The notes beneath the pieces are model-generated. The model made no database searches, had not been told where the DNA came from, and worked only from the letters and a program-made list of their open reading frames with translations. Shown here one piece after another: positions 1-64,000 of a stretch of 64,000 nucleotides of DNA. How positions within the stretch are numbered: position 1 is the first letter of the stretch; each line of letters starts with the position of its first letter. Location of the stretch: positions 15,181 to 79,180 of the forward strand of contig CAZAXH010000004.1 in NCBI GenBank assembly GCA_964489065.1, read 5' to 3'. Both the position numbers and the translations under genes were made by a program. The stretch comes from an uncultured Planctomycetales bacterium. GTDB taxonomy: Bacteria; Omnitrophota; Gorgyraeia; Zapsychrales; JANLHA01.

Positions 1-221
1 GAATAATAAACATTCATTCCTTCCCGCCGGTCATTCACGATGCCTGTTAACCGCAAACGGCCCAAGTGTTTAGACAGGCTTGACTGGCTGACGTTCAAGA
101 TCAGGCACAGTTCACTCACGCTCATTTCTTGATGGCTTAATAAATTAATAACTCTCAAACGGGTGTCATCCGCAAATGATTGCAGGATTTGACGAACTTT
201 CTTAATACCCAAACAACTCAC
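1..221 (-). CDS. ArsR/SmtB-family HTH transcriptional regulator. Only the N-terminal part is inside the window. Translation from a GTG at 221 reads ...QILQSFADDTRLRVINLLSHQEMSVSELCLILNVSQSSLSKHLGRLRLTGIV...
   Basis: Manual reverse-strand translation shows the ArsR wHTH signature (ADxTRLRIL..L....ELCV..L......S.SxHL..L...G). A GGGAGGA RBS lies just upstream of the GTG. The gene runs off the window edge. Confidence 0.5.
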   Translation of the reverse strand, partial: MSCLGIKKVRQILQSFADDTRLRVINLLSHQEMSVSELCLILNVSQSSLSKHLGRLRLTGIVNDRREGMNVYY

Positions 222-508
222 TCCTCCCCGTTCCCAAAGACCTTTTCACCATATTCCCTTAAGGGAATATGCTACTAGGGCAAAATAACACTGTCAAGAT
301 TTTTCGCCCATTTATCCGCCTTCGCCGAAGACCACAGGCATACCTGCGGATAAAAACGAGCGTGGGACAAAATTTTCTACCTCGGGAATATTCATGCGTG
401 TGTTGAAAATCAGGCTGTCCCGGCCGTGACACAGGTTGTTATGAGGCCCCCTGGGGCTCCATATCCCCAATTGGCGCAATATGGCCGGGAAAGATATCCC
501 CCCGGCCT

Positions 509-733
509 TTACAGGATGCTGCCGAAGGGATTACGGGGGCCGACGTTGACTGCCCTTAAAAATGAAGGAAATTTCCGGGCCGGAATGATTATCTCCGTAA
601 CTTTTTCGCGGGTCACATCCTCAAAAATCATTTTAACGCCCACTTGTCCTTCATCATCAGAAAAATGCCTGACATAAAGACTATAACTGGAGCCGCAATC
701 ATCCCATTCAATCAATTCGTTAATTCTGGGCAA
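509..733 (-). CDS. Small hypothetical protein (74 aa)
   Basis: ORF only. No recognisable motif. Sits in an otherwise ORF-poor 1.1-kb leader region. Confidence 0.15.
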   Translation of the reverse strand: MPRINELIEWDDCGSSYSLYVRHFSDDEGQVGVKMIFEDVTREKVTEIIIPARKFPSFLRAVNVGPRNPFGSIL

Positions 734-1131
734 AGAAGTCTCCTTGTAAAAAGTTAAATAAAAAGCTGTCCGCGATTATAATATTCCTCCCCAGGGCTGT
801 CAAGACACAACGTGGAAATCGCACTCATCCCCGTCCTGTTTTTTCCTTCCCTCCCCTTTTTTTGTTTTACTTGACAAAATGCTAAACGTTGTTAAGATTG
901 ATTGAAAATATACAAGGATCCGCTATCCCGTGTCCCAGACTGAATATGTTTTTTCCAACCGCAGGTTGTGAGACCTACTCTGACAATCCGCAACGGGAAG
1001 AAAGAAACATGACAAGCGTTTAAGGTTTAGTTAACAATCTTAAAAAAGGATGTTGGCTTTGCCCTAAATGCTTTTTTTATTAAATAATTTTTAAATTTAA
1101 ACCCTTTATCAACCCATTTTAAAAGGAACCC

Positions 1132-3063
1132 ATGAGAGACACAGTAGACAGTCCCAGCGATCAACAAAAAGTTAAACCCCGCTTACAACCAGAGAAAAGG
1201 ACGTTCGGCCCGATCGATAATCTGGAAGCCCATGTATCATCGGACTGGTGGTGCCGCATCTTCAACGCCAATTATTTAAAGACCGATGCCGACGTCGTGG
1301 ATGATCCGTCCATTACTCGTGAGGAAATACAGCTTTTCCTCTCCTCCGTACAACTGCAAAAAGACCACCTTATACTTGACCTATGCTGCGGACAAGGGCG
1401 TCACTGCCTGGAACTGGCCAGGCAGGGATTTAAAAACATCTACGGCCTCGACCGCTCTCATTATCTCATCCAAAGGGCCCGTTTACAGACCAAACGGGAA
1501 GGGTTGAATATTAAATTCAAAGAAGGCGACGCCAGGAAACTTCCTTACCCTGCATGTAAATTCGACTGCGTGACCCTTCTGGGGAACAGTTTCGGGTATT
1601 TTGAAACCATTAATGACGACCTGCTGGTCTTAAAAGAAATTTTCCGGGTCATCAAGCCCTGGGGGAAAATCCTTATCGATGTTTCTGATGGAGACTATGT
1701 GCAAAAACATTTCAGCCCCCGGAGCTGGGAATGGATCGACAAAAAACATTTTGTCTGCCGGGAAAGATCTTTATCCATGGATAAACAGCGGCTCATCAGC
1801 CGGGAAGTCATCTCGCATGTGGAAAAAGGCGTGGTCGCCGACCAGTTTTACGCGGAACGGCTGTATTCCCGGGAGACATTATCCAACCTGCTGGAAAACG
1901 CGGGTTTTAAAGACATCCGCTTTGCCCAGGAGATTAAAACGCATTCCCAAAGAAACCAAGACCTAGGCATGATGGAACAGCGGGTCATTGTTACTGCGGT
2001 CGTCAAAAAAGAATGGACCCCTCCCTCGGTCGCTAAGAAGGGCGTTGCCCTAAAAAACGTAGCGGTCATCTTGGGGGACCCGCAGAAAACCGACACGCTT
2101 AAACCCTCATCGGTCTTCGATGATGACGATTTTTATACGATTGACCAAATGAAGTCTGTCCTCAACCGGCTGCCCTTGTACAAATTCACGTATTTTAACA
2201 ACCATGACAGCTTGATCAATGATCTCCTGAAAAACCGGGGTAAAATTGATCTGGTGTTTAACCTGTGTGATGAGGGCTTCAACAATATGGCCAGTAAGGA
2301 GTTACACGTCCCGGCCCTTCTGGAACTGTTAAACATCCCTTATACCGGAGCTGGCCCCCAGTGTCTGGCTCATTGTTATGACAAATCCCTGGTCAGAGGG
2401 ATCGCCAATGAAATGGGCATTATGGTGCCTCAGGCGTTCTTTATCAAAGCGGAGGACAATGTGTTTGACCTGTCCTTCCCGTTCCCCGTTCTAGTGAAAC
2501 CGAATTTCGGTGATTCCAGTCTTGGAATCACCCAAAATAGCGTGGCCTACAACATTGAAGAACTGGTTAACGCGATTCAGCAGATCCGTGATCAAATCGG
2601 TTTCGACAAACCTATTTTAGTCGAGGAATTCCTGGAAGGCGCGGATTTAAGCGTGGGAATCATCGGGAATCCGCCGGAATCCTACACAATACTCCCCATC
2701 ATTGAAGAAGATTATTCCCTCCTCCCGAAAGAACTTCCGAGGATTTGCGGGTATGAAGCAAAATGGTTGCCCCAATCCCCCTATGGAAAAATCCGGTCTA
2801 TCCCGGCCAATCTTTCGGATGAAGCAGAAAAATATATTGAAGCCTGCTGTTTAAAACTTTTCGAACGGCTGGAATGCCGGGACTACGCCCGGGTGGACTG
2901 GCGGCTGGATAAGGCAGGAAATCCAAAACTTCTGGAAGTCAACCCCAATCCCGGATGGTGCTGGGACGGCCACTTGGCCAAAATGGCAAAATTAGCAGAC
3001 ATCTCCTATGCCCGTATGCTGGAAGATATCCTAAAAGTCGCCAGCGAGCGGCTATGGAAGTAG
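1132..3063 (+). CDS. Fusion protein: N-terminal class I SAM-dependent methyltransferase plus C-terminal ATP-grasp ligase resembling D-Ala-D-Ala ligase
   Basis: Methyltransferase motif I (ILDLCCGQGRHCLELARQG) and post-I acidic residue (YGLDRS) in the N-terminal third. The C-terminal half has ATP-grasp hallmarks (PVLVKPNFGDSSLGI, VEEFLEGADLSVGIIGN, LLEVNPNPGW). RBS-like purine-rich leader before the ATG. Confidence 0.8.
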   Translation: MRDTVDSPSDQQKVKPRLQPEKRTFGPIDNLEAHVSSDWWCRIFNANYLKTDADVVDDPSITREEIQLFLSSVQLQKDHLILDLCCGQGRHCLELARQGFKNIYGLDRSHYLIQRARLQTKREGLNIKFKEGDARKLPYPACKFDCVTLLGNSFGYFETINDDLLVLKEIFRVIKPWGKILIDVSDGDYVQKHFSPRSWEWIDKKHFVCRERSLSMDKQRLISREVISHVEKGVVADQFYAERLYSRETLSNLLENAGFKDIRFAQEIKTHSQRNQDLGMMEQRVIVTAVVKKEWTPPSVAKKGVALKNVAVILGDPQKTDTLKPSSVFDDDDFYTIDQMKSVLNRLPLYKFTYFNNHDSLINDLLKNRGKIDLVFNLCDEGFNNMASKELHVPALLELLNIPYTGAGPQCLAHCYDKSLVRGIANEMGIMVPQAFFIKAEDNVFDLSFPFPVLVKPNFGDSSLGITQNSVAYNIEELVNAIQQIRDQIGFDKPILVEEFLEGADLSVGIIGNPPESYTILPIIEEDYSLLPKELPRICGYEAKWLPQSPYGKIRSIPANLSDEAEKYIEACCLKLFERLECRDYARVDWRLDKAGNPKLLEVNPNPGWCWDGHLAKMAKLADISYARMLEDILKVASERLWK

Positions 3064-3073
3064 AGAAGTCAGG

Positions 3074-3112
3074 AAAAAGGCAGCACTCTTTAATAAAAAG
3101 TACTGCCTTTTT
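3074..3112. terminator. Bidirectional intrinsic terminator between convergent genes
   Basis: AAAAAGGCAG-N19-CTGCCTTTTT. A 10-bp stem flanked by an A-run and a T-run. Lies between the stop at 3063 (+) and the stop at 3127 (-). Confidence 0.5.
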
Positions 3113-3126
3113 CCTGAAAACACTTG

Positions 3127-4530
3127 TTATTTCTTTTCCGGCTCTTTATCCTTTTTATCATCTTTAATAATAACAGTCGGTTTCTGCTTACCTCCCGCAT
3201 AATAAGGAGCAGGGGGTTCTTTTCCATCTGTCGTCTTGCCTAGGTACTCCGGCAATTGAACCCCGGCCATGCCCGCAATATCATGCAAAGCCGGTAATGA
3301 TTTAATCATGTTACTCACAAAATTCGCCGTCGAACTGCCCTTTTCCGCGTTCCCGCTGTCCCAAACGGTAATTTTATCGATCTTTAACTTCTGAATCGCT
3401 TCGGTCTGCAACTTCACGATCTCTTCCAGCTTCTCAACGAGAAGCATCGTCGCCGCATCTTTCGCGTTATCACCGCAAGAATTGACCAACTGATTATACC
3501 CTTCGGCCTTGGCATCAAGGACTTTCTGAATCCCTTCCGCCTCAGCCGACTTGACAGCGACAATCGCATCCGCCTGCCCGCGCGCCTCCCGGCGAACCCG
3601 CTCGGCTTCCGCTTCGGCCGATATTTCTATCTTCCGTTTCTCAATTTCCTTAACGACAATCTCTTCCGCCTCCAACCGCTTCGTTTCCGCAAGAGCCTTT
3701 GCCTTCTGGATTTCCGCGATAGAATTCTGACGGGCAACCTGCCCGCGGCGGTCCGCGTCCGCGGCCTTCTCCGCCAAATCCGCATTATAATTCGCTATGT
3801 TCGCCTGAGCAACATTCTCACCTTCAACAGCCTCCGAATTATACTTCGCGACCTGAATACGGCGCTCCCGTTGGGCCGCCGCGGCGCCGACATCCCCTTT
3901 TTTCTCCTGTTCCGCCACATCGATTTTAGCCTGGTTGATCGCCGTGGATGCGGCCTTTTTCCCGATGCTCTCGATATAACCTGACTCATCGGCGATATCG
4001 GTAATGTTAACGTTGATCAAGGTTAAACCGATCTTTCTCAACTCCGGCTCAATGTTATTCCGGATTGCCTGTAAAAATTTTTCCCGGTCTTGGTTAATGT
4101 CTTCAATCGTCAACGTGGCCACCGTGAGCCTCAACTGCCCGAAAATAATTTCCGTGGCCATCTTTTCGATTTCCTGCTGGCTCAATTCCAAAAGGCGGAC
4201 GGCCGCGTTATGCATGGCTTCGGTTGACGTGTCGATCGCAATCGTAAAAGTGCTGGGGACATTAATCCGAATATTCTGGAACGACAAAGCCCCTTTGAGC
4301 GGAATGCTGATTGTCATGGGTGTCAGGTCTAAAAATTTTGAATCCTGAATAAGGGGCCAGATAAAGGAGCCCCCACCGTGAAAACAGGTCACGGATTTCC
4401 CCTCGCCCACCTTTCCGTAAATCGCCAATATTTTATTGGATGGGCATCGTTTATAACAGCTGGCCAAAAACAGGATTAACGCGAACAAGAAAAAGACAAA
4501 AATCAAAACAGAAATCGCAAGTAGACTCAT
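3127..4530 (-). CDS. Flotillin-like SPFH/band-7 protein (YqiK/FloT type)
   Basis: N-terminal TM. SPFH core. Long Ala/Glu/Lys/Arg-rich coiled coil (AEQEKK...EAEAERVRREARGQADAIVAVKSAEAEGIQKV). AGGAGG RBS before the ATG. Confidence 0.85.
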   Translation of the reverse strand: MSLLAISVLIFVFFLFALILFLASCYKRCPSNKILAIYGKVGEGKSVTCFHGGGSFIWPLIQDSKFLDLTPMTISIPLKGALSFQNIRINVPSTFTIAIDTSTEAMHNAAVRLLELSQQEIEKMATEIIFGQLRLTVATLTIEDINQDREKFLQAIRNNIEPELRKIGLTLINVNITDIADESGYIESIGKKAASTAINQAKIDVAEQEKKGDVGAAAAQRERRIQVAKYNSEAVEGENVAQANIANYNADLAEKAADADRRGQVARQNSIAEIQKAKALAETKRLEAEEIVVKEIEKRKIEISAEAEAERVRREARGQADAIVAVKSAEAEGIQKVLDAKAEGYNQLVNSCGDNAKDAATMLLVEKLEEIVKLQTEAIQKLKIDKITVWDSGNAEKGSSTANFVSNMIKSLPALHDIAGMAGVQLPEYLGKTTDGKEPPAPYYAGGKQKPTVIIKDDKKDKEPEKK

Positions 4531-4544
4531 AGCCGACTCCTCCT

Positions 4545-5153
4545 TTATATTTTCTTTACCGCCACGGTTATTTGATCAACGACCCTGACAACTTCAACGG
4601 TCTGGAATGAATCGATCGCCTCTTTGTTCTCCGCGACCGCCTCGATTTCCCGGGTAATATCATTTAACACAACGTTAATCTTCCCCCGGCCGTCCACCGG
4701 AATCCTCTGATAAACAGCCCCCCGCTTCCCCACCACCTGGTCCACCGAGAAGACAGCCCCTTTACTGACGAGCTTCCTGGCGAGTTTGAAAAGATAGGCC
4801 GTTATCAGCATGCAGCCCACTCCACCCAGGAATCCGATGACCACAGAAAGGCCTCCGTTTAAAAGAAATTGTTTATGACACGTCAGGCCGATCCATCCGA
4901 ACATCATGAAAAAAGCCGTGATGGAGTTTATAGAAATGAACTCAAAATGCGTATCCGATACTGTCCCGTCATGGCCGGAGTGCCCCATGTCCACAGGCGC
5001 ATGGGTTCCTAAATCCGCGTCCACGCCGGTGTCCAATCCTCCGCCTATCACCATTAAAAAAACCCTTAAAATAAAAAAACCCGTGCCGGCAAGAGCACAG
5101 AACCAAAAAAGCGCCTCCAAAGAAGTGACTTGCTGAAAAAGGCCCCCGTCCAT
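4545..5153 (-). CDS. NfeD/YqiJ-like (DUF1449) membrane partner of the flotillin
   Basis: TM segments, a His-rich loop (GTHAPVDMGHSGHDG) and a C-terminal OB-like β-rich region. It is 15 nt upstream of the flotillin gene and co-oriented with it. Start chosen at MDGGLF with an AAGGAGGTG RBS; the ORF track extends 10 codons further 5'. Confidence 0.6.
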   Translation of the reverse strand: MDGGLFQQVTSLEALFWFCALAGTGFFILRVFLMVIGGGLDTGVDADLGTHAPVDMGHSGHDGTVSDTHFEFISINSITAFFMMFGWIGLTCHKQFLLNGGLSVVIGFLGGVGCMLITAYLFKLARKLVSKGAVFSVDQVVGKRGAVYQRIPVDGRGKINVVLNDITREIEAVAENKEAIDSFQTVEVVRVVDQITVAVKKI

Positions 5154-5316
5154 TGGACACCTCCTTTTAATTAGAAGACCCACGATAACAACCTGGCTAA
5201 ATTATAACAGACAGAAAAATCAGTGTCGATTATAAAACCGAACTGATTCTGTAACTAAACCTCCTTCCGCTGTAAAACAATGGCCGATCCGCCGTATATC
5301 CCCTCTATTGTCCGCT

Positions 5317-6948
5317 CTACTCGGACAACTTAACGATCACGCCGTTTTTACGCGCTTGCATAAAAGCGTGTTTCATAAATACCAACCCTATAACAAGATA
5401 AACAATAACTAACGTGAACCCCTTCCAAAGTACATGCCGGAGAACCGGCTCAAAGCCAAAACTTTGCCGAAAATATTCCAGGAAATATGTGATAGGGATG
5501 CCTTGCGCGCAATAGTAAAAAAATTTCGGCAATGTATTAATAGGATAATAAATCCCGCAGACCAGCATGAAAAGATACGCAAACATCCAGGCCGTTATTT
5601 CCGCTTTCTGGCCAAAACAAAGCAGAAGATAACACACAAGTGTTCCCAAAAGAAGCGCAGAGCCGAAGATCCCCAACAAAAAGATCCCGGTCACGGATAA
5701 AGACGGGAAGTGGAATCCGAAAAAACCCATGGCAGCACAGCCCAAGATCCCGAAAATAATCACTCCTCTGACAATGCCGATCACCCAGGACCCGAAAAGA
5801 TGCTCGCTGATCCCCACCGGCGTCAGGAAGGTGTGCTTTAAACTTTTGGCCCACACCTCATACAAGAGGCTGTAGGCGACATCCAACTGTGTGACCTGTA
5901 AAATGCCCGCAGTCATTGCGCCCGTGATAATAAAAGCGAGCGCCCGTTCTTCCATCTGCAGAAAATCCCCCATAAGCCCGATCGAGATCAAGCTGACGAT
6001 CGGCCAGAACACCAGTTCCATAAAAGCAAAAAAATTCCTGATCGCGTAAAGCATATTCCGGTACGTAAACGCAAAACAGCTGTTCAACCACTTGGTCGCA
6101 TCCCCGGCAAGCGGGCGCGGTCCAGCGCGTATTTCCCGCCGGCTCAAGACTTCGGTCGCCTCCGGCTGCGGCGGGGAGGCCGTGATCGGCTCTGCTATCT
6201 TGCCGGCCAGGTCAATAAAAACATCTTCCAAATCCTTCTTGCCCTGCCGTGCCTTTAATTCATCCGGAGTCGCCAGCCGGATAAGGCGCCCCTCTTTGAG
6301 AAAGGCAATCCGCTGGCACATCTTTTCCGCTTCCGGCATATAATGAGTTGTCAGCAAAATCGTCGCGCCCGTCTTCTCATAAATATCCAAAATCAGCCGG
6401 CGGATTTTAACCGCCACATCCGGATCAAACCCTACAGTCGGCTCATCAAGAAAAATAATCTTAGGGTCGTTGATCAGGCACTTGGCCAAGGCGAGCTTCT
6501 GCTTGGTCCCGCTGGAGAGTTCGTCAAAACGAAGCCGCGCGGCCTGTCCCAGTCCAAACATGTCAATCAGGGACGCCACGCGCTGTTTTAAAATTTTCCC
6601 CTTAAGGTTATACAACCGGCCGTAAAAAAACAAATTTTCTTCCAGGGTTAAACTCCAGGGGAAATTGGGGTGCCCGGAACACATATTAAAACTCTGCCGC
6701 AATTCGGAATAATGGGCCGGAACCAGTTGTTTTTCCAGCATCGTGACCGTTCCGCTGTCGGGCAAAAGCAAGGTGGAAAGGATGTTTAACAACGTCGTCT
6801 TGCCCGCGCCATTCGGCCCCAGGACCCCTAAAATTTCCCCCTCCCGGATATCCAGGGAAACATGATCCAGAGCTTTAATGCGCACATGTTTTCCCGCCTG
6901 AGAAACAAATGTCTTGCTGATATTGTTAACGGAAATCAACGTTTTCAT
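5317..6948 (-). CDS. Fused ABC transporter: N-terminal ATPase plus C-terminal ABC-2-type permease
   Basis: Walker A (GPNGAGKTT). ABC signature (LSSGTKQKLALA). Walker B (IIFLDEP). The C-terminal half has about 6 TM helices of ABC-2 permease type. Confidence 0.85.
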   Translation of the reverse strand: MKTLISVNNISKTFVSQAGKHVRIKALDHVSLDIREGEILGVLGPNGAGKTTLLNILSTLLLPDSGTVTMLEKQLVPAHYSELRQSFNMCSGHPNFPWSLTLEENLFFYGRLYNLKGKILKQRVASLIDMFGLGQAARLRFDELSSGTKQKLALAKCLINDPKIIFLDEPTVGFDPDVAVKIRRLILDIYEKTGATILLTTHYMPEAEKMCQRIAFLKEGRLIRLATPDELKARQGKKDLEDVFIDLAGKIAEPITASPPQPEATEVLSRREIRAGPRPLAGDATKWLNSCFAFTYRNMLYAIRNFFAFMELVFWPIVSLISIGLMGDFLQMEERALAFIITGAMTAGILQVTQLDVAYSLLYEVWAKSLKHTFLTPVGISEHLFGSWVIGIVRGVIIFGILGCAAMGFFGFHFPSLSVTGIFLLGIFGSALLLGTLVCYLLLCFGQKAEITAWMFAYLFMLVCGIYYPINTLPKFFYYCAQGIPITYFLEYFRQSFGFEPVLRHVLWKGFTLVIVYLVIGLVFMKHAFMQARKNGVIVKLSE

Positions 6949-7009
6949 AAATATAGGAACTGATCCCGCAGGCAGGGCTTCCGGAAATTTTGGAAAAGCA
7001 TCCCCGCTC

Positions 7010-7966
7010 CTATCCGAATAACGGACCGGCCAAAATTTTCCGGCTTATATCAAGGGCCGACTTCAAAACATATTCCGCGGCTTTTTGATTTGTAAAATAC
7101 CCGGATGTCCGGGTTGTCTTCTGCCTTATAACAAGCACAACCACATCCTGGGCCGATTTTAACTCAAGCGTAATATTCCGGGGGGCGTCTTTTATAAGAG
7201 GGTCGACTTTGTCAAAAAATTTATGAGATTTGCCTATCAAAACACAATATAAATAAGGATAATCCCGGCCTTCCACGTTATTAATGGAAATCTGCACCTG
7301 CAACCCCAGGCACTCTGCCGGCGCGGGGATAAACCTTAACATCAACCGGGCGTCCGTGGGCACGCGTTTCCCGTCTTTCGTCGGCTGGGTTGCCAGCATG
7401 GGCAGGACATGCACATCGCTCGGGGAGGATAAAAACCGCATCATCTGTTCCAGGAGTTTAATCTTAATAATAAGCTGATCTTTTTTAAGATAACTCCGCA
7501 CCCCCGTGACCCAATGAGGGGCGAAAAGGACAAACGTGTCCCAGGCCCAGAACTTAGCCAGCCGTTCCTGCCCGGCCCCCATCAGGTCAACCCAGATAAA
7601 AAGCCCAACCCCCGCGCAAACGGCTGCACAGCAAAACCCCAAAGGATTGGTGATATCAAAACAATCCTGATCCCATTTCTTCAACTGCTTCTGCTTCAAC
7701 TGTACTTTTTGATATTCATCCGGGGTGACCTGATTCCATTCCTCCGGCCCGTTCGACTTCGGGTGGGCGGAATACCCTTTAATAAGCGAGAGGGCCGTGG
7801 CCGCCGCCAGGAGAAACAATCCCCCCCAGAACTCAATCATCAGTTGCACCAGAAGCCCGATGGCGAGCAGGGCTAAAATCAGGATCAACCGGCCATGATA
7901 AGGCATCCTCTTGGCGAACAGGAAATGGATCTCCCCCCGTCTTTGCGCATCAGGCAGCCAGGTCAT
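7010..7966 (-). CDS. Integral membrane protein of unknown function. Operon member, with an ATGA overlap onto the rSAM stop.
   Basis: Several hydrophobic helices in the N-terminal half. No recognisable catalytic motif. A 4-nt overlap with the upstream gene implies translational coupling. Confidence 0.5.
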   Translation of the reverse strand: MTWLPDAQRRGEIHFLFAKRMPYHGRLILILALLAIGLLVQLMIEFWGGLFLLAAATALSLIKGYSAHPKSNGPEEWNQVTPDEYQKVQLKQKQLKKWDQDCFDITNPLGFCCAAVCAGVGLFIWVDLMGAGQERLAKFWAWDTFVLFAPHWVTGVRSYLKKDQLIIKIKLLEQMMRFLSSPSDVHVLPMLATQPTKDGKRVPTDARLMLRFIPAPAECLGLQVQISINNVEGRDYPYLYCVLIGKSHKFFDKVDPLIKDAPRNITLELKSAQDVVVLVIRQKTTRTSGYFTNQKAAEYVLKSALDISRKILAGPLFG

Positions 7967-9294
7967 GCACCCACCTCCACCGGTTTATGCTGCAGAAGCT
8001 CCGCATACCCGACCTGCCGCCAGTACAGCGGGCAGCCGCCGTTGCAGACGGCTAGGTCTTCACACGCCTGGCATTGCTCGTGAGCGAAACGTTTGCGCTG
8101 AAAATATTGAAAAGCCGGGCCGGCCCACAACTCCCGGAAACGGCCCTGCCTATCCAGAATATTTCCCATAGGCAGAGGGAAACTGGAACACGGCAGGATA
8201 TCCCCATTCGGGGCGATGCTAAGCAACCCGTCACAGGCCGCGCATCCCCGGTTCCCCAAGCCATGCACAATCGGATTAAAAATGCATAACGGCGTGGGGG
8301 AATACCACATAAATTCCAGCCCCTGCGCGACAGCTTCGCGCTGAATATCCAAAACAACCGGGCCGATATCGGAATACCGGACCAGCACCTCTCCCAAATG
8401 CGCGGCCGCCGACCCTTCGGGCATAAGCAAGTTCATAGAAAATTTATTAAAGCCCTCCTCACGCACCAAGGCCAGAACCGCGTTCAAATGATCTTTGTTC
8501 AGGGCAGAAATAGTTGTGTTGGTGTGCACCCGGATCTTCGCGTCCCGCAAGGCTCTCAACCCAACCAGGGTCTTCGCAAAGGCCCCAGGAGAACGGACAA
8601 TCCGGTCATGCAGGCGCGCGTCCGCGGCCTCCAGGCTGACCTGGGCGGAATCCAGCCCCGCGGCTTTTAAAGTGGCCGCCAAGGCGGGCGTGACCAACGT
8701 CCCATTGGTAATGAGATTCGTCCACATTTTTAACGACTTGGCGAACCGTACCAGTTCTGGCAAATCCGGCCGGAGCGTGGGTTCCCCACCGGTAAAGCTG
8801 ACGGACGGCACTTCGGCCTCTTCCCGGATCACGATCAACACACGTTTCAGCTGATCAAGCGAGCATTCCTCCGCCCGGGTATCCTTGCGGCAACCGCACC
8901 CCGCATAGCAAAACTGGCAGGCCAGGTTGCACCGGTACGTGACCGCGATCTCGCTTAAAACCGGCAGGGTGTTAAACGGAAGTTTGAAAGGATACCGCTC
9001 GACCGCTTTACGGCCGTCCCGTTCATGATAACAGCCTTTAAAGAGCGCCATGATATCACAAAAAAAATAATGCAGGTCCCGGGCGACCCCCTCTTTATCC
9101 GGATACCGGTCCACGACCGTATAAATACTGTTTCCCCCCAAAAGTGTTTTCAAAACAGACACTCCCGAAGCGTTGATTTTATGCGCCTCGTTGGGAATCT
9201 TGATGAGCAAGTGATCATGCTCCCGCACGTGGATATACGGAGAAACCCGTTTGATATATTCGTCAACCCACCGGATGTTGGCATAATATTCCAT
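7963..9294 (-). CDS. Radical SAM enzyme with C-terminal SPASM domain and about 120-aa N-terminal extension (maturase-like)
   Basis: CNLACQFCYAG (CxxxCxxC). C-terminal Cys cluster (CAACDGLL...ILPCS...CQACEDLAVCNGGCP), typical of a SPASM/twitch auxiliary Fe-S domain. Start reassigned to MEYYANIRW, with a GGAG RBS 11 nt after the stop of the upstream gene. The ORF-track start at 9411 would overlap the upstream coding repeat. Confidence 0.85.
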   Translation of the reverse strand: MEYYANIRWVDEYIKRVSPYIHVREHDHLLIKIPNEAHKINASGVSVLKTLLGGNSIYTVVDRYPDKEGVARDLHYFFCDIMALFKGCYHERDGRKAVERYPFKLPFNTLPVLSEIAVTYRCNLACQFCYAGCGCRKDTRAEECSLDQLKRVLIVIREEAEVPSVSFTGGEPTLRPDLPELVRFAKSLKMWTNLITNGTLVTPALAATLKAAGLDSAQVSLEAADARLHDRIVRSPGAFAKTLVGLRALRDAKIRVHTNTTISALNKDHLNAVLALVREEGFNKFSMNLLMPEGSAAAHLGEVLVRYSDIGPVVLDIQREAVAQGLEFMWYSPTPLCIFNPIVHGLGNRGCAACDGLLSIAPNGDILPCSSFPLPMGNILDRQGRFRELWAGPAFQYFQRKRFAHEQCQACEDLAVCNGGCPLYWRQVGYAELLQHKPVEVGA

Positions 9295-9305
9295 GGCAGA
9301 CTCCG

Positions 9306-10988
9306 TTAATGCCCGCTGCTCACGCATGCCCCATGACAGGCCCCGTGGCAGGCGGAATGACACGCGGAATGGCAGGCGGAATGACACGCAGAATGGCACG
9401 CGTCGTGGCAAACATTCTGCAAAAACGGCCCTTCATAACAAAGCGAGGAATTCCGGAAAGAGGAAAACCCTTCCTTGACCTGGGGCGCGCTCACCTCAAG
9501 CGCCCGTCCGACGTCCTGGCTCCGGCGGTAATAATCCCGGTCATGATAATACATCCGGCCGTAATAATGGTGATAATATCCGTCCCAATAATACCCGGCA
9601 TCCGTTTCCTGTTGGGGGTTTTGTTTCTCCTGTTGCAGGATGGCGTCCATACGCTGTTTGTAATACGCTTTTGTGGCGTCCACATCGCAATCCCAGATTT
9701 TTTGCTCAAGCCCCGCGGCCATGGTATGGAAAAGGTCATTGATAAATCCCTGCGGGATATTCCCGGACATATCAATCGCGTTTAAAATATTATTTTCATA
9801 AGGGTCATCCCCACCCGCCGCGCCTGAAACCCGCTCGACCTTCAGCGGATCATGGCTGATCATCTTAAGGAGGCCTTTGCGTTCAAGATTCTGGATCATC
9901 AAGCCGGCCAATGTCCCCAAAGGGATATCCAGCAGAAGCCCTGCCTCCAACGCCGTCAGGTCCTTGTTGATTTTCCCGTCCTTGCGGAACGACCCCACCT
10001 GAATTTTCGGAGGCACCCATTCGTCCCCATCCCAACGGATCGGAGCGATGCCGTCCTGAGCCGATAGCATGGACACATGCTTTCTCGTCATCATTAAAAA
10101 CGGAAAAAGAAAAAAGACAACGCCTCCGAACAGCAGCAGCCCCACCAGACCGCCGGCGGAAAGCGGCACCACCGCCAGGACACTCCCGGGGAAGTACCGG
10201 TTGAAAATATAATTTTCTTCTGCCTTCCGGAATCCGGGGGTATCCGCCCAGGGTTGGGGAGCAGCCATGGTCGTGAGATTAAAATATTTCGCGTCGAGAT
10301 ACGTCTGAATCTGAAAATGATACCGTGAGGGCAAATCATCACGGTGAAAGCGGACCGTGAACACCGGATTCCCTTGCGCGTTGGTCGCCGCCGGATAATC
10401 GATCTTATAGCGCTGATTGACATACTTTTCGGTCAAAAAGTTAACGGCGGACAGGTCCTGGGGGGAAACTTCAGGCGTGTTCATAACGACAGGGTAATGA
10501 ACGGTTACCGTTTCATGCTCCAGGGCGTCACTCCACTGAACCGGGGCCCAGTTAAAAACCGCTAACCGGCCGTGCGGGCTTTCGGTCAGGACGACATGGC
10601 CGCTCTCCTGTAAATCAGTTTCATAATTAAAACGGTAGGTAATCTCTCCGTCATGAAAAGCCTGCCCTCCCGCCAACACGATATCATATTTAGTCGACGA
10701 CAAGTATGTAATATCAAGGGAATACTGCGTGCCGTTCTCGTCAACGGCGTGCGCGTCCAGATCATTGAACCGGGGCACCCCGGCAAAACCTTCAAAATAA
10801 AACCCATGCAGGTCAGCCGCCCGGCAGGCCCAACGGACCGCATAGGAAACCCGGGCTTTCCCATCCGGGTCCAAGACCACATCCACCTCAACCCAGCGCA
10901 TTTTAAATGACCCGCACCAGGCTGGAGCAGCCAGGCTGATGAGAAATATCAGCGTTATGAGGGGAAAAATTGTCTTTTTCTTAAACAT
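9306..10988 (-). CDS. DUF2207-like membrane protein with a C-terminal Tyr/His-rich segment and a (C-H-x-A)x7 repeat tail
   Basis: Signal peptide. About 250-aa extracytoplasmic domain. TM (VLAVVPLSAGGLVGLLLFGGVVFFLFPFLMM). A C-terminal cytoplasmic region ending YYWDGYYHHYYGRMYYHDRDYY...CHDACHSACHSACHSACHSACHGACHGACVSSGH. Confidence 0.7.
   Translation of the reverse strand: MFKKKTIFPLITLIFLISLAAPAWCGSFKMRWVEVDVVLDPDGKARVSYAVRWACRAADLHGFYFEGFAGVPRFNDLDAHAVDENGTQYSLDITYLSSTKYDIVLAGGQAFHDGEITYRFNYETDLQESGHVVLTESPHGRLAVFNWAPVQWSDALEHETVTVHYPVVMNTPEVSPQDLSAVNFLTEKYVNQRYKIDYPAATNAQGNPVFTVRFHRDDLPSRYHFQIQTYLDAKYFNLTTMAAPQPWADTPGFRKAEENYIFNRYFPGSVLAVVPLSAGGLVGLLLFGGVVFFLFPFLMMTRKHVSMLSAQDGIAPIRWDGDEWVPPKIQVGSFRKDGKINKDLTALEAGLLLDIPLGTLAGLMIQNLERKGLLKMISHDPLKVERVSGAAGGDDPYENNILNAIDMSGNIPQGFINDLFHTMAAGLEQKIWDCDVDATKAYYKQRMDAILQQEKQNPQQETDAGYYWDGYYHHYYGRMYYHDRDYYRRSQDVGRALEVSAPQVKEGFSSFRNSSLCYEGPFLQNVCHDACHSACHSACHSACHSACHGACHGACVSSGH
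9318..9404. repeat. 12-nt tandem repeat (about 7 units, consensus aatgRcaSgcRg on the + strand) encoding the CHxA repeats
   Basis: Seen directly: ...aatgacacgcgg aatggcaggcgg aatgacacgcag aatggcacgcgt... Confidence 0.8.
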
Positions 10989-11130
10989 AAAAATTTATAA
11001 GGGGATAATAGTAAAAATCATTATAATAACTCTTCTGCCGGGTGTCCAGAATCCAAATATAAATTAATGTCTATCAAAAGACAAAAAATAACGGGTCTGA
11101 AGTGTCTCCGGGAACCGCTTCTATTATTTT

Positions 11131-11159
11131 TTGCATTATCCAGGTTCGTTGTTATAATG
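11131..11159 (+). promoter_or_regulatory. Sigma70-like promoter for the + strand operon (TTGCAT-17-TATAAT)
   Basis: TTGCAT at 11131-11136 and TATAAT at 11154-11159 with a 17-nt spacer, about 35 nt upstream of the 11191 ATG in an AT-rich divergent intergenic region. Confidence 0.5.
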
Positions 11160-11190
11160 TGTTTTATTATTAAACTTTAAGGAAACCACC

Positions 11191-12837
11191 ATGCGGATTA
11201 CTTTTGTAGCTCTTGGCTGGGAGCAACTCAGCATTTCCATGCTGACCGCCCTAGCGAAACTCGACGGACATGAAGTGAGCCTTGCGTTCAGTCCCGGATT
11301 GTTCCATGACCGCTATAATCTGCGTGTCCCGTTTTTAGCCGCCATCTTCGATGACCGGACCCGGGTCTTAAAAACAATCGCCCAACAAAAGCCGGATGTC
11401 CTAGCCTTTTCAGCGATGACCGGGACCTATCAGTGGCTGCTGGGAATCGCGCGAGACGCCAAACGCCTGAACCCGAACGTCAAAGTCCTGTTCGGAGGCG
11501 TGCACGCCTCCGCCGTTCCGGACCGGGTCCTTCAACAAAAACCGGTCGATTTTGTTTGCGTCGGGGAGGGAGATATGGCTTTCCGGCTTATTTTGCAGGC
11601 TATCGCCCGCAAAAATTTTTCCGACCCGATCCCCAACACACGCTACAAAACGCCCGACGGAACGATTATCCGTGGCGCACAAACCGGTTTTATCCAGGAT
11701 TTAGACAGCCTCCCGGGCTTTGACAAATCCCTCTGGGAAGACCATATCCGTCTGGGAGACATTTATTTCACCATGGCTTCCCGGGGCTGCCCGTTCCGCT
11801 GCACCTACTGTTTTAATAGTTTCTTCAGTCAATTAGGCGGGCCCGACAAGACAAAATATGTCCGCCAGCGCAGCGCCGGACACATGTTAGAGGAACTGCG
11901 TTACGCCCGCCGGAGATATCATTTGCGGTTGGTCGAATTTGAAGACGACATTTTCACGTTTAACAAAAAATGGCTGAAAGACTTTCTGGACCAGTATAAA
12001 AAGGAGATCGGGATTCCTTTTCAATGCCTCTCCCACCCTTCCTTTATGGATGACGACGTTATCCGGTGGCTTTCCGAAGCCGGCTGCCGGTTTGTCCAAA
12101 TGGGGATCCAAAGCGCGGACGAAGACTTCAAAAACCGGATGATCAAGCGTTACGAAAAGACCCGGCATATTGAGCGTGTCATGCAAACAATGCGTAAATA
12201 TCATGTTGAACTGAAAGTCGACCACATGTTTGGGCTTCCGGAAGAACCCGTGTCAGCCCAGGAAAGCGCCCGGGAGCTCTATGCCAGAATCCCGCCCTAC
12301 CGGATTCAGACATTCTGGATGAATTACTTCCCGGGCACCGAAATGACAGAATACGCCCTGACAAACGGGCTCCTGTCTCCAAAAGAGGTCGAAAATCTTA
12401 AGGACGGAAATCAGCCTGATTTCTACCGCAACAGTTCGAGGGTCATGGCCCCGGAAAACCGAAAGCTCTACGCCGCCTATGAAACCATATTCAAACTTCT
12501 GCCGATTGTTCCCCCCGCCCTCAGGGAACACCTCCTGGCCCGATCCTTCCGGGAACTCCCCAAATTCCTGAATTCCTGGATCAGTTTTATGGCCGATGTT
12601 GTCAGCGGGTTATGGAGAAGAAATCCTGATCATATCGGTTACGCGAAATACTATCTTTATCATATGACCCGGTTTATCCTGGCAAAATGCGGGCGCACAA
12701 TGCCCCCGGCCACCCGGACGCGCGGGCACGAACGTTCTTTCCCCCGCCTCCGGCAAAACTCAAATCCAGTTCCAGTCCGGGGGGGCGAGCAAGCTGTTTC
12801 TTCGGAACCGGCCCTTATTTTCCGCAAAGGGAATTAA
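11191..12837 (+). CDS. B12-binding (class B) radical SAM enzyme
   Basis: N-terminal cobalamin-binding Rossmann-like region. Radical SAM core with ASRGCPFRCTYCFNS (CxxxCxxC). About 550 aa, typical for class B rSAM methyltransferase-like enzymes. Confidence 0.8.
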   Translation: MRITFVALGWEQLSISMLTALAKLDGHEVSLAFSPGLFHDRYNLRVPFLAAIFDDRTRVLKTIAQQKPDVLAFSAMTGTYQWLLGIARDAKRLNPNVKVLFGGVHASAVPDRVLQQKPVDFVCVGEGDMAFRLILQAIARKNFSDPIPNTRYKTPDGTIIRGAQTGFIQDLDSLPGFDKSLWEDHIRLGDIYFTMASRGCPFRCTYCFNSFFSQLGGPDKTKYVRQRSAGHMLEELRYARRRYHLRLVEFEDDIFTFNKKWLKDFLDQYKKEIGIPFQCLSHPSFMDDDVIRWLSEAGCRFVQMGIQSADEDFKNRMIKRYEKTRHIERVMQTMRKYHVELKVDHMFGLPEEPVSAQESARELYARIPPYRIQTFWMNYFPGTEMTEYALTNGLLSPKEVENLKDGNQPDFYRNSSRVMAPENRKLYAAYETIFKLLPIVPPALREHLLARSFRELPKFLNSWISFMADVVSGLWRRNPDHIGYAKYYLYHMTRFILAKCGRTMPPATRTRGHERSFPRLRQNSNPVPVRGGEQAVSSEPALIFRKGN

Positions 12838-12929
12838 AACCCTGAATAAAAAAATGAAAAAGGATTCCCCCGAAGGCTCAACCTTCGATATGATATTTAT
12901 ATTCTAAACAGTCAAGTCAAAAAAATCTT

Positions 12930-14711
12930 ATGCGACACTTTTTCCTTAAAAACCTGAAATGGATTGCCGATGACCCGCTCCGGGCCCTTGTTTTATGCCT
13001 GCTTTTGACTTTTCTCGCCTACAGCAACAGCCTGGCCCATGACTTTATCATTGACGACTTCAGCTTTATCGTGGACTGGCCGTTGATTCAGGATCTGCGT
13101 AACTTCCCGGAATTTTTCGGCCCGCACAATCAGCCTCCGGGCGAAGAAGGCGTGTACTCCCCGCTTAAAACCCTCATGCACGCCCTCAATTACGCTCTTT
13201 GGGGCACGGATCCGCTGGGGCACCATCTGGTCGCTATATTAGTTCTGTTGCTTTCCACTTTCTACGTTTACCGCCTCAGTTTCCTCGTCACGGCCAACCG
13301 GCTGATCGCGTTTCTCTCCGCGGTCTTTTTCGGCCTGCATCCCATTCACACCGAAACCGCCGCCACAAAAACCGGCAGCGTGGATACCACCGGGGTCCTT
13401 TTTTTATTCATCGCTTTCTTTTACTACCTCCGGGCCCGCCAGGCCCGCGCACCCCAAACAGGGCCGGCCTCGTTCCTATGGGGAACCCGGGATTATAAAC
13501 TGGCGCTCTTATTTTCATATTTGTCCACATTCCTGCATGAACTTTGCCTGACCATCCCTCTGCTCTGGGTTTTGTATGAACTCGCTTTTCCCCTGCCCCG
13601 GGAAAAGGGAAGGATTCAACACGCCACGCTGCGCGTTCTTCCGTTCTTTATCATCACCGTCATTTATATCGCCATCAAATTCTGGCTCCTGAAAGACATT
13701 TCCCGGGGAGATTATCTGGGCGGTAGTTTTTATCTCACGATGCTCGTCATCCTGAAGGTGCAAGTCAAAAATTGTCTGATCATGTTTTTCCCGTTTACTC
13801 TGGCGGTAAAACACGTCATATCAAAAGGGATCTTTGCCGTGGACGTCTGGGACTTCGACCAGCAGGCGGTTCTGCAGCAATCTATCCTGGACCCCCAAGT
13901 CATCAGCTCCATCCTGTTTTTAGGGTTGATCGCAGCGGCAACGGTCTGGGCTTATAAAAACAACCGGCTGATTTTTTTCTGTATCGGCTGGTTCTATATC
14001 AGCGTTCTGCCGGCGGCCAACATCGTTCCCATAGAATCCTTTTTTGCTGAACGTTACCTCTACCCTGGCTCCTGGGCCTTTTGCTTACTCATCGCTTATG
14101 GCGTCTTCCTCGGGCTTGATCCGGAGAAAACCGCCCCTGTCCCCATCTTCGGACGGATGATTCCCCGGGGCCAGGTTCAAAACACGGCCATCGCCCTTCT
14201 TCTCATCACCACGACCTTCTATTTTGTGCGGACCTTTCTCCGGAACCGCGACTGGCGCACGCAATTGACCTTTTTCCAGGCAGAAGTGCGGGCCAACCCC
14301 CAAAGCGCCGATCTCTTCAACGGACTGGGGAAAGCGTATCTGCAAGACGGACAGCCCCAAAAGGCCACAGAAGCTTTTCAACGCGCAGTAGCCATTCAAC
14401 CTAAAATGCCGCTTTATTACTTCAGCCTGGCCGAGGCATACACGGCGCAAAAAGATTTTCCCCAGGCGGAAAAAATTTTACTTAAAGCCATTCACCTCGA
14501 CCCCCAATATGCTGAAGCTTATTTTAACGTGGCCATTATTAAAATTCTGCAAGGCGACATGAAAAGCGCAGAAGATTACGCGGCCCGCTCCTTTAACCTG
14601 CTCCTGGAACAAGGACGCTGGGAAGACAGCCAGCGGTACAGAAAAGCCTTTTATGATTTCTCTTATCAAAATTTTATTACTCATCCCGTGCCCAAAGAGG
14701 ACGCCTCGTAA
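12930..14711 (+). CDS. Polytopic membrane protein with C-terminal TPR repeats, resembling PMT/TMTC or GT39/ArnT-type glycosyltransferases
   Basis: About 10 TM helices followed by TPR-like repeats (AEVRANPQSADLFNGLGKAYLQDGQPQKATEAFQRAVAIQP...YFNVAIIKILQGD). This architecture is typical of TPR-bearing membrane glycosyltransferases. Confidence 0.55.
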   Translation: MRHFFLKNLKWIADDPLRALVLCLLLTFLAYSNSLAHDFIIDDFSFIVDWPLIQDLRNFPEFFGPHNQPPGEEGVYSPLKTLMHALNYALWGTDPLGHHLVAILVLLLSTFYVYRLSFLVTANRLIAFLSAVFFGLHPIHTETAATKTGSVDTTGVLFLFIAFFYYLRARQARAPQTGPASFLWGTRDYKLALLFSYLSTFLHELCLTIPLLWVLYELAFPLPREKGRIQHATLRVLPFFIITVIYIAIKFWLLKDISRGDYLGGSFYLTMLVILKVQVKNCLIMFFPFTLAVKHVISKGIFAVDVWDFDQQAVLQQSILDPQVISSILFLGLIAAATVWAYKNNRLIFFCIGWFYISVLPAANIVPIESFFAERYLYPGSWAFCLLIAYGVFLGLDPEKTAPVPIFGRMIPRGQVQNTAIALLLITTTFYFVRTFLRNRDWRTQLTFFQAEVRANPQSADLFNGLGKAYLQDGQPQKATEAFQRAVAIQPKMPLYYFSLAEAYTAQKDFPQAEKILLKAIHLDPQYAEAYFNVAIIKILQGDMKSAEDYAARSFNLLLEQGRWEDSQRYRKAFYDFSYQNFITHPVPKEDAS

Positions 14712-14726
14712 CGAATCATCGCCATT

Positions 14727-15911
14727 ATGAAACCTGTTTCTTTACAGTCTGTTCTGAAGAATATAATCTGTCAGTCCTGCCCTAACGGATGTCACCTCAG
14801 CCTTTACGGCGAAAACAGGGACTGTATAAAAATCACAGGGAATCAATGTCAAAAAGGCGTTGATTACGCTCTGCCTTTTCTCCAGGCCTTGGCTGGACCC
14901 AGCCCTTCGGCTTGCGCCGGGTCCTTTCATCCGGTTCAAATCACGGAGGCACGTTCACCTGCCCCCTCCCGGCAAATCCTGCAAGATGTCGCTACGCAGT
15001 GGGGATTGGAGATAAAAACCCTCCTTCCCGGCCTCGATATTGACGGGAGCCCGGAAAGGAGCCTCTTCCGGACTGTATTCAAAAATGCCGCCGGAGAGCG
15101 CTATATTCTGGAACAAATCCCGCAAAAATCACTGGAAGCCAGGACACGAATTGCCGGCACCCTGGCCTATTTAAAACAGCAAGGACTAAAAAAAATCCAA
15201 CCTTACCTCCCTGGGCGTCAAAACCACTTCGTCCTAAAGCACGCGGGGCAATTTTGGCAAATCATTCCGTTTATCCCGGGAACCCCGTTGGACCGGCAAC
15301 ACTACCTTTATGAAAAATGGCGGGGGACCGAGCTGGCTGATTTTCTCATCGCGTTAAGAAACAAAAGCCTCGCGCTACCGTTTTTTGACCCCAGACAATT
15401 TTTTTCGCTCACAGACTACATCAGACAGATGTCTCAAAATATTCTTAAATATCATCCTTCCCTAGGCCGATCCCTGGAGCCGGTTCTGATATTTCTGGAA
15501 GAAAATTTCTTTCCCGTTTATGACACGTTCCCGCTCGCATTTTCTCATGGAGATTATCATCCCCTTAATATTATCTGGGGGTCTGCTGACATTCAGGCGG
15601 TGATTGACTGGGAATTCGCCGGCTATAAGCCGGAACAATATGACACCGCTAATCTGATCGGATGTATCGGCATAGAACACCCATCCGGCTTACGGGGGGA
15701 ACTGGTCACTGAATTTATCAAACGGCTCCGAGCAGCCCGGGTGATCCATGACATCAGCTGGCATTATCTGGTTGAATTCATCGTTGCGGTCCGGTTCGCG
15801 TGGCTTTCAGAATGGCTCCGCAAGAAAGACTCTGACATGATCGAGATGGAAACCGTCTACATGAAACTCTTGGTGGAAGAAAAATCTGCTCTCAAAAAAG
15901 CGTGGTTTTAG
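14727..15911 (+). CDS. Kinase of the APH/choline-kinase-like phosphotransferase family with an N-terminal Cys-rich CPxGC...GNxCxxG module resembling DUF1667
   Basis: N-terminus CQSCPNGCHLSLYGE...ITGNQCQKG. Kinase catalytic motifs HGDYHPLNIIW and IDWEFAGY (Brenner and DxE motifs). Confidence 0.65.
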   Translation: MKPVSLQSVLKNIICQSCPNGCHLSLYGENRDCIKITGNQCQKGVDYALPFLQALAGPSPSACAGSFHPVQITEARSPAPSRQILQDVATQWGLEIKTLLPGLDIDGSPERSLFRTVFKNAAGERYILEQIPQKSLEARTRIAGTLAYLKQQGLKKIQPYLPGRQNHFVLKHAGQFWQIIPFIPGTPLDRQHYLYEKWRGTELADFLIALRNKSLALPFFDPRQFFSLTDYIRQMSQNILKYHPSLGRSLEPVLIFLEENFFPVYDTFPLAFSHGDYHPLNIIWGSADIQAVIDWEFAGYKPEQYDTANLIGCIGIEHPSGLRGELVTEFIKRLRAARVIHDISWHYLVEFIVAVRFAWLSEWLRKKDSDMIEMETVYMKLLVEEKSALKKAWF

Positions 15912-15954
15912 CCAGGGACGGCCCCGCAGGATTCCCGACACACGCAAAAAACCA

Positions 15955-16398
15955 TCAATAGGCCCGGGATGAATCCGGAGGAAACGGGAAGGACTCTTCC
16001 GTCCAAATTTCAATGCCGCCGGACTTCAGCAAGGAGGCGGTGATGCCGTCGCCAAAGATAATTTTTCCGGAAAAACTTCCGTCATACACCTGTCCGCACC
16101 CACATGACGCGCTCCGCTGTTTTAACAAAGCTTTTTTAATCCCCATAAGCCGCGCCATCTTCAAAACTTCCTGCGCTCCCTGCTGAAAGGCCCGCGTCAC
16201 ATCTGTCCCATCTTTGGCCACAACCCGCTGGCCCTGAATTTCTGAAGGAAGCCGGGGAGTCGGGAGCCCGCCCAATTGTTCCGGGCAAACCGGTATCAAA
16301 ATTTCTCGCCCCAGCAAAGACACCGCCCCCCGATGCGGCTTGCTTCCGGCATCATACCGGCAACACACCCCCAACAAACAGGCACTGCAAAGCATCAT
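15955..16398 (-). CDS. DUF523 family protein (TudS-like)
   Basis: N-terminal MMLCSACLLGVCCRYDAGSK matches the conserved Cys-rich DUF523 start. About 147 aa. Confidence 0.55.
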   Translation of the reverse strand: MMLCSACLLGVCCRYDAGSKPHRGAVSLLGREILIPVCPEQLGGLPTPRLPSEIQGQRVVAKDGTDVTRAFQQGAQEVLKMARLMGIKKALLKQRSASCGCGQVYDGSFSGKIIFGDGITASLLKSGGIEIWTEESFPFPPDSSRAY

Positions 16399-16533
16399 AA
16401 CACCCTCCTCTCTGAAACGGATTAAAAACCGTCCTCTCTATAACAAATAAAACCCGGAATCCCTGGAACCGGCTCACATTCTACCCATATTATCCCGGCC
16501 GTCAAGGCCGCTTCCAAAACAAAAGAAAAAAAA

Positions 16534-16561
16534 GACAGAACTCATTTTAAGAAGTTCTGTC
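16534..16561 (-). terminator. Intrinsic terminator downstream of csp
   Basis: GACAGAAC-N12-GTTCTGTC hairpin followed on the minus strand by a run of 10 T (an A-run at 16524-16533 on the + strand). Also T-rich on the + side, so it may act bidirectionally. Confidence 0.6.
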
Positions 16562-16590
16562 TTTTTACCCGGATCTATAAAAGTTCAGGG

Positions 16591-16791
16591 TTAGATTTTA
16601 ACTACATTCTTGGCTTGTTCGCCTTTAGGACCGTTAGCGATTTCGAATTCGACTTTCTGTCCTTCCTCCAAGGTCTTGTAGCCATTACCCTGTATTTCGC
16701 TGTGGTGCACAAATACATCTTCGCCAGATTCAGGAGTAATAAATCCGTAACCTTTTTGGTTGTTAAACCATTTGACTATTCCTTTTGCCAT
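16591..16791 (-). CDS. csp: Cold-shock protein (CspA family)
   Basis: [34 protein letters not shown]... The RNP1/RNP2 motifs are intact. 66 aa. Confidence 0.95.
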
Positions 16792-16842
16792 TACTCAGTG
16801 CCTCCTTTCGATAAAACTTGAGTAAATGATGGCATAACCTAA

Positions 16843-16875
16843 AAACAAAAACCGCAAGGTAAGTAACCTTCTACC
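16843..16875 (-). terminator. Hairpin plus T-run in the csp upstream region. Either the terminator of the upstream gene or a csp 5'-UTR structure.
   Basis: CCGCAAGGTA-N10-TACCTTGCGG, a perfect 10-bp stem, followed on the minus strand by TTTTTGTTTTT. Confidence 0.45.
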
Positions 16876-17088
16876 TTGCGGTCTAAGATCTCTTTTCCTT
16901 GCTTTACTCGAGGGAAATTATGCACTATTTTTTCTGTTTTGTCAATTATTTATTATTTTATTATTCTGCCTTCTAAGATTTCTCTTTTTATCGTCGGAAA
17001 CGGCTCAACAGGCAGACCGCACGATAACCCCCATCATCAAAAATCTTCCCGCTATTCTAACGGAAAACACACGAAAACCAATACGACC

Positions 17089-17517
17089 TTAAGGATTTTC
17101 CATCTTTTGAATGATGTTATTAATCGCGCAAACCAGCGGCCAGAAGCGGTCATTCTTGCGCAGAAAAATAGGCCCCCTGCGTTGGCCGCTTAAATTCTCG
17201 TTCATTTCCCGAATAATCCTGTCATACGGGCCGACAATACTGTGGGAGATCCGGTAAGCCATGACTAAAATAAATATAATGACGGTGGGGATAACCAGAA
17301 AAAGCATCTGTGTAACCTTACTGGCGGCCGGCACAATATGGTAAGCGATGGTTTCCGGGATACCGATTTGTTCCGCCGTCACGTAAAAAATAAAATAATA
17401 CAGGGAAACCGAAACGATAATCGTTGGGATGATCGCGGCACCAAAAACCAGAAAAAAAATTTCTTTATGCATGGCATTGGCAAACATCCGTTTCCGCAAA
17501 TTAGAATTTTTAGTCAT
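17089..17517 (-). CDS. Small membrane protein: 2 TM plus a HAMP-like domain only
   Basis: Two hydrophobic helices, then a HAMP-like segment (SIVGPYDRIIREMNENLSGQRRGPIFLRKNDRFWPLVCAINNIIQKM). No output domain. Confidence 0.5.
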   Translation of the reverse strand: MTKNSNLRKRMFANAMHKEIFFLVFGAAIIPTIIVSVSLYYFIFYVTAEQIGIPETIAYHIVPAASKVTQMLFLVIPTVIIFILVMAYRISHSIVGPYDRIIREMNENLSGQRRGPIFLRKNDRFWPLVCAINNIIQKMENP

Positions 17518-17518
17518 T

Positions 17519-18208
17519 TTAGTACCCCACTTTCAGGTCTTTATAAAAAGTTTCCGCGCTGGACATGGAATTATCCGAATCCGTCATTAAAGCGATGGCC
17601 CCGACAGTCCGGGGAGGCCGCCGGCCAAAGGCCCGCTGGTAATCTTTATAAATATTACGTTCTTCTGGAACCCAGCGGTCAAGGTTTTCCCGCCCTGACT
17701 CCACGACGACAAGTTTTATGTTTTTTGAAAAAGGGCTGGGCAGGATAGTCCCTTCCGGATGGGCTTCGTCCCAAACATATTCCAGGCTTTGAATCCGGGA
17801 AATATTCCAACTCAAGAAAATCACATAAACCCGGGCGGCGTAATCGTCTTGTTCGACCCATCCGCCTTTGGTTGTATCCTTTATTTTTTTATCCGGGAAG
17901 GTCTTAACTCGCCATTGCCAGCTTATCATCGGGTAACGGCAAATGTCCAGTTTAATCCTGTGAATTAATCCCGAGCTGGCGCTAAGACTGTGGGCCTGCA
18001 AAAACCCCTCCCCATGCCCGGTACTTTCGATGGAATAAAGGACCTTGCCCCGAAAAATTTTTTCCTGCCATTCATCGAGGGCTCTCTGATCGCTGAAAGG
18101 GAACCTTTTAGGAAGATTATAAGCGCTGGCGTTTAAAAAGACCCCCATCCCAAAGAAACCAGCCAACAAACTTATACCGACTATTTTATCAAACTTTATT
18201 TTGCTCAT
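17519..18208 (-). CDS. Secreted DUF3047-like protein
   Basis: Signal peptide. About 230 aa. Weak resemblance to DUF3047. Tightly packed between the MCP gene and the HAMP-only gene. Confidence 0.4.
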   Translation of the reverse strand: MSKIKFDKIVGISLLAGFFGMGVFLNASAYNLPKRFPFSDQRALDEWQEKIFRGKVLYSIESTGHGEGFLQAHSLSASSGLIHRIKLDICRYPMISWQWRVKTFPDKKIKDTTKGGWVEQDDYAARVYVIFLSWNISRIQSLEYVWDEAHPEGTILPSPFSKNIKLVVVESGRENLDRWVPEERNIYKDYQRAFGRRPPRTVGAIALMTDSDNSMSSAETFYKDLKVGY

Positions 18209-18220
18209 AATCCCCTCCTC

Positions 18221-19711
18221 TCATCCAGAATTTTCAACAACAGCCGCTTCCCGCAACCCGTTAGGAGGCGGCAAAGGATCATCGGATGAGATCCTGAATT
18301 GGTCCACCAGTGTCTTCAGGACGTTCGCCTGCAAAAAGATAACATTGGACAAATTCGCCAACCCCTGGCAGGTATTCGTATTGGATTCCGTAACCGACGA
18401 AACCTGCTCCACCGTCACCGCCTGCTGCTGAGTGGCTTCGGAAATAGATTGGATTTGCTGAGCGACTTTCGTCGTATTGTCCAGGATAAAACGGAGATGC
18501 TCGCCTGCGTTCTTTACCAAACTAACGCCATCGACAACCTGCTTATTATTTTCCTGGATCAGCGCCCTGATCTGCTTGGCCGCCGAAGCGCTGCGTTCGG
18601 CGAGTTTCCGGACCTCATCCGCGACGACCGCAAACCCCCGGCCGTGAACCTGGGCGCGAGCCGCTTCAATGGCTGCGTTTAAAGCCAATAAATTAGTCTG
18701 TTCCGCAATCTCGGTAATGATATTGACCGCCGCTGAAATCTGTTTAGAGCTTGCTTCAATCGCCCCCATCGCCTTAATCACCCGCTCCATATCATAGCCG
18801 GCTTTCTGGGCTTCCTGCAAACTCTCCTGGGCCTTGGTATTCGCAGAAAATGCATTATCGGCGTTGCTCTGGAAAGACGTAGATATCTGGGAATAGCCGG
18901 CCGCCTGTTCCTCCGCCCCGACGGAAATCTGCTGCGTGTGCGCCCGGATTTCTTCGGTGGAATCAACAAACTTTCGGGTCGTCTCTCTGATCTCTGTAAT
19001 GATAGCCGATATCTTTGCCACAAAGGTGTTAAACCCTTCCATGACCCGGTCAAGCTCATCCTTCTTATCCCCGGACTTGGTTGCGGCTGGGATCCGCACC
19101 CATAAATCCCCCGCCGCAACCCTCTTTAAACTGTCAGCCAACAGAGAAAGGCGGCGGAGGATCAGATCCCGGATCATGGTTAAAAGGAAAAAGCTGACCA
19201 TGACCCCCTCAAGGAATAAGGCCAAAATCAACCCCAACAAAAGACGTTTTCTGGCCTGCAAAAACTTAAACTCCATATCTACCATGGTATTTCGGTTCAG
19301 CCTAAGACAAACAGAACCCAGGGTCACCCCCTGATAGATAATCGGAGAACGGTATTCTTTGAAAAAAGACTGGCCTTCCTTCCCCGGGATATCTGTCAGC
19401 GGCTTCCCATTCTTGTCAAAATACTCCACGCGGTCGATAGACGGGTCCTTCAAGGCTTCCTCGACATAAACGGCCAGCAAATCATAATCAAAATTCAAAA
19501 TCGGCATAACGGCTGTTCGCGAAAAAAACTGCAAAAAATATTCTCCTCGTTTTTCCAGGCGGGCATAAGCATCCTGAACCATAATCTCTAACGTCATTTG
19601 CTGAATCATAAAAACGAATATCGCAAAAACCGCTATCCCTAAAAAAACAATACTGAGGGTTCGGCCAACGAATTTTTCCCAAAATACCGAAATATCCTTT
19701 TGAACAAACAT
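18221..19711 (-). CDS. Methyl-accepting chemotaxis protein
   Basis: N-terminal TM-bounded sensor region. HAMP. Conserved MCP signalling hairpin ([33 protein letters not shown]). Confidence 0.9.
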
Positions 19712-19743
19712 CTTATCTTGAACCCTCTTTATAAAAAAATATT

Positions 19744-20619
19744 TTACTGACTGCGTTCTTTAAGAAAATACAAGGAACTCTCCTTATTTAAAGACTCCTT
19801 GACCCTATCGCCAATCGTAGGATTAATAGCGCCCTTTCCCAAAAAGAAATAATGCTCATAACCGTAATATTCCAGGTAATACTGTAACCAGCGGACCTGC
19901 TTGCCGACATTATCATGCATCAACAAAAGCTTGTCTTTAAATTCCCCCGCTTTCAAAAGAGGCAGGAGCCGATCTAAAGGAATATTCCGTAACAACGGGA
20001 TATCCGGGATTACATCCCGCTGAATGGGATCGCGGATATCAATCACCATACTATTTTCTTCCTGCGCTTTTAAAAGGAAAACATCAAAATCGTCAATGAT
20101 CTTGGCCCGGAAACTTTCTTCAGAAATAATTTTCTCCACCGGGACAGGGGTTTCCCCCATCAAAATGCCTCTTTCAGGATACGCTTTGATCCATTCAAAA
20201 ATCCCTGTATCATAAACATAACACTGCTTAAAACCATTCTCTTGAGCCCGCTTAACAGCGTCGTAACTCTTCGGGCAAGTTGTTCCATTGCAATAAAAAA
20301 CAATTTTTTTAAACGAGTCTTTCGCCCTAAGATTTTCCAGCTCGACAAGAAAGGATTCCAAGGCAATGGGGACGTGAACCGCTTTTGCGATGCTCACAAC
20401 GTCATATTCGAAATTTGAACGCACATCCACGATGATCACATTTTCATATTCCGCAGCCAAATCCTCCATGCTGATAAAAGGTACTTCGGGATACGCCTCC
20501 CGCAAAGGAAATTTCCCCTCCTCTTCAGAAGCCGCCACAGGAAAACTGGCCACCAAGCACACACCTAAAACCAAAAATCGCGCGACGGAATTCAAGAAAC
20601 TCATATTTCCCTTTTTCAT
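19744..20619 (-). CDS. Secreted tandem rhodanese-domain protein
   Basis: Two rhodanese-like segments ([13 protein letters not shown]...[14 protein letters not shown], and a second MVIDIRDP... domain). Signal peptide. Start ambiguous between MKKGNMSF and MSF. Confidence 0.65.
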
Positions 20620-20831
20620 AAATTTAAACATCAAAAATATCACTTTTTTTCATTATGCCATAACTGCTAGTCAGTACAATATTTATCTTAAATAATTTTT
20701 ATTTCTCCCCCCGTTTTTTCGCCGAAACACCCCCTCATATCGGCTCATCGACAGCGTTGCTTATCCCCCCAACAGAAAACATCTGTGCAATGTATTGACC
20801 CATAACCCTTCCTCGTCTATAATTCATTTCA

Positions 20832-22442
20832 ATGAATATTTTATATATAAATTTTTTAGTGATTATCGGCGAACTGGGATTCCTGTGCCTCGCTGGATTA
20901 CTTATAAAAATTTTTTTCCGCGGGGTTATAAGAATTTGCGTTAATCTCCCGGCCTTCAAAAAAGCCCAGGGATCTTTTCACACCGTTGAACGAAAGGGAA
21001 TACGTTTTCTGCAGGCCATTCTTTTCTGCGCGGCGGGAGGGATATTGCTTACAAACGGGGTGCTCGTTTATTTGCAGAAAGACCTGCTGGCCCTTCTCCA
21101 AACCTGGCTATCGCATGTCTCTCCGCGTTTTTGGACTGATATTATCCTGGGAGCGGTGAAATCCCTGCTTTTAGCCGCTGTGGTGAATTACAGCATCCAG
21201 AAAATTCACGCCTTATTGATGGTCGGGATGGATCGCGCGAAAGCTTATGAACAAATCAAAACCAATGATGAAAGCATTGAACTGGCCTTCCGGAGTCTGG
21301 ACACCATCCAGCAAAAAGCCCTCTGGATAGGATACGCCTATACAACGGCCCGTTTCCTTTTGCTCCCGGATATCATAGGAGCGTCCCTTTTGATCGTCCT
21401 TAAAATTTACCTTTACATCTCCCTGGGGCTTTTGATTGTGAAAGCCGTCACAGCCGTCATCGACAGCCTGGATGCCCTAAGCGTGAAGTACCAAAAAGAA
21501 GATAACCTTTTGCGATATTATGACCACCTGCGATGTCTCGTCCCTCTTTTGCGCCGGTGCCTGGAATACATCATTTACATCGTCGTTGCCACGCTCGTTT
21601 CAATGCAGGTGGAATTCATTGCCCGGTTTGCGCAATACGGCCCCCGGGCGATTCAGGCGATCGGGATTTTCTTCCTGAGCCGGGTCGCGGTCGAGGTGGT
21701 TTACCTTCTTATAGACAATTTTATCTTAAAAACAAAAGATATCTCCGGGGAAGTCCTTCAACGGCACCTCACCCTTATCCCGCTGATTAAAAGCTTGTTC
21801 AAATATATTATTTATTTTATAGCCTTTGTCTTGGTTCTCAAGGCCTTTCAGATGAATCCGACTCCCATCCTCGCCGGAGCGGGAATAGTCGGCGTCGTGG
21901 TGGGGCTGGGAGCACAGCCGCTGATCAACGACCTGGTGTCCGGGTTTTTTATCATCTTTGAAAACCTGTTTCTAGTCGGCGATTATATAGAAACCGGCAG
22001 CGCCAGCGGAATCGTGGAAGCGATTGACATCAGGACAACCCGGCTGCGGCACGTGAATGGCCAGTTGTATATACTACGCAACGGGCAAATTAACGAAATC
22101 GTGAATTACAGCAAAAAATATATTTATGCGGTTGTCGAAGTGGGCGTGGCCTACGATTCCGACCTCAACCAGGTCTATGCGACACTGGAAGAAGTGGGCA
22201 AACAATTAACGGCTCAAAACCCGAATGTTCTGGAACCCACCCGGGTCAGCGGGCTTAAAAATTTTGGGGAATCAGAACTCACGATCCGAACGGTTACGAA
22301 AGTAAAGCCCGGACACCATTTGACGGTTGCTTACGACCTGCGCAAACGCATCAAAGAAGCCTTTGATCGCCATCATATTGAAATCCCCTTCCCCCGGCGA
22401 GTCGTTATCCTGAAAAACGAAGACACTCCCCCGCCTGCTTAA
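20832..22442 (+). CDS. MscS-family mechanosensitive channel with an extended N-terminal TM domain
   Basis: MscS core (GVVVGLGAQPLINDLVSGFFIIFENLFLVGDYIE...GIVEAIDIRTTRLRHVNGQLYILRNGQI). Confidence 0.85.
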   Translation: MNILYINFLVIIGELGFLCLAGLLIKIFFRGVIRICVNLPAFKKAQGSFHTVERKGIRFLQAILFCAAGGILLTNGVLVYLQKDLLALLQTWLSHVSPRFWTDIILGAVKSLLLAAVVNYSIQKIHALLMVGMDRAKAYEQIKTNDESIELAFRSLDTIQQKALWIGYAYTTARFLLLPDIIGASLLIVLKIYLYISLGLLIVKAVTAVIDSLDALSVKYQKEDNLLRYYDHLRCLVPLLRRCLEYIIYIVVATLVSMQVEFIARFAQYGPRAIQAIGIFFLSRVAVEVVYLLIDNFILKTKDISGEVLQRHLTLIPLIKSLFKYIIYFIAFVLVLKAFQMNPTPILAGAGIVGVVVGLGAQPLINDLVSGFFIIFENLFLVGDYIETGSASGIVEAIDIRTTRLRHVNGQLYILRNGQINEIVNYSKKYIYAVVEVGVAYDSDLNQVYATLEEVGKQLTAQNPNVLEPTRVSGLKNFGESELTIRTVTKVKPGHHLTVAYDLRKRIKEAFDRHHIEIPFPRRVVILKNEDTPPPA

Positions 22443-22500
22443 AAATACCGGGGCCCCAAGTCCCCATGTGACTGCGGGCCCCGCAAAAATCCGAGTCCCG

Positions 22501-22875
22501 TCAGGGGATTTCAGCCAGTTCCTGCTGTGCTTGCTCTACCCAAAATCCGCTTTGGTAACGCTCAATCAGGGCCTGAAAAGAAGCCCTGGCTTCCGTAAAA
22601 TTATTCATATGCCGGTAACACTGCCCCAGGCGGAATAATATCACTTCGTGTAACCGGCTGTTCGGCTGCTCCCGAAGGTAAGTCTGATAATGCTGCGCCG
22701 CCTCCTCATAACGGCCCCTTTCAAACAGGTCTTTGGCTTTCAGGTAATCATCCGTCCGAGGGGAGGAATACTGGGCGGAAGAACAACCAGTAGAGAAAAG
22801 CAACAAAGCCATCCCCAAGACCGAAAGAGCCAACAGGTCCGTAAACTTATTGCGGAAAACATGAGATTTGATCAT
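22501..22875 (-). CDS. TPR-repeat lipoprotein
   Basis: Lipobox-like LFSTGC. Two or three TPR-like repeats (AKDLFERGRYEEAAQHYQTYL...). Confidence 0.55.
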   Translation of the reverse strand: MIKSHVFRNKFTDLLALSVLGMALLLFSTGCSSAQYSSPRTDDYLKAKDLFERGRYEEAAQHYQTYLREQPNSRLHEVILFRLGQCYRHMNNFTEARASFQALIERYQSGFWVEQAQQELAEIP

Positions 22876-23100
22876 TTTCTGGTCCCCTCGTTTTAAATTT
22901 TATGTCTGTCTTTAGCGCACCCACAATGAAGTAGTCTCATGCATAATTTTTTAATTTACCATCGTTACCCTTTCTGTCAAATAGTCTACGGGACAAAAAA
23001 GGACTGCCGACTGTTTTAACCGCACGGGCCTCAAAAAAAATCTCCCGCGATGTCCTTGTCCTCGACCCCGGGTAGGAAAACCCCCGTGCCACGTAAAGGA

Positions 23101-23631
23101 TCAAATGGTTTCCGGCTCAAAATGTTCTTTCGCATGCTGGCAACAAGGGCATTTCACCGGCGGCTCCGTCCCTTCGTGGATATACCCGCAGACACTGCAT
23201 TTCCACTGGATAGAAGTAGACCGGGAATACACGGTACCATCTTCCACCATCTTCAACAATTTCTTATACCTCTCGGCGTGCTCCTGCTCGACTCGGGCGA
23301 TCTGCTTAAAAAGCCACGCCACGTCTTTGTGCCCTTCCGCTTCCGCATCTTTGGCAAACTCCGGATACATCGTCATCGTTTCATACAGTTCCCCTTCCAT
23401 CGCCGCCTTAAGGTTCTCTTTCGTGTTGCCGATACCATTCATAAGCTTAAACTCATCTTTGGCGTGACTTAACTCATTCTGCGCGGTCTCTTCAAAAATC
23501 TTCGCGATGTAAAGATAGCCTTCTTTCCTGGCCACTTGGGCGAAATACGTGTACTTATTACGGGCCTGTGATTCCCCGGCAAATGCCGTTTTTAAATTTT
23601 GTTGAGTCCTGGGACCTAGCGGTTGGCTCAT
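23101..23631 (-). CDS. rbr: Rubrerythrin with C-terminal rubredoxin-like domain
   Basis: Di-iron ExxH motifs in the four-helix bundle. C-terminal CSVCGY...CPCCQ (two CxxC pairs). Confidence 0.9.
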   Translation of the reverse strand: MSQPLGPRTQQNLKTAFAGESQARNKYTYFAQVARKEGYLYIAKIFEETAQNELSHAKDEFKLMNGIGNTKENLKAAMEGELYETMTMYPEFAKDAEAEGHKDVAWLFKQIARVEQEHAERYKKLLKMVEDGTVYSRSTSIQWKCSVCGYIHEGTEPPVKCPCCQHAKEHFEPETI

Positions 23632-23784
23632 AATCTTCCCTCCCTTGGGTTTTGGAATACTTTTTGGACGTCATTATAATAGAAAACATCGGGTTAGAGC
23701 AAGAAGAAGATCAGGCCGTCCCCAAAACCCGGAAGGAGAAAGCAATCCGCCTTCTCCCCATCCCCGGCCATTGGCACTCCCAAC

Positions 23785-24177
23785 TTATTCACCACAATAA
23801 GATTCGTATTCCCAATGCCCTCCATTCTCAACTTTATATCGGATAAAATGCGCTTCCACAATGACCCGTCCACGGGATTCATCATACTCTTCATGTTCCG
23901 GGATGTATCTTCTTTCCCATCTATAATGCGGCACCCAAACCTTTCTCGAACAATCCCTTCGCCGTGCCATCGGCCGGGGGTAGTCAGCCCTACGGACCTC
24001 ATGCCGGCCTGTCCCCGTAAGAGTTCCAATCACATCAATCTCTCCTCGCGACAACACCCGCAACCCCTCGATGACCGTCAACGCTTTCCCGGCGTCATCC
24101 CAATGACTAGCAAATCCAGACGCGGGACACACCAAAAACAATGTCAGGAATAAAACACTTGTTATAATTTTCTTCAT
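23785..24177 (-). CDS. Secreted hypothetical protein (about 130 aa)
   Basis: Start reassigned to MKKIITSV with an AGGAGGTG RBS. Signal peptide. No recognisable family. Confidence 0.4.
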   Translation of the reverse strand: MKKIITSVLFLTLFLVCPASGFASHWDDAGKALTVIEGLRVLSRGEIDVIGTLTGTGRHEVRRADYPRPMARRRDCSRKVWVPHYRWERRYIPEHEEYDESRGRVIVEAHFIRYKVENGGHWEYESYCGE

Positions 24178-24344
24178 ATCCACCTCCTGTCCTGAACGTT
24201 TATAGAAACGCCCTTTATCCATTCCCTTAGACAACAGGAGGTGCAAAAATGTTGCATAAAATTTTTAAAATAAGGAAACCGAAAGGCGCCGGGAGTATGA
24301 CTCTTTTACCACCTAGGCGAACAAATTGACGGTACAAAATTAAT

Positions 24345-24402
24345 CAAAGGTATAAACCCCAGAGCAAACTCGGGATTCCATTAACCGCAACAAGCTGCGG
24401 AG
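24345..24402 (+). repeat. Intergenic repeat element, copy A (twin-hairpin core only)
   Basis: caaaggtataaaccccagagcaaactcgggattccattaaccgcaacaagctgcggag. It shares the core with the copies at 33011 and 35348. Confidence 0.7.
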
Positions 24403-24446
24403 AGGGAAAGAAAAAAGAGGGGACATTAAAGAGGGAAACAAATTTG

Positions 24447-24866
24447 TCATGACTTCCAAAACAAGGTCAAAAACCAAAATAACACCCCCAGCATAAGACC
24501 AAAAACCGGGCCCAAAATCAGTCCCGCTTGAATGCCATAAGCGGCCGTACACGTCAACGCCCCGTTGACCGTTCCGACCAAAAGGCCGATCAACAGCCCA
24601 TACCACAGCCCCCACAAGGCGTTGCGCGTTTTAGACAACCGGGCTGACAATAAACAGCCGCCACAAAGGCCGCAGGCCCCTCCCCAAAGAAGCCCCCACA
24701 GGATCCAGAGAAGCATCGGCAGATCTCTTAAGAAGGGGACACGAATTCCCCCGCCATAACCATAATACCTCGCACCGGCGACCGTGAAATAAGCGCTCAA
24801 TAAACTGCACGAAACCAGGCTGAGCGCAACGATAACTTGATTCGCTTTGCTATAGGAGTTTTGCAT
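24447..24866 (-). CDS. Gly-rich small membrane protein, hypothetical. The start is uncertain and overlaps the upstream gene end.
   Basis: Hydrophobic Gly-zipper-like helices (GLLWGGACGLCGGCLL...). No motif. Confidence 0.3.
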   Translation of the reverse strand: MQNSYSKANQVIVALSLVSCSLLSAYFTVAGARYYGYGGGIRVPFLRDLPMLLWILWGLLWGGACGLCGGCLLSARLSKTRNALWGLWYGLLIGLLVGTVNGALTCTAAYGIQAGLILGPVFGLMLGVLFWFLTLFWKS

Positions 24867-25933
24867 GAGCAGTCCTCTCTCAGCAAGGTTTGTTGCGGCG
24901 CCTTTTCTGTAATGTCCTCAATCTTAAAACGCACGGGAATAATCGGGCTGAAAACAAGACTAAACACCACTTTTTGCATATTTTCCGATAACAGTTCGCT
25001 GTCCAAAATTAATTCCCCCCCACGCAGCGGTTGCTCCACGTCTAAAACAGCCACCACGCTATCTCCGGCAAGAAGAGCCGTTTTCTCACCGACATGACTC
25101 CCTGTCATCTCTTCTAAAACTTTCGCGTCCGCGTCTTTAAACTTCAAAATAAGGTCCCTTTTATTATACCCGGCGTCCCGGAAATCCGCCGTTTCCACGG
25201 CCCACACCGTTAGCCAAGGCTGTTTTTCCATCAGCAATTTCTGTTGATTAATTTCGATCCACTCATATTCAGAACTTGGGTTCTGCGTATTTTGCTGAAT
25301 GACAGCCGGGTCTGATTCAATGCCTTTGAAATAAAGGACCCCGGGAGAAGAAAACAGCATAACAAAATCCTCCGGATCAAACAGGCTGTTTATTCTGAGA
25401 GAGGCCCCATTCTGTTCCACGATCAAAGAATAATCCGCCTCCACGATGCCGGCAAACATAAGCCGCGCCTTGAGAAATTCCTCCAATTTTTGCAACGCAG
25501 TGGCAAGCCTGTCTCCCTTTTTTTCCTTTTCATCCAGGGTCATCCGCCAAGCCGAATTCCTGATCTTCCGTTCCAAGCTCTGGATAACGCGCTCCTCTTT
25601 AATAGGGATATCTCCGTACTCAAATTTAAAAGGAACCCCCCAAAGCACGCCGTTATTATACGTTGCCCGTTCGGCAAGCAGGCCGTTAGTATAATATTTC
25701 TTATTAATTCCGTGAAGTTTTCCGTCCTTATAAAAGGATTCCTCCCTTAGAAACCCGTTTTCATAATAAAACTTCGCCGGGCCGTTTAATTGGCCATCCT
25801 GATAATTGTATTCCGCTTTAATCTTCCCTGATTCATAATACTCTGTATAAATTCCGTTCCGGGGAACATCAGCGGACGTTAGCGTCACGGGAGCGGCGCA
25901 TATTAAAAGTCCTATTAATATAAGTTTGTTCAT
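24797..25933 (-). CDS. Secreted MORN/YwqK-repeat protein with an uncharacterised C-terminal domain
   Basis: Signal peptide. Four or more MORN-like repeats (YYESGKIKAEYNYQDGQLNGPAKFYYENG...). Confidence 0.65.
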   Translation of the reverse strand: MNKLILIGLLICAAPVTLTSADVPRNGIYTEYYESGKIKAEYNYQDGQLNGPAKFYYENGFLREESFYKDGKLHGINKKYYTNGLLAERATYNNGVLWGVPFKFEYGDIPIKEERVIQSLERKIRNSAWRMTLDEKEKKGDRLATALQKLEEFLKARLMFAGIVEADYSLIVEQNGASLRINSLFDPEDFVMLFSSPGVLYFKGIESDPAVIQQNTQNPSSEYEWIEINQQKLLMEKQPWLTVWAVETADFRDAGYNKRDLILKFKDADAKVLEEMTGSHVGEKTALLAGDSVVAVLDVEQPLRGGELILDSELLSENMQKVVFSLVFSPIIPVRFKIEDITEKAPQQTLLREDCSCKTPIAKRIKLSLRSAWFRAVY

Positions 25934-26246
25934 ATGATATATGGATAAAAAAAATCAACACATTCACGAGATATAAAGAAGGACAGCCCCCCGATTTTCT
26001 ACGGCTGCCCCCATAATGTCCAGTTATTATCAACGGATTTATTTAATCTCGCCGCCTTGAAAAGGAGACAAGAAATCAATAGCCATGATTAAGCTAACAT
26101 ACAACCTATTCCCATTCAAGCATTTTTGTTGTAATATAAAAGCTGGAGACGGGGCTTTTAAACGATTTTTTATTGCCTTCCGCTCCTCTCAATGATAATA
26201 TTCTCGAAATTAATTATACCGGGCGCAGACAAAAGGAGAAAAGCCA

Positions 26247-26653
26247 TGAAAATTTTTATCACCGCCTTGTGCATTCTGGGCCTATGTATAAACGTCCTTG
26301 CAGCAGAAGACATTGTTCTCAATGATCAGATAATGAGTAAATTCATAATCATATTTGCCCAATATAAAAAAATGGCAACAAAATATGGAGAAAACATTAA
26401 TAATATCAATGCGGTGCCCGCCAGCATGGATTTTCAAAATGAGCGAGACCAATTGCTGAAGACTCAGGGGTGGACTATGGAAGAATTTTCCCTGTTAATC
26501 CAGAAAATTGCCACAGGCATGACAGTCATCAAGCTAAGGGAAAACGAGTTGCCGGACATGTTCGCCGGCTTGCAACAGCTGTCCACCGCCTCGGAGGAAG
26601 AACTGGCGGTCATTGAAAAAAACCTCGCGCAGCTCGAGATGCTTTTCAGATAA
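26247..26653 (+). CDS. Secreted hypothetical protein
   Basis: Start reassigned to MKIFITALCILG (AAAAGGAG RBS). Signal peptide. It is 13 nt upstream of the AsmA-like gene. Confidence 0.45.
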
Positions 26654-26665
26654 CTATAAAGCCGG

Positions 26666-29008
26666 ATGACAACGGTGCAAAAGAAACTCGCCTTTATATT
26701 CATAGGGCTTCTATTAACTTACGGAATCATCGGTTCTGTCATTATACCCTGCACCCTGCAGTGGATACTGATCCCTACAGTCTCTCCCTTTCTTAACCAC
26801 ACCATTTATGTCCGGAAAATACATTTCAACCCCTTTCAATTCAGGTTCACCATACAGCAATTTGAATTGGTCAGCCCGTCCGGAACCCGGATGGCCGGGT
26901 TTGAAGGTCTGGACATTGATTTTCAACTCTCTTCCCTTTGGGGTGACAGTTGGACCTTTAAACACATATTTTTAGACCAGCCTTATATCAACATCGCCTT
27001 AAATCGGGACGGCCGTTTAAACCTGCTCGACCTGATGCCGCCCCCTCAAACCTCCTCCCCGGCAGATGATGGAACACCACCTGCCCCTCCGAAGCAACAG
27101 ATCGGGAAAGAGAACGAAGCCCCCAACACCCCCAAGCCCTTTCTTATCTCTGACTTCAGCCTCACCAACGGAGCCGTCTATTTTTGCGATGAAACACCGC
27201 AAACCCCTTTTAAATTTTCCCTCCGGCCCATCAATACCCGGCTCGAACATGTCACCACCCAGACGGATAAAGCAAGCGGCCTGCAAATCCGTTTACTCAA
27301 CGGCTCCCAGGGCACCATCGCCGTTCAGGGTGCCTGTTCCATCGGGGCTTTAGCCTGTCACACAACGGTCGATATTCAGACCCTCCCTTTAAATATCCTT
27401 CAACCGTACATCGCCCACACTCTCCCCTTGCAACTCAAGGACGGGACGGTTTCCCTGAACGGGGAGATATCGTACCGGGCAGAGAATCAAAGCCAGCCTA
27501 ATGTCGGATTCAAAGGACATCTGCGTTTGGCAGGGTTAAAAATTCTTGACCCCCAGGACCAACGCGAGGTGCTGGGATGGGAAAATCTCCTTTTTTATAA
27601 TATCAACGCGTCCCTCTTGACCCAATCTTTAACCATTGACGAGATCCTGTTAGATAAGGGCTCTGTGTCTACCGTTATGGACCCCAAAGGCCAAATCAAC
27701 CTTGCGCGGCTATTCTCCCCAGCCCCAACCGCCTCCTCGCAAACAGAACAAAAGCCCGCCCCATCGCCGCCAGGGAATCCCGGTCAGGATGACACGGCAA
27801 CCGCTCCCAATCCAGCTTTTCAATTTCTAATCAGCCGGGTACGGATCCAGAACGGGGCTATTTCCTTTACCGATGAATCCGTCACGCCTCATTTCAACAC
27901 AAATCTGTCTTCCCTCAATCTGACTCTCTCGCCTCTTTCTCAGGAAAGCAGCCAGCGCACAGATTTCGATTTCAACACCCGGTTAAATCAAACCGGCACC
28001 GTGATCATCAAGGGTTATGTGCATCCGTTGAACATTGACGCGGATAAAAATTTCAGCCTGTCAGTGCAGGATTATGACATGACCGGCCTTTCCCCGTATT
28101 TCGGGAAATATCTGGGATATACGATTGACCTAGGGCGGTTGAAAACCGACATCAATTACGACATCAAACCTCAGCAAATGACCGGGAACCACCATCTGGT
28201 CCTGAACAAATTCACACTGGGCAACAGAGTCGACAGCCCGGATGCCGTCAATGTGCCCATTAAACTGGCCCTGGCGATTCTGGAAGACAGCCGTCAGCAA
28301 ATCGACCTGACGGTTCCTGTCAAAGGAAACCCGGCAGAGCCGGAATTTGAATTCAAACAAATTATTCTGATGGCTTTTAAAAATATTTTCACAAAAATTA
28401 TCACCGCTCCTTTCAGCGTGCTTGCCGGTCTAGTGGGTGGAAGCGACGCCAGCGAACCGCTTGACTACATAGGTTTCCCGGCCGGGTCAGCCCAGCTCAC
28501 CGGCCTGCAGAAAGAAAAAGCCTTAAAAATATCCCAAGCACTCCAGGACCGGCCCAAACTGATCCTGGAAATCCAGGGGGCGTACGACCCACAAAACGAC
28601 ATGGCCGCCTTAAGGCTCGCCGCATTCCAAAACAGCTACGGGCAGGCAAAACAGGAATCCAGCAAGTCCGAGGAGGTCATCCTGGAACAGATGTACAAAA
28701 AATATGTCGGATGGATCCCGTTAACCGAATTGCGTGATAAATACCGGAAGCTGGCCCGGGGAGGGCAAAACAAGATGGAAAACAAAGCCGCCTTTTACGA
28801 AGAACTTCGTAAACAGCTGGTGGAACGATATCAGGTCGAAACAGCCGTCCTGAAAGACCTCGGGAATCAACGGGCGGAAACGCTGAAGGCCCTGCTGATC
28901 AAAGACGGGGGGGTGCCGGAAGCCCGTCTGCAGATTAAAACCAGTATCAGCGAAAGCGAGTCCGCGGATCACCTCGTTAAAATCCCGCTCTCCCTCACCG
29001 CTCAATAA
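26666..29008 (+). CDS. AsmA/DUF748-like large envelope protein with an N-terminal TM anchor and long β-rich periplasmic region
   Basis: N-terminal anchor. About 700 aa of low-complexity β-rich sequence with repeated hydrophobic-alternating segments. Pro/Ser/Thr-rich linkers. The family assignment is tentative. Confidence 0.45.
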   Translation: MTTVQKKLAFIFIGLLLTYGIIGSVIIPCTLQWILIPTVSPFLNHTIYVRKIHFNPFQFRFTIQQFELVSPSGTRMAGFEGLDIDFQLSSLWGDSWTFKHIFLDQPYINIALNRDGRLNLLDLMPPPQTSSPADDGTPPAPPKQQIGKENEAPNTPKPFLISDFSLTNGAVYFCDETPQTPFKFSLRPINTRLEHVTTQTDKASGLQIRLLNGSQGTIAVQGACSIGALACHTTVDIQTLPLNILQPYIAHTLPLQLKDGTVSLNGEISYRAENQSQPNVGFKGHLRLAGLKILDPQDQREVLGWENLLFYNINASLLTQSLTIDEILLDKGSVSTVMDPKGQINLARLFSPAPTASSQTEQKPAPSPPGNPGQDDTATAPNPAFQFLISRVRIQNGAISFTDESVTPHFNTNLSSLNLTLSPLSQESSQRTDFDFNTRLNQTGTVIIKGYVHPLNIDADKNFSLSVQDYDMTGLSPYFGKYLGYTIDLGRLKTDINYDIKPQQMTGNHHLVLNKFTLGNRVDSPDAVNVPIKLALAILEDSRQQIDLTVPVKGNPAEPEFEFKQIILMAFKNIFTKIITAPFSVLAGLVGGSDASEPLDYIGFPAGSAQLTGLQKEKALKISQALQDRPKLILEIQGAYDPQNDMAALRLAAFQNSYGQAKQESSKSEEVILEQMYKKYVGWIPLTELRDKYRKLARGGQNKMENKAAFYEELRKQLVERYQVETAVLKDLGNQRAETLKALLIKDGGVPEARLQIKTSISESESADHLVKIPLSLTAQ

Positions 29009-29045
29009 ACATTTAGAAAATCCGGAACATTTCTTACGGCAGGAA

Positions 29046-30029
29046 TCACTCCGCGCCTGTCGCGGGAAAACCAAGAATTCCAAAAAGTTCCGGGGAAGAC
29101 ACAAGGCAGCCCGCTTCCCGCACACGCGAAAGCCAATACTCACGGAGCTCTGCCGTACCGTGCAAACGGCTGTTGCCCCACCTCATGGGCGCGAACATCG
29201 GCAGCCGGTCCCAATCGCTGTTAATATACGAAACAAACTGGATATCTTCCTTTTCAATCAGATCAAAAAACCGCCTCAGCCAATCCATCTTTCCTCGGGC
29301 CGTATAAAGGCCGGCCGGCGCGGCCTCCGCAATCATAACCGGCTTCCCGTGCCCGCGGGCCAGGTGGCAAAACGCTTCAACGGCCCGACTTTGCTGCGTG
29401 GAAAAAAAAGAAATGCCGAACCAGTCGACATAAGCATCTCCGGGATACCAATCCATCAGATTCATCCCGGCTTCAAAAGAAGCCATGGAATGCCAGACAA
29501 AAGCCGCATTGGTTACCCCCTGCTTCCTGAACATCTTCACGATATAACGAAAGGCCTCTTGATACGACGCCGGATCATAACGATTCTCTTTATTATCAAA
29601 TTCATATCCAACCCGCAGGTACACCGGCCGGCGGGTCTTACGGACCCATTCCCCCAGCTGTGTGATATGATCATCATAATTCCCGGCGAGGATTCCCGGC
29701 AGCGCGTCGACCATATACAACCCGACCTGCAGGACTGTTTCCGGATACGTGTCCACCCAATACTGTCCATGGCCCACTCCAGCCCCCTTATCATCAGGGC
29801 ACTCAAGCCCGTCCAACTCCTGAATGGATGTGTAAAGCATAAATCCTGCCGGGACAGCCTCAAATTCTTTAATATATATTTCCATGCTGTCTTTCTGCTG
29901 GCCGATAACAAGCACCCGCCCGCGGGAAGGGACAAAAGCGGTGCCAGCCCCGGCCTCCGGGCAAGGACCGGCGACAGTCAAGATCACGAACAAAACATTC
30001 AAAAAAATATATATATTACGTCTGGTCAT
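29046..30029 (-). CDS. Secreted glycoside hydrolase, (β/α)8 type, GH26-like (tentative)
   Basis: Signal peptide. YLRVGYEFDN and MIAEAAP segments are compatible with acid/nucleophile positions of clan GH-A enzymes. The specific family is uncertain. Confidence 0.4.
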   Translation of the reverse strand: MTRRNIYIFLNVLFVILTVAGPCPEAGAGTAFVPSRGRVLVIGQQKDSMEIYIKEFEAVPAGFMLYTSIQELDGLECPDDKGAGVGHGQYWVDTYPETVLQVGLYMVDALPGILAGNYDDHITQLGEWVRKTRRPVYLRVGYEFDNKENRYDPASYQEAFRYIVKMFRKQGVTNAAFVWHSMASFEAGMNLMDWYPGDAYVDWFGISFFSTQQSRAVEAFCHLARGHGKPVMIAEAAPAGLYTARGKMDWLRRFFDLIEKEDIQFVSYINSDWDRLPMFAPMRWGNSRLHGTAELREYWLSRVREAGCLVSSPELFGILGFPATGAE

Positions 30030-30239
30030 CTGAAGATGTCATAATTTTTTAACCCCATTTTAACAGGAAACTCCCGACCCTGTTAATAATTCGTTTAGCC
30101 GAATGATCTGACTTCTTAACATCCAGAGCAGAAGACCTTGTTACCTTCTTGCTTTCATCCGCGGACATGGCCATGGTCCTCTACGGAGGCGGATAAAACT
30201 TACATGACTCACTGCCCTTTCAGAATCTTTCCCCCGGCA

Positions 30240-31295
30240 TTATTTAAATAATGATTTATACTGCCCATACCCCTCTTTCTCCAATTCCTCCCGGGGGACA
30301 AATCGCAATGCCGCGGAATTAATACAATACCGCCGTCCCGTAGGTAAAGGGCCATCGGGGAACACATGCCCCAGGTGAGAATCCGCCCCTTGGCTCCGGA
30401 CTTCCGTGCGAGCGGGCAGGAAAGTGCTGTCGTTTTTTTCCACAAGGCTCTCTTCCTTCAGGGGACGCGTGAAACTCGGCCATCCAGTTCCGGAGTCGTA
30501 TTTATCAAGCGAACTGAATAGCGGTTCTCCGGAAACAATGTCAACGTATAGGCCGGCCCTTTTATTGTTCCAGTATTCATTTCTAAACGGCGGCTCCGTC
30601 CCATTTTCCTGGGTGACCTTAAACTGTAACGGTGTCAATCTCTTCTTAAGTTCCTGGCCCTGTCCGGACAAGCGCTCCCCAATCTTCTGTTCGGACGTTC
30701 CCCAGACCTTCTGAAAAAACTCATCGCGACCGGAGCCGGCACGGTAACGTTTGTACTGTGCAGGATATACCCGGCAGTAATTTTGGTGAAATTCTTCCGC
30801 CGGATAAAAAACCCCGGCCGGCAGTATCTCTGTTACGATGGTTTTTTGAAAAAGGCTCCTTGACTCCAAGTCGGCTTTCGACTTTTCAGCGAGACGCTTC
30901 TGCTCCTCATCAAAATAAAAGATGGCCGTCCGATACTGAGGCCCCCGGTCCACAAACTGTCCTTGTCCATCCGTTGGATCAATCTGCCGCCAGTAAAGAC
31001 CGAGCAGGTCCTCATAGCTTACTCTTTGGGGGTCAAAAGTGATTTCAACGACCTCGAGATGCCCTTTAAGCGCATAATCATCGTATGTGGGGTCAGCCCC
31101 TGTCCCTCCGGAATAACCGGCAACCACCTTGAGAACCCCGTCTGTTTTCTGAAAGGGCGGCTCAAGGCACCAGAAACAGCCTCCCGCCAGCATGGCTTTG
31201 CGGGACACCGGGGGCACAGGCCCCCCGGTGGGAGCCCCGCCACCGGCCCCCTGGGCGAACGCCATCATGAGCGACAAGAAAAAAAGTGTTCTCAT
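30240..31295 (-). CDS. msrAB: Secreted bifunctional peptide-methionine sulfoxide reductase MsrA-MsrB
   Basis: MsrA motif GGCFWCLEP. MsrB motif RYCINSAAL plus a CxxC pair. Start reassigned to MRTLFFLSL (signal peptide, AAGGAGGG RBS). The ORF-track N-terminal 94 codons are rejected. Confidence 0.9.
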
Positions 31296-31979
31296 AGTCC
31301 CCTCCTTTTCCCCTGCACTATGATTTCCAATCTTTAGTCTCTCTGATCGCAAAAACCTTACACTCCAAGGCCTGCGGCATCCCCCAGGCGGGTATTGCAA
31401 AAAAATCCGGCGGTCGAAACCTACCGGCCGTTTTCCAGCCGTCTCATGATTATTTTCGAAAAATAACCCGCCCCATATTGCCCCCACATGATCAAAGTCT
31501 CTAAAAAAATTATCCGGGATAGGAATATTTACGGATGACTGTTTCAGCCAAACTGCGATAAAACTCGACAAACCCACGGGGGGATCCGGCCTCGGTAGGT
31601 TTTATGCAGCGGGGTCGTCAGCAGGATCAGATTAACCCGTCGGTCCTCGCAATAGACGCAATCTTGAACAAATAATATATTTGTAAAGACGACAGTCCTT
31701 GAACTTCCCCGCCCTGATAAAAATGGATGTCGATCGTCCTGTTCAGGTATTTTTCTTCCAGCAAATTCTTGGCCCCCTCGCGAAAATGCCCCCAAAAACA
31801 GAAATCCGAAACCCGAAGAGTGCCAAGCGCAAGTTTATACAATAGATGGAAAAAGCCTCATTCGCGGCCGGCGGCACACGAAGAAAGCCCCCCAAGACAC
31901 AACAGGAGCCGGCTATCAGCACAAACCCTTTCTTTAAAAAATCAACGTCAACGTGTTGTTGAAAAAAAAGGCGTATATG

Positions 31980-33008
31980 TCAGATCCGACCAATTTTATC
32001 CGCAATAAACGTTCCCGAAAAGCCGAGAGAATCCTCCCACACCCCGAAAATCACCTCTTTGGATTTATCCAGCCGTCCCCTGACGTGAATGCGGACATGC
32101 TTATCCGAAAAAAAGGCATAACTGAATACGCCCGTCCGCTTATCAAAGGCTTCCATCTTCCCGGGGGAAAACACCAAACCGCTGGCCAGTTCCCCGCCAA
32201 GGATACGGCCTGTTTCATCCGTCTCGGCATGCACCTCCAAGGGGATATTCAGCAAAAAATATCTCCCCCGCCAGGTTCCTTGGAAATCAGTTCGAGAATA
32301 TTGTATCCCTTTTCTTTCCAACGCCGGGAAAGAAGAATAGACCATCGTGACCTCCCGGGAATACGCCAAGTCGTCGGGCGTGATCATCAACCGACCAAGC
32401 GGCAGACGTCCGCCGGACAAAGAACGTATCTGGCGTTCATAAGGGACCCAATTCAATTCCCCGAGGCTGACAAAATCAGTCAAGCGGAGTCCCCCGCCCT
32501 GTTCCACAGCCTTGTAAATCAGTTCCGAACAGTAAATCGCAGAATCATCCCATTGATACTGCCTATCATAAGGATGGCCGGCATAACGACCAGCTTCCCG
32601 GATAATACGGGGAATATACCGGCGGTGCTCGGGTTTCAACCTGACAATGGTCATGCGCGCGCCAACGCCCCGAGCCACCCACGCGTTAAGCGGCGTCCAT
32701 GTCACCGGGTCAATAGCTTCCAAAACAAACCATTGTCCGGATTTCTTTACGATGATTCCGCAATGAGAATAGGCACTTTGTGTCACGGCCGCGATCATCT
32801 CGGTCAGAGGCCCGGGTAAGTGTTGAAAAATCAAATCCCCTTCCCTGATATCCATATTATCCGTGTATCGGATCATTTTGGCTTTTGTGAGCGTCAAGGC
32901 GTACGAGCGCGGTGCCTGGTATAAAATATTTATCATTCCCAAGACAAGCGTTCCGAGCAGGATGCGCTTTCTAATGACGACTCTGCTGTGAAAAGAATGT
33001 GGTGTCAT
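31980..33008 (-). CDS. YiiX/YaeF-like permuted papain-fold protein (DUF830) with an about 170-aa C-terminal extension
   Basis: DIREGDLIFQHLPGPLTEMIAAVTQSAYSHCGIIV and a later CSELIYKAVEQ match the YiiX family. The ORF-track N-terminal 17 codons fall inside the repeat element and are probably not coding. Confidence 0.5.
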   Translation of the reverse strand: MTPHSFHSRVVIRKRILLGTLVLGMINILYQAPRSYALTLTKAKMIRYTDNMDIREGDLIFQHLPGPLTEMIAAVTQSAYSHCGIIVKKSGQWFVLEAIDPVTWTPLNAWVARGVGARMTIVRLKPEHRRYIPRIIREAGRYAGHPYDRQYQWDDSAIYCSELIYKAVEQGGGLRLTDFVSLGELNWVPYERQIRSLSGGRLPLGRLMITPDDLAYSREVTMVYSSFPALERKGIQYSRTDFQGTWRGRYFLLNIPLEVHAETDETGRILGGELASGLVFSPGKMEAFDKRTGVFSYAFFSDKHVRIHVRGRLDKSKEVIFGVWEDSLGFSGTFIADKIGRI

Positions 33009-33010
33009 AA

Positions 33011-33135
33011 TCAAGGTGTGAACCCCAGAGCAAGCTCTGGACTCAATTAACCGCAGCAAGCTGCGGGGTGTTCAACCAATATTCTTCGACTCGTTCGCTT
33101 GGCTCACTCGCGCTGAAGGATCAATTCGCATTTTT
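33011..33135 (+). repeat. Intergenic repeat element, copy B (full length, about 125 nt)
   Basis: tcaaggtgtgaaccccagagcaagctctggactcaattaaccgcagcaagctgcgggg...ggctcactcgcgctgaaggatcaattcgcattt. Two 7-bp-stem hairpins (CCAGAGC-AA-GCTCTGG and CCGCAGC-AA-GCTGCGG). Confidence 0.75.
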
Positions 33136-33216
33136 AATTTACACGCCCTTGGGTCGTGCAAATTAAATACTCATTGAATAAAACATTAACCATTCAATTA
33201 TACAAACAAAAAAATT

Positions 33217-33687
33217 TCACGCCGTCAAAGAGGCTAACCATTTCATCAAAAGGACGGACAAAGTATCCTGCTCTTTTTTAGAAAGAGGATCCATGAATCC
33301 ATGCATTTTCTGAATGTATTGCCCCCAAAGGCTATCCAATAAATCTTCAGCTTTCTTCGTCACCTTAACCACATTGACTCGCCGGTCTCCGGCACAGGCT
33401 GAACGGCTCACAAGGCCCTCCTGTTCAAGTTTATCAATTAACTTGGTCATATTAGAAGGAGTCACAATAAGATGCTTGCTGACTTCCACCTGGCTTAGTC
33501 CGGCCTTGCCGCCATGATACCGGATAGCCACCAAGATATTCAACTTCCCGGGAGTAAGCTGATAGGGTCTAAGAAACGCCGTTAATTCATTATGACAAAT
33601 ATTAAAAATCAGCGCCAAACTGTACAACGCTCTTTCTTGGCTAGGGGTCTCTTTTTCTATAATGCCGTAGCGGCTTAAATCGCTCAT
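33217..33687 (-). CDS. MarR-family transcriptional regulator
   Basis: wHTH with the typical layout (LTPGKLNILVAIRYHGG...SQVEVSKHLIVTPSNMTKLIDKLEQEGLVSR..DRRV). Confidence 0.85.
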   Translation of the reverse strand: MSDLSRYGIIEKETPSQERALYSLALIFNICHNELTAFLRPYQLTPGKLNILVAIRYHGGKAGLSQVEVSKHLIVTPSNMTKLIDKLEQEGLVSRSACAGDRRVNVVKVTKKAEDLLDSLWGQYIQKMHGFMDPLSKKEQDTLSVLLMKWLASLTA

Positions 33688-33764
33688 AAAAATCTCCTTA
33701 GGCTACTTAAAGTTTACCATTCAATTATCAATATGGCAACAAGTAAAATTTTATTTCCTGCTTC

Positions 33765-35015
33765 TTAAGGCTCCTGCTCCCCGCAGGGACCGGGAGTTTC
33801 CCCCTGGAATATCCTGTCACAAGCCAGCTTAAACCGGGTCCACAGTTCGTCAGCCTGTTCGGGAGGAACAGCCCCGATCATTTTCCATTTCTTTTGAATT
33901 TCTTTGACCTCTTCCCTCACCCTGACAAGATCCCGCAAAGAATACAAACTTTCCACTTCCTGGCAAAGCTGTTCTTTTTCCCTCAAATGTGCCAGCCGTT
34001 CCTCGTCACGTGCTTTAAAATACGCGTGCCGGCGTTCAAAAAACCGATCATGCGCGGCCTTAAAACGCATCCAAACCTGATCGCTATCCTGCTTGGGAAC
34101 CGGACCGATGTTCTTCCATTCCTCCTGCAGTTGTTTTAACTCTTCGCCGGCCGCTTTCCAATCTTCAGAGGCAGACAAGACTTCTGAACGTTCGCACAAA
34201 ACTTCCTTTCTCTTCAGATTCTCCAGCCTTTGCTGTTCTCGTTCCGCATAATAGGAATCCCTGCGTTCAAAAAACGTATCGCTGGCCGTTTTAAATCTCT
34301 GCCAAACATATTCTGTTTTTTCCCGGGGAACCGGGCCGATCAATTTCCACTCCTCCATTAAATGTTTCAGCGCCTCTCCCGCTTGTTTCCAGTCCGAGGA
34401 TTGGCTTAATTCTTCCGATTTACGGCACAAGTCCAATTTTTTCTGATAATTATCTTCTTTCTGCCGGTCCAATTCCGCAAAAAACAAACGCCTGTTCTCA
34501 AAAAACTGATCACAAACCGCCCGGAAACGATCCCACTGCGCCCGGGATTGATGCTCCGGGACAGGGCCAGTCAGCTTAAACTGGGCCTGCAATTTCTTGA
34601 CCTCTTCCGTCGCCACTTTCCAATCCGAAGGATGCAACAACTCCTCGACCCGGGCACATAACCTCTCCTGTTCTTCTAAATGGACATTCAGCTCAGCATC
34701 CAGGACTTCTTTCATAGCTATCAGCCGGCCCATTAAATCATCAAAATTGCCCAAGGCATCGGATTCGACGATGAAATCAAGCATGCGGTTAATTTTATCC
34801 ACCAAACCAGGCCGGTCATGGCCTTGCTCAAACTGCGCCTGCAGCTCACCCTGATACTGTTCCAACTTTTCAAACCGCAACGCATAATAGGCCAACACCT
34901 CTTCCGGGCTTTTTCCATCCAGCCGCCCGATCTGACGGCCTTTAAAATATTGGCAATCCTTCTGCCACACCTGCCCCTCATGATTCACATAACCCCATTG
35001 TTCCGGAAAAGACAT
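33765..35015 (-). CDS. DUF349 repeat protein
   Basis: Six or more tandem repeats of about 60 aa with a conserved W..(I/T)GPVP......W.RF pattern. Confidence 0.7.
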   Translation of the reverse strand: MSFPEQWGYVNHEGQVWQKDCQYFKGRQIGRLDGKSPEEVLAYYALRFEKLEQYQGELQAQFEQGHDRPGLVDKINRMLDFIVESDALGNFDDLMGRLIAMKEVLDAELNVHLEEQERLCARVEELLHPSDWKVATEEVKKLQAQFKLTGPVPEHQSRAQWDRFRAVCDQFFENRRLFFAELDRQKEDNYQKKLDLCRKSEELSQSSDWKQAGEALKHLMEEWKLIGPVPREKTEYVWQRFKTASDTFFERRDSYYAEREQQRLENLKRKEVLCERSEVLSASEDWKAAGEELKQLQEEWKNIGPVPKQDSDQVWMRFKAAHDRFFERRHAYFKARDEERLAHLREKEQLCQEVESLYSLRDLVRVREEVKEIQKKWKMIGAVPPEQADELWTRFKLACDRIFQGETPGPCGEQEP

Positions 35016-35054
35016 GGCCTCTCTCCGTTATATGTAAATATAAATTTCCGATTC

Positions 35055-35330
35055 TTAAAGACCCTGGCCCTCCGCGTCCAGTGTCCCGCGAGAACTTTTT
35101 ATCAACGCGATTTTAGACGACCGGGACAAAGCTTTGATTTGGGATTCCCGCTTCAAAGCCAGCCCCCGGGAAGGGAATTCCTCCGTATATAATAATTTGC
35201 GCACGCCATAAATCCTTGTATAGCGGGCTCCCCGGCCTTGGTCGTGCTCAGCAAGGCGTCTGGCCAAATTATTGGTGATACCGGTATAAAAAGTCCCTTT
35301 CCTCGTTTCCAAAATGTAAGCATACCACAT
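35055..35330 (-). CDS. GIY-YIG nuclease superfamily protein (UPF0213-like)
   Basis: MWYAYILETRKGTFYTGITNNLARRLAEH (GIY...YTG...R...H). Confidence 0.8.
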   Translation of the reverse strand: MWYAYILETRKGTFYTGITNNLARRLAEHDQGRGARYTRIYGVRKLLYTEEFPSRGLALKRESQIKALSRSSKIALIKSSRGTLDAEGQGL

Positions 35331-35347
35331 ATTATTATTATATCAAA

Positions 35348-35445
35348 TCAAAGGTATGTACCCCAGAGCAAGCTCTGAACCTCAATGAACCGCAGCCACT
35401 TCGACCCGCTGGGCTCACTCGCCTGAAGGATCAATTCGCATTTCC
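35348..35445 (+). repeat. Intergenic repeat element, copy C
   Basis: caaaggtatgtaccccagagcaagctctgaacctcaatgaaccgcagcc...gggctcactcgcctgaaggatcaattcgcattt. Confidence 0.75.
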
Positions 35446-35644
35446 AGTTTGGGGTGAAGACGGGGACAGTATAAAAATATCAACCAGGCATTCTCCCCCC
35501 TATGGTCCCCCTTCTTTCCCCGTATCTGTGGCATACTTGAACCCCAGCCGTGTTGGGGGACAAAGAATTAATAGGGGATTCTCAATCGTCATCATTTTTG
35601 CTAGAATGTTAATAATTATAAACTCTCTATGGCAAAAAAAACTT

Positions 35645-36205
35645 ATGATGAAAAAAGCTTTGGTTATTTTAGCAGACGGCTTTGAAGACATCGAGGCCAT
35701 AACGCCCATAGATCTTCTCATGCGGGCCGGCACCCAAGTCACCGTGGCGGGGTTAACCTCCACTCACGTCAAAGCAGCGAAGTCAGGGCTGACGATCATT
35801 GTGCCCACAAGACTGTCGGAAGCGCAGGACACTTTTGACGCCCTGATTCTTCCGGGCGGAATGCCTGGAGCGGAAAACCTGGCCAACTCGTCAGAAGTTG
35901 TGACGCGCGTCCGTCTGATGAATCAACAAAAAAAAATAATCGCGGCTATATGCGCCGCCCCAGCGCTGGTTTTAACCAAAGCCGGCGTTCTGGAAGGGAA
36001 AAACGCGACCTGTTTCCCGGGCATGGAAAACCTCTTTCCCAAAACGACAACATTCGTGGCCTCCCCCGTAGTCCAGGACGGCAACATCATCACCAGCCGC
36101 GGGGCGGGAACAGCCTTCAGTTTCGGGATAACCATTGTCGGGGCTTTGCTAGGGAAGGGGCCCCGTGAAAAAATTGAACAGACCACGGTCTTTAAGGCTT
36201 CTTAA
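35645..36205 (+). CDS. DJ-1/PfpI (ThiJ) family protein
   Basis: ALVILADGFEDIEAITPIDLL...AAICAAPALVLTKAGVLEGKNATCFPG, with the conserved nucleophile-elbow Cys. Start reassigned to MMKKALVIL. Confidence 0.85.
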   Translation: MMKKALVILADGFEDIEAITPIDLLMRAGTQVTVAGLTSTHVKAAKSGLTIIVPTRLSEAQDTFDALILPGGMPGAENLANSSEVVTRVRLMNQQKKIIAAICAAPALVLTKAGVLEGKNATCFPGMENLFPKTTTFVASPVVQDGNIITSRGAGTAFSFGITIVGALLGKGPREKIEQTTVFKAS

Positions 36206-36422
36206 GGATAATCCCGGGGCGAGACCACTGGTTTTCAAGTTTATTTTTTTGCGCAACGAAATTATATATAATAAACTTTAAAATATGCTAAAATTTTCTA
36301 AACATATCAGCAGCGGGACGGCCAGGAACAAATGCCCCGTCCCGGGAACAGAAAATATCCGCACATAGGATATAAAAAAATCATTTTACGACAGAACCCT
36401 TAAGCACGGACAGGAGGCCCCC

Positions 36423-37577
36423 TTGAGAGCATTCATTATCGCAATTTTTATCGTCTGCATGACACAACCGTTATCGGCTGACACCATCCTTTTAAAAAAC
36501 GGAAAAACCCTGGAAGGACCGATTATCGAAAAGACCAAACGCCACATAAAAATGCAAACCAAAAACGGCGTTATCAAAGTTCCTTTCACCATGATGGAGG
36601 AAGCAACGGCGGAAGAGGTCAAGAAAATCCCGGAAAAAATAATGATAAAAGACGAACCCCCTCTTCTTTATAAAGGGAAAAAGATTACCAAAGAAGATAT
36701 TGATGTGGAGAAAATACTGCAGCCGGTTTTCGCCAAGTTCAAAGACATGTCTTCCTTTCAATGCAACGGGACCGGGGTTTCCAACAGCATTCGGGATAAT
36801 GTCATGGATACAACGCAGACATATATAACCATGAAATTCCAACGGCCCAATTACTTCCTGATTGTCCTAGACAACACCCTCAGCAAAGGGCAAAAAGAAA
36901 TCCTGGCCGCCTGGAATAACGGGGCGACCCCCCTGTCTTACAGCAGTACCGCCAAAACCTACAACTACGCGTCCAACGACACTATGGCCTTGATGGATAT
37001 CGGATATCTTAAAATTCTCCACCAACTGTTTTCCGGATGCGAAGCGGAATGCCCGCTTCTTCAAGATCTGACGTATCTGGGAAACACGGATTTAAACGGA
37101 GAATCCTGCTACCTTTTGTCCCGGACCATGCCAATCGGCTACTATGTTCTTTGGGTATCCAAAAAACGGAATATTGTGATCAGGCTTGATTACACTCTCT
37201 TCGGATATCCGGATGAATTTTACCGGCAGCCAACGACCGACGCCGAACTCGAAACAATCCTGCAGGCCATGGAGATGGAACCCACAGAAGAAAATTTAAA
37301 AAAAGCCAGGCAGGTCATTCTCAATATCCAGCCTCCCCCTGAGGACGAAGAGGACGAGGATGATGCGGCCAAAAAGAAAGAAAAGAAAAAGAAGAAAGCC
37401 CCTCCGCCCCCTCCGCCACCACCGAGAGGGCCTAAATACCAAACAAGCATTTACGCTGAATTAACCCTGGATAATTTTGAATTTGACTGGGAAATTGATC
37501 CGGGAGAATTCCGATTCGGAATCCCAGAGGGGACAAAGTTTGTGCCTGCAGAGGACTTTAAGAAACAATTTGAATAA
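36423..37577 (+). CDS. Secreted protein of an uncharacterised family (paralog 1) with an acidic, Lys-rich and Pro8 low-complexity insert
   Basis: TTG start with an AGGAGG RBS. Signal peptide. Conserved blocks shared with the 39545 gene: LYKGxKIxKEE, MxSFQCNGxG, YITxKFQRPxY, CEGECP(L/F)L, ENCYL, WVS, TARQVI. Confidence 0.6.
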   Translation: MRAFIIAIFIVCMTQPLSADTILLKNGKTLEGPIIEKTKRHIKMQTKNGVIKVPFTMMEEATAEEVKKIPEKIMIKDEPPLLYKGKKITKEDIDVEKILQPVFAKFKDMSSFQCNGTGVSNSIRDNVMDTTQTYITMKFQRPNYFLIVLDNTLSKGQKEILAAWNNGATPLSYSSTAKTYNYASNDTMALMDIGYLKILHQLFSGCEAECPLLQDLTYLGNTDLNGESCYLLSRTMPIGYYVLWVSKKRNIVIRLDYTLFGYPDEFYRQPTTDAELETILQAMEMEPTEENLKKARQVILNIQPPPEDEEDEDDAAKKKEKKKKKAPPPPPPPPRGPKYQTSIYAELTLDNFEFDWEIDPGEFRFGIPEGTKFVPAEDFKKQFE

Positions 37578-37627
37578 ACGACCGGGCGTCCTCTCCGCTT
37601 CTGCCCAAAAATAAGCTCCAATGTTAA

Positions 37628-37653
37628 CCGGGATGATGGTATCGTCATCCCGG
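37628..37653. terminator. Hairpin between convergent genes (CCGGGATGA-N8-TCATCCCGG), nested inside an 11-bp inverted repeat (AAACGACCGGG / CCCGGTCGTTT)
   Basis: Seen in sequence. Weak T-run (tcgtttt) downstream on the + strand. Confidence 0.4.
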
Positions 37654-37683
37654 TCGTTTTAAATAGCCCCCAAAATTCCCGTA

Positions 37684-38406
37684 TCATCTGCGGCGAAGCT
37701 TCGACAGGAAACGCAGAATCTCCATATACAGCCAGATTAAAGTGACCATAAGGCCAAAAGCTCCGTACCATTCCATATATCTGGGAACACCCATGCGGGA
37801 CCCCTGCTCAATAAAATCGAAATCTAGCACCAAATTTAAAGCGGCAATAATAACAACAATAAGGCTGAACCCGATTCCAATCGGGCCGCTGTCGTATATG
37901 AGCGGCATGCGAACCTGAAAGAAACCCAAGACCAAAGTCAAAAGATAATATAACGCAATCCCCCCGGTGGCAGCCACGATCCCCATCCGGAATTGATCCG
38001 TAACCGTTATCATGCCGGATCTATAAACAATTAATAACGCGCATAATGTCGCCCCCGTGAGGCCGACGGCCTGCTTGACAATCCCCGGATACGATTGTTC
38101 AAAAATAACAGAAACGGTCCCCAAGACAACCCCCTCCAAAAGAGCGTATATCGGCGCCGTGACCGGAGACCACTCTTTCTTAAAAACAGTGACCAGGGCG
38201 GTCAAAAATCCCCCCACTAAAGCCGGCAATAAAAAAGGACTGGCTCCCCCGGGGTTGCTCCAAGCCCAAGTCGCTGTCAGCATCACCAGGAAAAGCAGGA
38301 TGAAACTTTTGTTCGTCGTCCCCTGGATCGACATGACATGACCCGAATCATACGACCTGACCTCGCTAAAAGTGTCGTTTGTTAACACAGGATTTCCTGA
38401 ACGCAT
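37684..38406 (-). CDS. 7-TM membrane protein, Bax-inhibitor-1/YccA-like (tentative)
   Basis: About 240 aa. Seven hydrophobic helices. A charged C-terminus (LSKLRRR) as in the BI-1 family. Confidence 0.45.
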   Translation of the reverse strand: MRSGNPVLTNDTFSEVRSYDSGHVMSIQGTTNKSFILLFLVMLTATWAWSNPGGASPFLLPALVGGFLTALVTVFKKEWSPVTAPIYALLEGVVLGTVSVIFEQSYPGIVKQAVGLTGATLCALLIVYRSGMITVTDQFRMGIVAATGGIALYYLLTLVLGFFQVRMPLIYDSGPIGIGFSLIVVIIAALNLVLDFDFIEQGSRMGVPRYMEWYGAFGLMVTLIWLYMEILRFLSKLRRR

Positions 38407-38497
38407 ACCCCCCTCCTTTCATTAAATCACAACAATCTTTTTTGTAACCCCCTTGAACCCTTTCAAAATCCTTTCTCCCGAAACAGGATGACAATTC

Positions 38498-39310
38498 CTA
38501 AGGAGTCTTGGGCTTATAATATTTCATCGCTTCGGGGATCGCCGCCACAATTTTATTGATCCGGGTCTGGTCCGACGGATGGGTGCTTAGAAATTCCGGC
38601 GAAGCCGCCCCCTTCTTCTGCTGCGCCATCCTCTCCCAAAACGCGACGGCCCGGTTGGGGTCATACCCGGCCATGGCCATAAAAATCAGGCCCAAATGGT
38701 CCGCCTCATTTTCGTGAAGTCGGCTATACGGCAAAATAATCCCCAAATTACTCCCCACCCCGAAAGCGGCCATCCAGAGTGCTTTGGTTTTCTCCGGTTT
38801 TGTTTCCAGGGCCGTTGAGAGGGCAAAGCCTCCCAGTTCCGTGAGCAACCCCTGGCTCATGCGCTCATCCCCGTGCTTGGCAATGGCATGCGCGATTTCA
38901 TGCGATAAAACAACCGCCAGCCCGCTTTCATCCTGCGTGATGGGGAAAATCCCTGTATAAACGACGACTTTGCCGCCGGGCATGCACCAGGCGTTGGCCT
39001 CTTCGCTTTCGACCAAATTAAATTCCCAAACATATCCATTTAATCGCGCCGAAAGACCTTGTTCCATCATATAATCCTCCACCGCACGCTGTATCCTCTC
39101 CCCCACATTTTGGACCATCCGGGTTTTCTCTTTGTCTATACTGAGTTTATGATTCTTCAAGAAATCATCATATTGCTGAAGGCTCATGGAAAGCATTGTA
39201 CTGGCCGGGATAATATCCAATTGGGTCCGGCCTGTTATCGGGACGGTCGCGCAAGAAGCCAAAAAACAGACAAAAATATAAACAAAGACCAGCCTGATTT
39301 TAGATAACAT
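38498..39310 (-). CDS. M48-family Zn-metallopeptidase lipoprotein (YcaL/BepA-like)
   Basis: Lipobox FLASC. HEIAHAIAKH (HExxH) plus a downstream Glu. About 270 aa. Confidence 0.8.
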   Translation of the reverse strand: MLSKIRLVFVYIFVCFLASCATVPITGRTQLDIIPASTMLSMSLQQYDDFLKNHKLSIDKEKTRMVQNVGERIQRAVEDYMMEQGLSARLNGYVWEFNLVESEEANAWCMPGGKVVVYTGIFPITQDESGLAVVLSHEIAHAIAKHGDERMSQGLLTELGGFALSTALETKPEKTKALWMAAFGVGSNLGIILPYSRLHENEADHLGLIFMAMAGYDPNRAVAFWERMAQQKKGAASPEFLSTHPSDQTRINKIVAAIPEAMKYYKPKTP

Positions 39311-39544
39311 AAAACACGCTCCTTGATTACGGCGCTAAAAATGCGACGAACGGATATCAGAATCGAAACAGCACCCATTCAGTGATAAAAAATTTTATAT
39401 TTGGGAAATTTATTATAATACGATACGCGGGCGTATTCAACCCTTTCAAGAATGCCTTTCTATGCTGAAAAATAACTTGTTTTGATTTTTAGAATTTTAT
39501 GTTTTATTATTGTTGTATATTCATAATATAAAAGGAGTTCTTCC

Positions 39545-40627
39545 ATGCAAAAACGTTCAGCCATACTTATGCTTATTTTATTATCGGCCAATATGGCATT
39601 TGCCGAATCTGTGGTGCTTAAAAGCGGGATGATCGTCCAAGGGGAGGTCATCGAGAAAACCCAAGAGTATATCAAGGTCGATACCGGAAGCAACGTTCTA
39701 AAAATCCCCTTCAAACGGATGGATGAAGAATTCGCCGCCGCCTACCAGGCCCTTCCGGAAAAAATCGCCGACCCCCAGGATGTCCTTCTGTACAAAGGCC
39801 AAAAGATTTCAAAAGAAGAGGTTCAACCCGAGGCCATTTTAAAAGCCGTGCTGGCCCGTTATAAGGAAATGACGTCGTTCCAATGCAACGGGAGCGGGAT
39901 AACGAGTACCAGTTACGGAGAAGCTCTTGTGAACGGGCAGAAGTACATTACCGTTAAATTTCAGCGCCCTCATTATTATTTGACCATAGATAAAACATCC
40001 CTGCCCAAACGCAAGAAAAAATTCGGAGAAGAAACACGGGCGGCATGGTCCAATGGGGAAGGCCATTATTACTATAAAAGCACCGCCCAAAAATATTTTC
40101 AGCTCCCGACCGACACGATGGCGCGCATGGGCATGGCCTATATAAATATCCTGTATAATTTTTTTACCGTCTGCGAAGGCGAATGCCCCTTCCTTAAAAC
40201 ATTCTCATACTTCGGGAATGCCAGTTTCGGCGGAGAAAACTGCTATCTATTCAAACAGGATGTCAGTTCAGGATCATATATGATTTGGGTCTCCCAAGCG
40301 AGCAACCTGATCGTAAAAATCGATTATGAATTCGAAGGGCAGCCGGATGAATTCTTTGCGCGGGGCATGAATATAGAAGAAATCAACAGCATCTTCCCTC
40401 CTCTAGAGATGGAACTCACGGCCGAAAATCAAAAGACCGCCCGGCAGGTGATCAAAGATATCCATGCTATTCGATGGGGGCAGACAACCAAATCCTATGT
40501 CGAAGTCACGCTTGAAAATATCATCACAAACGAGGAGCTCAAGCCGGAAAGTTTTCAATATCCTTATCCCCAGGACACGGCTTTTGAATCAGAAGAGGAT
40601 TTCAAAAAACGGTTTGAAAAAAAGTAG
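39545..40627 (+). CDS. Secreted protein of an uncharacterised family (paralog 2)
   Basis: Signal peptide. Conserved blocks shared with the 36423 gene (see that entry). AAGGAG RBS. Confidence 0.6.
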   Translation: MQKRSAILMLILLSANMAFAESVVLKSGMIVQGEVIEKTQEYIKVDTGSNVLKIPFKRMDEEFAAAYQALPEKIADPQDVLLYKGQKISKEEVQPEAILKAVLARYKEMTSFQCNGSGITSTSYGEALVNGQKYITVKFQRPHYYLTIDKTSLPKRKKKFGEETRAAWSNGEGHYYYKSTAQKYFQLPTDTMARMGMAYINILYNFFTVCEGECPFLKTFSYFGNASFGGENCYLFKQDVSSGSYMIWVSQASNLIVKIDYEFEGQPDEFFARGMNIEEINSIFPPLEMELTAENQKTARQVIKDIHAIRWGQTTKSYVEVTLENIITNEELKPESFQYPYPQDTAFESEEDFKKRFEKK

Positions 40628-40825
40628 TTGTTGAGAGAGCCCTTATACCCGTCGCCCACCCCGACGGAATATAGACACCGTGAAAACCCGTGTTAAACTA
40701 AAACGCTTTGCCCCTTTCCTGTTACTGGTCCACGGAACGCGCGTTCTGGTTCAAATTTTATATTGATCTCCCCTTCCCATAATCATTTTTTCCGCTACAA
40801 TATTTTCTAGATCATAGGAGATTAT

Positions 40826-41863
40826 ATGCACATTCACACCCCGCGGGCGTCATGCCTTACGCGCCTGATCAGCCTGATTATCGTTGGCGCAGTCTGTTTC
40901 TATATAGGAGCCTATAAAGACCGGATATCCAGCTTTGTGGAACAATATTTCCCGGAAGTAAAAAAAGCGGTGGCAAAGCGGGTCGCCCAAATTCAAAAAA
41001 GTGCCAAGCCCCGGATCATAACCATAACGCCTGCGCCGGACAAGAATCCAGAGCCAGCGCAAGACAACGCCCCGGAACAAAAGCACCCTTCCCCAAGAGA
41101 TATCCGCCTCGCTTCTTTTTATGTCAACTCACCTTCTGATGATACGGTCTCGCCAGGACTTGCCTATACGGCACAAATTGTCAAATACTTTGATGTGGCG
41201 GCTATCCAAGGGATCGAAACAGAAGCCGTCCTCAAAAAAATTGTGGATATTCTAAAAAGCCTCGGATTATCCTACGCCTATCTTTGGGCCGGATCCCCTC
41301 AAAACGGGACCACATGTTTTCAGGCGTTTTTATACCGCCAAGATAAAATTTCAGTCCTGCAAGGAGGGAAAATCTATGAGGCGAACGCCTCCCCGTTTCT
41401 TCAAGAGCCTTATTATGCCAGATTCCAGGCCGGCCGTTTTGACTTCACCCTTATCAGCATTCATGTCTCCCGGGGCGTCCATGAAGAAGACCGCCGCAAG
41501 GAAATTAAAGCCCTCCCCGACCTCTATAATGTCATACAAAAAGAATTCCCCGTTGAGCAGGATATCATCCTGCTCGGACATTTTAACCTTCCTCCTGAAG
41601 ACCCTGCCTGGGATGACCTCAAGCGGTTTCCAACGATGTCCCACCTCATCAAGCCTCCGGACACGACCAACATCGCCGGAACCAGGCTTTACGACAACAT
41701 CTGGTTCCAGAAAAAATACTGTCGGGAATACACCGGCCGCTCCGGGGTAATAAAATTTGACGAAAACATGTTTAAAGATGACGATAAAAAAGCCGGGGAC
41801 GCTGTTTCCGACTACCGCCCGGTGTGGGGAGATTTCCACGTCACGCAGCCGGACGATGACTAA
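40826..41863 (+). CDS. Membrane-anchored endonuclease/exonuclease/phosphatase (EEP, DNase-I-like) family protein
   Basis: N-terminal TM. EEP-like blocks (IRLASFYV, AAIQGIE, LLGHFN, SDYRPVWGDF). Confidence 0.55.
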   Translation: MHIHTPRASCLTRLISLIIVGAVCFYIGAYKDRISSFVEQYFPEVKKAVAKRVAQIQKSAKPRIITITPAPDKNPEPAQDNAPEQKHPSPRDIRLASFYVNSPSDDTVSPGLAYTAQIVKYFDVAAIQGIETEAVLKKIVDILKSLGLSYAYLWAGSPQNGTTCFQAFLYRQDKISVLQGGKIYEANASPFLQEPYYARFQAGRFDFTLISIHVSRGVHEEDRRKEIKALPDLYNVIQKEFPVEQDIILLGHFNLPPEDPAWDDLKRFPTMSHLIKPPDTTNIAGTRLYDNIWFQKKYCREYTGRSGVIKFDENMFKDDDKKAGDAVSDYRPVWGDFHVTQPDDD

Positions 41864-41994
41864 CCCCGTCTAACCGCAGGCGCACCCTTTTTAATCAGCC
41901 TGGTCGACCCAATTCCTGTTTTTTTTATTCGACTTTCTTTTTTCCATATTTCCTTTATAATAATCACATACTATTTTTCAATTCTCTTGCTACC

Positions 41995-43191
41995 ATGAAA
42001 CTATTGCTGTTAACCAATGAATATCCGCCCTATATCTACGGCGGAGCGGGAGTTCATGTCGCCAACCTCAGCCACGAACTGGCAAAATTATGCCATGTTG
42101 AAGTGCGATGTTTCGGCGATCAGGCCAGCACGCAGCCCAAGCTCAAAGTAACCGGCTATCAGAACTCCACCGAGCATTATTCCAGCGAGGACGGGCACAC
42201 AAGGGTTTTCGACGCCCTGCAACGCTGCCTGCACTTCAACACCGACAAAATCGACGCAGACATCGTCCATGCCCACACCTGGTACACCCATTGGGGAGGG
42301 ATCCTGGCGAAGCTTAATTACTCCATCCCACTGGTGATCACGGTTCATTCTCTGGAACCTCTCCGCCCCTGGAAAAGAGAGCAACTGGGCGGAGGCTACG
42401 ATTTCACATCCTGGGTTGAAAAAACCGCTCTTGAAATGGCGGACGCCATTATAGCCGTGTCAGAAGACACCAAAAAAGACATTCTCCGGTTCTCCCGGGC
42501 CCCGGCATCCAGAATCCACGTCATTCCCAACGGCATCAATCCGCTTATTTATAAACCGGTCCGGGCCCCTTCGGTTTTAAAAAGGTTCGGAATCGACCCT
42601 TCCCGGCCTTTTGTCCTTTTCGTCGGCAGGATCACGAGGCAGAAAGGGATCCTGCACCTGGTGAACGCCATCCCTTTCATGAAAAAAAATTTTCAGATCG
42701 TACTCTGCGCCGGGTCTCCCGACACGCCGGAATTTGGGCGGGAGATGGCGGCCCTTGTCAAGCAAGCCCAGGATATCCATCCGGGAGTCATCTGGATAAA
42801 AGACATGATCCGCGAGGAGGAGAAAGTCGCGCTTTATTCCCACGCCGCTGTTTTTTGCTGCCCATCCGTCTACGAACCGTTCGGGATTATCAATCTGGAA
42901 GCCATGGCCTGCTCGACTCCCGTAGTGGCTTCAGCCGTCGGCGGGATTAAGGAAGTTGTGGAAGACAAAAAAACAGGGCTGCTGGTCCCGGTTGCGCTGA
43001 AGAAGAATTCTCAAATTGGACCGGCCCATCCGCAAAAATTCTCACGACAACTGGCCCTGAACATCAATCAGCTTATGGATGACGAAAAGTTAAGAGCCCG
43101 GTACGGCCAAGCCGGACGCCGTCGGGTCCTCAAATATTTCACCTGGGAAAAAGTCGCCAGGAAAACCCTGGCTCTCTATAAAAAGCTGTAA
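41995..43191 (+). CDS. GT4-family glycosyltransferase (retaining, GT-B)
   Basis: N-terminal LLLTNEYPPYIYGGAGVHV. C-terminal EPFGIINLEAMACSTPVVASAVGGIKEVV (the GT4 E-x7-E region). Confidence 0.8.
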   Translation: MKLLLLTNEYPPYIYGGAGVHVANLSHELAKLCHVEVRCFGDQASTQPKLKVTGYQNSTEHYSSEDGHTRVFDALQRCLHFNTDKIDADIVHAHTWYTHWGGILAKLNYSIPLVITVHSLEPLRPWKREQLGGGYDFTSWVEKTALEMADAIIAVSEDTKKDILRFSRAPASRIHVIPNGINPLIYKPVRAPSVLKRFGIDPSRPFVLFVGRITRQKGILHLVNAIPFMKKNFQIVLCAGSPDTPEFGREMAALVKQAQDIHPGVIWIKDMIREEEKVALYSHAAVFCCPSVYEPFGIINLEAMACSTPVVASAVGGIKEVVEDKKTGLLVPVALKKNSQIGPAHPQKFSRQLALNINQLMDDEKLRARYGQAGRRRVLKYFTWEKVARKTLALYKKL

Positions 43192-43302
43192 AAATCTCCC
43201 TCCGGGACCTTTCCTTTTGCTGCATCAATGCTTGTCATAATTCATCCGGGGCCGCTGTCCGTCGACAGACTGGCTCCGGCCCGGAAACCAGGCCCAAAAG
43301 GA

Positions 43303-45627
43303 TTATAATTTTATTTTGCTTAATCTCAAGGCGTTGCCGATCACAGAAACCGAGCTGAAACTCATGGCGGCGCCGGCGAACATAGGATTCAGGAGAATAC
43401 CCGAAAACGGATACAAGACGCCGGCCGCAACCGGCAATCCCAAAGCGTTATATAAAAAAGCAAAAAACAAATTCTGGCGGATATTCCGCATCACACTGCG
43501 GCTTAATTTGATGGCCCGCACAATCCCGTTTATATCCCCCTTAACCAAGGTTATCCCGGCGCTTTCAATCGCCACATCCGTGCCAGTCCCCATAGCCACA
43601 CCCACATCCGCCTGAGCTAAAGCCGGGGCATCATTAATACCGTCTCCGGCCATCATCACCCTGGCGCCCCGGGAGGCCAGGTCCCGGATCACCTGTTGTT
43701 TGTCCTGCGGTTTGAGTTCAGCCCGGACATCATCGATATTGAGCTCCCGGGCAATAGCCCAAGCGGTCTTAGGATTATCCCCTGTTAACATAATGACCTT
43801 CAGGCCCAAACGATGAAGCTCCTGAACCGCCGCCAATGTGGTTCTTTTTAAAGGATCAGCAATGCCGATAACGCCCAGAACCTTTGGGCCCCGGGCCGCC
43901 CAGACAACAGTCTGGGCCGAATTTTCCAGTTCCAGGGCCCTGGCTTTTAACGCTTCGGGAAGCTCCCCGACGGTTTCCTGCAGGAAACGCGCTTGTCCCA
44001 GCCGCACAGGCTGTCCATCCATAATTCCGGTCACACCCCCGCCGCTCACCGCGACGAACTGATCCACATTCTGAAACGCTATCTCCCGGGCCCGGACGTA
44101 TTCCCGGACTGCGTGAGCCAAAGGATGTTCACTGGACTGCTCCAGGGACCCGGCGACAGCCAACAGTTCTTTTTCTTCCCCGGGACGCGCGGGGAAAACC
44201 GCCGTAATACGGGGCCTGCCTTCCGTCAATGTCCCGGTTTTATCGATCAACACATGCGTAATTTTTTCGGTCTTTTCAATGGCTTCGGCGTTCTTTATCA
44301 GGATCCCGGCCCGCGCCGCCCGACCCACACCCACCAGAATCGACATGGGCGTGGCCAACCCCAAAGCGCAAGGACAGGCAATAATCAAAACGGCTATCGC
44401 GTTAACGAGCGCATGCGCCAGAACCATTTCCCGCCCCCAGATCATCCAGGCCAAAAACGTGAGTACCGAAAGGCCCATCACCCCGGGCACAAAAAGTCCA
44501 GACACTTTATCGGCCACTCCCTGGATAGGGGCCCGGCTGCGCTGGGCTTCAGAGACCATCTGAATAATTTGGGATAAAAGTGTTTCCTCCCCGACCTTTT
44601 CCGTCCTCATAATAAAAGTACCGGCCTGATTGACCGTCGCCCCGATCACGGGATCCCCGGTTCCTTTTTCCACCGGTGCCGGCTCGCCGGTTATCATGGA
44701 TTCGTCCACGGTGCTCTTCCCTTGCACGAGGACCCCGTCCAACGGCACCTTCTCACCAGGGCGCACCCGCAGCAGATCCCCGGCCTGGACATCTTCCACA
44801 GGGACTTCTTCCTCAAGGCCGTCTTTGATCCGGTGCGCCTTCTTCGCCGCCAGGCCCAATAAAGCTTTGATGGCCTGACCGGTTCGCGCCCGGGCGCGCG
44901 CCTCCAAATATTGCCCGAGGATCACCAACACCGTAATCACGGCGGCCGATTCAAAATATAATCCCACACGGCCGTGAACCTTCATGGAATCCGGGAAAAA
45001 ATGCGGAACAAAAACCGCGACCGCACTGTAAACATAGGCCGCGCCGACGCCCATAGCAATCAGGGTAAACATGTTGGGGCTGCGGTTCCTCACCGATGCC
45101 CAGGCGCGAACAAATAAAAAATCCCCGCACCCAAACACCACCCAAGAGGTCAGGCATAGTTGAATCCAACCCGAAAATGTATAAACACCGCCTTCTTTCA
45201 AACGCACGGCGGGAAACATCTCCGCCATAGCCAGGAATAAAACCGGGACGGCTAACAGCACTCCCGTCCAAAATTTCTTTTCAAAAATCCTGATTTCCGG
45301 TGATCCTTCTCCTCTTCCCGCAGGGATACCCCGCACCTCCAGGGCCATGCCGCACTTGGGGCAATCCCCCGGATTATCCTGCGCAACCTCCGGGTGCATG
45401 GGGCAAACGTATATCCCCTCTCCCGACCGTTCTCGGGACGCCTTCCGTCGGCCTTCACCAACACCTTCATGACAAGAGGGAGAAACACGGGAAGCGGGGA
45501 GGGGGTTATCCCGCATAAACTTATCTTTACACCCCTGACAGCAAAAATAATAAACCTTCCCGTCTTTTTCCGCCCGGACGGCTTTTGCCACATCCACCGT
45601 CATTCCGCAAACAGGATCTTTCTCCAT
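43303..45627 (-). CDS. copA: Cu(I)-translocating P1B-type ATPase with N-terminal TRASH/YHS and CxxC metal-binding modules
   Basis: CGMTVD...YYFCCQGC (TRASH). CPMHPE...CPKCGM. The TM CPC motif (ACPCALG). [15 protein letters not shown]. Confidence 0.95.
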
Positions 45628-45721
45628 AGTTCCGCCTTTTTCATTAGCGTATCAAAAACACAGTGGGCAGGCAACTCTTTCTTGCCCCGAAATCGCCTTG
45701 AAACGCGCATCTTCTGCGCCT

Positions 45722-45743
45722 CCCCTTTTCTAAAGAAAAGGGG
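45722..45743. promoter_or_regulatory. 22-bp perfect palindrome CCCCTTTTCTAAAGAAAAGGGG, about 95 nt upstream of the copA start. Candidate metalloregulator operator.
   Basis: Seen in sequence. There is no flanking T-run, so it is unlikely to be a terminator. Confidence 0.35.
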
Positions 45744-45802
45744 GCAGCCCCGCAGGAGCCGTCCCCTTCACCAACACGATTGAGGCATTGTTCAGTGTCC
45801 TC

Positions 45803-46066
45803 CTAAAAACGCCGGCCCCACCCATTCTTAATGACGGTCAGCTTCCGGGGGGCTCCCGCAACCCGGCGGGCATGGCCGGCAAGGATAACGCGGATATCGT
45901 TCGGCTGAGCGCCGAACTGTTTCGCGGCCCGCACAAGCTCGGCACAATCTTCATAACGTTCCTGTGCCAGAGCTTCTTCAAGATACTGCAAAGCCGTTAC
46001 TTTTAAAACCCTATCCGCGCCCCATGTGCGCGTTTCATTGTTTTCAATGACTATGTCGTTTTTCAT
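45803..46066 (-). CDS. Small hypothetical protein (87 aa) with a UVR-like helical motif
   Basis: Start reassigned to MKNDIVIEN with an AAGGAGGTG RBS. LQYLEEALAQERYEDCAELVRAAKQFG resembles a UVR-domain helix pair. Family unknown. Confidence 0.35.
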   Translation of the reverse strand: MKNDIVIENNETRTWGADRVLKVTALQYLEEALAQERYEDCAELVRAAKQFGAQPNDIRVILAGHARRVAGAPRKLTVIKNGWGRRF

Positions 46067-46330
46067 CCTTATCACCTCCTTCACCTTCACGCCATTCACC
46101 CTTCTCCTTTTCTTCTCAAATTCTCCCACTGTCTTAACAGGTTAAAGAATTCGAGGATGACTGTGGTATTTAAAACAATCATTTCCATATGCACCTCCTT
46201 TCTATTTGAGTTTACTTTCCACCCGGCGTTAACATCGTTCCGGCCCCGGCCGCCGAAATCCGCGGGCCCCTAAAAGCCCCTGACTTCAAGCGCCGCCGCA
46301 GGGACGATTCCGTTACGCCTCCAACAGAAA

Positions 46331-46366
46331 AGCCACCGTCTCCTTAGAGGCGGTGGCTTTTTTAGA
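46331..46366. terminator. Hairpin AGCCACCG-N12-CGGTGGCT flanked by A- and T-runs. Bidirectional terminator.
   Basis: Strong T-run (TTTTTTAG) on the + strand and TTTTCTGTT on the minus strand. Downstream of the minus-strand 46522 gene. Confidence 0.45.
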
Positions 46367-46521
46367 TTGCCGAAAAATTTCAGCTTAACGAATTAAAACA
46401 CACCTCCCCTGACCCTTTGTCTCCAGGCCGGAGAACGGGTAATCCCGCAAACGTGCATTTTAAGATTCGTGAAGTTCTTCATAACGCCCAAAGTCTATCA
46501 CACCTTTTCAATAATGTCAAA

Positions 46522-47307
46522 TCAAGAAAAATGACCAATTCCGGGCGCGGCCTCAGGATGGTCCGGAGAAGACATTTCAACCAGATGTTTCCAGTAACGC
46601 CGGGGCAGGAATCGCCGCTGCAGCCGCGGATTCAAGCGCGACTCAATAGCGATGGTTTTGAAATATTCCCGCCAAAGCCGCTGATAATCATATTCGTCCC
46701 CGCTGTACGCCGGAGAACAGGCCAGCTGAATGTCCACGATGCGGCACGCCCCGCTGCCGTTCACCGCCGCTATCCGGCGGCGCACGTCATGAATAACCCA
46801 ACGCTCCCGGCGCATGCGTTTGACAAAATAAGACGAAATCAAAGGCAGAATATTGTGGGCAGGTTCAACTGCAGCGTAGAAAACTCCGTCGGCCAGTTCT
46901 TTAAAACGCACCAGCCCCTGCATGCGTTGGGCCTCCCGCGAAACTTTGTAAAACAAATCTTCCACCCGCGACACCTCTTCTTCAGACAAAAAACGCCCCG
47001 CCTGATGCCCATGCTCAAAAACAAAAATTAAATACCGATAAGCCAGCATCCCGCGGCAGGGAACGTCCGAGAGATACGTATAAAAAATCTTCTTCATCGT
47101 TACGCCGGGCGTTTCCCGCCTGAGCCTCTCGATAAAATCATGCAGGCGCCGGGCACAAGGCTCGGCCCTGATAGCCTGGGCGAATAAAGACGGGACAAAA
47201 TCTTTTTCCGGCACAATATCTTCCGGCGGAAGGCCCGGCTGCAGGGCGGCCTCCAGCGCGGCGAGAAATCCCTCAAACGACCCGTTGTAAACATAAATAC
47301 GGTTCAT
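46522..47307 (-). CDS. DUF4130 / TIGR03915-like putative DNA-metabolism protein (partner of the rSAM)
   Basis: N-terminal MNRIYVYNGSFEGFLAALEAAL resembles the conserved start of the family. Overlaps the rSAM stop by 4 nt. Confidence 0.6.
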   Translation of the reverse strand: MNRIYVYNGSFEGFLAALEAALQPGLPPEDIVPEKDFVPSLFAQAIRAEPCARRLHDFIERLRRETPGVTMKKIFYTYLSDVPCRGMLAYRYLIFVFEHGHQAGRFLSEEEVSRVEDLFYKVSREAQRMQGLVRFKELADGVFYAAVEPAHNILPLISSYFVKRMRRERWVIHDVRRRIAAVNGSGACRIVDIQLACSPAYSGDEYDYQRLWREYFKTIAIESRLNPRLQRRFLPRRYWKHLVEMSSPDHPEAAPGIGHFS

Positions 47308-48590
47308 AGTTCTCCGGTGACGGACGACGCCAATGCCCGGGGATTTTCTTCCGGTGAGCCAAAAAGCGTCAATTGAGCAGAGGCCTTCGCCCCCGCAGCG
47401 GCTGTATCCAGTTTCCGCCGGATCTCCTCCGGCTCCAGCGCGACATCGCCGTGATAATGCCCGTTGACCAGAATAAAATACTGCGCCCGTTTTAAGACAA
47501 CGCGAAGCTTCTGTAGGTCCTCAAACCGGATTTTCTTGACTTTCCGGACCGCCATAATCCTGGCGGCGGAACGCACCCCCACGCCCGGAATCCGCACCAG
47601 TTGGCGATAACTCGCCGTATTGATTTCCAGGGGGAACGCCCCAATATGCCGCAGGGCCCAGCTGACTTTCGGATCCAGGCCAGCTTCAAAGTCCGGGTGC
47701 TGCTCATCCAGAATCTCCGACGCGTCAAACCCGTAAAACCGTAAAAGCCAATCCGCCTGATAAAGGCGGTGCTCCCGTAAAAGTGGCGGCCGGGGCAGCG
47801 CGGGCAGGTTCTTGCCGGAGTTGACCGGAACATAAGCCGAATAATACACCCGCCGCAGGCGCACGGTCTGATAAAGAAAAGCGCTTAACTTTAAAATCTG
47901 CAGATCCCGTTCCGGGGAGGCGCCGATGATCATCTGCGTGCTTTGCCCGGCGGGAGCGAATTTTATTCCGTGTTTCGTGTTCCGGTTGTCCTCTTTATTC
48001 CGAACAATAATGTTATGAATATGCCGCATCGGAGACAGAATCGCCGGGTAGCTTTTCTGAGGGGCCAAGAGGGACAGGCTCTGCGGAGACGGGAGTTCAA
48101 TGTTGACGCTCACCCGGTCAGCCAGACGGCCGGCGGCGTCCACCAAAGCCGGGGAAGCGCCCGGAATCACTTTGACATGAATATACCCCCGGAACTGATA
48201 CGTTTCCCGCAGAAGACGCATCGTGCTGTTTAAAAGCTCCATGGTATGGTCCGGGGTCCTGACGATGGCCGAGCTTAAAAACAATCCTTCGACGTAATTC
48301 CTTTTATAAAAATTAACCGTGAGCCGCGCCAGTTCCCCGGGAGTAAACTCGGCCCGGCAGACGTCGTTGCTCCTGCGGTTAATACAGTAAGCGCAATCAA
48401 AAATACAGTTATTCGTGAACAACACCTTTAATAATGAGATGCACCGGCCGTCCGCCGACCAGCTGTGGCAGATCCCCGCCAGACTGGCCCGGCCCAGAGC
48501 GCCCCCCTGACGGCTCGAACCGCTGGACGCGCAACTGACGTCATATTTAGCGCTGTTCGCCAAAATGGATAATTTCTCTAAGACATGCAT
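47304..48590 (-). CDS. Radical SAM protein of the putative DNA-modification/repair family (TIGR03916-like) with a C-terminal HhH
   Basis: LEKLSILANSAKYDVSCASSG. CIFDCAYCINRR (CxxxCxxC). C-terminal LVRIPGVGVRSAARI (helix-hairpin-helix). Confidence 0.75.
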   Translation of the reverse strand: MHVLEKLSILANSAKYDVSCASSGSSRQGGALGRASLAGICHSWSADGRCISLLKVLFTNNCIFDCAYCINRRSNDVCRAEFTPGELARLTVNFYKRNYVEGLFLSSAIVRTPDHTMELLNSTMRLLRETYQFRGYIHVKVIPGASPALVDAAGRLADRVSVNIELPSPQSLSLLAPQKSYPAILSPMRHIHNIIVRNKEDNRNTKHGIKFAPAGQSTQMIIGASPERDLQILKLSAFLYQTVRLRRVYYSAYVPVNSGKNLPALPRPPLLREHRLYQADWLLRFYGFDASEILDEQHPDFEAGLDPKVSWALRHIGAFPLEINTASYRQLVRIPGVGVRSAARIMAVRKVKKIRFEDLQKLRVVLKRAQYFILVNGHYHGDVALEPEEIRRKLDTAAAGAKASAQLTLFGSPEENPRALASSVTGEL

Positions 48591-48638
48591 ACCGGAAGAA
48601 TCTTACCACACTTATGTGTGGGTAGCAACGCTTTTTCT

Positions 48639-49372
48639 TTAATCCCCCGGCTCATGGTGAGCAACTTCAGAAGAAACGGCAGGAAGCTCCTCCTTACTCT
48701 TAATCCACAGAAAATACGCCTCCCGGAACGCCAGGCAGAGGCGCAAAAAAATAATCAACGATGTTTTCAGTCCCTTGTATTCTCCCCAGTTTTTGAAAAT
48801 CCCCGGATAAGACACCGGCCCCAGCGCCTCATGGAGCGCTAATCCATTCTCTTCGATCATCCCTTTAAAAGAATCCGCCCGCGTGTACCAGATGCTTTCA
48901 ATAAATAGAATCGTCCCTTGCGGAGCGAGGTGCTTTTTAATGTCCTGAAAAAACTTTTTGTGAACCCGGCCGTCAGGGTCACACACCGCGATCTCTTTCG
49001 TGTTCTTGGTGTCGAGCACCCACGGCGGGTTGCCTACGACCAGGTCCCACTGTTCCGTCGAAGGGATGGCGTCCAGGCAATCCGATTGATACACCGTCAC
49101 CCGGTCCTGGAGACGGTTCTTTTCAACCGTGTCTTTTAAAACATCCACGGCCAGGGGATTCACGTCCGCCAGGGTCAGCCGGTCGCACAGGCCGTTCGCC
49201 AGCAGGGCGAACCCGATAAACCCCGGCCCGGCGCAGTATTCGAACACGTGCCCAACCTTTCCTATGTTCCGGGAGACGATATGCACGAATTCATGGGCGA
49301 AAATGATCCCGCCTCCGTTCAGCCGCCACAGAAAACTTACTTCGAGATCTTTATATTTAATTTTTGAGTACA
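48639..49372 (-). CDS. Class I SAM-dependent methyltransferase with an NPPW motif (HemK/RsmC-like small-domain methyltransferase)
   Basis: VFEYCAGPGFIG (motif I). LADVNP. VVGNPPW (motif IV). Start reassigned to MYSKIKY with a GGAG RBS. Confidence 0.7.
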
Positions 49373-49701
49373 TAAATTTCAGCTCTCCGGCCCGTAAAAT
49401 CATTATCCCCAACGAGACAGCCGGACGCAACATCTATATAAAATATCTACCGCTTGGAACCGGACATCTTAGCCTCCGCCGCCCCCCACGGGCATAGCGG
49501 TCTTGATTAGCAATTCTCCGCAGGCTGATCTGACTTCTTAATCTACTTATAACCATCCCCGAAGCAGAAGACCTTGTCCGATCTCGCCTTCATCCCCGCA
49601 GAACCGCCCATGCTCTTCTGCGAAAGCGAAAAAAAATGCTGGCTTTGTCCCCTTAAAATTAAGGACAAAGCCAGCGTAGGAAGGTTTTCACTCGTGATGA
49701 A

Positions 49702-52700
49702 TTATGGATGCCTGGGAACGGTCACCGTGGCTGCGGCGGTCGCACTGTTCCCGGAGACGTCCGTGGCAGAGTAAAGAAGCGTATAAATCCGGCCATTCGA
49801 CGACCCTTGCCGCTCAGCGCGCAAATAAATCTGGCCGTTCGCATCAACCCGAATGTCGGCTGTCGTATCCCCATCCGGCACCCCGGCATCATAATTAGGA
49901 TCATAGGTGTTGATTTGATCGCCTTCGTTCATAGTAATAGACGTTAACCTCACCAGAGGACCGGGATCGCAGGTATCCGCGGCCGTAACGACTGGCGTTA
50001 TCTTGACCATTTTATGATTTGGCGGCCACAAAACAGCGAGGTTCACGCTCACACTGATCTGTGGCGGGGTGGTGTCCCGGACAGTCACCTGCCCTGTTTG
50101 GGAATCGGCTGCGCCCATGGGATCTTCCACCGTCAAAGAAAAAGAATAAACACCCAAAGGAAGCGTGACGGTTTGGGTGACACCGGACAGATTCCCCCAA
50201 GGCCCGGACCAGAGATACGTTAAAGGATCTCCGTCCTCATCCGTAGACGCTGAACCATCCAGTACAACCGCACAGCCCTGCGGCCCGGTGCATTCCACGA
50301 CCCAATCCGAACCGGGCTGCGATTGAGGGGCATGGTTCAAAACCTCGGTCGTCCCGGCAGCCACTGCAATCTGCCGCCCCCGGAATGTCAGGACAACCGT
50401 CCTCGTCCCGTTGTTAATCAATGTTAATGTATCCGGATAAAAAATAATCTTATCCCCGGTTTCCAGCACGGCCGCGGCCACATCCCCGGAAAGCGCGTTC
50501 AATTCCACGTTCACAGGACCGCTTACGATATCCGCGCCGATACTGCCGCAGGTCACGACAACTTCGTCTCCGGGAGATAAAAATATATTCCCCGCCTCCG
50601 AACAGGCCGTCACTTCCGCCTGTACAGCGCCGCCGCTTGCATCGACCTTGATTCTGACCCCTGCTAAAGGATCAAAATCATCAACGATGGTCAGAACCTG
50701 ATCCCCCCGGCTCAGGATCTCGCCGTACGTGGCAGGATCGCTATGGTCATTAAAACTATTGGAATACCCGGTCACGTCACCGTCAACGGCGTCGGACAGC
50801 CCGTCGCCGTCATAATCAATCCGGTCAAGACTTCCGGTCACGGCATTGATTAACGAAACATTGGCGACATGATGCAGGGCCGTGTCATACTTGGACAGTT
50901 TCCGTTCCAGGTCAGCCTGGCTGTCCTCGTCGAAATTGGGCAGAGTCTCATCATAGAGAAAATGATTATATAAGCCCCAATTGTTCGGGTAACTGTGTAC
51001 TTTGTAGGACCACAACGACCAGCTCCAGCCTTCGGCATTGAAACGGCTCAAATAATACTCCCAAGCGTCCTTGATTCCGAACGCGTTAAATTCACCGACT
51101 AAAACAGGGACGTCATAATCTTCCTGGTAAACCTGTGAATCCGACACCTTCTGGTCAACAAACGCCTTATGATAGTCTATAACGTCAGTAAATGTCAGAT
51201 TAGGAATAAGTTCAGAATATTCTTCTGGGTTATACGCAGGGCAGGTCTCACCCAAGACAGGAAGCAGAAGTTCCCCGGTTGCCTCATTTCTATTTTCCCA
51301 ACAATAATAATGAAACTGGTACATCACGTTTTCCCAACTCATATCTTCCGGCTTGGGCAAAGAATCCCAATCCCAGGCGCCTTCCATGACGATGAGATGA
51401 TCCTCATCACCCACGGTATCGCGGATTTCCTGATAGATATCATCATAAAGGGCGTGCAGCAAAGCGAGACCGCCCACATAATCTTCAAATCCGGTCGGCT
51501 CATTTAAAAGATCATAGCCAAGCACTGCCGGATTATCCTTATAATGATCAGCGATCTTATTCCACAGTTCTACCGTCCGGTCCCGGTAAGCGCTCACCGC
51601 CGGATTAAATAACTGATGGAAATATCCGGGTTCCGGCGGTTCCACCGATTCCCGCCCGGTATGAAACTCCCGGCTCTGGCTTCCCGGAGCGCCGTGCAGA
51701 TCCAGAAGCACATAAATCCCGCGGTCCGCGCAGGCGTTCACGATTTCGTCAATCTTACTGAAATCAAAATTACCGCCGCAGGCCCAATTACCGCTTTCAT
51801 CCAGGTCGCAGATATTCCGGTAATAGAGCGGCAGTCGGACGTAATTGAACCCCATCCGCAGAATATTATCAAAGTCGCTTTCCTGAATATATGCGTCCTG
51901 ATAAACATTCAAAATATTTTGGGCCTCGGCACCTAAATATTCCCGAATGGTCCAGTCGTCAAAATACTTGCCTCCCTCCGGCTCATCCAGATGTTTTTCA
52001 AACTCCGGGCCCTTGCCCAACATCCAGGATTCAAGGAGCAGGTAATTGCCCAAGTTTACCCCTTTGAGTTGCACCACATCCCCGGCGCCATTCTGTTCCC
52101 GGAGATGAAGCCCCGCCGCCCGCACAAAGCCTTGCGGGTCATACAACAACGCCGGGCTCCACGCGCCGCTGTCAACCTCACCCACCGCGCGCACGCGGTA
52201 CCATTTACCGATGTCGGAACCCGACAAAGTTAACGTGGTCTGCGGCCCGCTGTAAATCTGCGTCCAGCCGCCGTCACGGCTGGCCCCTTCTTCCACCACA
52301 TAGGAAACCGCCAGCGGCTGGGCCGTCCATTCTACATACCCTTCCTGCAAGCGGGCATATTTAATCAGCGCCGGTTTAGCGAAATACTGAACCGCCTCGC
52401 TCCAATCAGACTCCACCAAGACAACCCCGTCGATTTCATTGGGGATGCCCCAGCGTACCCGCAGCCAGGAACTCTCCAGTTCCTGAAGCGCGACGCTCGT
52501 TTCCGTGCCGGAATAAATCGTTGTCCACGGCCCCTCTGACCCCGCAGCGCTCTGCTGCAGCGTGTAATGCGCACCGTCTAGATATTTATTCCAGGAAGCC
52601 ACCCCTTCCGGAAGCGCGGCCTGATTGATCGTCACCTCCGGCAACGCCGTGGCCCGGATGTCATCAAAGTAATACGTCCCCGGCCAAAAAATCTGAAGCT

Positions 52701-55590
52701 TAACTTCATATAAATCCTGTAAATTAAAGATCTTCCCCTCAGAAAGGCTCTTCTCTTGTATGGCGCTGAAAGGAATGTCCAGACGGGTCCATTGCCCATA
52801 TTCAGCACTTTTTTCCGTCCAAATTGATAAAGGAGAATTTCTGTAATCCCCGTTATCCAAAAGCTGCACGTTAACATTATTGCTCATCCCATTCTCGGCC
52901 AACTGATACACCCAAAATGTCAGTTTGTCAAACTGCGGCAGGACAAGATGTGCCGGGTTTAGGTTGACATGACGGTAATCATCCCCATTATCAGGTCTAT
53001 AACAGTAGTCGCCAGAAGCATCACAAGCACGTTCCTGAGATATCAACCACACCCCCGCCCATTCACCGGATTTACCGGGATTAGTGACGAGTTTCCAAGA
53101 AGAGGTGCCTTCATAAACTGGTTCTCCCGAACCAGAATATCCCGCAGTGCCAAACCAGGCACCACCCGGATATCCCCACGGCAACGGGCCATCAAGCACA
53201 TTCTGCTCAAAAGCCTGATAAGGGCGATCACCCAAAACAACCCGCATATCATCAAAATAATACGTTCCGGCGTGATAGTTGACGAAATTTATTTTCACGA
53301 CATGATTCAAGTTAAAATCATCCGGCAGTTGTGAGAATAAAACCGTCAACTCTGACCATTGGCCGATTTCAACTTTTTTAGTGGTCCAAACTTCAAAACC
53401 CGGGTGACTTATCCCATCATACAAACTGTCATCAAAAAACCGCACCGCAACGTTATTCGGGCCCGTCGCCGCTAAAGGATAAATCCAAAAACTCAATCGG
53501 TCATTATGCTCTGGGTCAAAATCTATATAGCCTGCCGGGCTCTGGGGATACACGGTTATCCCTCCCCAAGTGGAACCTACTTGCTCACAAGAAGAATTTC
53601 CAGAGCGGACAATGTTTGTAGACACGCCAGCGGTTGCGCCATTAATCCCCTGACAATACATGGCTGGAGTGCCATTGCCCGCCTCAAAATCCTGGTACAC
53701 GCGTCCCCGGGAAACCCCGTTGTACAAGGCGAGAACCTCCTCGGAGGAAATCACCCGGTTATAAATATAAACCTCATCCACAAACCCCTTCCAGTGCCGG
53801 TTCGCTTCCGTGGAATACCCGTTGCCGACAGCCACATGGTTCAAATCCAGGGTTATCGGCCGGTAAGAACCGGCGGTGCCGAGGTTGGGATGCACTTGAA
53901 CATCCGCGGCCGGATGGAAGCTTGTGAAAACCAGTTGCCCGTCCAAATACCCGTAATCGCGGGCTCCATCCCAGGCGTAAACCACATGGTACCAGCGGTT
54001 AGCCTGAAGAGAATCCGTGTAAGTTTCTTCATACACGCCCTCCGGGGCCGGGCTCACCGTGCTCAACCCCAAAGCGCCCATGGTGAACTTCCCGTCAACA
54101 CTTTCTTCAAAACGGATATTATCATCCCAACTGGCGTAATCCGTGGAGAAAGGGTTGCGCCAGTTTTCCACCGTGTCCGCTTTCATCCAGAAAGAAATCG
54201 TGCCGGCCGGTTGATACCCCAGGTCATCATTCACCAGGATAACGTCATTGCTCCCGTCAAAATGATACGCCCCCCCGAAACGGCCTTCACTAGTATAAGC
54301 CGCGCCGTTGAGAACCGCGGCATTATGCCCGTTGCCGCTTTCATCCAGTACAATACTGCCGTTATCATGGGAGAACGTGTACTTCAAAAGCAAACCTTCC
54401 CCTAAAGAAGGAAACGGCGGCTCGTAATCCAAATCAAGCACAGTTAGTCCCACGGGTATCCCGCCCACAGCGGCATCGATTTGTGACGCCGGGGCCAGCG
54501 TGCCATCACCATTTCCCAAATAAACAGAAACTTTTTGATCTTCCAGGTTCCCGAAAACAACATCAATCAACCCATCGCCATTAAAATCCGCCGTTGCCAT
54601 CCCGCTAGGTGTATAGACCAGATTTTCGATTTGAGAATTCAAATGAGAAACAAATTCTTGATTACCAGCATCCCACAGAAAAACCGACAAAAACCATTGT
54701 CCGGACAGTCTGGTGAATGTCACTAAGTCCGTGTAAGTATCATTATTAAAATCCCCGATACGAACTATGCCTGACCCGCCCAAATCCGTGTTAAGGCTCA
54801 ATTCCTGGCGGGTAAAAGTGTTATCGCCGTTGTTCCAAAACACCGTTACCGCCGGGTTCAAAGCGCAGGCCAGGACAAGGTCATCATCGCCGTCATGATC
54901 AAAATCGCTCGTTTGGATATTTTGCGGACGTATTTCAGTGGCTAACTTCTGATCTGATAAAAAGCCGCCGTTACCATTACCATAGAGGATAGTAATCTCC
55001 GATGAGGTCCAATTGCACACCGCGCCATCAAGGTTCCCGTCCTTGTTATAATCCCCCACGGTAACATTATTGGCCCAGCCATCGACAGCCCAGGTGGCGG
55101 AAAGAGAAAAATTCCCATTACCATCCCCCGCAAGGATCTGCACCATTCCTCCGGGATTCCAGTTTGGCACCAGAATATCCAGATGGCCGTCTTTATTAAA
55201 ATCCCCCATGGCCACACCATTGGCAACTTCATACCCCACATCATAAATGGTGCGCGGCTCAAACTCGCCATTGCCCTTCCCTTTAAGAAATCCTAACGTA
55301 TGCCCTCCCCTTCCATTAACGGCCACCAGATCCGGGATATCATCTTCATTAAAATCAGCGGCAGCGACATAATTAGGATAACTGCCCAACACCACATCAG
55401 GAATAATCCTAGTGAACGTGTTATCCTCATTGTTCACTAATACTGAACCGGTTTCAATATTTTCATTGGCCGTGATGATGTCCGCGTAAGGGCCGGCCGC
55501 GTAAGCGGGAACTCCTAACGCAAACACAGCCGCTGAAAGCACGGCCGCTACGATTGTTTTCCAGTGCTGGGGGGGCATGTGTTGGGGCAT
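49702..55590 (-). CDS. Giant secreted multidomain protein (1962 aa): FG-GAP/VCBS β-propeller repeats, LamG/ConA-like lectin domain, two jelly-roll CBM-like modules, a GH5 catalytic domain, and C-terminal Ig/cadherin-like domains
   Basis: Signal peptide. Repeated DFN(K/E/N)DGxxD FG-GAP motifs. The GH5 NEP acid/base (DLLNEPTG) and downstream nucleophile region. C-terminal β-sandwich repeats. Confidence 0.85.
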   Translation of the reverse strand: MPQHMPPQHWKTIVAAVLSAAVFALGVPAYAAGPYADIITANENIETGSVLVNNEDNTFTRIIPDVVLGSYPNYVAAADFNEDDIPDLVAVNGRGGHTLGFLKGKGNGEFEPRTIYDVGYEVANGVAMGDFNKDGHLDILVPNWNPGGMVQILAGDGNGNFSLSATWAVDGWANNVTVGDYNKDGNLDGAVCNWTSSEITILYGNGNGGFLSDQKLATEIRPQNIQTSDFDHDGDDDLVLACALNPAVTVFWNNGDNTFTRQELSLNTDLGGSGIVRIGDFNNDTYTDLVTFTRLSGQWFLSVFLWDAGNQEFVSHLNSQIENLVYTPSGMATADFNGDGLIDVVFGNLEDQKVSVYLGNGDGTLAPASQIDAAVGGIPVGLTVLDLDYEPPFPSLGEGLLLKYTFSHDNGSIVLDESGNGHNAAVLNGAAYTSEGRFGGAYHFDGSNDVILVNDDLGYQPAGTISFWMKADTVENWRNPFSTDYASWDDNIRFEESVDGKFTMGALGLSTVSPAPEGVYEETYTDSLQANRWYHVVYAWDGARDYGYLDGQLVFTSFHPAADVQVHPNLGTAGSYRPITLDLNHVAVGNGYSTEANRHWKGFVDEVYIYNRVISSEEVLALYNGVSRGRVYQDFEAGNGTPAMYCQGINGATAGVSTNIVRSGNSSCEQVGSTWGGITVYPQSPAGYIDFDPEHNDRLSFWIYPLAATGPNNVAVRFFDDSLYDGISHPGFEVWTTKKVEIGQWSELTVLFSQLPDDFNLNHVVKINFVNYHAGTYYFDDMRVVLGDRPYQAFEQNVLDGPLPWGYPGGAWFGTAGYSGSGEPVYEGTSSWKLVTNPGKSGEWAGVWLISQERACDASGDYCYRPDNGDDYRHVNLNPAHLVLPQFDKLTFWVYQLAENGMSNNVNVQLLDNGDYRNSPLSIWTEKSAEYGQWTRLDIPFSAIQEKSLSEGKIFNLQDLYEVKLQIFWPGTYYFDDIRATALPEVTINQAALPEGVASWNKYLDGAHYTLQQSAAGSEGPWTTIYSGTETSVALQELESSWLRVRWGIPNEIDGVVLVESDWSEAVQYFAKPALIKYARLQEGYVEWTAQPLAVSYVVEEGASRDGGWTQIYSGPQTTLTLSGSDIGKWYRVRAVGEVDSGAWSPALLYDPQGFVRAAGLHLREQNGAGDVVQLKGVNLGNYLLLESWMLGKGPEFEKHLDEPEGGKYFDDWTIREYLGAEAQNILNVYQDAYIQESDFDNILRMGFNYVRLPLYYRNICDLDESGNWACGGNFDFSKIDEIVNACADRGIYVLLDLHGAPGSQSREFHTGRESVEPPEPGYFHQLFNPAVSAYRDRTVELWNKIADHYKDNPAVLGYDLLNEPTGFEDYVGGLALLHALYDDIYQEIRDTVGDEDHLIVMEGAWDWDSLPKPEDMSWENVMYQFHYYCWENRNEATGELLLPVLGETCPAYNPEEYSELIPNLTFTDVIDYHKAFVDQKVSDSQVYQEDYDVPVLVGEFNAFGIKDAWEYYLSRFNAEGWSWSLWSYKVHSYPNNWGLYNHFLYDETLPNFDEDSQADLERKLSKYDTALHHVANVSLINAVTGSLDRIDYDGDGLSDAVDGDVTGYSNSFNDHSDPATYGEILSRGDQVLTIVDDFDPLAGVRIKVDASGGAVQAEVTACSEAGNIFLSPGDEVVVTCGSIGADIVSGPVNVELNALSGDVAAAVLETGDKIIFYPDTLTLINNGTRTVVLTFRGRQIAVAAGTTEVLNHAPQSQPGSDWVVECTGPQGCAVVLDGSASTDEDGDPLTYLWSGPWGNLSGVTQTVTLPLGVYSFSLTVEDPMGAADSQTGQVTVRDTTPPQISVSVNLAVLWPPNHKMVKITPVVTAADTCDPGPLVRLTSITMNEGDQINTYDPNYDAGVPDGDTTADIRVDANGQIYLRAERQGSSNGRIYTLLYSATDVSGNSATAAATVTVPRHP

Positions 55591-55827
55591 AAAAGTCTCC
55601 TTTGTGGGGTTGATAATATATTACAAGGGGCAATTCATGAATCAGGAAAGTCTGTATTAGGCCGATATACAGATAAAAGCGAAAAAAAGTCCGGGAAACA
55701 GAAACCGCTCTATTAATATTAGACGAAATAGTTTAAAAAATCTAACATTCCCAAATCATAATCTGATCCATCTTTTAACCGCAACGCCGCGAGACGACAC
55801 ATATTATACCTCCCGGGAACAAAAAAA

Positions 55828-55854
55828 GCCCTGTTTCCTGATAAGAAACAGGGC
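55828..55854 (-). terminator. Intrinsic terminator (GCCCTGTTTC-N7-GAAACAGGGC followed by a T-run on the minus strand)
   Basis: Seen in sequence. About 40 nt downstream of the 55895 stop. Confidence 0.55.
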
Positions 55855-55894
55855 CGGAAAAAAGGAATTTCTCTAAAAACCGTTTCAGCGGTCT

Positions 55895-56329
55895 TTATTC
55901 TTCTGTGGTCCCAAGCGTATCCAGCAGGCCGGACGTCACGCGCCCCGCCTTTTCCTTCGTTAATTCAGCAAGTTTAGCCTTGGCTGTTTCAAAAATCTTC
56001 TGAGCGTCGGCATTTTGGGGATCAAAACTCAAAATGTTTTGAGCCACGGCAATTGCGTCTTTATACTGTCCTTCGTCCAAAAACTGCTGGGCCCGGGCCA
56101 AAAAAACTTTAGCCTTTTCAGCCAAATCTTCAGCCAAAGGGGTTTTCTCGGGAACAGCCTCAACCTCATTGACCACCACTTCGCTGACTTCATCCGTTAA
56201 AGTATCCAACGGATCGGCCGTTTGAGCGAGGAGGGGGCCGGCGGCCATAACCAGGACACCAAGGCTCATCAACAACATTGATATTATTTTATTCATCGAC
56301 TTTTCCTTTCCTCTTGTGTCATTTACCAT
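55895..56329 (-). CDS. Secreted TPR-like helical protein
   Basis: Signal peptide. Acidic N-terminal half. One or two TPR-like repeats (QYKDAIAVAQNILSFDPQNADAQKIFETAK). Confidence 0.45.
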   Translation of the reverse strand: MVNDTRGKEKSMNKIISMLLMSLGVLVMAAGPLLAQTADPLDTLTDEVSEVVVNEVEAVPEKTPLAEDLAEKAKVFLARAQQFLDEGQYKDAIAVAQNILSFDPQNADAQKIFETAKAKLAELTKEKAGRVTSGLLDTLGTTEE

Positions 56330-56535
56330 TAAATGACAGGAATTTTATTTTACACCTTTTGTTTTAAAAAATCTTTAATATTTTAAAACTAAATTTCCGA
56401 CGCGCGCGACCACGTTGCAATCCTGTCTTCACTTAGGAACCCAATGGGACTTGCCTTAAAATTACATAACCTACTGATAAGAAACATTTTCTGGCCACAA
56501 GAAAAAGTCTGACCGGCTCCGTACCCGCTTAAAGA

Positions 56536-57300
56536 TCAACAACCGCCAGACGGAGAGTCTTCCGGGTCGGGATAAACTAAAAAATAGGCCTTAATTTTTG
56601 AGGACGGAACCGTTAAACACGAAATGTCCCGGGCATCAGCCTCGGTTTTTCTTTTAACTCCCATAAACTGCAAATAGCCGGTCAAATCAAAGGCCAACGC
56701 CCTGATTTCAGGCAGTCCCTCTCCGATAAACAGGATCGCATCCAGTCCCCCCAGGCTTGCGATAAAAGCTCCTATATATTTCAAAATCCGATAACAAAAT
56801 ACGCCCCTGGCAAATTCCGCTTCCGGGTCCCGTCTTTGAAGAACATTACGCAACTTACAGCACCCCCCGGCCAGAGCCTTAAACCCGCTTTGCCGAGACA
56901 ACAACGCCTCTATCCGTTTCCCCGGAACTCCGTCAGCAAGCATCTGAAAAATGATAGAACTGTCAACCGCCCCGCAGCCAGTTTCCGAAAAGAGACCATC
57001 GAGAGAAGAGAACCCGTCGCTGACATCAATGGGCCGGCCATCCTGAATAGCCGCAAGGTTTATAGCCCGGCCGATAAAAATACTTATGATTTTATGAAAT
57101 CTTTGCCTGGCCCCGTTTTTAACCGCCCCGAGGGCCCATTGATGAACCTTTCCCTCCCGGCCGTATTTTTGAACGCCCCGGCGCGATAACTCGTAGGGGA
57201 TAGCGTATATCCTGGCACATTCAGGCAGGCGCTCAAAAAACATATCTTGTCTTTTTGGAATCATACCCCACCCCCCAGAAGCCGCCCGCCTTCCAGGCAA
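56536..57300 (-). pseudogene. Truncated, degenerate acetate-kinase paralog (C-terminal domain only). Catalytic motifs are lost.
   Basis: Homology to the Ack C-terminal half is clear (IDVSDGFSSLDGL vs VDTSMGASPNTGL; GVFCYRILKYIGAFIASLGGLDAILFIGEG vs Ack YxHRxxKYIGAY...DAxVFTGGIGE). However RYGFHGxSH is replaced by KYGREGKVHQ, and there is no N-terminal domain. Confidence 0.55.
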
Positions 57301-58475
57301 ATCATAAGCTCTTCATCCGTAGGCATCGTGACGATGGGCACCTGGGATGAAGAGGCCTGAATAAGAGCCGAACCGTTCTTCGGCGCCCGGCGGTTTTTTC
57401 CCCTATCCAAAATAATCCCTGCCCAACGTAACGACGCGCACACCTTCTCCCGGATCAACGGATTGTCCACGCCTATGTCATCCGTGAAAACCAACGCGTC
57501 GATCCGGCCACCGAGCACCAGGACATAGCTTCCGACATACTGTTTCAACCGGTGGATATACGCATCAAAAGCCAACCGGGCCCTTTTCTGGGAACGATGA
57601 TCCTGCATGCGATCCATGATATCCGTGATATCGCTTGAAAACCCTGAAATCCCCAGAAGTCCGCTTTTTCTATTCAACAGTTCCTCAACCTCCTCGGCAC
57701 CGAGGCCCTGGGTCCGCATCAAATGGAAAATTAAAAACGGATCAATGTCCCCCGACCGAGTACTCATAATCAGCCCTGTATTGGGGGAAGCCCCCATAGA
57801 GGTATCCACAGACCTCCCTCCCCTCACCGCTGTCACGCTGGCCCCACCCGTGCCTAAATGACAAATAATCAGGTTGACCGCCGCCGGATCAACGTTCAAA
57901 AATTCCGGAACCCGGCGGCAGATGTACGAACAGGAAATGCCGTGAAACCCGTAACGGCGATATTTATACCTCCGGATGATTCCTTTCGGCAGCGGATACA
58001 CATACGCCTGGACGGGCAAAGTCGCGTGAAAGGCGGAATCAATAACGGCATACTGCGGGACACGCGGGAACAGCCTTTGCGCTTCCTGAATAACGCTAAA
58101 AGATATCGGGTTATGCAACGGCGCCAGAGGCAGGCACTGTTCCAGCTTCTTCAAATTCTTACCATCAATACGCGCGGACCGTTTAAAATATTCTCCGCCA
58201 TGAACAAAACGGTGGCCGACCGCTTCAACTTTGATTTCATTCCTTTTCATATAGTCCGCTGCCAACACGGCGGCAGCGGCATGATCCGGGATAAGGACGG
58301 TTTTTGTTTCCGTGCTGCCCTTAAAATGATTTTCCATGTACGCGTCCCGGATTCCTTTGACGCCGACACGATAGGCCTTCCCCTTAAGGATCAAATCAAC
58401 GTCCCGAGGGTTATGCCAATCAAAAATTTTATAGCTCAAGGATGAGCTTCCGGCGTTAAAGACAAGTATACGCAT
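57261..58475 (-). CDS. ackA: Acetate kinase
   Basis: MRILVFNAGSSSLSYKIF. RYGFHGISCSY. HLGTGGASVTAV..SVDTSMG. The full set of Ack motifs is present. Confidence 0.9.
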   Translation of the reverse strand: MRILVFNAGSSSLSYKIFDWHNPRDVDLILKGKAYRVGVKGIRDAYMENHFKGSTETKTVLIPDHAAAAVLAADYMKRNEIKVEAVGHRFVHGGEYFKRSARIDGKNLKKLEQCLPLAPLHNPISFSVIQEAQRLFPRVPQYAVIDSAFHATLPVQAYVYPLPKGIIRRYKYRRYGFHGISCSYICRRVPEFLNVDPAAVNLIICHLGTGGASVTAVRGGRSVDTSMGASPNTGLIMSTRSGDIDPFLIFHLMRTQGLGAEEVEELLNRKSGLLGISGFSSDITDIMDRMQDHRSQKRARLAFDAYIHRLKQYVGSYVLVLGGRIDALVFTDDIGVDNPLIREKVCASLRWAGIILDRGKNRRAPKNGSALIQASSSQVPIVTMPTDEELMICLEGGRLLGGGV

Positions 58476-59460
58476 AATGTTTATCTAAATTAATCACCAC
58501 GTTTTCCCGGGAGAAACAATGTCTTTTCTGGGCCCGGAGAGCCGTGATAGCCGCGCTGTCGATAACATCGTCGACACTACATCCCCGCGACAGATCGCTG
58601 CAAGGCTGCAGTGTCCCTAAAATGACCGGGCCAACGGCGCGGGCATGGGCTAACCGCTCGGTCAGCTTATAGCTGATATTGCCCGCATCCAGAGAGGGAA
58701 AAATCAGGACGTTGGCCTTGCCCGCGACATCACTGCCCTTCACTTTACGGGCGGCGATTTCCGGGACAAGAGCGGTGTCCACCTGCAACTCTCCATCGAT
58801 AAAGAAATCTTTCTTCAGATCTTTCGCCAATTCCACGGATTTTCTCACTTTCTCAACCATCTCCCCGCCCGCGCTGCCCTTCGAAGAAAAGCTCAACATG
58901 GCCACCCGGGCCATTGTCCCCATGATGTCCTGAAAAAATTGGGCGCTGGAAACCGCGATCCTCGCCAGCTGTTCGCTGGTCGGATTGGGGATCACGCCGC
59001 AGTCCGCATAACAAAGGACGCCATCTTCCCCGTAGGAACAATGCGGAACCCCCATCAGAAAACAACTCGTCGTCAGCCCGATCCGGTCGTTGATCTCCAA
59101 GCAATGAATGACCGCGCGCATCACCGCCGCCGTCGAATGAGAGGCCCCCGACACCATCCCGTCCACGAAACCGCAGCGCAGCATCATCGCCGCATAAAAG
59201 AGCACGTCCTCCATCAATTCCCGAGCCTTCCCATACGTCATGCCCCTTGACTTGCGCAATTCATAAAGCAAATAAGCAAAGTGGTCCTGCTGGAAGGGGT
59301 CCAGGTCTTTTCGTGACAGCAGAAAAGGTTCGGCAATGCCTTCCGCCCTGATGTAATCAACGGCGCGCAGAACCCGGTCGTCCTCCGTTTCCGGGAAAAT
59401 AATCCTTTGCGGATCCTTTTTCGCCTGTTCCCGGATCCGTCCTAAAACGTCAGCGAACAT
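58456..59460 (-). CDS. pta: Phosphate acetyl/butyryltransferase (PTA_PTB family)
   Basis: About 330 aa. PTA_PTB fold motifs. Overlaps the ackA start (operon pta-ackA). Confidence 0.85.
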   Translation of the reverse strand: MFADVLGRIREQAKKDPQRIIFPETEDDRVLRAVDYIRAEGIAEPFLLSRKDLDPFQQDHFAYLLYELRKSRGMTYGKARELMEDVLFYAAMMLRCGFVDGMVSGASHSTAAVMRAVIHCLEINDRIGLTTSCFLMGVPHCSYGEDGVLCYADCGVIPNPTSEQLARIAVSSAQFFQDIMGTMARVAMLSFSSKGSAGGEMVEKVRKSVELAKDLKKDFFIDGELQVDTALVPEIAARKVKGSDVAGKANVLIFPSLDAGNISYKLTERLAHARAVGPVILGTLQPCSDLSRGCSVDDVIDSAAITALRAQKRHCFSRENVVINLDKHYAYTCL

Positions 59461-59502
59461 AACATCACTCCTTTTTTCTCTATTTATCCTGTCAAAAAAA
59501 TT

Positions 59503-60462
59503 CTAACATCCATAGAGGCACGCCTCATTCCTGCCCGTCTCTTTGGCCATATATAAACCGAGATTCGTCTTCAATAAAAGTTCCTGCGTCGTCATCCCGG
59601 GGATATACCGACTCAGGCCCATGCTGCATGTCACCGGTGTTTGAAAAAACGATTTCTGAATAACATCTTTAACGGTCTTCGCGATGGACAACGCCTCTTC
59701 TTTCTTGGTTTCCGGCAAAATGACCAAAAACTGATCCTGCGATTGCCGGCACACGATATCCGTATCACGAAAATTCTTACGAAGAAGGGCCCCCACGTCC
59801 TTGATCAAGGTGTCCCCCTCCTTACGGCCAAATTGGTTGTTGAAGGCCTCCAAATGATCGATGTCTATCATGATCAAACTCAACGGCTGAAAAAACCGGT
59901 CCGCCCGCAGGATCTCGGCTTCCAAGCACCGCATAAAATACTGATAATTATAAAGCCCTGTCAGGGGATCCCGGATCAACTTGTCGAGCGCGCGGCACGT
60001 TTCTTCATCCTCATAGGCCCAATCATGAATTCCCTGGCCCTTGTTTCCCCGGACTTCTTGTTCCTCCGAAAGCTCCTTGACAATCCCTTGCACCCCCACG
60101 ACCCGCCCCGTTTTATCCTTCAAAAAATTGCTCCGGGTGGAAACGACGACCCGGCTGCCGTCTTTCCGGACCATAGGAATGATATAATCGGAAACAAAAC
60201 CGTTTTCCATCAATTGCCGCAAAAAAGTGATCCGGTCTTTTCTTTTTTCATACAAATTCTCCGCTAAATTCAACCCCACAATATCATCCCGGGTGCGGTA
60301 CTGAAAAATTTCAGCAAAAGCCTGGTTCGCGAAGGAAATATTGCCGTTATTATCCGCGACGTAAAGCCCACTTTTCATGGAATGAATAATATCATCCAAA
60401 TTAACGCGGCTCTCCACGCCAAAATTATCCCCCTGGTCTCCCTCATTGTGTCTTAAATTCAT
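59503..60462 (-). CDS. PAS-domain protein with a degenerate GGDEF domain (GGDEF replaced by SQDQF)
   Basis: PAS (ISFANQAFAEIF...DGSRVVV). GGDEF fold blocks (DPLTGLYNYQYF, LIMIDIDHLEAFNNQFGRKEGD). The active-site motif reads RQSQDQF. Confidence 0.7.
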   Translation of the reverse strand: MNLRHNEGDQGDNFGVESRVNLDDIIHSMKSGLYVADNNGNISFANQAFAEIFQYRTRDDIVGLNLAENLYEKRKDRITFLRQLMENGFVSDYIIPMVRKDGSRVVVSTRSNFLKDKTGRVVGVQGIVKELSEEQEVRGNKGQGIHDWAYEDEETCRALDKLIRDPLTGLYNYQYFMRCLEAEILRADRFFQPLSLIMIDIDHLEAFNNQFGRKEGDTLIKDVGALLRKNFRDTDIVCRQSQDQFLVILPETKKEEALSIAKTVKDVIQKSFFQTPVTCSMGLSRYIPGMTTQELLLKTNLGLYMAKETGRNEACLYGC

Positions 60463-60583
60463 CTTACCCTCCTGTTCTATTGTTCCCTGATCCTCCCCGG
60501 GCCAGGGTTCCCGCCACCATATGTTAAGTATTTATTTATTATATTAAGTATTAGTTAACACAAAAGACAAAAAAATTTGACCG

Positions 60584-61135
60584 TTAAAAACTGGGCGGCG
60601 TGACAACCCATAAGGCCTCGGTTTCTCCTTTATTTAAATTTTTAAAAGAATGCGGCGTACTGGAGTTGAAATAAATGCTGTCACCTTTTTTAAGCTGATA
60701 ATTCTTCTCCCCCAAGATGATCTCAATCGCCCCCTTGAGGACCAAAACAAACTCCTGGCCATAGTGTGCGTAGGACGTTTCTCCCGAGGCCGCATTGACG
60801 GCTAATTTAAATAACAAAGGTTGCATTTGTTTATACGGGCTGACCTCCGACAAGAGATACATCTGTATCCCCTGGCTGACTTGCTTGAGGGATTTCCTTT
60901 CATCTTCTTTCGTGATAAGTTTTTCTTTCTGCTGGAGGTCTTCGCCAACCAAATTCCCGATTGTCGTCTGCAACGCATCGGCGATAGCTTTTAAAGTCGT
61001 CAATGAGGGCGAGGCCTTGCCTTTTTCAACCTGGGAAAGAAAACTCGGGCTCACCCCGATATCTTTAGCCATCTCACGCAGGGTTATTCCTTGCTCCTCC
61101 CGCAGCCTTTTTAAATTAATCCCCAAACTTTTCAT
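60584..61135 (-). CDS. XRE-family HTH plus cupin-domain transcriptional regulator
   Basis: N-terminal HTH_XRE (LKRLREEQGITLREMAKDIGVSPSFLSQVEKGKASPSLTTL). C-terminal cupin (GETSYAHYGQEFVLVLKG...GDSIYFNSSTPH). Confidence 0.8.
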   Translation of the reverse strand: MKSLGINLKRLREEQGITLREMAKDIGVSPSFLSQVEKGKASPSLTTLKAIADALQTTIGNLVGEDLQQKEKLITKEDERKSLKQVSQGIQMYLLSEVSPYKQMQPLLFKLAVNAASGETSYAHYGQEFVLVLKGAIEIILGEKNYQLKKGDSIYFNSSTPHSFKNLNKGETEALWVVTPPSF

Positions 61136-61259
61136 GGTTATGTTTTCCGTTGAAATGAAGTATACATTAAAGCCGGGCTTGTGTCAAGCATGACTTAACA
61201 TTTTTTTCAAATATTAAGTATTACTTTACAAAAACCGGCTGCAGTAAGCTTGCCAGCCA

Positions 61260-61907
61260 TTAAATAGTCTTTTTGGGCAACGTGATAATCAATTTCCCCC
61301 CCTTATTTTCCGTTGTCATCCGCGAAGTATCAGCATCCGGCGGGACGGATATCGTTTTCATAAACGTAGCGTAACTCTGGAAACTTAAGGACCGCTCCGC
61401 GCCCTCTTCCTCCTGCTGCGCTTTCTGTTCGCCTCTCACCGTCACTGACCGCTGGTTAACCTGAATATCAATTTTTCCTTCGTTCATTCCCGCCATATCG
61501 AATTCAATGACATACTTATCGTCTTTTTCTTCCATGGCGAAGGTATCGTCATAATACATGTTACTTCTAAACATCCCTTTGCTAGCCGGGCCGCCCATGA
61601 AAAAAGAATCCTGAAACATCCGATCCATTTCCGCCTGCATACGATAAATCTCGGCAAAAGGGTCCCATCGGTCCGGGCTTGCTTTAAAATAACTCCCAGG
61701 GCCTTCCGGGTTTTTCTGCGCCGATCCGGTCTGGCTAGCCTCCAATTCCTGCACACGCTTTTGCAGGGCCTCGATCTGCTTCTTTAAAACTTCCACATGA
61801 TCCTCCTCTGCGAAGGCCACAAAACCCCGGCTAAACAAAAGAACGCCGACGAGCAAGACAAGGCTGCCCATAAGAAAAATTTTAAATTTTTGATTCATAA
61901 ATAACAT
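61260..61907 (-). CDS. Secreted Hsp20/α-crystallin-like protein with an N-terminal coiled coil
   Basis: Signal peptide and TM (MGSLVLLVGVLLFS). Coiled coil (LKKQIEALQKRVQELE). C-terminal α-crystallin-like (DDKYVIEFDMAGMNEGKIDIQV...GGKLIITLPKK). Confidence 0.5.
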   Translation of the reverse strand: MLFMNQKFKIFLMGSLVLLVGVLLFSRGFVAFAEEDHVEVLKKQIEALQKRVQELEASQTGSAQKNPEGPGSYFKASPDRWDPFAEIYRMQAEMDRMFQDSFFMGGPASKGMFRSNMYYDDTFAMEEKDDKYVIEFDMAGMNEGKIDIQVNQRSVTVRGEQKAQQEEEGAERSLSFQSYATFMKTISVPPDADTSRMTTENKGGKLIITLPKKTI

Positions 61908-61948
61908 CCCCCTTAAAAATTCCAGGTATTCTTTATAAAATCCTGAAA

Positions 61949-62200
61949 TTAAAAAATTTCAAAAAGTTCACTCCTGAACCCGTCATATTGTTTACGAAAC
62001 CGCCGCATGGTCCAGGCCGAGCCGATCAGGATCAGGCCGATCACGACAAAAAACGATGCGACCATGGCCACCAGCAGTTGCGGGAGCAGTACAATAATAC
62101 ACCCGAACAACAGGAACAAAATCCCCTGGAGCAATTGATGTTTCCAGGTATAAGAAAAACCGTCAAAAAAAGCATCAAACACGTCAATCTTGTTCATCAC
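61949..62200 (-). CDS. Small 2-TM membrane protein
   Basis: 83 aa. Two hydrophobic helices. Sits between the Hsp20 genes. Confidence 0.35.
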   Translation of the reverse strand: MMNKIDVFDAFFDGFSYTWKHQLLQGILFLLFGCIIVLLPQLLVAMVASFFVVIGLILIGSAWTMRRFRKQYDGFRSELFEIF

Positions 62201-62240
62201 GTCCCCCTTTTTGAGGGGGGATAGAAAATATCCCCCCTCC

Positions 62241-62636
62241 TTAACTTTTAATGGCTATTTTACAAGGCTGGACCGCCTCCACTTTGGCCAGCAGGATTTT
62301 TAATATTCCGTCCTGATACTCGGCCTCGACAGAGCCGCGGTCAATGTCCGTATTAATTTCAAACCTCCGCTCATAAGCGACCGGGCTCCTTTCCTGATAA
62401 AGCGGCTTATACTCTTTACCTACCTCCTCTTTCCTCTTCCTGGCTTGGATAATCAATTGCGTGCCGTTCAGACGCACGTCCAGCGTGCTTTTATCCACCC
62501 CCGGCATCTCCAAAGCAAGGATAATGTTTCTGTCCTTTTCGTACATGTTGGCAAAAGGGGCAACGACGAAAACCTCTTCCTGTTTTCTCTTTATTTTTTC
62601 CAACATTTTAACCACCTCCTCCCGGCAAGGCTCCAC
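62241..62636 (-). CDS. Hsp20 family small heat-shock protein
   Basis: α-crystallin domain blocks (NIILALEMPGVDKSTLDVRLNG...GILKILLAK). Confidence 0.8.
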   Translation of the reverse strand: MEPCREEVVKMLEKIKRKQEEVFVVAPFANMYEKDRNIILALEMPGVDKSTLDVRLNGTQLIIQARKRKEEVGKEYKPLYQERSPVAYERRFEINTDIDRGSVEAEYQDGILKILLAKVEAVQPCKIAIKS

Positions 62637-62655
62637 GGGCTTGGCCCCCCTGATA

Positions 62656-63135
62656 TTATTTAACGTTAATGGTGATCTGTTTCGGTTTTGCTTCTTCTTT
62701 TTTCGGCAACGTCAGGGTCAAAACCCCGTCCTGGTATTGGGCGTCGACTTTACCGGCGTCGACCTCATCCGGCAACGGAATCATCCGGCAAAAACTCCCG
62801 TAAAATCTTTCCGTCCTGAAATAATCTTCCTCTTTAATTTCACCGTCTTTTTTCTTTTCTCCTTTCAAAATAAGGTTATTATTCTGAATGGTCACTTCAA
62901 TTTCATCTTTGGTCAAGCCCGGCAAATCCGCTTTCACTAAAAAATTGTCTTGGGAGTCATAAATATCAACCGCCGGGGACCATTGTCCTCCCAGCAAAGT
63001 GACGTCTCCCAATAGGCCGCGAGACAAGGAAAAATCAAAAATTTGATTCATCTGCTTCTGGATATTCTCTAACTCAACAAACGGATCCAGCCACCCGTTC
63101 TCCCTTCGGTAAGGTATAAGCGCCATATTAATCAC
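62656..63135 (-). CDS. Hsp20 family small heat-shock protein
   Basis: SPAVDIYDSQDNFLVKADLPGLTKDEIEVTIQNN...GVLTLTLPKKEE. Confidence 0.85.
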   Translation of the reverse strand: MINMALIPYRRENGWLDPFVELENIQKQMNQIFDFSLSRGLLGDVTLLGGQWSPAVDIYDSQDNFLVKADLPGLTKDEIEVTIQNNNLILKGEKKKDGEIKEEDYFRTERFYGSFCRMIPLPDEVDAGKVDAQYQDGVLTLTLPKKEEAKPKQITINVK

Positions 63136-63321
63136 CTCCTTATTATTTATATTTATCTTTTTATCTCTTTAATTAAACCGCCCATATTTCTTAATTTGCC
63201 AATAATTTTGCCGATAAATTTCTCAACAACTTTCATCTTCTCTCACCTCCCTCCGGGCTCGGCATGTTTTTGCATCCCTGGCACTCATGCAATACGAGTG
63301 CTAATTTATTGACAAAAAAAA

Positions 63322-63621
63322 TTAACTCATTTTTTCTTTTTCCATTTCCAAAATAATTTTAAGCGCCGGGATATTGACCCTCTTCTCACTCATATAACAC
63401 CAGCATATTTGAATCTTCTTTAACTCCCGTTTTGAATACAGCCGAATTCGCCCCTTTTTTCTGAGAGGCGTGACAATACCTTCCGTATCAAGCTGTTTTA
63501 ACACATGATGAGGCACCGATAAAAGCTTACAAATAACCCCCGTTGTAAAGATCGGCTCATCATTATCAATGGGGACTTCGATAAAATCCCCCTTTTTATC
63601 ACATATCTTCTTCCCCGCCAT
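63322..63621 (-). CDS. MerR-family (HspR-like) heat-shock transcriptional regulator
   Basis: HTH (IFTTGVICKLLSVPHHVLKQLDTEGIVTPLR). Positioned as the first gene of the Hsp20 operon. Confidence 0.65.
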   Translation of the reverse strand: MAGKKICDKKGDFIEVPIDNDEPIFTTGVICKLLSVPHHVLKQLDTEGIVTPLRKKGRIRLYSKRELKKIQICWCYMSEKRVNIPALKIILEMEKEKMS

Positions 63622-63644
63622 GCGTCATTCCTTTTTCTGGATTT

Positions 63645-63673
63645 AAATATACCACTTCTAGAATATTTGTCAA
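63645..63673 (-). promoter_or_regulatory. Sigma70-like promoter of the hspR-like gene, with a TTCTAGAA palindrome inside the spacer
   Basis: Minus strand: TTGACA (63673-63668), a 17-nt spacer containing TTCTAGAA (63656-63663), and ATATTT (63650-63645). Confidence 0.4.
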
Positions 63674-63759
63674 GCAATTCTGGAAAATATTTTCCTATTA
63701 TTGGAATTCAAATTCCGCGCGATAGAATCCCGCCCTTCCCCCTCTATGAGTGTTCAGCT

Positions 63760-64000
63760 CTACACGCATTCCTTATTCTTGTCCGCCAAGATCCGTTCTA
63801 TCAGACTTACGGCCTGGCTGTAGTCCAGGCTCTTCTCCAGAAAACCATCCGCCCCGAAAATCTTTGATTTGCCTTCTCGGATCGAGCTATTCTGCGCCGT
63901 CAGCATGATGACCGGTAAAGCAGGCTTTCTTTTCTTGATTTCAAACAAACATTCAAATCCGTCCATGGGCTGCATGTTCACATCCAAAAACACGACATCA
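63760..64000 (-). CDS. Response-regulator receiver domain, C-terminal part. The gene continues beyond the window.
   Basis: FLDVNMQPMDGFECLFEIKKRKPALPVIMLTAQ matches the receiver LLDxxMPxMDG...PVIxLTA block. The phospho-Asp region lies upstream, outside the window. Confidence 0.7.
   Translation of the reverse strand, partial: DVVFLDVNMQPMDGFECLFEIKKRKPALPVIMLTAQNSSIREGKSKIFGADGFLEKSLDYSQAVSLIERILADKNKECV

What the first reader, a model, noticed from the sequence alone, without database searches (positions are those of the whole stretch)
33011..35445. Novel twin-hairpin intergenic repeat element in at least three copies. Two copies bracket a marR-DUF349-GIY-YIG block.
A conserved core is present at 24345-24402, 33011-33135 and 35348-35445, all in the same orientation. 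The core is CAAAGGTRtRwACCCCAGAGCAARCTCKGRAyyCMATkAACCGCARC... It contains two short perfect hairpins, CCAGAGC-AA-GCTCTGG and CCGCAGC-AA-GCTGCGG. Copies B and C additionally share a 3' module (GGCTCACTCGCSCTGAAGGATCAATTCGCATTT). Copies B and C flank a 2.2-kb segment containing a MarR regulator, a DUF349 protein and a GIY-YIG nuclease. This is reminiscent of a small mobile or REP/MITE-like element, or of a recombination-generated cassette. In two cases the element sits immediately upstream of a minus-strand gene start (YiiX-like and GIY-YIG). It supplies an in-frame ATG to the YiiX ORF, so it may also carry promoter or 5'-UTR function. It could be transcribed as a small structured RNA.
Basis: seen in the sequence. 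Interest (0 to 1): 0.6.

Follow-up and report, generated by a model that had tools for sequence, protein, structure and literature searches.

The report
Modular mobile intergenic repeat in Omnitrophota
The three "twin-hairpin" copies belong to a previously undescribed family of small, non-coding, dispersed repeats (a head, 0-5 tandem 90-base modules and a hairpin tail) that has been inserting into intergenic DNA of one uncultured Omnitrophota lineage; it resembles other bacterial junk-like repeats, and is neither a gene cassette boundary nor a conserved RNA.

Summary
Three same-strand copies lie in the window (0.01 expected by chance). At least 26 more loci occur in closely related Omnitrophota contigs from sludge and digester metagenomes.

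The full element has three parts:
- H, a ~62-nt head with the two hairpins.
- M, a ~90-nt module present in 0-5 tandem copies.
- T, a tail that closes a ~58-nt imperfect palindrome.

In the window, B (33009-33177) is complete, A is a solo head, and C is an internally deleted remnant.

B is missing from a sister lineage about 95% identical in DNA and from an outgroup. The empty site reads GTTTTAT|G|ATG, so B is a recent insertion with no target duplication. There are no terminal inverted repeats. C is shared with the sister lineage but absent from the outgroup.

The marR-DUF349-GIY-YIG-yiiX order is ancestral synteny, not a cassette. The yiiX ATG predates the insertion.

The twin hairpins show no covariation; only the terminal hairpin shows some. 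Copies are strongly orientation-biased, and the tail end abuts TTTAT in 18 of 21 junctions.

Best reading: a non-autonomous mobile repeat built like pneumococcal BOX or P. gingivalis BrickBuilt elements, possibly moved by a single-strand (HUH-type) transposase. This is a new family of a known kind and of modest interest.

The parts
24342..24402 (+). Copy A: solo head (H) only. Both hairpins are present but carry unpaired substitutions, and there is no module or tail.
   Evidence: The element is absent from the syntenic intergenic region of more distant relatives whose neighbouring 153-aa protein is 69-70% identical (L047-L050).
33009..33177 (+). Copy B: complete H-M-T element (168-169 nt). It is a lineage-specific insertion directly upstream of the yiiX start codon (CAT at 33006-33008).
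   Evidence: It is absent from L037/L032/L051 (sister lineage) and from L052 (outgroup).
33025..33040 (+). Head hairpin 1 of copy B: CCAGAGC-AA-GCTCTGG.
   Evidence: No covariation across 19 heads.
33051..33066 (+). Head hairpin 2 of copy B: CCGCAGC-AA-GCTGCGG.
33071..33158 (+). Module (M) of copy B. It contains the stem (A)TTCTTC...GAAGGAT and the conserved blocks GGCTCACTCGC and GGATCAATTCGCAT. The same unit occurs in 1-5 tandem copies at other loci.
33121..33177 (+). Terminal imperfect palindrome of copy B, formed by the end of the module plus the tail T: TCAATTCGCATTTTTAATTTACACG...CGTGCAAATTAAATACTCATTGA.
   Evidence: The inner 10-bp stem shows compensatory changes across copies.
33178..33182 (+). 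Flanking pentanucleotide ATAAA (TTTAT on the gene-sense strand). It is target DNA, not part of the element.
   Evidence: It is retained in the empty alleles as GTTTTAT. The same pentanucleotide abuts the tail in 18 of 21 junctions.
35346..35450 (+). Copy C: decayed element. The head has hairpin 2 half deleted and is fused to a partial module. There is no terminal hairpin or tail.
   Evidence: It is present in the sister lineage (L037, L032, L051) and absent from the outgroup L052.

Best explanation
The three copies are members of a lineage-restricted family of non-coding, non-autonomous interspersed repeats in a Candidatus Omnitrophota genome.

A full element reads, on the window + strand: H (about 62 nt; two similar 6-7-bp GC hairpins), then M (about 90 nt; 0-5 head-to-tail copies), then T (about 24 nt; with the end of the last module it forms a ~58-nt imperfect palindrome).

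Shown:
- The family is dispersed in intergenic DNA.
- It varies in module number.
- It decays by truncation and internal deletion.
- At least one copy (B) was inserted after two lineages about 95% identical in DNA split. The insertion lies precisely next to TTTAT, with no target-site duplication and no terminal inverted repeats.
- Copies are strongly biased to one orientation. The reverse complement of the element as written lies on the gene-sense, G-rich strand.

Inferred:
- Copies are moved in trans by an enzyme encoded elsewhere in the genome.
- The combination of hairpins near both ends, insertion 3' of a fixed pentanucleotide, no duplication, no inverted ends and strand bias fits a single-strand, HUH-type 'peel-and-paste' mechanism (IS200/IS605-like) better than a classical DDE cut-and-paste MITE. 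I give this sub-hypothesis roughly 0.35.
- Module number changes by slippage or unequal recombination.
- Effects on neighbouring genes are side effects of insertion. For example, B adds a ~170-nt structured leader between the yiiX promoter-like TATAAT and its ATG.
For: Family and architecture:
- Searches give 26 heads and 64 modules, always in the order H then M(n) then T.
- One search gives about 26 distinct loci.
- All true hits come from contigs of GC 0.43-0.54 from sludge and digester metagenomes and one Omnitrophota MAG. Proteins of the window also hit Omnitrophota.

Mobility:
- B is absent from L037/L032/L051, which are 94-95% identical to the window in DNA and 99.9% identical to each other.
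- B is also absent from the outgroup L052.
- C is shared with the sister lineage but not with the outgroup.
- A is absent from L047-L050.
- About 69 kb of outgroup DNA holds no copy, against 3 in the 64-kb window.

Insertion junction:
- Filled and empty alleles align with equal length and no duplication.
- No terminal inverted repeats were found.
- TTTAT flanks the tail end in 18 of 21 junctions, preceded by T-runs of variable length.

Orientation:
- 13 of 15 elements lying between co-directional genes are antisense as written.
- The written strand is the C-rich strand in most loci.
- The skew of the window is negative whatever the gene strand.

Neutral decay:
- The head hairpins have 0 compensatory changes, and 13% of positions are unpaired, the same as in shuffles.
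- Copies at different loci are about 80% identical, and modules within one array about 91%.

Non-coding and unrecognised:
- 0-2-nt indels inside the only recurrent small ORF frame.
- No Rfam, plasmid or phage match.
Against: - Only one filled/empty pair (B) gives nucleotide-level resolution. A 1-nt ambiguity (G versus T) remains at the head junction.
- No transposase was seen in the 40 of 49 window ORFs scanned. No recurrent protein family lies next to the copies.
- No two copies at different loci are more than 94% identical, so recent bursts are not documented.
- The hairpins at the two ends are unlike each other, whereas IS200/IS605 ends carry similar palindromes.
- Orientation bias relative to genes and relative to replication cannot be separated.
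- The terminal hairpin and one module stem pair do show compensatory changes. Some selection on pairing, for transposition or for an RNA role, is therefore possible.
Confidence: 0.78

Rival explanations
1. It is a family of functional structured RNAs or cis-regulatory leaders (5'-UTR or 3'-UTR elements, or small RNAs). Its hairpins would be maintained for an RNA role, and it would be spread by duplication because it benefits the host.
For: - Both strands fold somewhat better than shuffles: z = -2.3 and -2.7.
- On the gene-sense strand both head hairpins have CUUG loops.
- Copies are mostly co-oriented with flanking genes, so they would be co-transcribed.
- B and C end 0 and 15 nt from start codons.
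- The terminal hairpin has 7 compensatory positions against 2.6 +/- 1.2 in shuffles.
- One module stem pair switches U-A to G-C in 6 modules.
Against: - The twin hairpins have zero compensatory changes, and their substitutions simply break pairs.
- The RNAalifold covariation term is unfavourable, +1.29.
- No Rfam match.
- Flanking genes are functionally unrelated.
- Copies are truncated or internally deleted (A, C, L015 8956).
- B is absent from genomes 95% identical in DNA, and the whole family is absent from relatives about 77-80% identical in DNA.
Confidence: 0.1
2. It is a classical MITE: a deletion derivative of a DDE-transposase IS, moved by cut-and-paste through terminal inverted repeats and creating a fixed-length target-site duplication.
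For: - Small size, non-coding, intergenic, dispersed, polymorphic.
- The ends carry weakly similar motifs: ATCAAAG at the head and, reverse-complemented, TCAATGA at the tail.
- In a few copies the same pentanucleotide (ATAAA or GTCAA) flanks both ends.
Against: - No terminal inverted repeat was detected in three complete copies.
- The B filled/empty comparison shows no duplication.
- In about 10 copies the two flanking pentanucleotides differ in the same way, ATCAA at the head against ATAAA at the tail. That is not what a duplication of a variable target gives.
- The strong orientation bias is not expected for symmetric-ended elements.
Confidence: 0.08
3. Copies B and C are recombination sites that delimit a mobile marR-DUF349-GIY-YIG cassette (integron-like or repeat-mediated).
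For: B and C are direct repeats 2.3 kb apart and flank three genes. A Logan contig (L044) switches to another genomic context inside copy B.
Against: - The same gene order GIY-YIG-DUF349-MarR-YiiX-peptidase occurs in the sister lineage with C but without B, and in the outgroup with neither.
- The L044 switch is equally explained by an assembly chimera at a repeat.
- No integrase is present in the ORFs scanned.
- Family members are scattered over many contigs rather than arrayed.
Confidence: 0.02

Closest known systems
BOX elements of Streptococcus pneumoniae (boxA - boxB(n) - boxC)
   Same: A composite intergenic repeat. It has a 5' module, a variable number of tandem internal modules whose count differs between loci and strains, and a 3' module. 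It is predicted to fold, is dispersed, and is restricted to a narrow host range. For BOX no clear target duplication could be identified (PMC3049150). The H-M(n)-T layout here is the same idea.
   Different: There is no reason to expect sequence relatedness, given the different phylum and module sizes of 62/90/24 nt against 59/45/50 nt. BOX ends are reported to resemble the inverted repeats of ISSpn2, whereas here no terminal inverted repeats were found. Here the orientation bias is strong and a fixed pentanucleotide flanks one end.
BrickBuilt MITE of Porphyromonas gingivalis (leader - 23-nt minisatellite - tail)
   Same: Leader, spacer-less tandem repeats and tail. It is always intergenic, present in a few dozen copies, and of limited host range (PMC4596501).
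   Different: BrickBuilt has small inverted-repeat ends and a 23-nt unit. Here the unit is about 90 nt, the ends are not inverted repeats, and the last unit forms a long palindrome with the tail.
IS200/IS605-family ends and their non-autonomous derivatives (single-strand 'peel and paste' transposition by Y1 HUH TnpA)
   Same: Secondary structures near both ends, no inverted terminal repeats, and integration next to a specific short sequence on one strand. These elements excise precisely, and their orientation is tied to the lagging-strand template (PMC5027513, PMC3201880). Here: hairpins at both ends, TTTAT immediately 5' of the tail end on the G-rich strand, no duplication, and orientation bias.
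   Different: The two end hairpins are dissimilar here. The internal tandem modules have no counterpart. No TnpA or autonomous copy was found in the DNA available. Guide/cleavage-site pairing could not be evaluated.
REP/BIME elements of Enterobacteria and Pseudomonas
   Same: Intergenic, hairpin-forming, often just downstream of genes, and mosaic in composition.
   Different: From my own knowledge, REPs are 20-40-nt palindromic units, usually paired in inverted orientation and linked to RAYT genes. Here the units are 60-90 nt, always direct, with a distinct head and tail.

Membership tests
MITE (classical, DDE-mobilised) | Terminal inverted repeats | tested here: not met
   An inverted-repeat search over three complete copies with flanks found only internal hairpins and no end-to-end pair.
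MITE (classical, DDE-mobilised) | Target-site duplication of fixed length | tested here: not met
   In the B filled versus empty alleles, GTTTTAT|element|ATG aligns with GTTTTAT G ATG at equal length and with no duplicated bases. This is one pair only.
MITE (classical, DDE-mobilised) | Small, non-coding, multi-copy, with presence/absence polymorphism | tested here: met
MITE (classical, DDE-mobilised) | Cognate autonomous IS with the same ends in the host | not testable with these tools
   Only about 64 kb of this genome and about 300 kb of related contigs are held. No transposase lies near the copies.
BOX-type composite repeat | 5' module + variable tandem internal modules + 3' module | tested here: met
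   H-M(0-5)-T at about 26 loci. This is a resemblance of architecture only.
BOX-type composite repeat | Sequence homology to boxA/boxB/boxC | not tested
Homology is not expected across phyla.
IS200/IS605-derived element (HUH, single-strand) | Secondary structures (imperfect palindromes) near both ends, recognised on one strand | tested here: inconclusive
   Hairpins exist at both ends, but they are dissimilar in sequence. Only the tail-end hairpin shows compensatory changes.
IS200/IS605-derived element (HUH, single-strand) | Insertion 3' of a specific tetra- or pentanucleotide, without duplication | tested here: inconclusive
   TTTAT abuts the tail end in 18 of 21 junctions and is present in the empty allele. 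Only one empty site is available.
IS200/IS605-derived element (HUH, single-strand) | Orientation bias consistent with the lagging-strand template | tested here: inconclusive
   The strand carrying TTTAT + element is the G-rich strand in most loci. However, replication direction is inferred from skew only and is confounded with gene direction.
IS200/IS605-derived element (HUH, single-strand) | Cognate Y1 TnpA in the genome | not testable with these tools
   The whole genome is not available. None was seen in the ORFs scanned.
REP/BIME | 20-40-nt palindromic units, typically in inverted pairs | tested here: not met
   Units are 60-90 nt and always in direct order.
Integron cassette array (attC) | Contiguous array of cassettes, each ending in an attC site, next to an integrase; cassettes mobile | tested here: not met
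   Copies are scattered over more than 20 contigs. The bracketed genes are ancestral synteny. No integrase was seen in the ORFs scanned.
Described structured RNA family | Match to an Rfam model, and covariation supporting the helices | tested here: not met
   No Rfam hit at gathering scores, and only meaningless hairpin hits at E of about 1. The twin hairpins show no covariation.
CRISPR array | Short repeats separated by unique spacers | tested here: not met
   Modules abut each other with no spacers.

The most novel reading that the evidence does not exclude
The element is a non-autonomous single-strand (HUH-type, or otherwise working without inverted ends or target duplication) transposon that is still active in an Omnitrophota lineage. 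It would insert 3' of TTTAT on the lagging-strand template. It would also carry an internal ~90-nt unit that can be amplified in tandem, an architecture not described for IS200/IS605 derivatives. The twin GC hairpins and the long terminal palindrome would be the two recognition ends.
Probability: 0.3. Interest if true: 0.5.

Novelty: new member of a known kind. Interest (0 to 1): 0.3.

Why it matters
Small interspersed repeats are well known in cultured bacteria but have not been described for Omnitrophota, a phylum known almost only from metagenomes.

Recognising this family has three practical uses:
- It explains why assemblies of these genomes break. Six contigs end inside module arrays.
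- It warns against annotating the ORFs and start codons that the repeat creates.
- It gives strain-level markers, both presence/absence of copies and module number.

If the insertion without duplication and the strand-specific orientation are confirmed, the family would also point to an uncharacterised transposition system in this phylum. It does not reveal a new kind of biology as it stands.

Tried and rejected
- Rfam at gathering and permissive thresholds: nothing meaningful.
- tRNA/tmRNA scan: none.
- Viral contig scans. The module pattern gave 0 hits. The 10 hits of the hairpin-1 17-mer belong to one related phage group and share only those 17-18 nt.
- Plasmid and phage BLAST: no match.
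- Chance matches. The Acidobacteriota hit L001 and the high-GC loci L019, L027, L033 and L043 match only the search pattern.
- Coding potential. A 19-27-aa ORF with a Shine-Dalgarno-like AAGGGAG appears on the gene-sense strand of modules. However, 0-2-nt indels between copies destroy the frame, so this was rejected.
- Terminator function. No T-run follows the hairpins on either strand.
- Terminator targeting. A few copies abut terminator-like hairpins, but the flanks fold no better than control windows ending in TTTAT: -7.3 against -6.6 kcal/mol.
- IHF-site-like motifs were judged by eye only; none fits the consensus.
- Linked transposase. All-against-all comparison of flanking ORFs found only response regulators and orthologues. 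The ORF after a solo head in L002 is a UPF0047 gene.
- MarR binding to the hairpins was considered and dropped, because B is a lineage-specific insertion next to an ancestral marR.
- More filled/empty pairs could not be obtained. The three sister-lineage contigs are 99.9% identical to each other, and no other locus overlaps the window lineage.
Full report
**1. The observation**

- The 20-nt core around hairpin 1 occurs three times on the + strand with at most 2 mismatches. Shuffles of the window give 0.01 such matches.
- Hairpin 2 is intact in A and B only.
- B and C share the 3' module.
- Profile scans of the whole window find exactly these three copies and nothing else.
- There are no tRNA genes and no Rfam families in the window.

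**2. What the element looks like when more copies are seen**

A pattern scan of species-representative genomes hit one true genome. This is a Candidatus Omnitrophota MAG from a sludge digester (L002), with two copies in 8 kb. The scan also gave one chance match inside a coding sequence.

In L002 the twin-hairpin head is followed by five head-to-tail copies of a ~90-nt unit.

A metagenome scan with a module pattern returned 31 loci.
- 27 are genuine. They have GC 0.43-0.54 and come mostly from one activated-sludge assembly at about 7x coverage.
- Four high-GC loci match only the search pattern.

Profile searches over these loci found 26 heads and 64 modules. They are always arranged H, then M repeated 0-5 times, then a short tail T. 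After removing the same locus seen in several metagenomes, about 26 distinct insertions remain.

The last module and the tail together form a long imperfect palindrome with a 10-bp core, TAGTTTACAC/GTGTAAACTA.

By this standard:
- Copy B (33009-33177) is a complete H-M-T element.
- Copy A (24342-24402) is a solo head.
- Copy C (35346-35450) is a remnant with an internal deletion and no tail.

Similar internal deletions occur elsewhere, for example at L015 8956. Six contigs end inside arrays.

**3. Evidence that it moves**

Contigs L037, L032 and L051 come from three different metagenomes and are 99.9% identical to each other. They are 94-95% identical to window 31850-38305 but lack copy B. An outgroup whose YiiX is 72% identical (L052) also lacks it.

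On the gene-sense strand:
- The filled allele reads ...AATGTTTTAT|TCAATGAG...CCTTGATT|ATGACACCA...
- The empty alleles read ...AATGTTTTAT G ATGATAGCC...

The reading frames downstream align codon for codon. There is therefore no target-site duplication, and the start codon of yiiX pre-exists the insertion.

Copy C is present in the sister lineage but absent from the outgroup. There the conserved TGATATAAT box of the GIY-YIG gene is preceded by unrelated sequence. Copy A is absent from the syntenic region of four more distant relatives. About 69 kb from those relatives contains no family member.

The family is thus restricted to a narrow clade and has inserted at different times.

The order GIY-YIG, DUF349, MarR, YiiX, peptidase is conserved in the outgroup. 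B and C therefore do not delimit a cassette.

**4. Ends, target and orientation**

- No terminal inverted repeats were found.
- The tail end abuts ATAAA (TTTAT on the gene-sense strand) in 18 of 21 junctions, GTCAA in two and ATAAC in one.
- The number of T residues before it varies from 2 to 7. The empty allele of B keeps GTTTTAT. This pentanucleotide is therefore flanking DNA and not part of the element.
- The head end is ...CCTTTGAT(T).
Their reverse complement is on the mRNA-sense strand (binomial p of about 0.007, my calculation).
- The written strand is the C-rich strand in most loci.
- In the window the skew is negative in every 2-kb bin whatever the gene strand.
- The two biases cannot be separated with these data.
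- Flanks do not fold better than control sequence, so terminator targeting is not general.

**5. Structure and selection**

- Across 19 distinct heads, the 12 pairs of the two hairpins show no compensatory change. 13% of positions are unpaired, exactly as in column shuffles.
- The core of the terminal hairpin shows 7 compensatory positions at 2 pairs, against 2.6 +/- 1.2 in shuffles. 0 of 500 shuffles reach this value. This may partly reflect two subfamilies.
- One pair of the module stem ATCCTTC/GAAGGAT switches from T-A to G-C in six modules and is broken in five.
- A consensus fold of nine complete elements on the gene-sense strand has an unfavourable covariation term.
- Copies at different loci are about 80% identical. 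Modules within an array are about 91% identical.

This is the pattern of copies decaying from a master sequence. Constraint, if any, falls on the terminal hairpin.

**6. Mechanism**

The points in sections 2-4 are shown. These are a dispersed, modular, non-coding repeat, at least one recent insertion, no duplication, no inverted ends, a fixed flanking pentanucleotide and an orientation bias.

Mobilisation in trans is inferred. The features match single-strand HUH transposition, as described for IS200/IS605 (PMC5027513 and PMC3201880), better than DDE cut-and-paste.

Three points weigh against that reading. The end hairpins are dissimilar. No transposase was seen in the 40 of 49 window ORFs scanned. 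None recurs next to the copies. I therefore hold this sub-hypothesis at about one in three.

Module number presumably changes by slippage or unequal exchange, as proposed for boxB arrays (PMC3049150).

**7. Comparison with known elements**

The closest analogues in architecture are pneumococcal BOX elements (boxA-boxB(n)-boxC) and the BrickBuilt element of P. gingivalis (leader, minisatellite, tail). Nothing similar is in Rfam, PLSDB plasmids or GenBank phages. Literature searches for Omnitrophota repeats found nothing.

It is not a REP/BIME, an attC site, a CRISPR array or a known RNA. The membership table gives the tests.

**8. Verdict**

The REP/MITE-like reading is right in spirit. The cassette, ATG-donor and structured-RNA suggestions are not supported. 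This is a new family of a known kind, of modest interest. It has a minority chance of marking an uncharacterised strand-specific transposition system in Omnitrophota.

Noticed in passing
window 33031-33090; L044 4905-5070: A Logan contig from the same strain (L044) is 99.8% identical to window 33031-38015. Inside copy B it switches to the head of another copy and an unrelated flank. This is either recombination between copies or an assembly chimera at the repeat.
   Followed up: partly
L017, L020, L022, L024, L028, L042 (contig ends): Six metagenome contigs end inside module arrays. The repeat fragments assemblies of these genomes, so array lengths above five modules cannot be excluded.
   Followed up: no
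window 35328-35346 (- strand): The 91-aa GIY-YIG gene has an extended -10 box, TGATATAAT, ending 6 nt before its ATG. This is a leaderless-type arrangement. It is conserved in the outgroup L052, and copy C ends exactly at this box.
   Followed up: partly
window 33197-33202 (- strand TATAAT): A TATAAT box upstream of yiiX is conserved in the window, the sister lineage and the outgroup. Copy B lies between it and the ATG. The yiiX mRNA of this strain would therefore carry the reverse complement of B as a ~170-nt leader.
   Followed up: partly
window 24249-24270 (- strand): The motif TTAAAA(A)TTTTATGCAACAT upstream of the 153-aa gene next to rubrerythrin is conserved in outgroup contigs L048/L049. 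It is a candidate promoter or operator.
   Followed up: no
window 1-64000: GC skew on the + strand is negative (-0.05 to -0.25) in every 2-kb bin, irrespective of gene strand. About 35 of 49 long ORFs are on the - strand. The window apparently lies within a single replichore.
   Followed up: no
L015 9336-9375: Here the tail end of an array abuts a canonical intrinsic terminator (AATCCCGCG...CGCGGGATT followed by T6). Several other copies follow GC-rich hairpins, but flank folding is not enriched overall.
   Followed up: yes
window 36423-37577 and 39545-40627: Two paralogous genes without a Pfam match share a 36-nt near-repeat (36741-36776 and 39863-39898).
   Followed up: no
L003-L012 (IMG/VR): All ten viral contigs that contain the 17-mer CCCCAGAGCAAGCTCTG belong to one related phage group. 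They share only those 17-18 bases with the element, so this is probably coincidence.
   Followed up: partly
window 49702-55590 (- strand): A 1962-aa ORF was not analysed.
   Followed up: no

Follow-up and report, generated by a model that had tools for sequence, protein, structure and literature searches.

Introduction

RseB and MucB are LolA-fold proteins that gate the proteolysis of an anti-sigma factor. To our knowledge, no function has been experimentally established for proteins of the DUF2092 family. This family was linked to LolA earlier on the basis of remote homology (PMC4520260). Another LolA-fold protein, GerS, allosterically activates the amidase CwlD (PMC8496864; bioRxiv 10.1101/2025.01.13.632879).

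We have analyzed a 64,000-nucleotide stretch of DNA (the window) from a Candidatus Omnitrophota bacterium and describe here two of its genes, par1 and par2, which are lineage-specific duplicates encoding an exported two-domain periplasmic protein.

Organization of the locus

The original prediction, made from sequence alone, placed four open reading frames at this locus, with a BaxI-like protein encoded, next to an M48 lipoprotein, on the strand opposite to two secreted paralogs. The coordinates agree with this description, as do the matches to PF12811 and PF01435 (Table 1). The M48 protein has a LASC lipobox at residues 17–20, HEIAH at 137 and ENEAD at 200, and in an NCBIfam scan it scores under the cutoffs for both BepA and LoiP. 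Homologs of BaxI_1 with 60–98% identity are spread across the Omnitrophota. Because their conserved promoter blocks differ and par1 stops at a strong hairpin, par1 and par2 are separate transcription units. A leader of ∼130–150 nt, for which an Rfam scan gave no matches, separates the promoter-like block from par1, and par2 shares with the M48 gene a divergent control region of 234 bp that holds conserved blocks.

Table 1. Features of the par1–par2 locus (positions in the window)
Feature	Position	Strand	Details
Promoter-like block GAAATTATATATAATAAACTTTAAAATATGCTAAAAT 5' of par1	36258–36294	+	Near-invariant in four-species alignment
par1	36423–37577	+	384 aa; TTG start, 8 nt past GGAGG; exported two-domain protein, LolA-like paralog 1
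par1 signal peptide	36423–36479	+	Residues 1–19; read from sequence; predicted cleavage past LSA (LSA/D)
par1 N-terminal beta module (ADTILLKNGKTLEGPIIEKTKRHIKMQT...)	36480–36632	+	Lepto_7_Nterm (NCBIfam), E = 1e-10, under cutoff
par1 LolA-like (DUF2092-related) domain	36705–37574	+	Aligns to par2 domain; in profile finding DUF2092/LolA_like relatives
par1-specific acidic, Lys-rich and Pro-rich low-complexity insert	37332–37433	+	Residues 304–337; par1/par2 alignment; EDEEDEDDAAKKKEKKKKKAPPPPPPPPRGPKY itself at residues 307–339 (37341–37439)
Hairpin between convergent par1 and BaxI genes	37627–37654		12-bp stem; from sequence; probably a bidirectional terminator
BaxI_1 (Bax inhibitor-1/YccA-like) multi-pass membrane protein	37684–38406	-	240 aa; PF12811, E = 4e-76
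M48 zinc-metalloprotease lipoprotein	38498–39310	-	270 aa; PF01435, E = 5e-33, 115 bits
par2 promoter-like site TTGATT-17-TATTAT	39482–39510	+	Within block conserved in five genomes
par2	39545–40627	+	360 aa; exported two-domain protein, LolA-like paralog 2
par2 signal peptide	39545–39604	+	Residues 1–20; read from sequence; predicted cleavage past AFA (AFA/E); model helix 2–16
par2 N-terminal beta module	39605–39754	+	Four strands 21–55 and helix 61–68; pLDDT 86–92; Lepto_7_Nterm, E = 2e-9, sub-threshold
par2 LolA-like half-barrel	39827–40624	+	Residues 95–360; AF2 model, Foldseek LolA match, DUF2092 15.8 bits, motif alignment to E. coli LolA
Helical insert between barrel strands (par2)	40343–40465	+	Residues 267–307; model helices 267–273, 277–281, 284–287, 293–307

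Paralogy and export of Par1 and Par2

The two proteins align from end to end with 37% identity (E = 1e-92), well above what chance would give, and are real paralogs. The synonymous sites of their genes are saturated (pS 0.80). All seven collinear sequence blocks that had been listed for the pair occur in both proteins, but in four of them Par1 is one residue off the consensus (KED for KEE, CEAEC for CEGEC, ESCYL for ENCYL and KARQVI for TARQVI). The low-complexity insert is present in Par1 and missing from Par2, as had been noted; its character is kept across all Par1 orthologs, and it maps to a loop of the Par2 model where the helical insert joins the last long beta strand. Orthologs are 71–96% identical for Par1 (at loci L001, L003 and L004) and 56–95% identical for Par2. 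The dN/dS ratios of 0.08 for par1 and 0.09–0.16 for par2, compared with 0.03–0.10 for BaxI and M48, indicate purifying selection, and both are therefore real genes.

Both proteins begin with Sec-type signal peptides, recognizable in the sequence and with predicted signal peptidase I cleavage sites, that align with one another. Cys12 of Par1 has no lipobox context and is Gly in an ortholog; because this residue is not conserved, Par1 is not a lipoprotein. In both paralogs the signal peptide is followed by a beta module of ∼45 residues, a disordered linker and a LolA-like domain of ∼270 residues. The four-stranded beta module, for which a sequence search found no solved structure, heads more than 40 otherwise unrelated exported proteins of Omnitrophota and Planctomycetes, and may tether or dock Par1 and Par2 onto an envelope partner.

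The C-terminal domain is a LolA-like half-barrel

The paralogs were initially described as belonging to no recognizable family, which holds for a direct Pfam scan: Par1 gave no matches, Par2 matched DUF2092 alone, at 15.8 bits and so short of the 21.2-bit cutoff, and neither matched the Pfam LolA model. A deeper profile search and Foldseek, however, assign both proteins to the LolA-like/DUF2092 group. An exhaustive search with a profile of the C-terminal domain retrieved 221 remote relatives in which the entire domain is covered, bearing public names such as 'DUF2092 domain-containing protein' or 'outer membrane lipoprotein-sorting protein'. When 50 of these relatives were tested, 28 matched DUF2092 (best E = 2.3e-10) and 11 matched LolA_like.

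An AF2 model of Par2 built with remote relatives in the input (pLDDT 84, pTM 0.72) matches LolA of many species in Foldseek, with E = 2e-9 to 1e-5, a probability of 1.0 and TM scores of 0.5–0.64 on the target; LolB, DUF1329 and MucB rank behind LolA among the matches. The invariant R141–P142 of the Par2 FQRP motif aligns with R43–P44 of LolA, and the C-terminal F-x-[FY]-x-x-P motif (FQYPYP in Par2) aligns with FTFTPP. Four cysteines of Par2 are conserved (114, 210, 214 and 233) and probably form two disulfides. The helical insert is also present in the alignment consensus of the remote DUF2092-like relatives. The C-terminal domain is thus a LolA-like unclosed beta-barrel of a divergent DUF2092-type branch with a helical insert.

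We consider the best explanation, and probably the correct one, to be that Par1 and Par2 are LolA-like periplasmic binders of a hydrophobic ligand, and that their flanking of M48–BaxI_1 is the synteny of a narrow clade. The half-barrel would bind acyl chains, whether these belong to a lipid, a glycolipid or a lipoprotein, and Par1 and Par2 would serve as a periplasmic carrier or sensor, as judged from the fold and from the behavior of LolA, LolB, RseB/MucB and LppX-type proteins. The term 'hydrophobic-ligand binder' is one based on the fold alone. The original prediction had named a match to a LolA-like family with an established unrelated function, together with unconserved synteny with the protease, as evidence against it. 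A LolA-like class is indeed what was matched, but an established unrelated function is unsupported, as no function is established for DUF2092.

Synteny and the proposed link to the protease

Full-length members of the family occur in just four or five Omnitrophota genomes, all of them closely related; among 5.8 billion sequences the family forms eight clusters, from three GTDB species and with three representatives at 50% identity. The idea that the four-gene arrangement might be broadly conserved was not borne out, as it occurs in one narrow clade. Even there, five genes lie between par1 and BaxI at L001, and par1 is absent from its usual position at L002. The genomes that carry the family have a 12-gene backbone wholly in common. 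BaxI–M48–par2 is contiguous in all of them despite gene insertions on both flanks, and an unrelated C92–MarR–DUF349–GIY-YIG–DJ1 block is just as unbroken. The nearest outgroup relatives have no adjoining M48 or BaxI gene, four of five outgroup relatives lack an M48 or M56 neighbor, including the nearest with the same architecture (P0017), and none of 80 wider BaxI_1 loci has an adjacent M48 gene. At L131, another Omnitrophota locus, an orthologous M48 gene lies near BaxI, the paralogs are absent and a DsbA-like gene occupies the divergent position. We regard the flanking of M48–BaxI_1 by par1 and par2 as synteny inherited in one narrow clade, with a common function possible.

Because BaxI–M48–par2 is unbroken and M56 fusions occur elsewhere, a protease-linked role keeps some probability, although we judge it unlikely. 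Par2, and perhaps Par1, would then sense a ligand in the periplasm and serve the M48 lipoprotein protease as a regulator or an adaptor, with BaxI_1 as the membrane part of the same envelope quality-control unit. Besides the contiguity and the conserved blocks in the divergent control region, fusions of the remote-relative domain are consistent with such a role. Peptidase_M56 (BlaR1-type, with weak M48 matches) is its commonest fusion partner, in 6 of 52 long proteins among 148 remote relatives, and ECF sigma factors (two) and a Ser/Thr kinase (one) are others. The M56 fusions place the LolA-like domain at the sensor position of BlaR1, past the last TM helix, and the gene of one single-domain relative is immediately followed by a BlaI/M56 pair. 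The Foldseek resemblance of the Par2 model to MucB and the precedent of GerS, in which a LolA fold serves to regulate a hydrolase, point the same way. However, contiguity is uninformative at such phylogenetic depth, where the C92–DJ1 block is equally intact, and the displacement of par1 at L001 or its absence from the usual position at L002, the outgroup neighborhoods and the DsbA-like gene at L131 all argue against a conserved module. Moreover, the M48 protein of the window is a small soluble lipoprotein protease rather than a membrane M56 transducer, and M56 proteins of PVC bacteria have recruited many different C-terminal domains.

We think it improbable that Par1 and Par2 are working lipoprotein carriers, functional equivalents of LolA (perhaps LolB-like) that ferry lipoproteins, the neighboring M48 protein for example, to the outer membrane. 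Genuine LolA proteins head the list of structural matches, among them the LolA–lipoprotein complex 7z6w, Par1 and Par2 keep the R-P and C-terminal motifs found in LolA, and the several LolA paralogs with specialized cargo in Bacteroidota (PMC11885536) could be counted in favor. An essential carrier, however, would be expected throughout the phylum and not in four or five genomes, the Pfam LolA model is unmatched, and the N-terminal module and the helical and low-complexity inserts are foreign to LolA. Genes for a MacB_PCD/FtsX permease and an ABC ATPase do lie just 3' of the par2 ortholog at L002, but on the opposite strand and beside a radical-SAM/SPASM gene, as is typical of a peptide-export cassette, and they are absent from the window and the other loci. 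In the scanned parts of the window, which take in a minor part of its upstream half, the search turned up no Lol genes.

Finally, the notion that these ORFs are non-functional, or that their similarity is a recent duplication artefact without function, has the annotation 'hypothetical protein' as its sole support and can be dismissed, as it is contradicted by the intact orthologs of both genes under purifying selection in several genomes (dN/dS 0.08–0.16), the saturated synonymous sites, the conserved ribosome-binding sites and promoter blocks, and the confident predicted fold.

Comparison with known systems

Par1 and Par2 most resemble DUF2092 (PF09865, 'predicted periplasmic protein', LolA-like clan). 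Par2 aligns to positions 3–166 of the 212 in the profile, most of the tested profile-found relatives (28/50) are DUF2092 proteins, and both groups are exported, with domains of similar size and common K-[KR]-P-N-L-Y, G-E-x-C-Y and W-[IV]-S-K motifs. Unlike DUF2092, Par1 and Par2 fall under the Pfam gathering score, with ∼17–28% identity to relatives, and add the N-terminal beta module, three conserved cysteines (C-x3-C included) and, in Par1, the charged and proline-rich insert.

LolA (PF03548; PDB 1IWL, 7Z6W and 8V1K) is likewise periplasmic, made with a signal peptide, and has the same fold; it is the top structural match, and its R-P at the end of strand 2 and C-terminal F-x-F-x-x-P-x-G are collinear in Par1 and Par2. 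These differ, however, in having no significant sequence match to LolA, a domain longer by ∼90 residues with a helical insert, an extra N-terminal domain and a distribution restricted to a tiny clade, with Lol genes unseen in the scanned parts of the window.

The N-domain of RseB/MucB is LolA-like in structure (6jau and 6in9; E about 7e-5 to 9e-5), and lipid-sensing control of a protease would suit the neighborhood as well as the fusions of remote relatives to M56 proteases and sigma factors. In contrast to that system, Par1 and Par2 have no MucB_RseB Pfam match, RseB-type C-terminal domain or nearby sigma-E/RseA operon, and the protease encoded beside them belongs to the M48 lipoproteins instead of being DegS or RseP. 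A further comparison is with GerS from Clostridioides difficile, a Gram-positive spore former. It has no sequence relationship to Par1 and Par2, is itself a lipoprotein and acts on an amidase, an enzyme with no part here, but it is a case of a LolA fold that regulates a hydrolase by protein–protein contact and carries no lipoprotein (PMC8496864).

For the N-terminal module only, the closest counterpart is the Leptospira 'LA_0442/LA_0875 N-terminal domain' (NF047433). The two come from different phyla and the module scores under the curated 43-bit cutoff, but all 24 N-modules tested match it (E down to 2e-9), and in both cases the module comes directly behind the signal peptide in exported proteins that are otherwise unrelated.

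Two paralogous exported proteins under purifying selection

The four ORFs of the original prediction are present in the window (Table), and the outer two genes, par1 and par2, encode proteins with Sec-type signal peptides at their N-termini. A whole-length alignment (37% identity, E=1e-92) establishes that the two are paralogs. All seven of the collinear sequence blocks ascribed to the pair are found, with par1 one residue off the quoted consensus in four of them, and the acidic, Lys-rich insert of par1 with its tract of eight prolines lies at residues 304–339. Purifying selection acts on both genes, with dN/dS values of 0.08–0.16 compared with 0.03–0.10 for the BaxI and M48 genes that they flank. 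A separate conserved promoter-like block belongs to each paralog, the two blocks differ from one another, and a hairpin with a 12-bp stem lies at the end of par1; par1 and par2 are separate transcription units.

par1 is not a lipoprotein, as Cys12 lacks a lipobox and is replaced by Gly in the related Omnitrophota locus L004. The range of 372–414 aa in the par1 cluster reflects different start-codon calls and not polymorphism of the insert. The 5′ leader of par1 is long and contains a GC-rich hairpin that is kept in the closest relative and not clearly in more distant ones. Because no Rfam match was found in positions 35000–42000 (search at E≤1), the leader and hairpin do not correspond to a known riboswitch.

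Coordinates of features in the window and in other loci
Feature	Sequence	Position	Strand	Annotation
par1 5′ leader	window	36295–36422		
GC-rich leader hairpin	window	~36316–36353		GGGACGG...CCGTCCC
par1	window	36423–37577	+	ORF, 384 aa
par1 N-module	window	36480–36632		
BaxI_1 membrane protein	window	37684–38406	−	PF12811, E=4e-76
M48 metalloprotease	window	38498–39310	−	PF01435, E=5e-33; lipobox LASC, HEIAH, ENEAD
par2	window	39545–40627	+	ORF, 360 aa
par2 N-module	window	39605–39754		
Further N-modules	L006–L046			
EEP-family exported protein	window	40826–41863		345 aa
Giant protein	window	49702–55590	−	1961 aa
Partial acetate kinase	window	56536–57300	−	253-aa ORF
Acetate kinase	window	57261–58475	−	full-length, 403 aa
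Phosphotransacetylase	window	58456–59460		
Insert between par1 and BaxI	L001	1723–8030		five genes
Acetyltransferase + PIG-L pair	L130	6976–9035		adjoins BaxI
Second EEP-family lipoprotein	L002	7036–7896		at the par1 position
P0007, par2 ortholog	L002	10001–11698		
Single-domain relative and BlaI/M56 pair	L133	5001–10611		relative directly upstream

par1 and par2 belong to the LolA-like superfamily

The paralogs had been described as an unrecognised family, and direct family scans do yield almost nothing. Only sub-threshold matches are returned from Pfam and NCBIfam: par2 matches DUF2092 (PF09865) with 15.8 bits (E=0.0096), below the Pfam gathering threshold of 21.2 bits, and par1 shows no DUF2092 match in the direct Pfam scan. 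The ortholog P0003 has a precomputed PF09865 match. Profile relatives and a structural model nonetheless place the paralogs in the LolA-like superfamily, the Pfam clan with LolA, LolB, DUF2092, LolA_like, DUF1329 and MucB_RseB. A profile (A2) built from the C-terminal 280 residues and scored against every representative protein retrieved 221 proteins at E≤1e-3, of which 79 reach E≤1e-10; most are ∼280–300 aa in length and span profile positions 15–270. Among the 50 relatives tested, DUF2092 is matched by 28 (best E=2.3e-10) and LolA_like (PF17131) by 11, and their public names are 'DUF2092 domain-containing protein' or 'outer membrane lipoprotein-sorting protein'. Sequence homology of par1 and par2 to member families of the superfamily is transitive, via the A2 profile. 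Remote homology had earlier tied DUF2092 to LolA (PMC4520260). Neither paralog matches LolA proper (PF03548) at E≤0.1. Among PDB sequences, a profile search reaches P. aeruginosa LolA at only E=0.39, and neither the narrow-family profile (A1) nor the wider one with remote relatives (A3) has a significant match.

Structure prediction with a shallow alignment of 10 sequences from the close family alone gave an AlphaFold pLDDT of 48; with remote relatives added, the AF2 model has a pLDDT of 84 and a pTM of 0.72. The model contains 11 long strands plus helices and forms an unclosed antiparallel β-barrel with a helical plug or lid, as expected for the superfamily. In par2, a signal helix is followed by a four-stranded N-terminal module (residues 21–55) with a short helix, a disordered linker (75–82), a helix (95–108), an extended run of antiparallel strands interspersed with helices, a helical insert (267–307), and a final strand and helix. 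The Foldseek comparison proposed with the original prediction reveals a LolA-like fold: the top PDB matches to the par2 model are LolA proteins of many species (8v1k, E=2.2e-9; 2w7q; 4ki3; 7z6w), with a probability of 1.0 and TM-scores of 0.5–0.64 normalised to the target. Next come P. gingivalis LolA3 and LolB, the DUF1329 protein 4z48, 3bk5 and MucB.

Two LolA motifs are also retained. The R141–P142 pair (KFQRP) is invariant in the par1/par2 family, and this segment (LKKPNLY in the wider profile) aligns with VKRPNLF of E. coli LolA, which contains Arg43–Pro44 at the end of strand 2. A C-terminal F-x-[FY]-x-x-P motif, dFeFkvPeG in the profile, aligns to KFTFTPPQG of LolA. Each alignment is weak singly, but the two are collinear. 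With the family profile set against the single E. coli LolA sequence (verified to be identical to 1IWL), hhalign recovers the C-terminal motif only, at a probability of 3%. Based on the profile relatives, the AF2 and Foldseek matches and the retained motifs, we place the 'unrecognised family' within the LolA-like superfamily, as one of its very divergent branches; par1 and par2 extend a known superfamily by new, highly divergent members and are not a new kind of protein. A sub-threshold DUF2092 match can in this way become a confident assignment.

The full-length family is narrow. A search of 5.8 billion proteins gave 8 clusters only, an exhaustive search of 1.84 billion representatives found close relatives in only three 50%-identity clusters, and a set with a single genome for each GTDB species has the full-length protein in three Candidatus Omnitrophota MAGs. 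Only four or five genomes contain the family, and every public copy is annotated 'hypothetical protein'. Its members have four conserved cysteines, which are Cys114, Cys210, Cys214 and Cys233 in par2 and would form disulfides. In P0007, the par2 ortholog at L002, a 72-aa low-complexity insert separates the two cysteines of a C-x3-C motif, and the C-terminal tail of ∼130 aa is K/E-rich and repetitive.

A promiscuous N-terminal module

Residues ∼20–65 of both paralogs (A[ED][ST][IV][VL]LK[SN]G...) form a module of ∼45 aa with the consensus AETIVLKSGKTxEGKIxEKTDxYIKxD...TYYxDEIxSIDG. It belongs to no Pfam family, matches the NCBIfam Leptospira model Lepto_7_Nterm below cutoff, and its profile has no significant match among PDB sequences. 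More than 40 proteins of Omnitrophota and Planctomycetes carry the module immediately behind the signal peptide, joined to C-terminal parts of unrelated kinds (TPR repeats, a trypsin-like protease with TPR, TraB/GumN, an S9-type hydrolase, DUF6263, or nothing recognisable); it is a leader domain that exported proteins use promiscuously. Our guess is that it docks or anchors the protein; a module common to dozens of exported proteins may be a targeting or anchoring device.

Gene arrangement across related genomes

The two genes between the paralogs are as originally described, a BI-1-like membrane protein and an M48 lipoprotein protease. The first matches PF12811 over its full length (256 bits, profile positions 1–233 of 233). 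The second matches PF01435 with 115 bits against a cutoff of 20.3 bits, and has HEIAH at 137, ENEAD at 200 and a lipobox ending at Cys20. It is not an equivalog of BepA (95 bits versus 570) or LoiP (51 bits versus 365). As for FtsH-type proteolysis, only the distinct YccA family is known to modulate it.

The par1–BaxI–M48–par2 arrangement, proposed to be an envelope stress or proteolysis module, is not conserved beyond shared ancestry. Related genomes have a common backbone (C92–MarR–DUF349–GIY-YIG–DJ-1–[par1]–BaxI–M48–par2–[...]–EEP-family–GT4), and the gene order of the window is intact only in L003 (95% identity) and L004 (70%). In L001, par1 and BaxI are set apart by five glycan-related genes, and MurJ and Smr follow par2. 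In L002 (chromosome OY759724), par1 is absent at this position, where there are two other genes instead, and a radical-SAM/ABC/FtsX cassette follows par2. BaxI–M48–par2 is uninterrupted in all related genomes, but this contiguity carries little weight at such phylogenetic depth because the functionally unrelated C92-to-DJ-1 block is equally unbroken.

Outgroup loci do not uphold the four genes as a conserved unit. P0017, also from Omnitrophota, comes closest among the relatives that share the two-domain architecture (26% full-length identity); neither it nor the homolog P0010 has an M48 or BaxI neighbour, and the same is true of two of three further single-domain relatives. Adjacent M48 genes are found in 0 of 80 metagenomic BaxI_1 loci (53–65% identity), and M48 is lacking in two of three other Omnitrophota BaxI loci. 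In the third, L131, an M48 gene (54% identity, likely orthologous) lies two genes from BaxI, and a DsbA-like gene takes the divergent position held by par2 in the window. L131 and the outgroup loci thus indicate that M48 and BaxI can be close without the paralogs, and that relatives of the paralogs occur without M48 or BaxI. M48–BaxI_1 is not a widespread conserved pair either, recurring loosely in this one other Omnitrophota locus only.

The L001 insert encodes PEGA, GT2, GH42-like, PIG-L deacetylase and acetyltransferase proteins; as the last two also adjoin BaxI in the unrelated Omnitrophota locus L130, this pair may be an older neighbour of BaxI. The L002 cassette (radical-SAM/SPASM, ABC ATPase and MacB_PCD/FtsX) lies just downstream of P0007 on the other strand. 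In every related genome, par2 is followed by an exported protein whose endonuclease/exonuclease/phosphatase (EEP) signature is weak, and L002 has a second EEP-family lipoprotein where other genomes have par1. The giant protein of the window combines FG-GAP repeats, a lectin-like Laminin_G_3 domain, a GH5 cellulase domain and PKD domains.

LolA-like domains in transmembrane signalling proteins

Among the best 148 remote relatives, 52 are at least 400 aa long. The commonest fusion partner in these is Peptidase_M56, a BlaR1-type membrane zinc protease (six proteins, which also yield weak M48 matches); the others are thioredoxin/AhpC-like domains (five), ECF sigma factors (two) and a Ser/Thr kinase (one), with P0019, P0021, P0061 and P0029 as examples. 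In the M56 fusions, the LolA-like domain starts just past the last predicted TM helix, the position of the BlaR1 extracellular sensor, and in the sigma-factor fusion a single TM helix precedes it. The gene of the single-domain relative P0030 immediately precedes those of a BlaI-type repressor and a 1316-aa M56 protein. Based on the M56, ECF sigma/anti-sigma and kinase fusions and the P0030 neighbourhood, this LolA-like branch repeatedly serves as an extracytoplasmic module of transmembrane signalling proteins, which suggests a sensor role for part of the DUF2092 family. M56 proteins in PVC bacteria have many kinds of C-terminal domain. Our literature search returned nothing relevant on LolA-like domains with BlaR1, or on Omnitrophota with LolA.

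Implications for function

The preferred interpretation is that par1 and par2 are periplasmic binders of a hydrophobic ligand, acting as carriers or sensors, and we consider this reading probable. The half-barrel would hold acyl chains or another hydrophobic ligand and the N-module would dock the protein. The low-complexity insert of par1 would form a surface loop, since it separates the helical insert from the last long strand and its character is kept in all par1 orthologs. Two proteins labelled 'hypothetical' in every public record, from a poorly understood, largely uncultured phylum, thereby acquire a fold and a likely biochemical role.

The idea of substrate or adaptor paralogs for an envelope protease is kept alive by indirect hints from the fusions and by analogy. 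RseB/MucB links the LolA fold to protease control. GerS activates the amidase CwlD, indicating that LolA-fold proteins can regulate enzymes (PMC8496864). We nevertheless regard a specific regulatory or adaptor role of par1 and par2 for the M48 protease as unlikely. Somewhat less likely still is a broader scheme, in which the DUF2092-type domain would be a lipid- or envelope-sensing module repeatedly coupled to M48/M56-type zinc proteases and acting here in trans, with par2 (and par1) regulating or targeting M48 and forming with BaxI_1 a previously undescribed Omnitrophota envelope quality-control unit. If the protease link is real, envelope proteolysis would gain a further case of control by LolA-fold proteins.

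A genuine lipoprotein-carrier role is very improbable. Scans covering parts of the window detected no Lol genes, and a pair of ORFs (404 and 254 aa) at 56.5–58.5 kb considered as LolC/D-like is acetate kinase. The shorter ORF overlaps the full-length gene by 40 nt and is a partial second copy, as only profile positions 148–378 are matched.

Comparison with known systems sets par1 and par2 apart from LolA proper and from RseB/MucB. LolA proper is a single domain of ∼180–200 residues that is kept across diderm phyla and works with LolCDE, whereas par1 and par2 have two domains, 384 and 360 aa, and occur in four or five genomes only. RseB/MucB has a second C-terminal domain and a sigma-E/anti-sigma operon, whereas the neighbours here are DJ-1, BaxI_1, M48, an EEP-family protein and a GT4 glycosyltransferase; the paralogs have no MucB_RseB Pfam match, and the structural match of MucB to the par2 model is weaker than that of LolA. 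Finally, the M48 of the window is a small lipoprotein protease, unlike the M56 transducers to which related LolA-like domains are fused.
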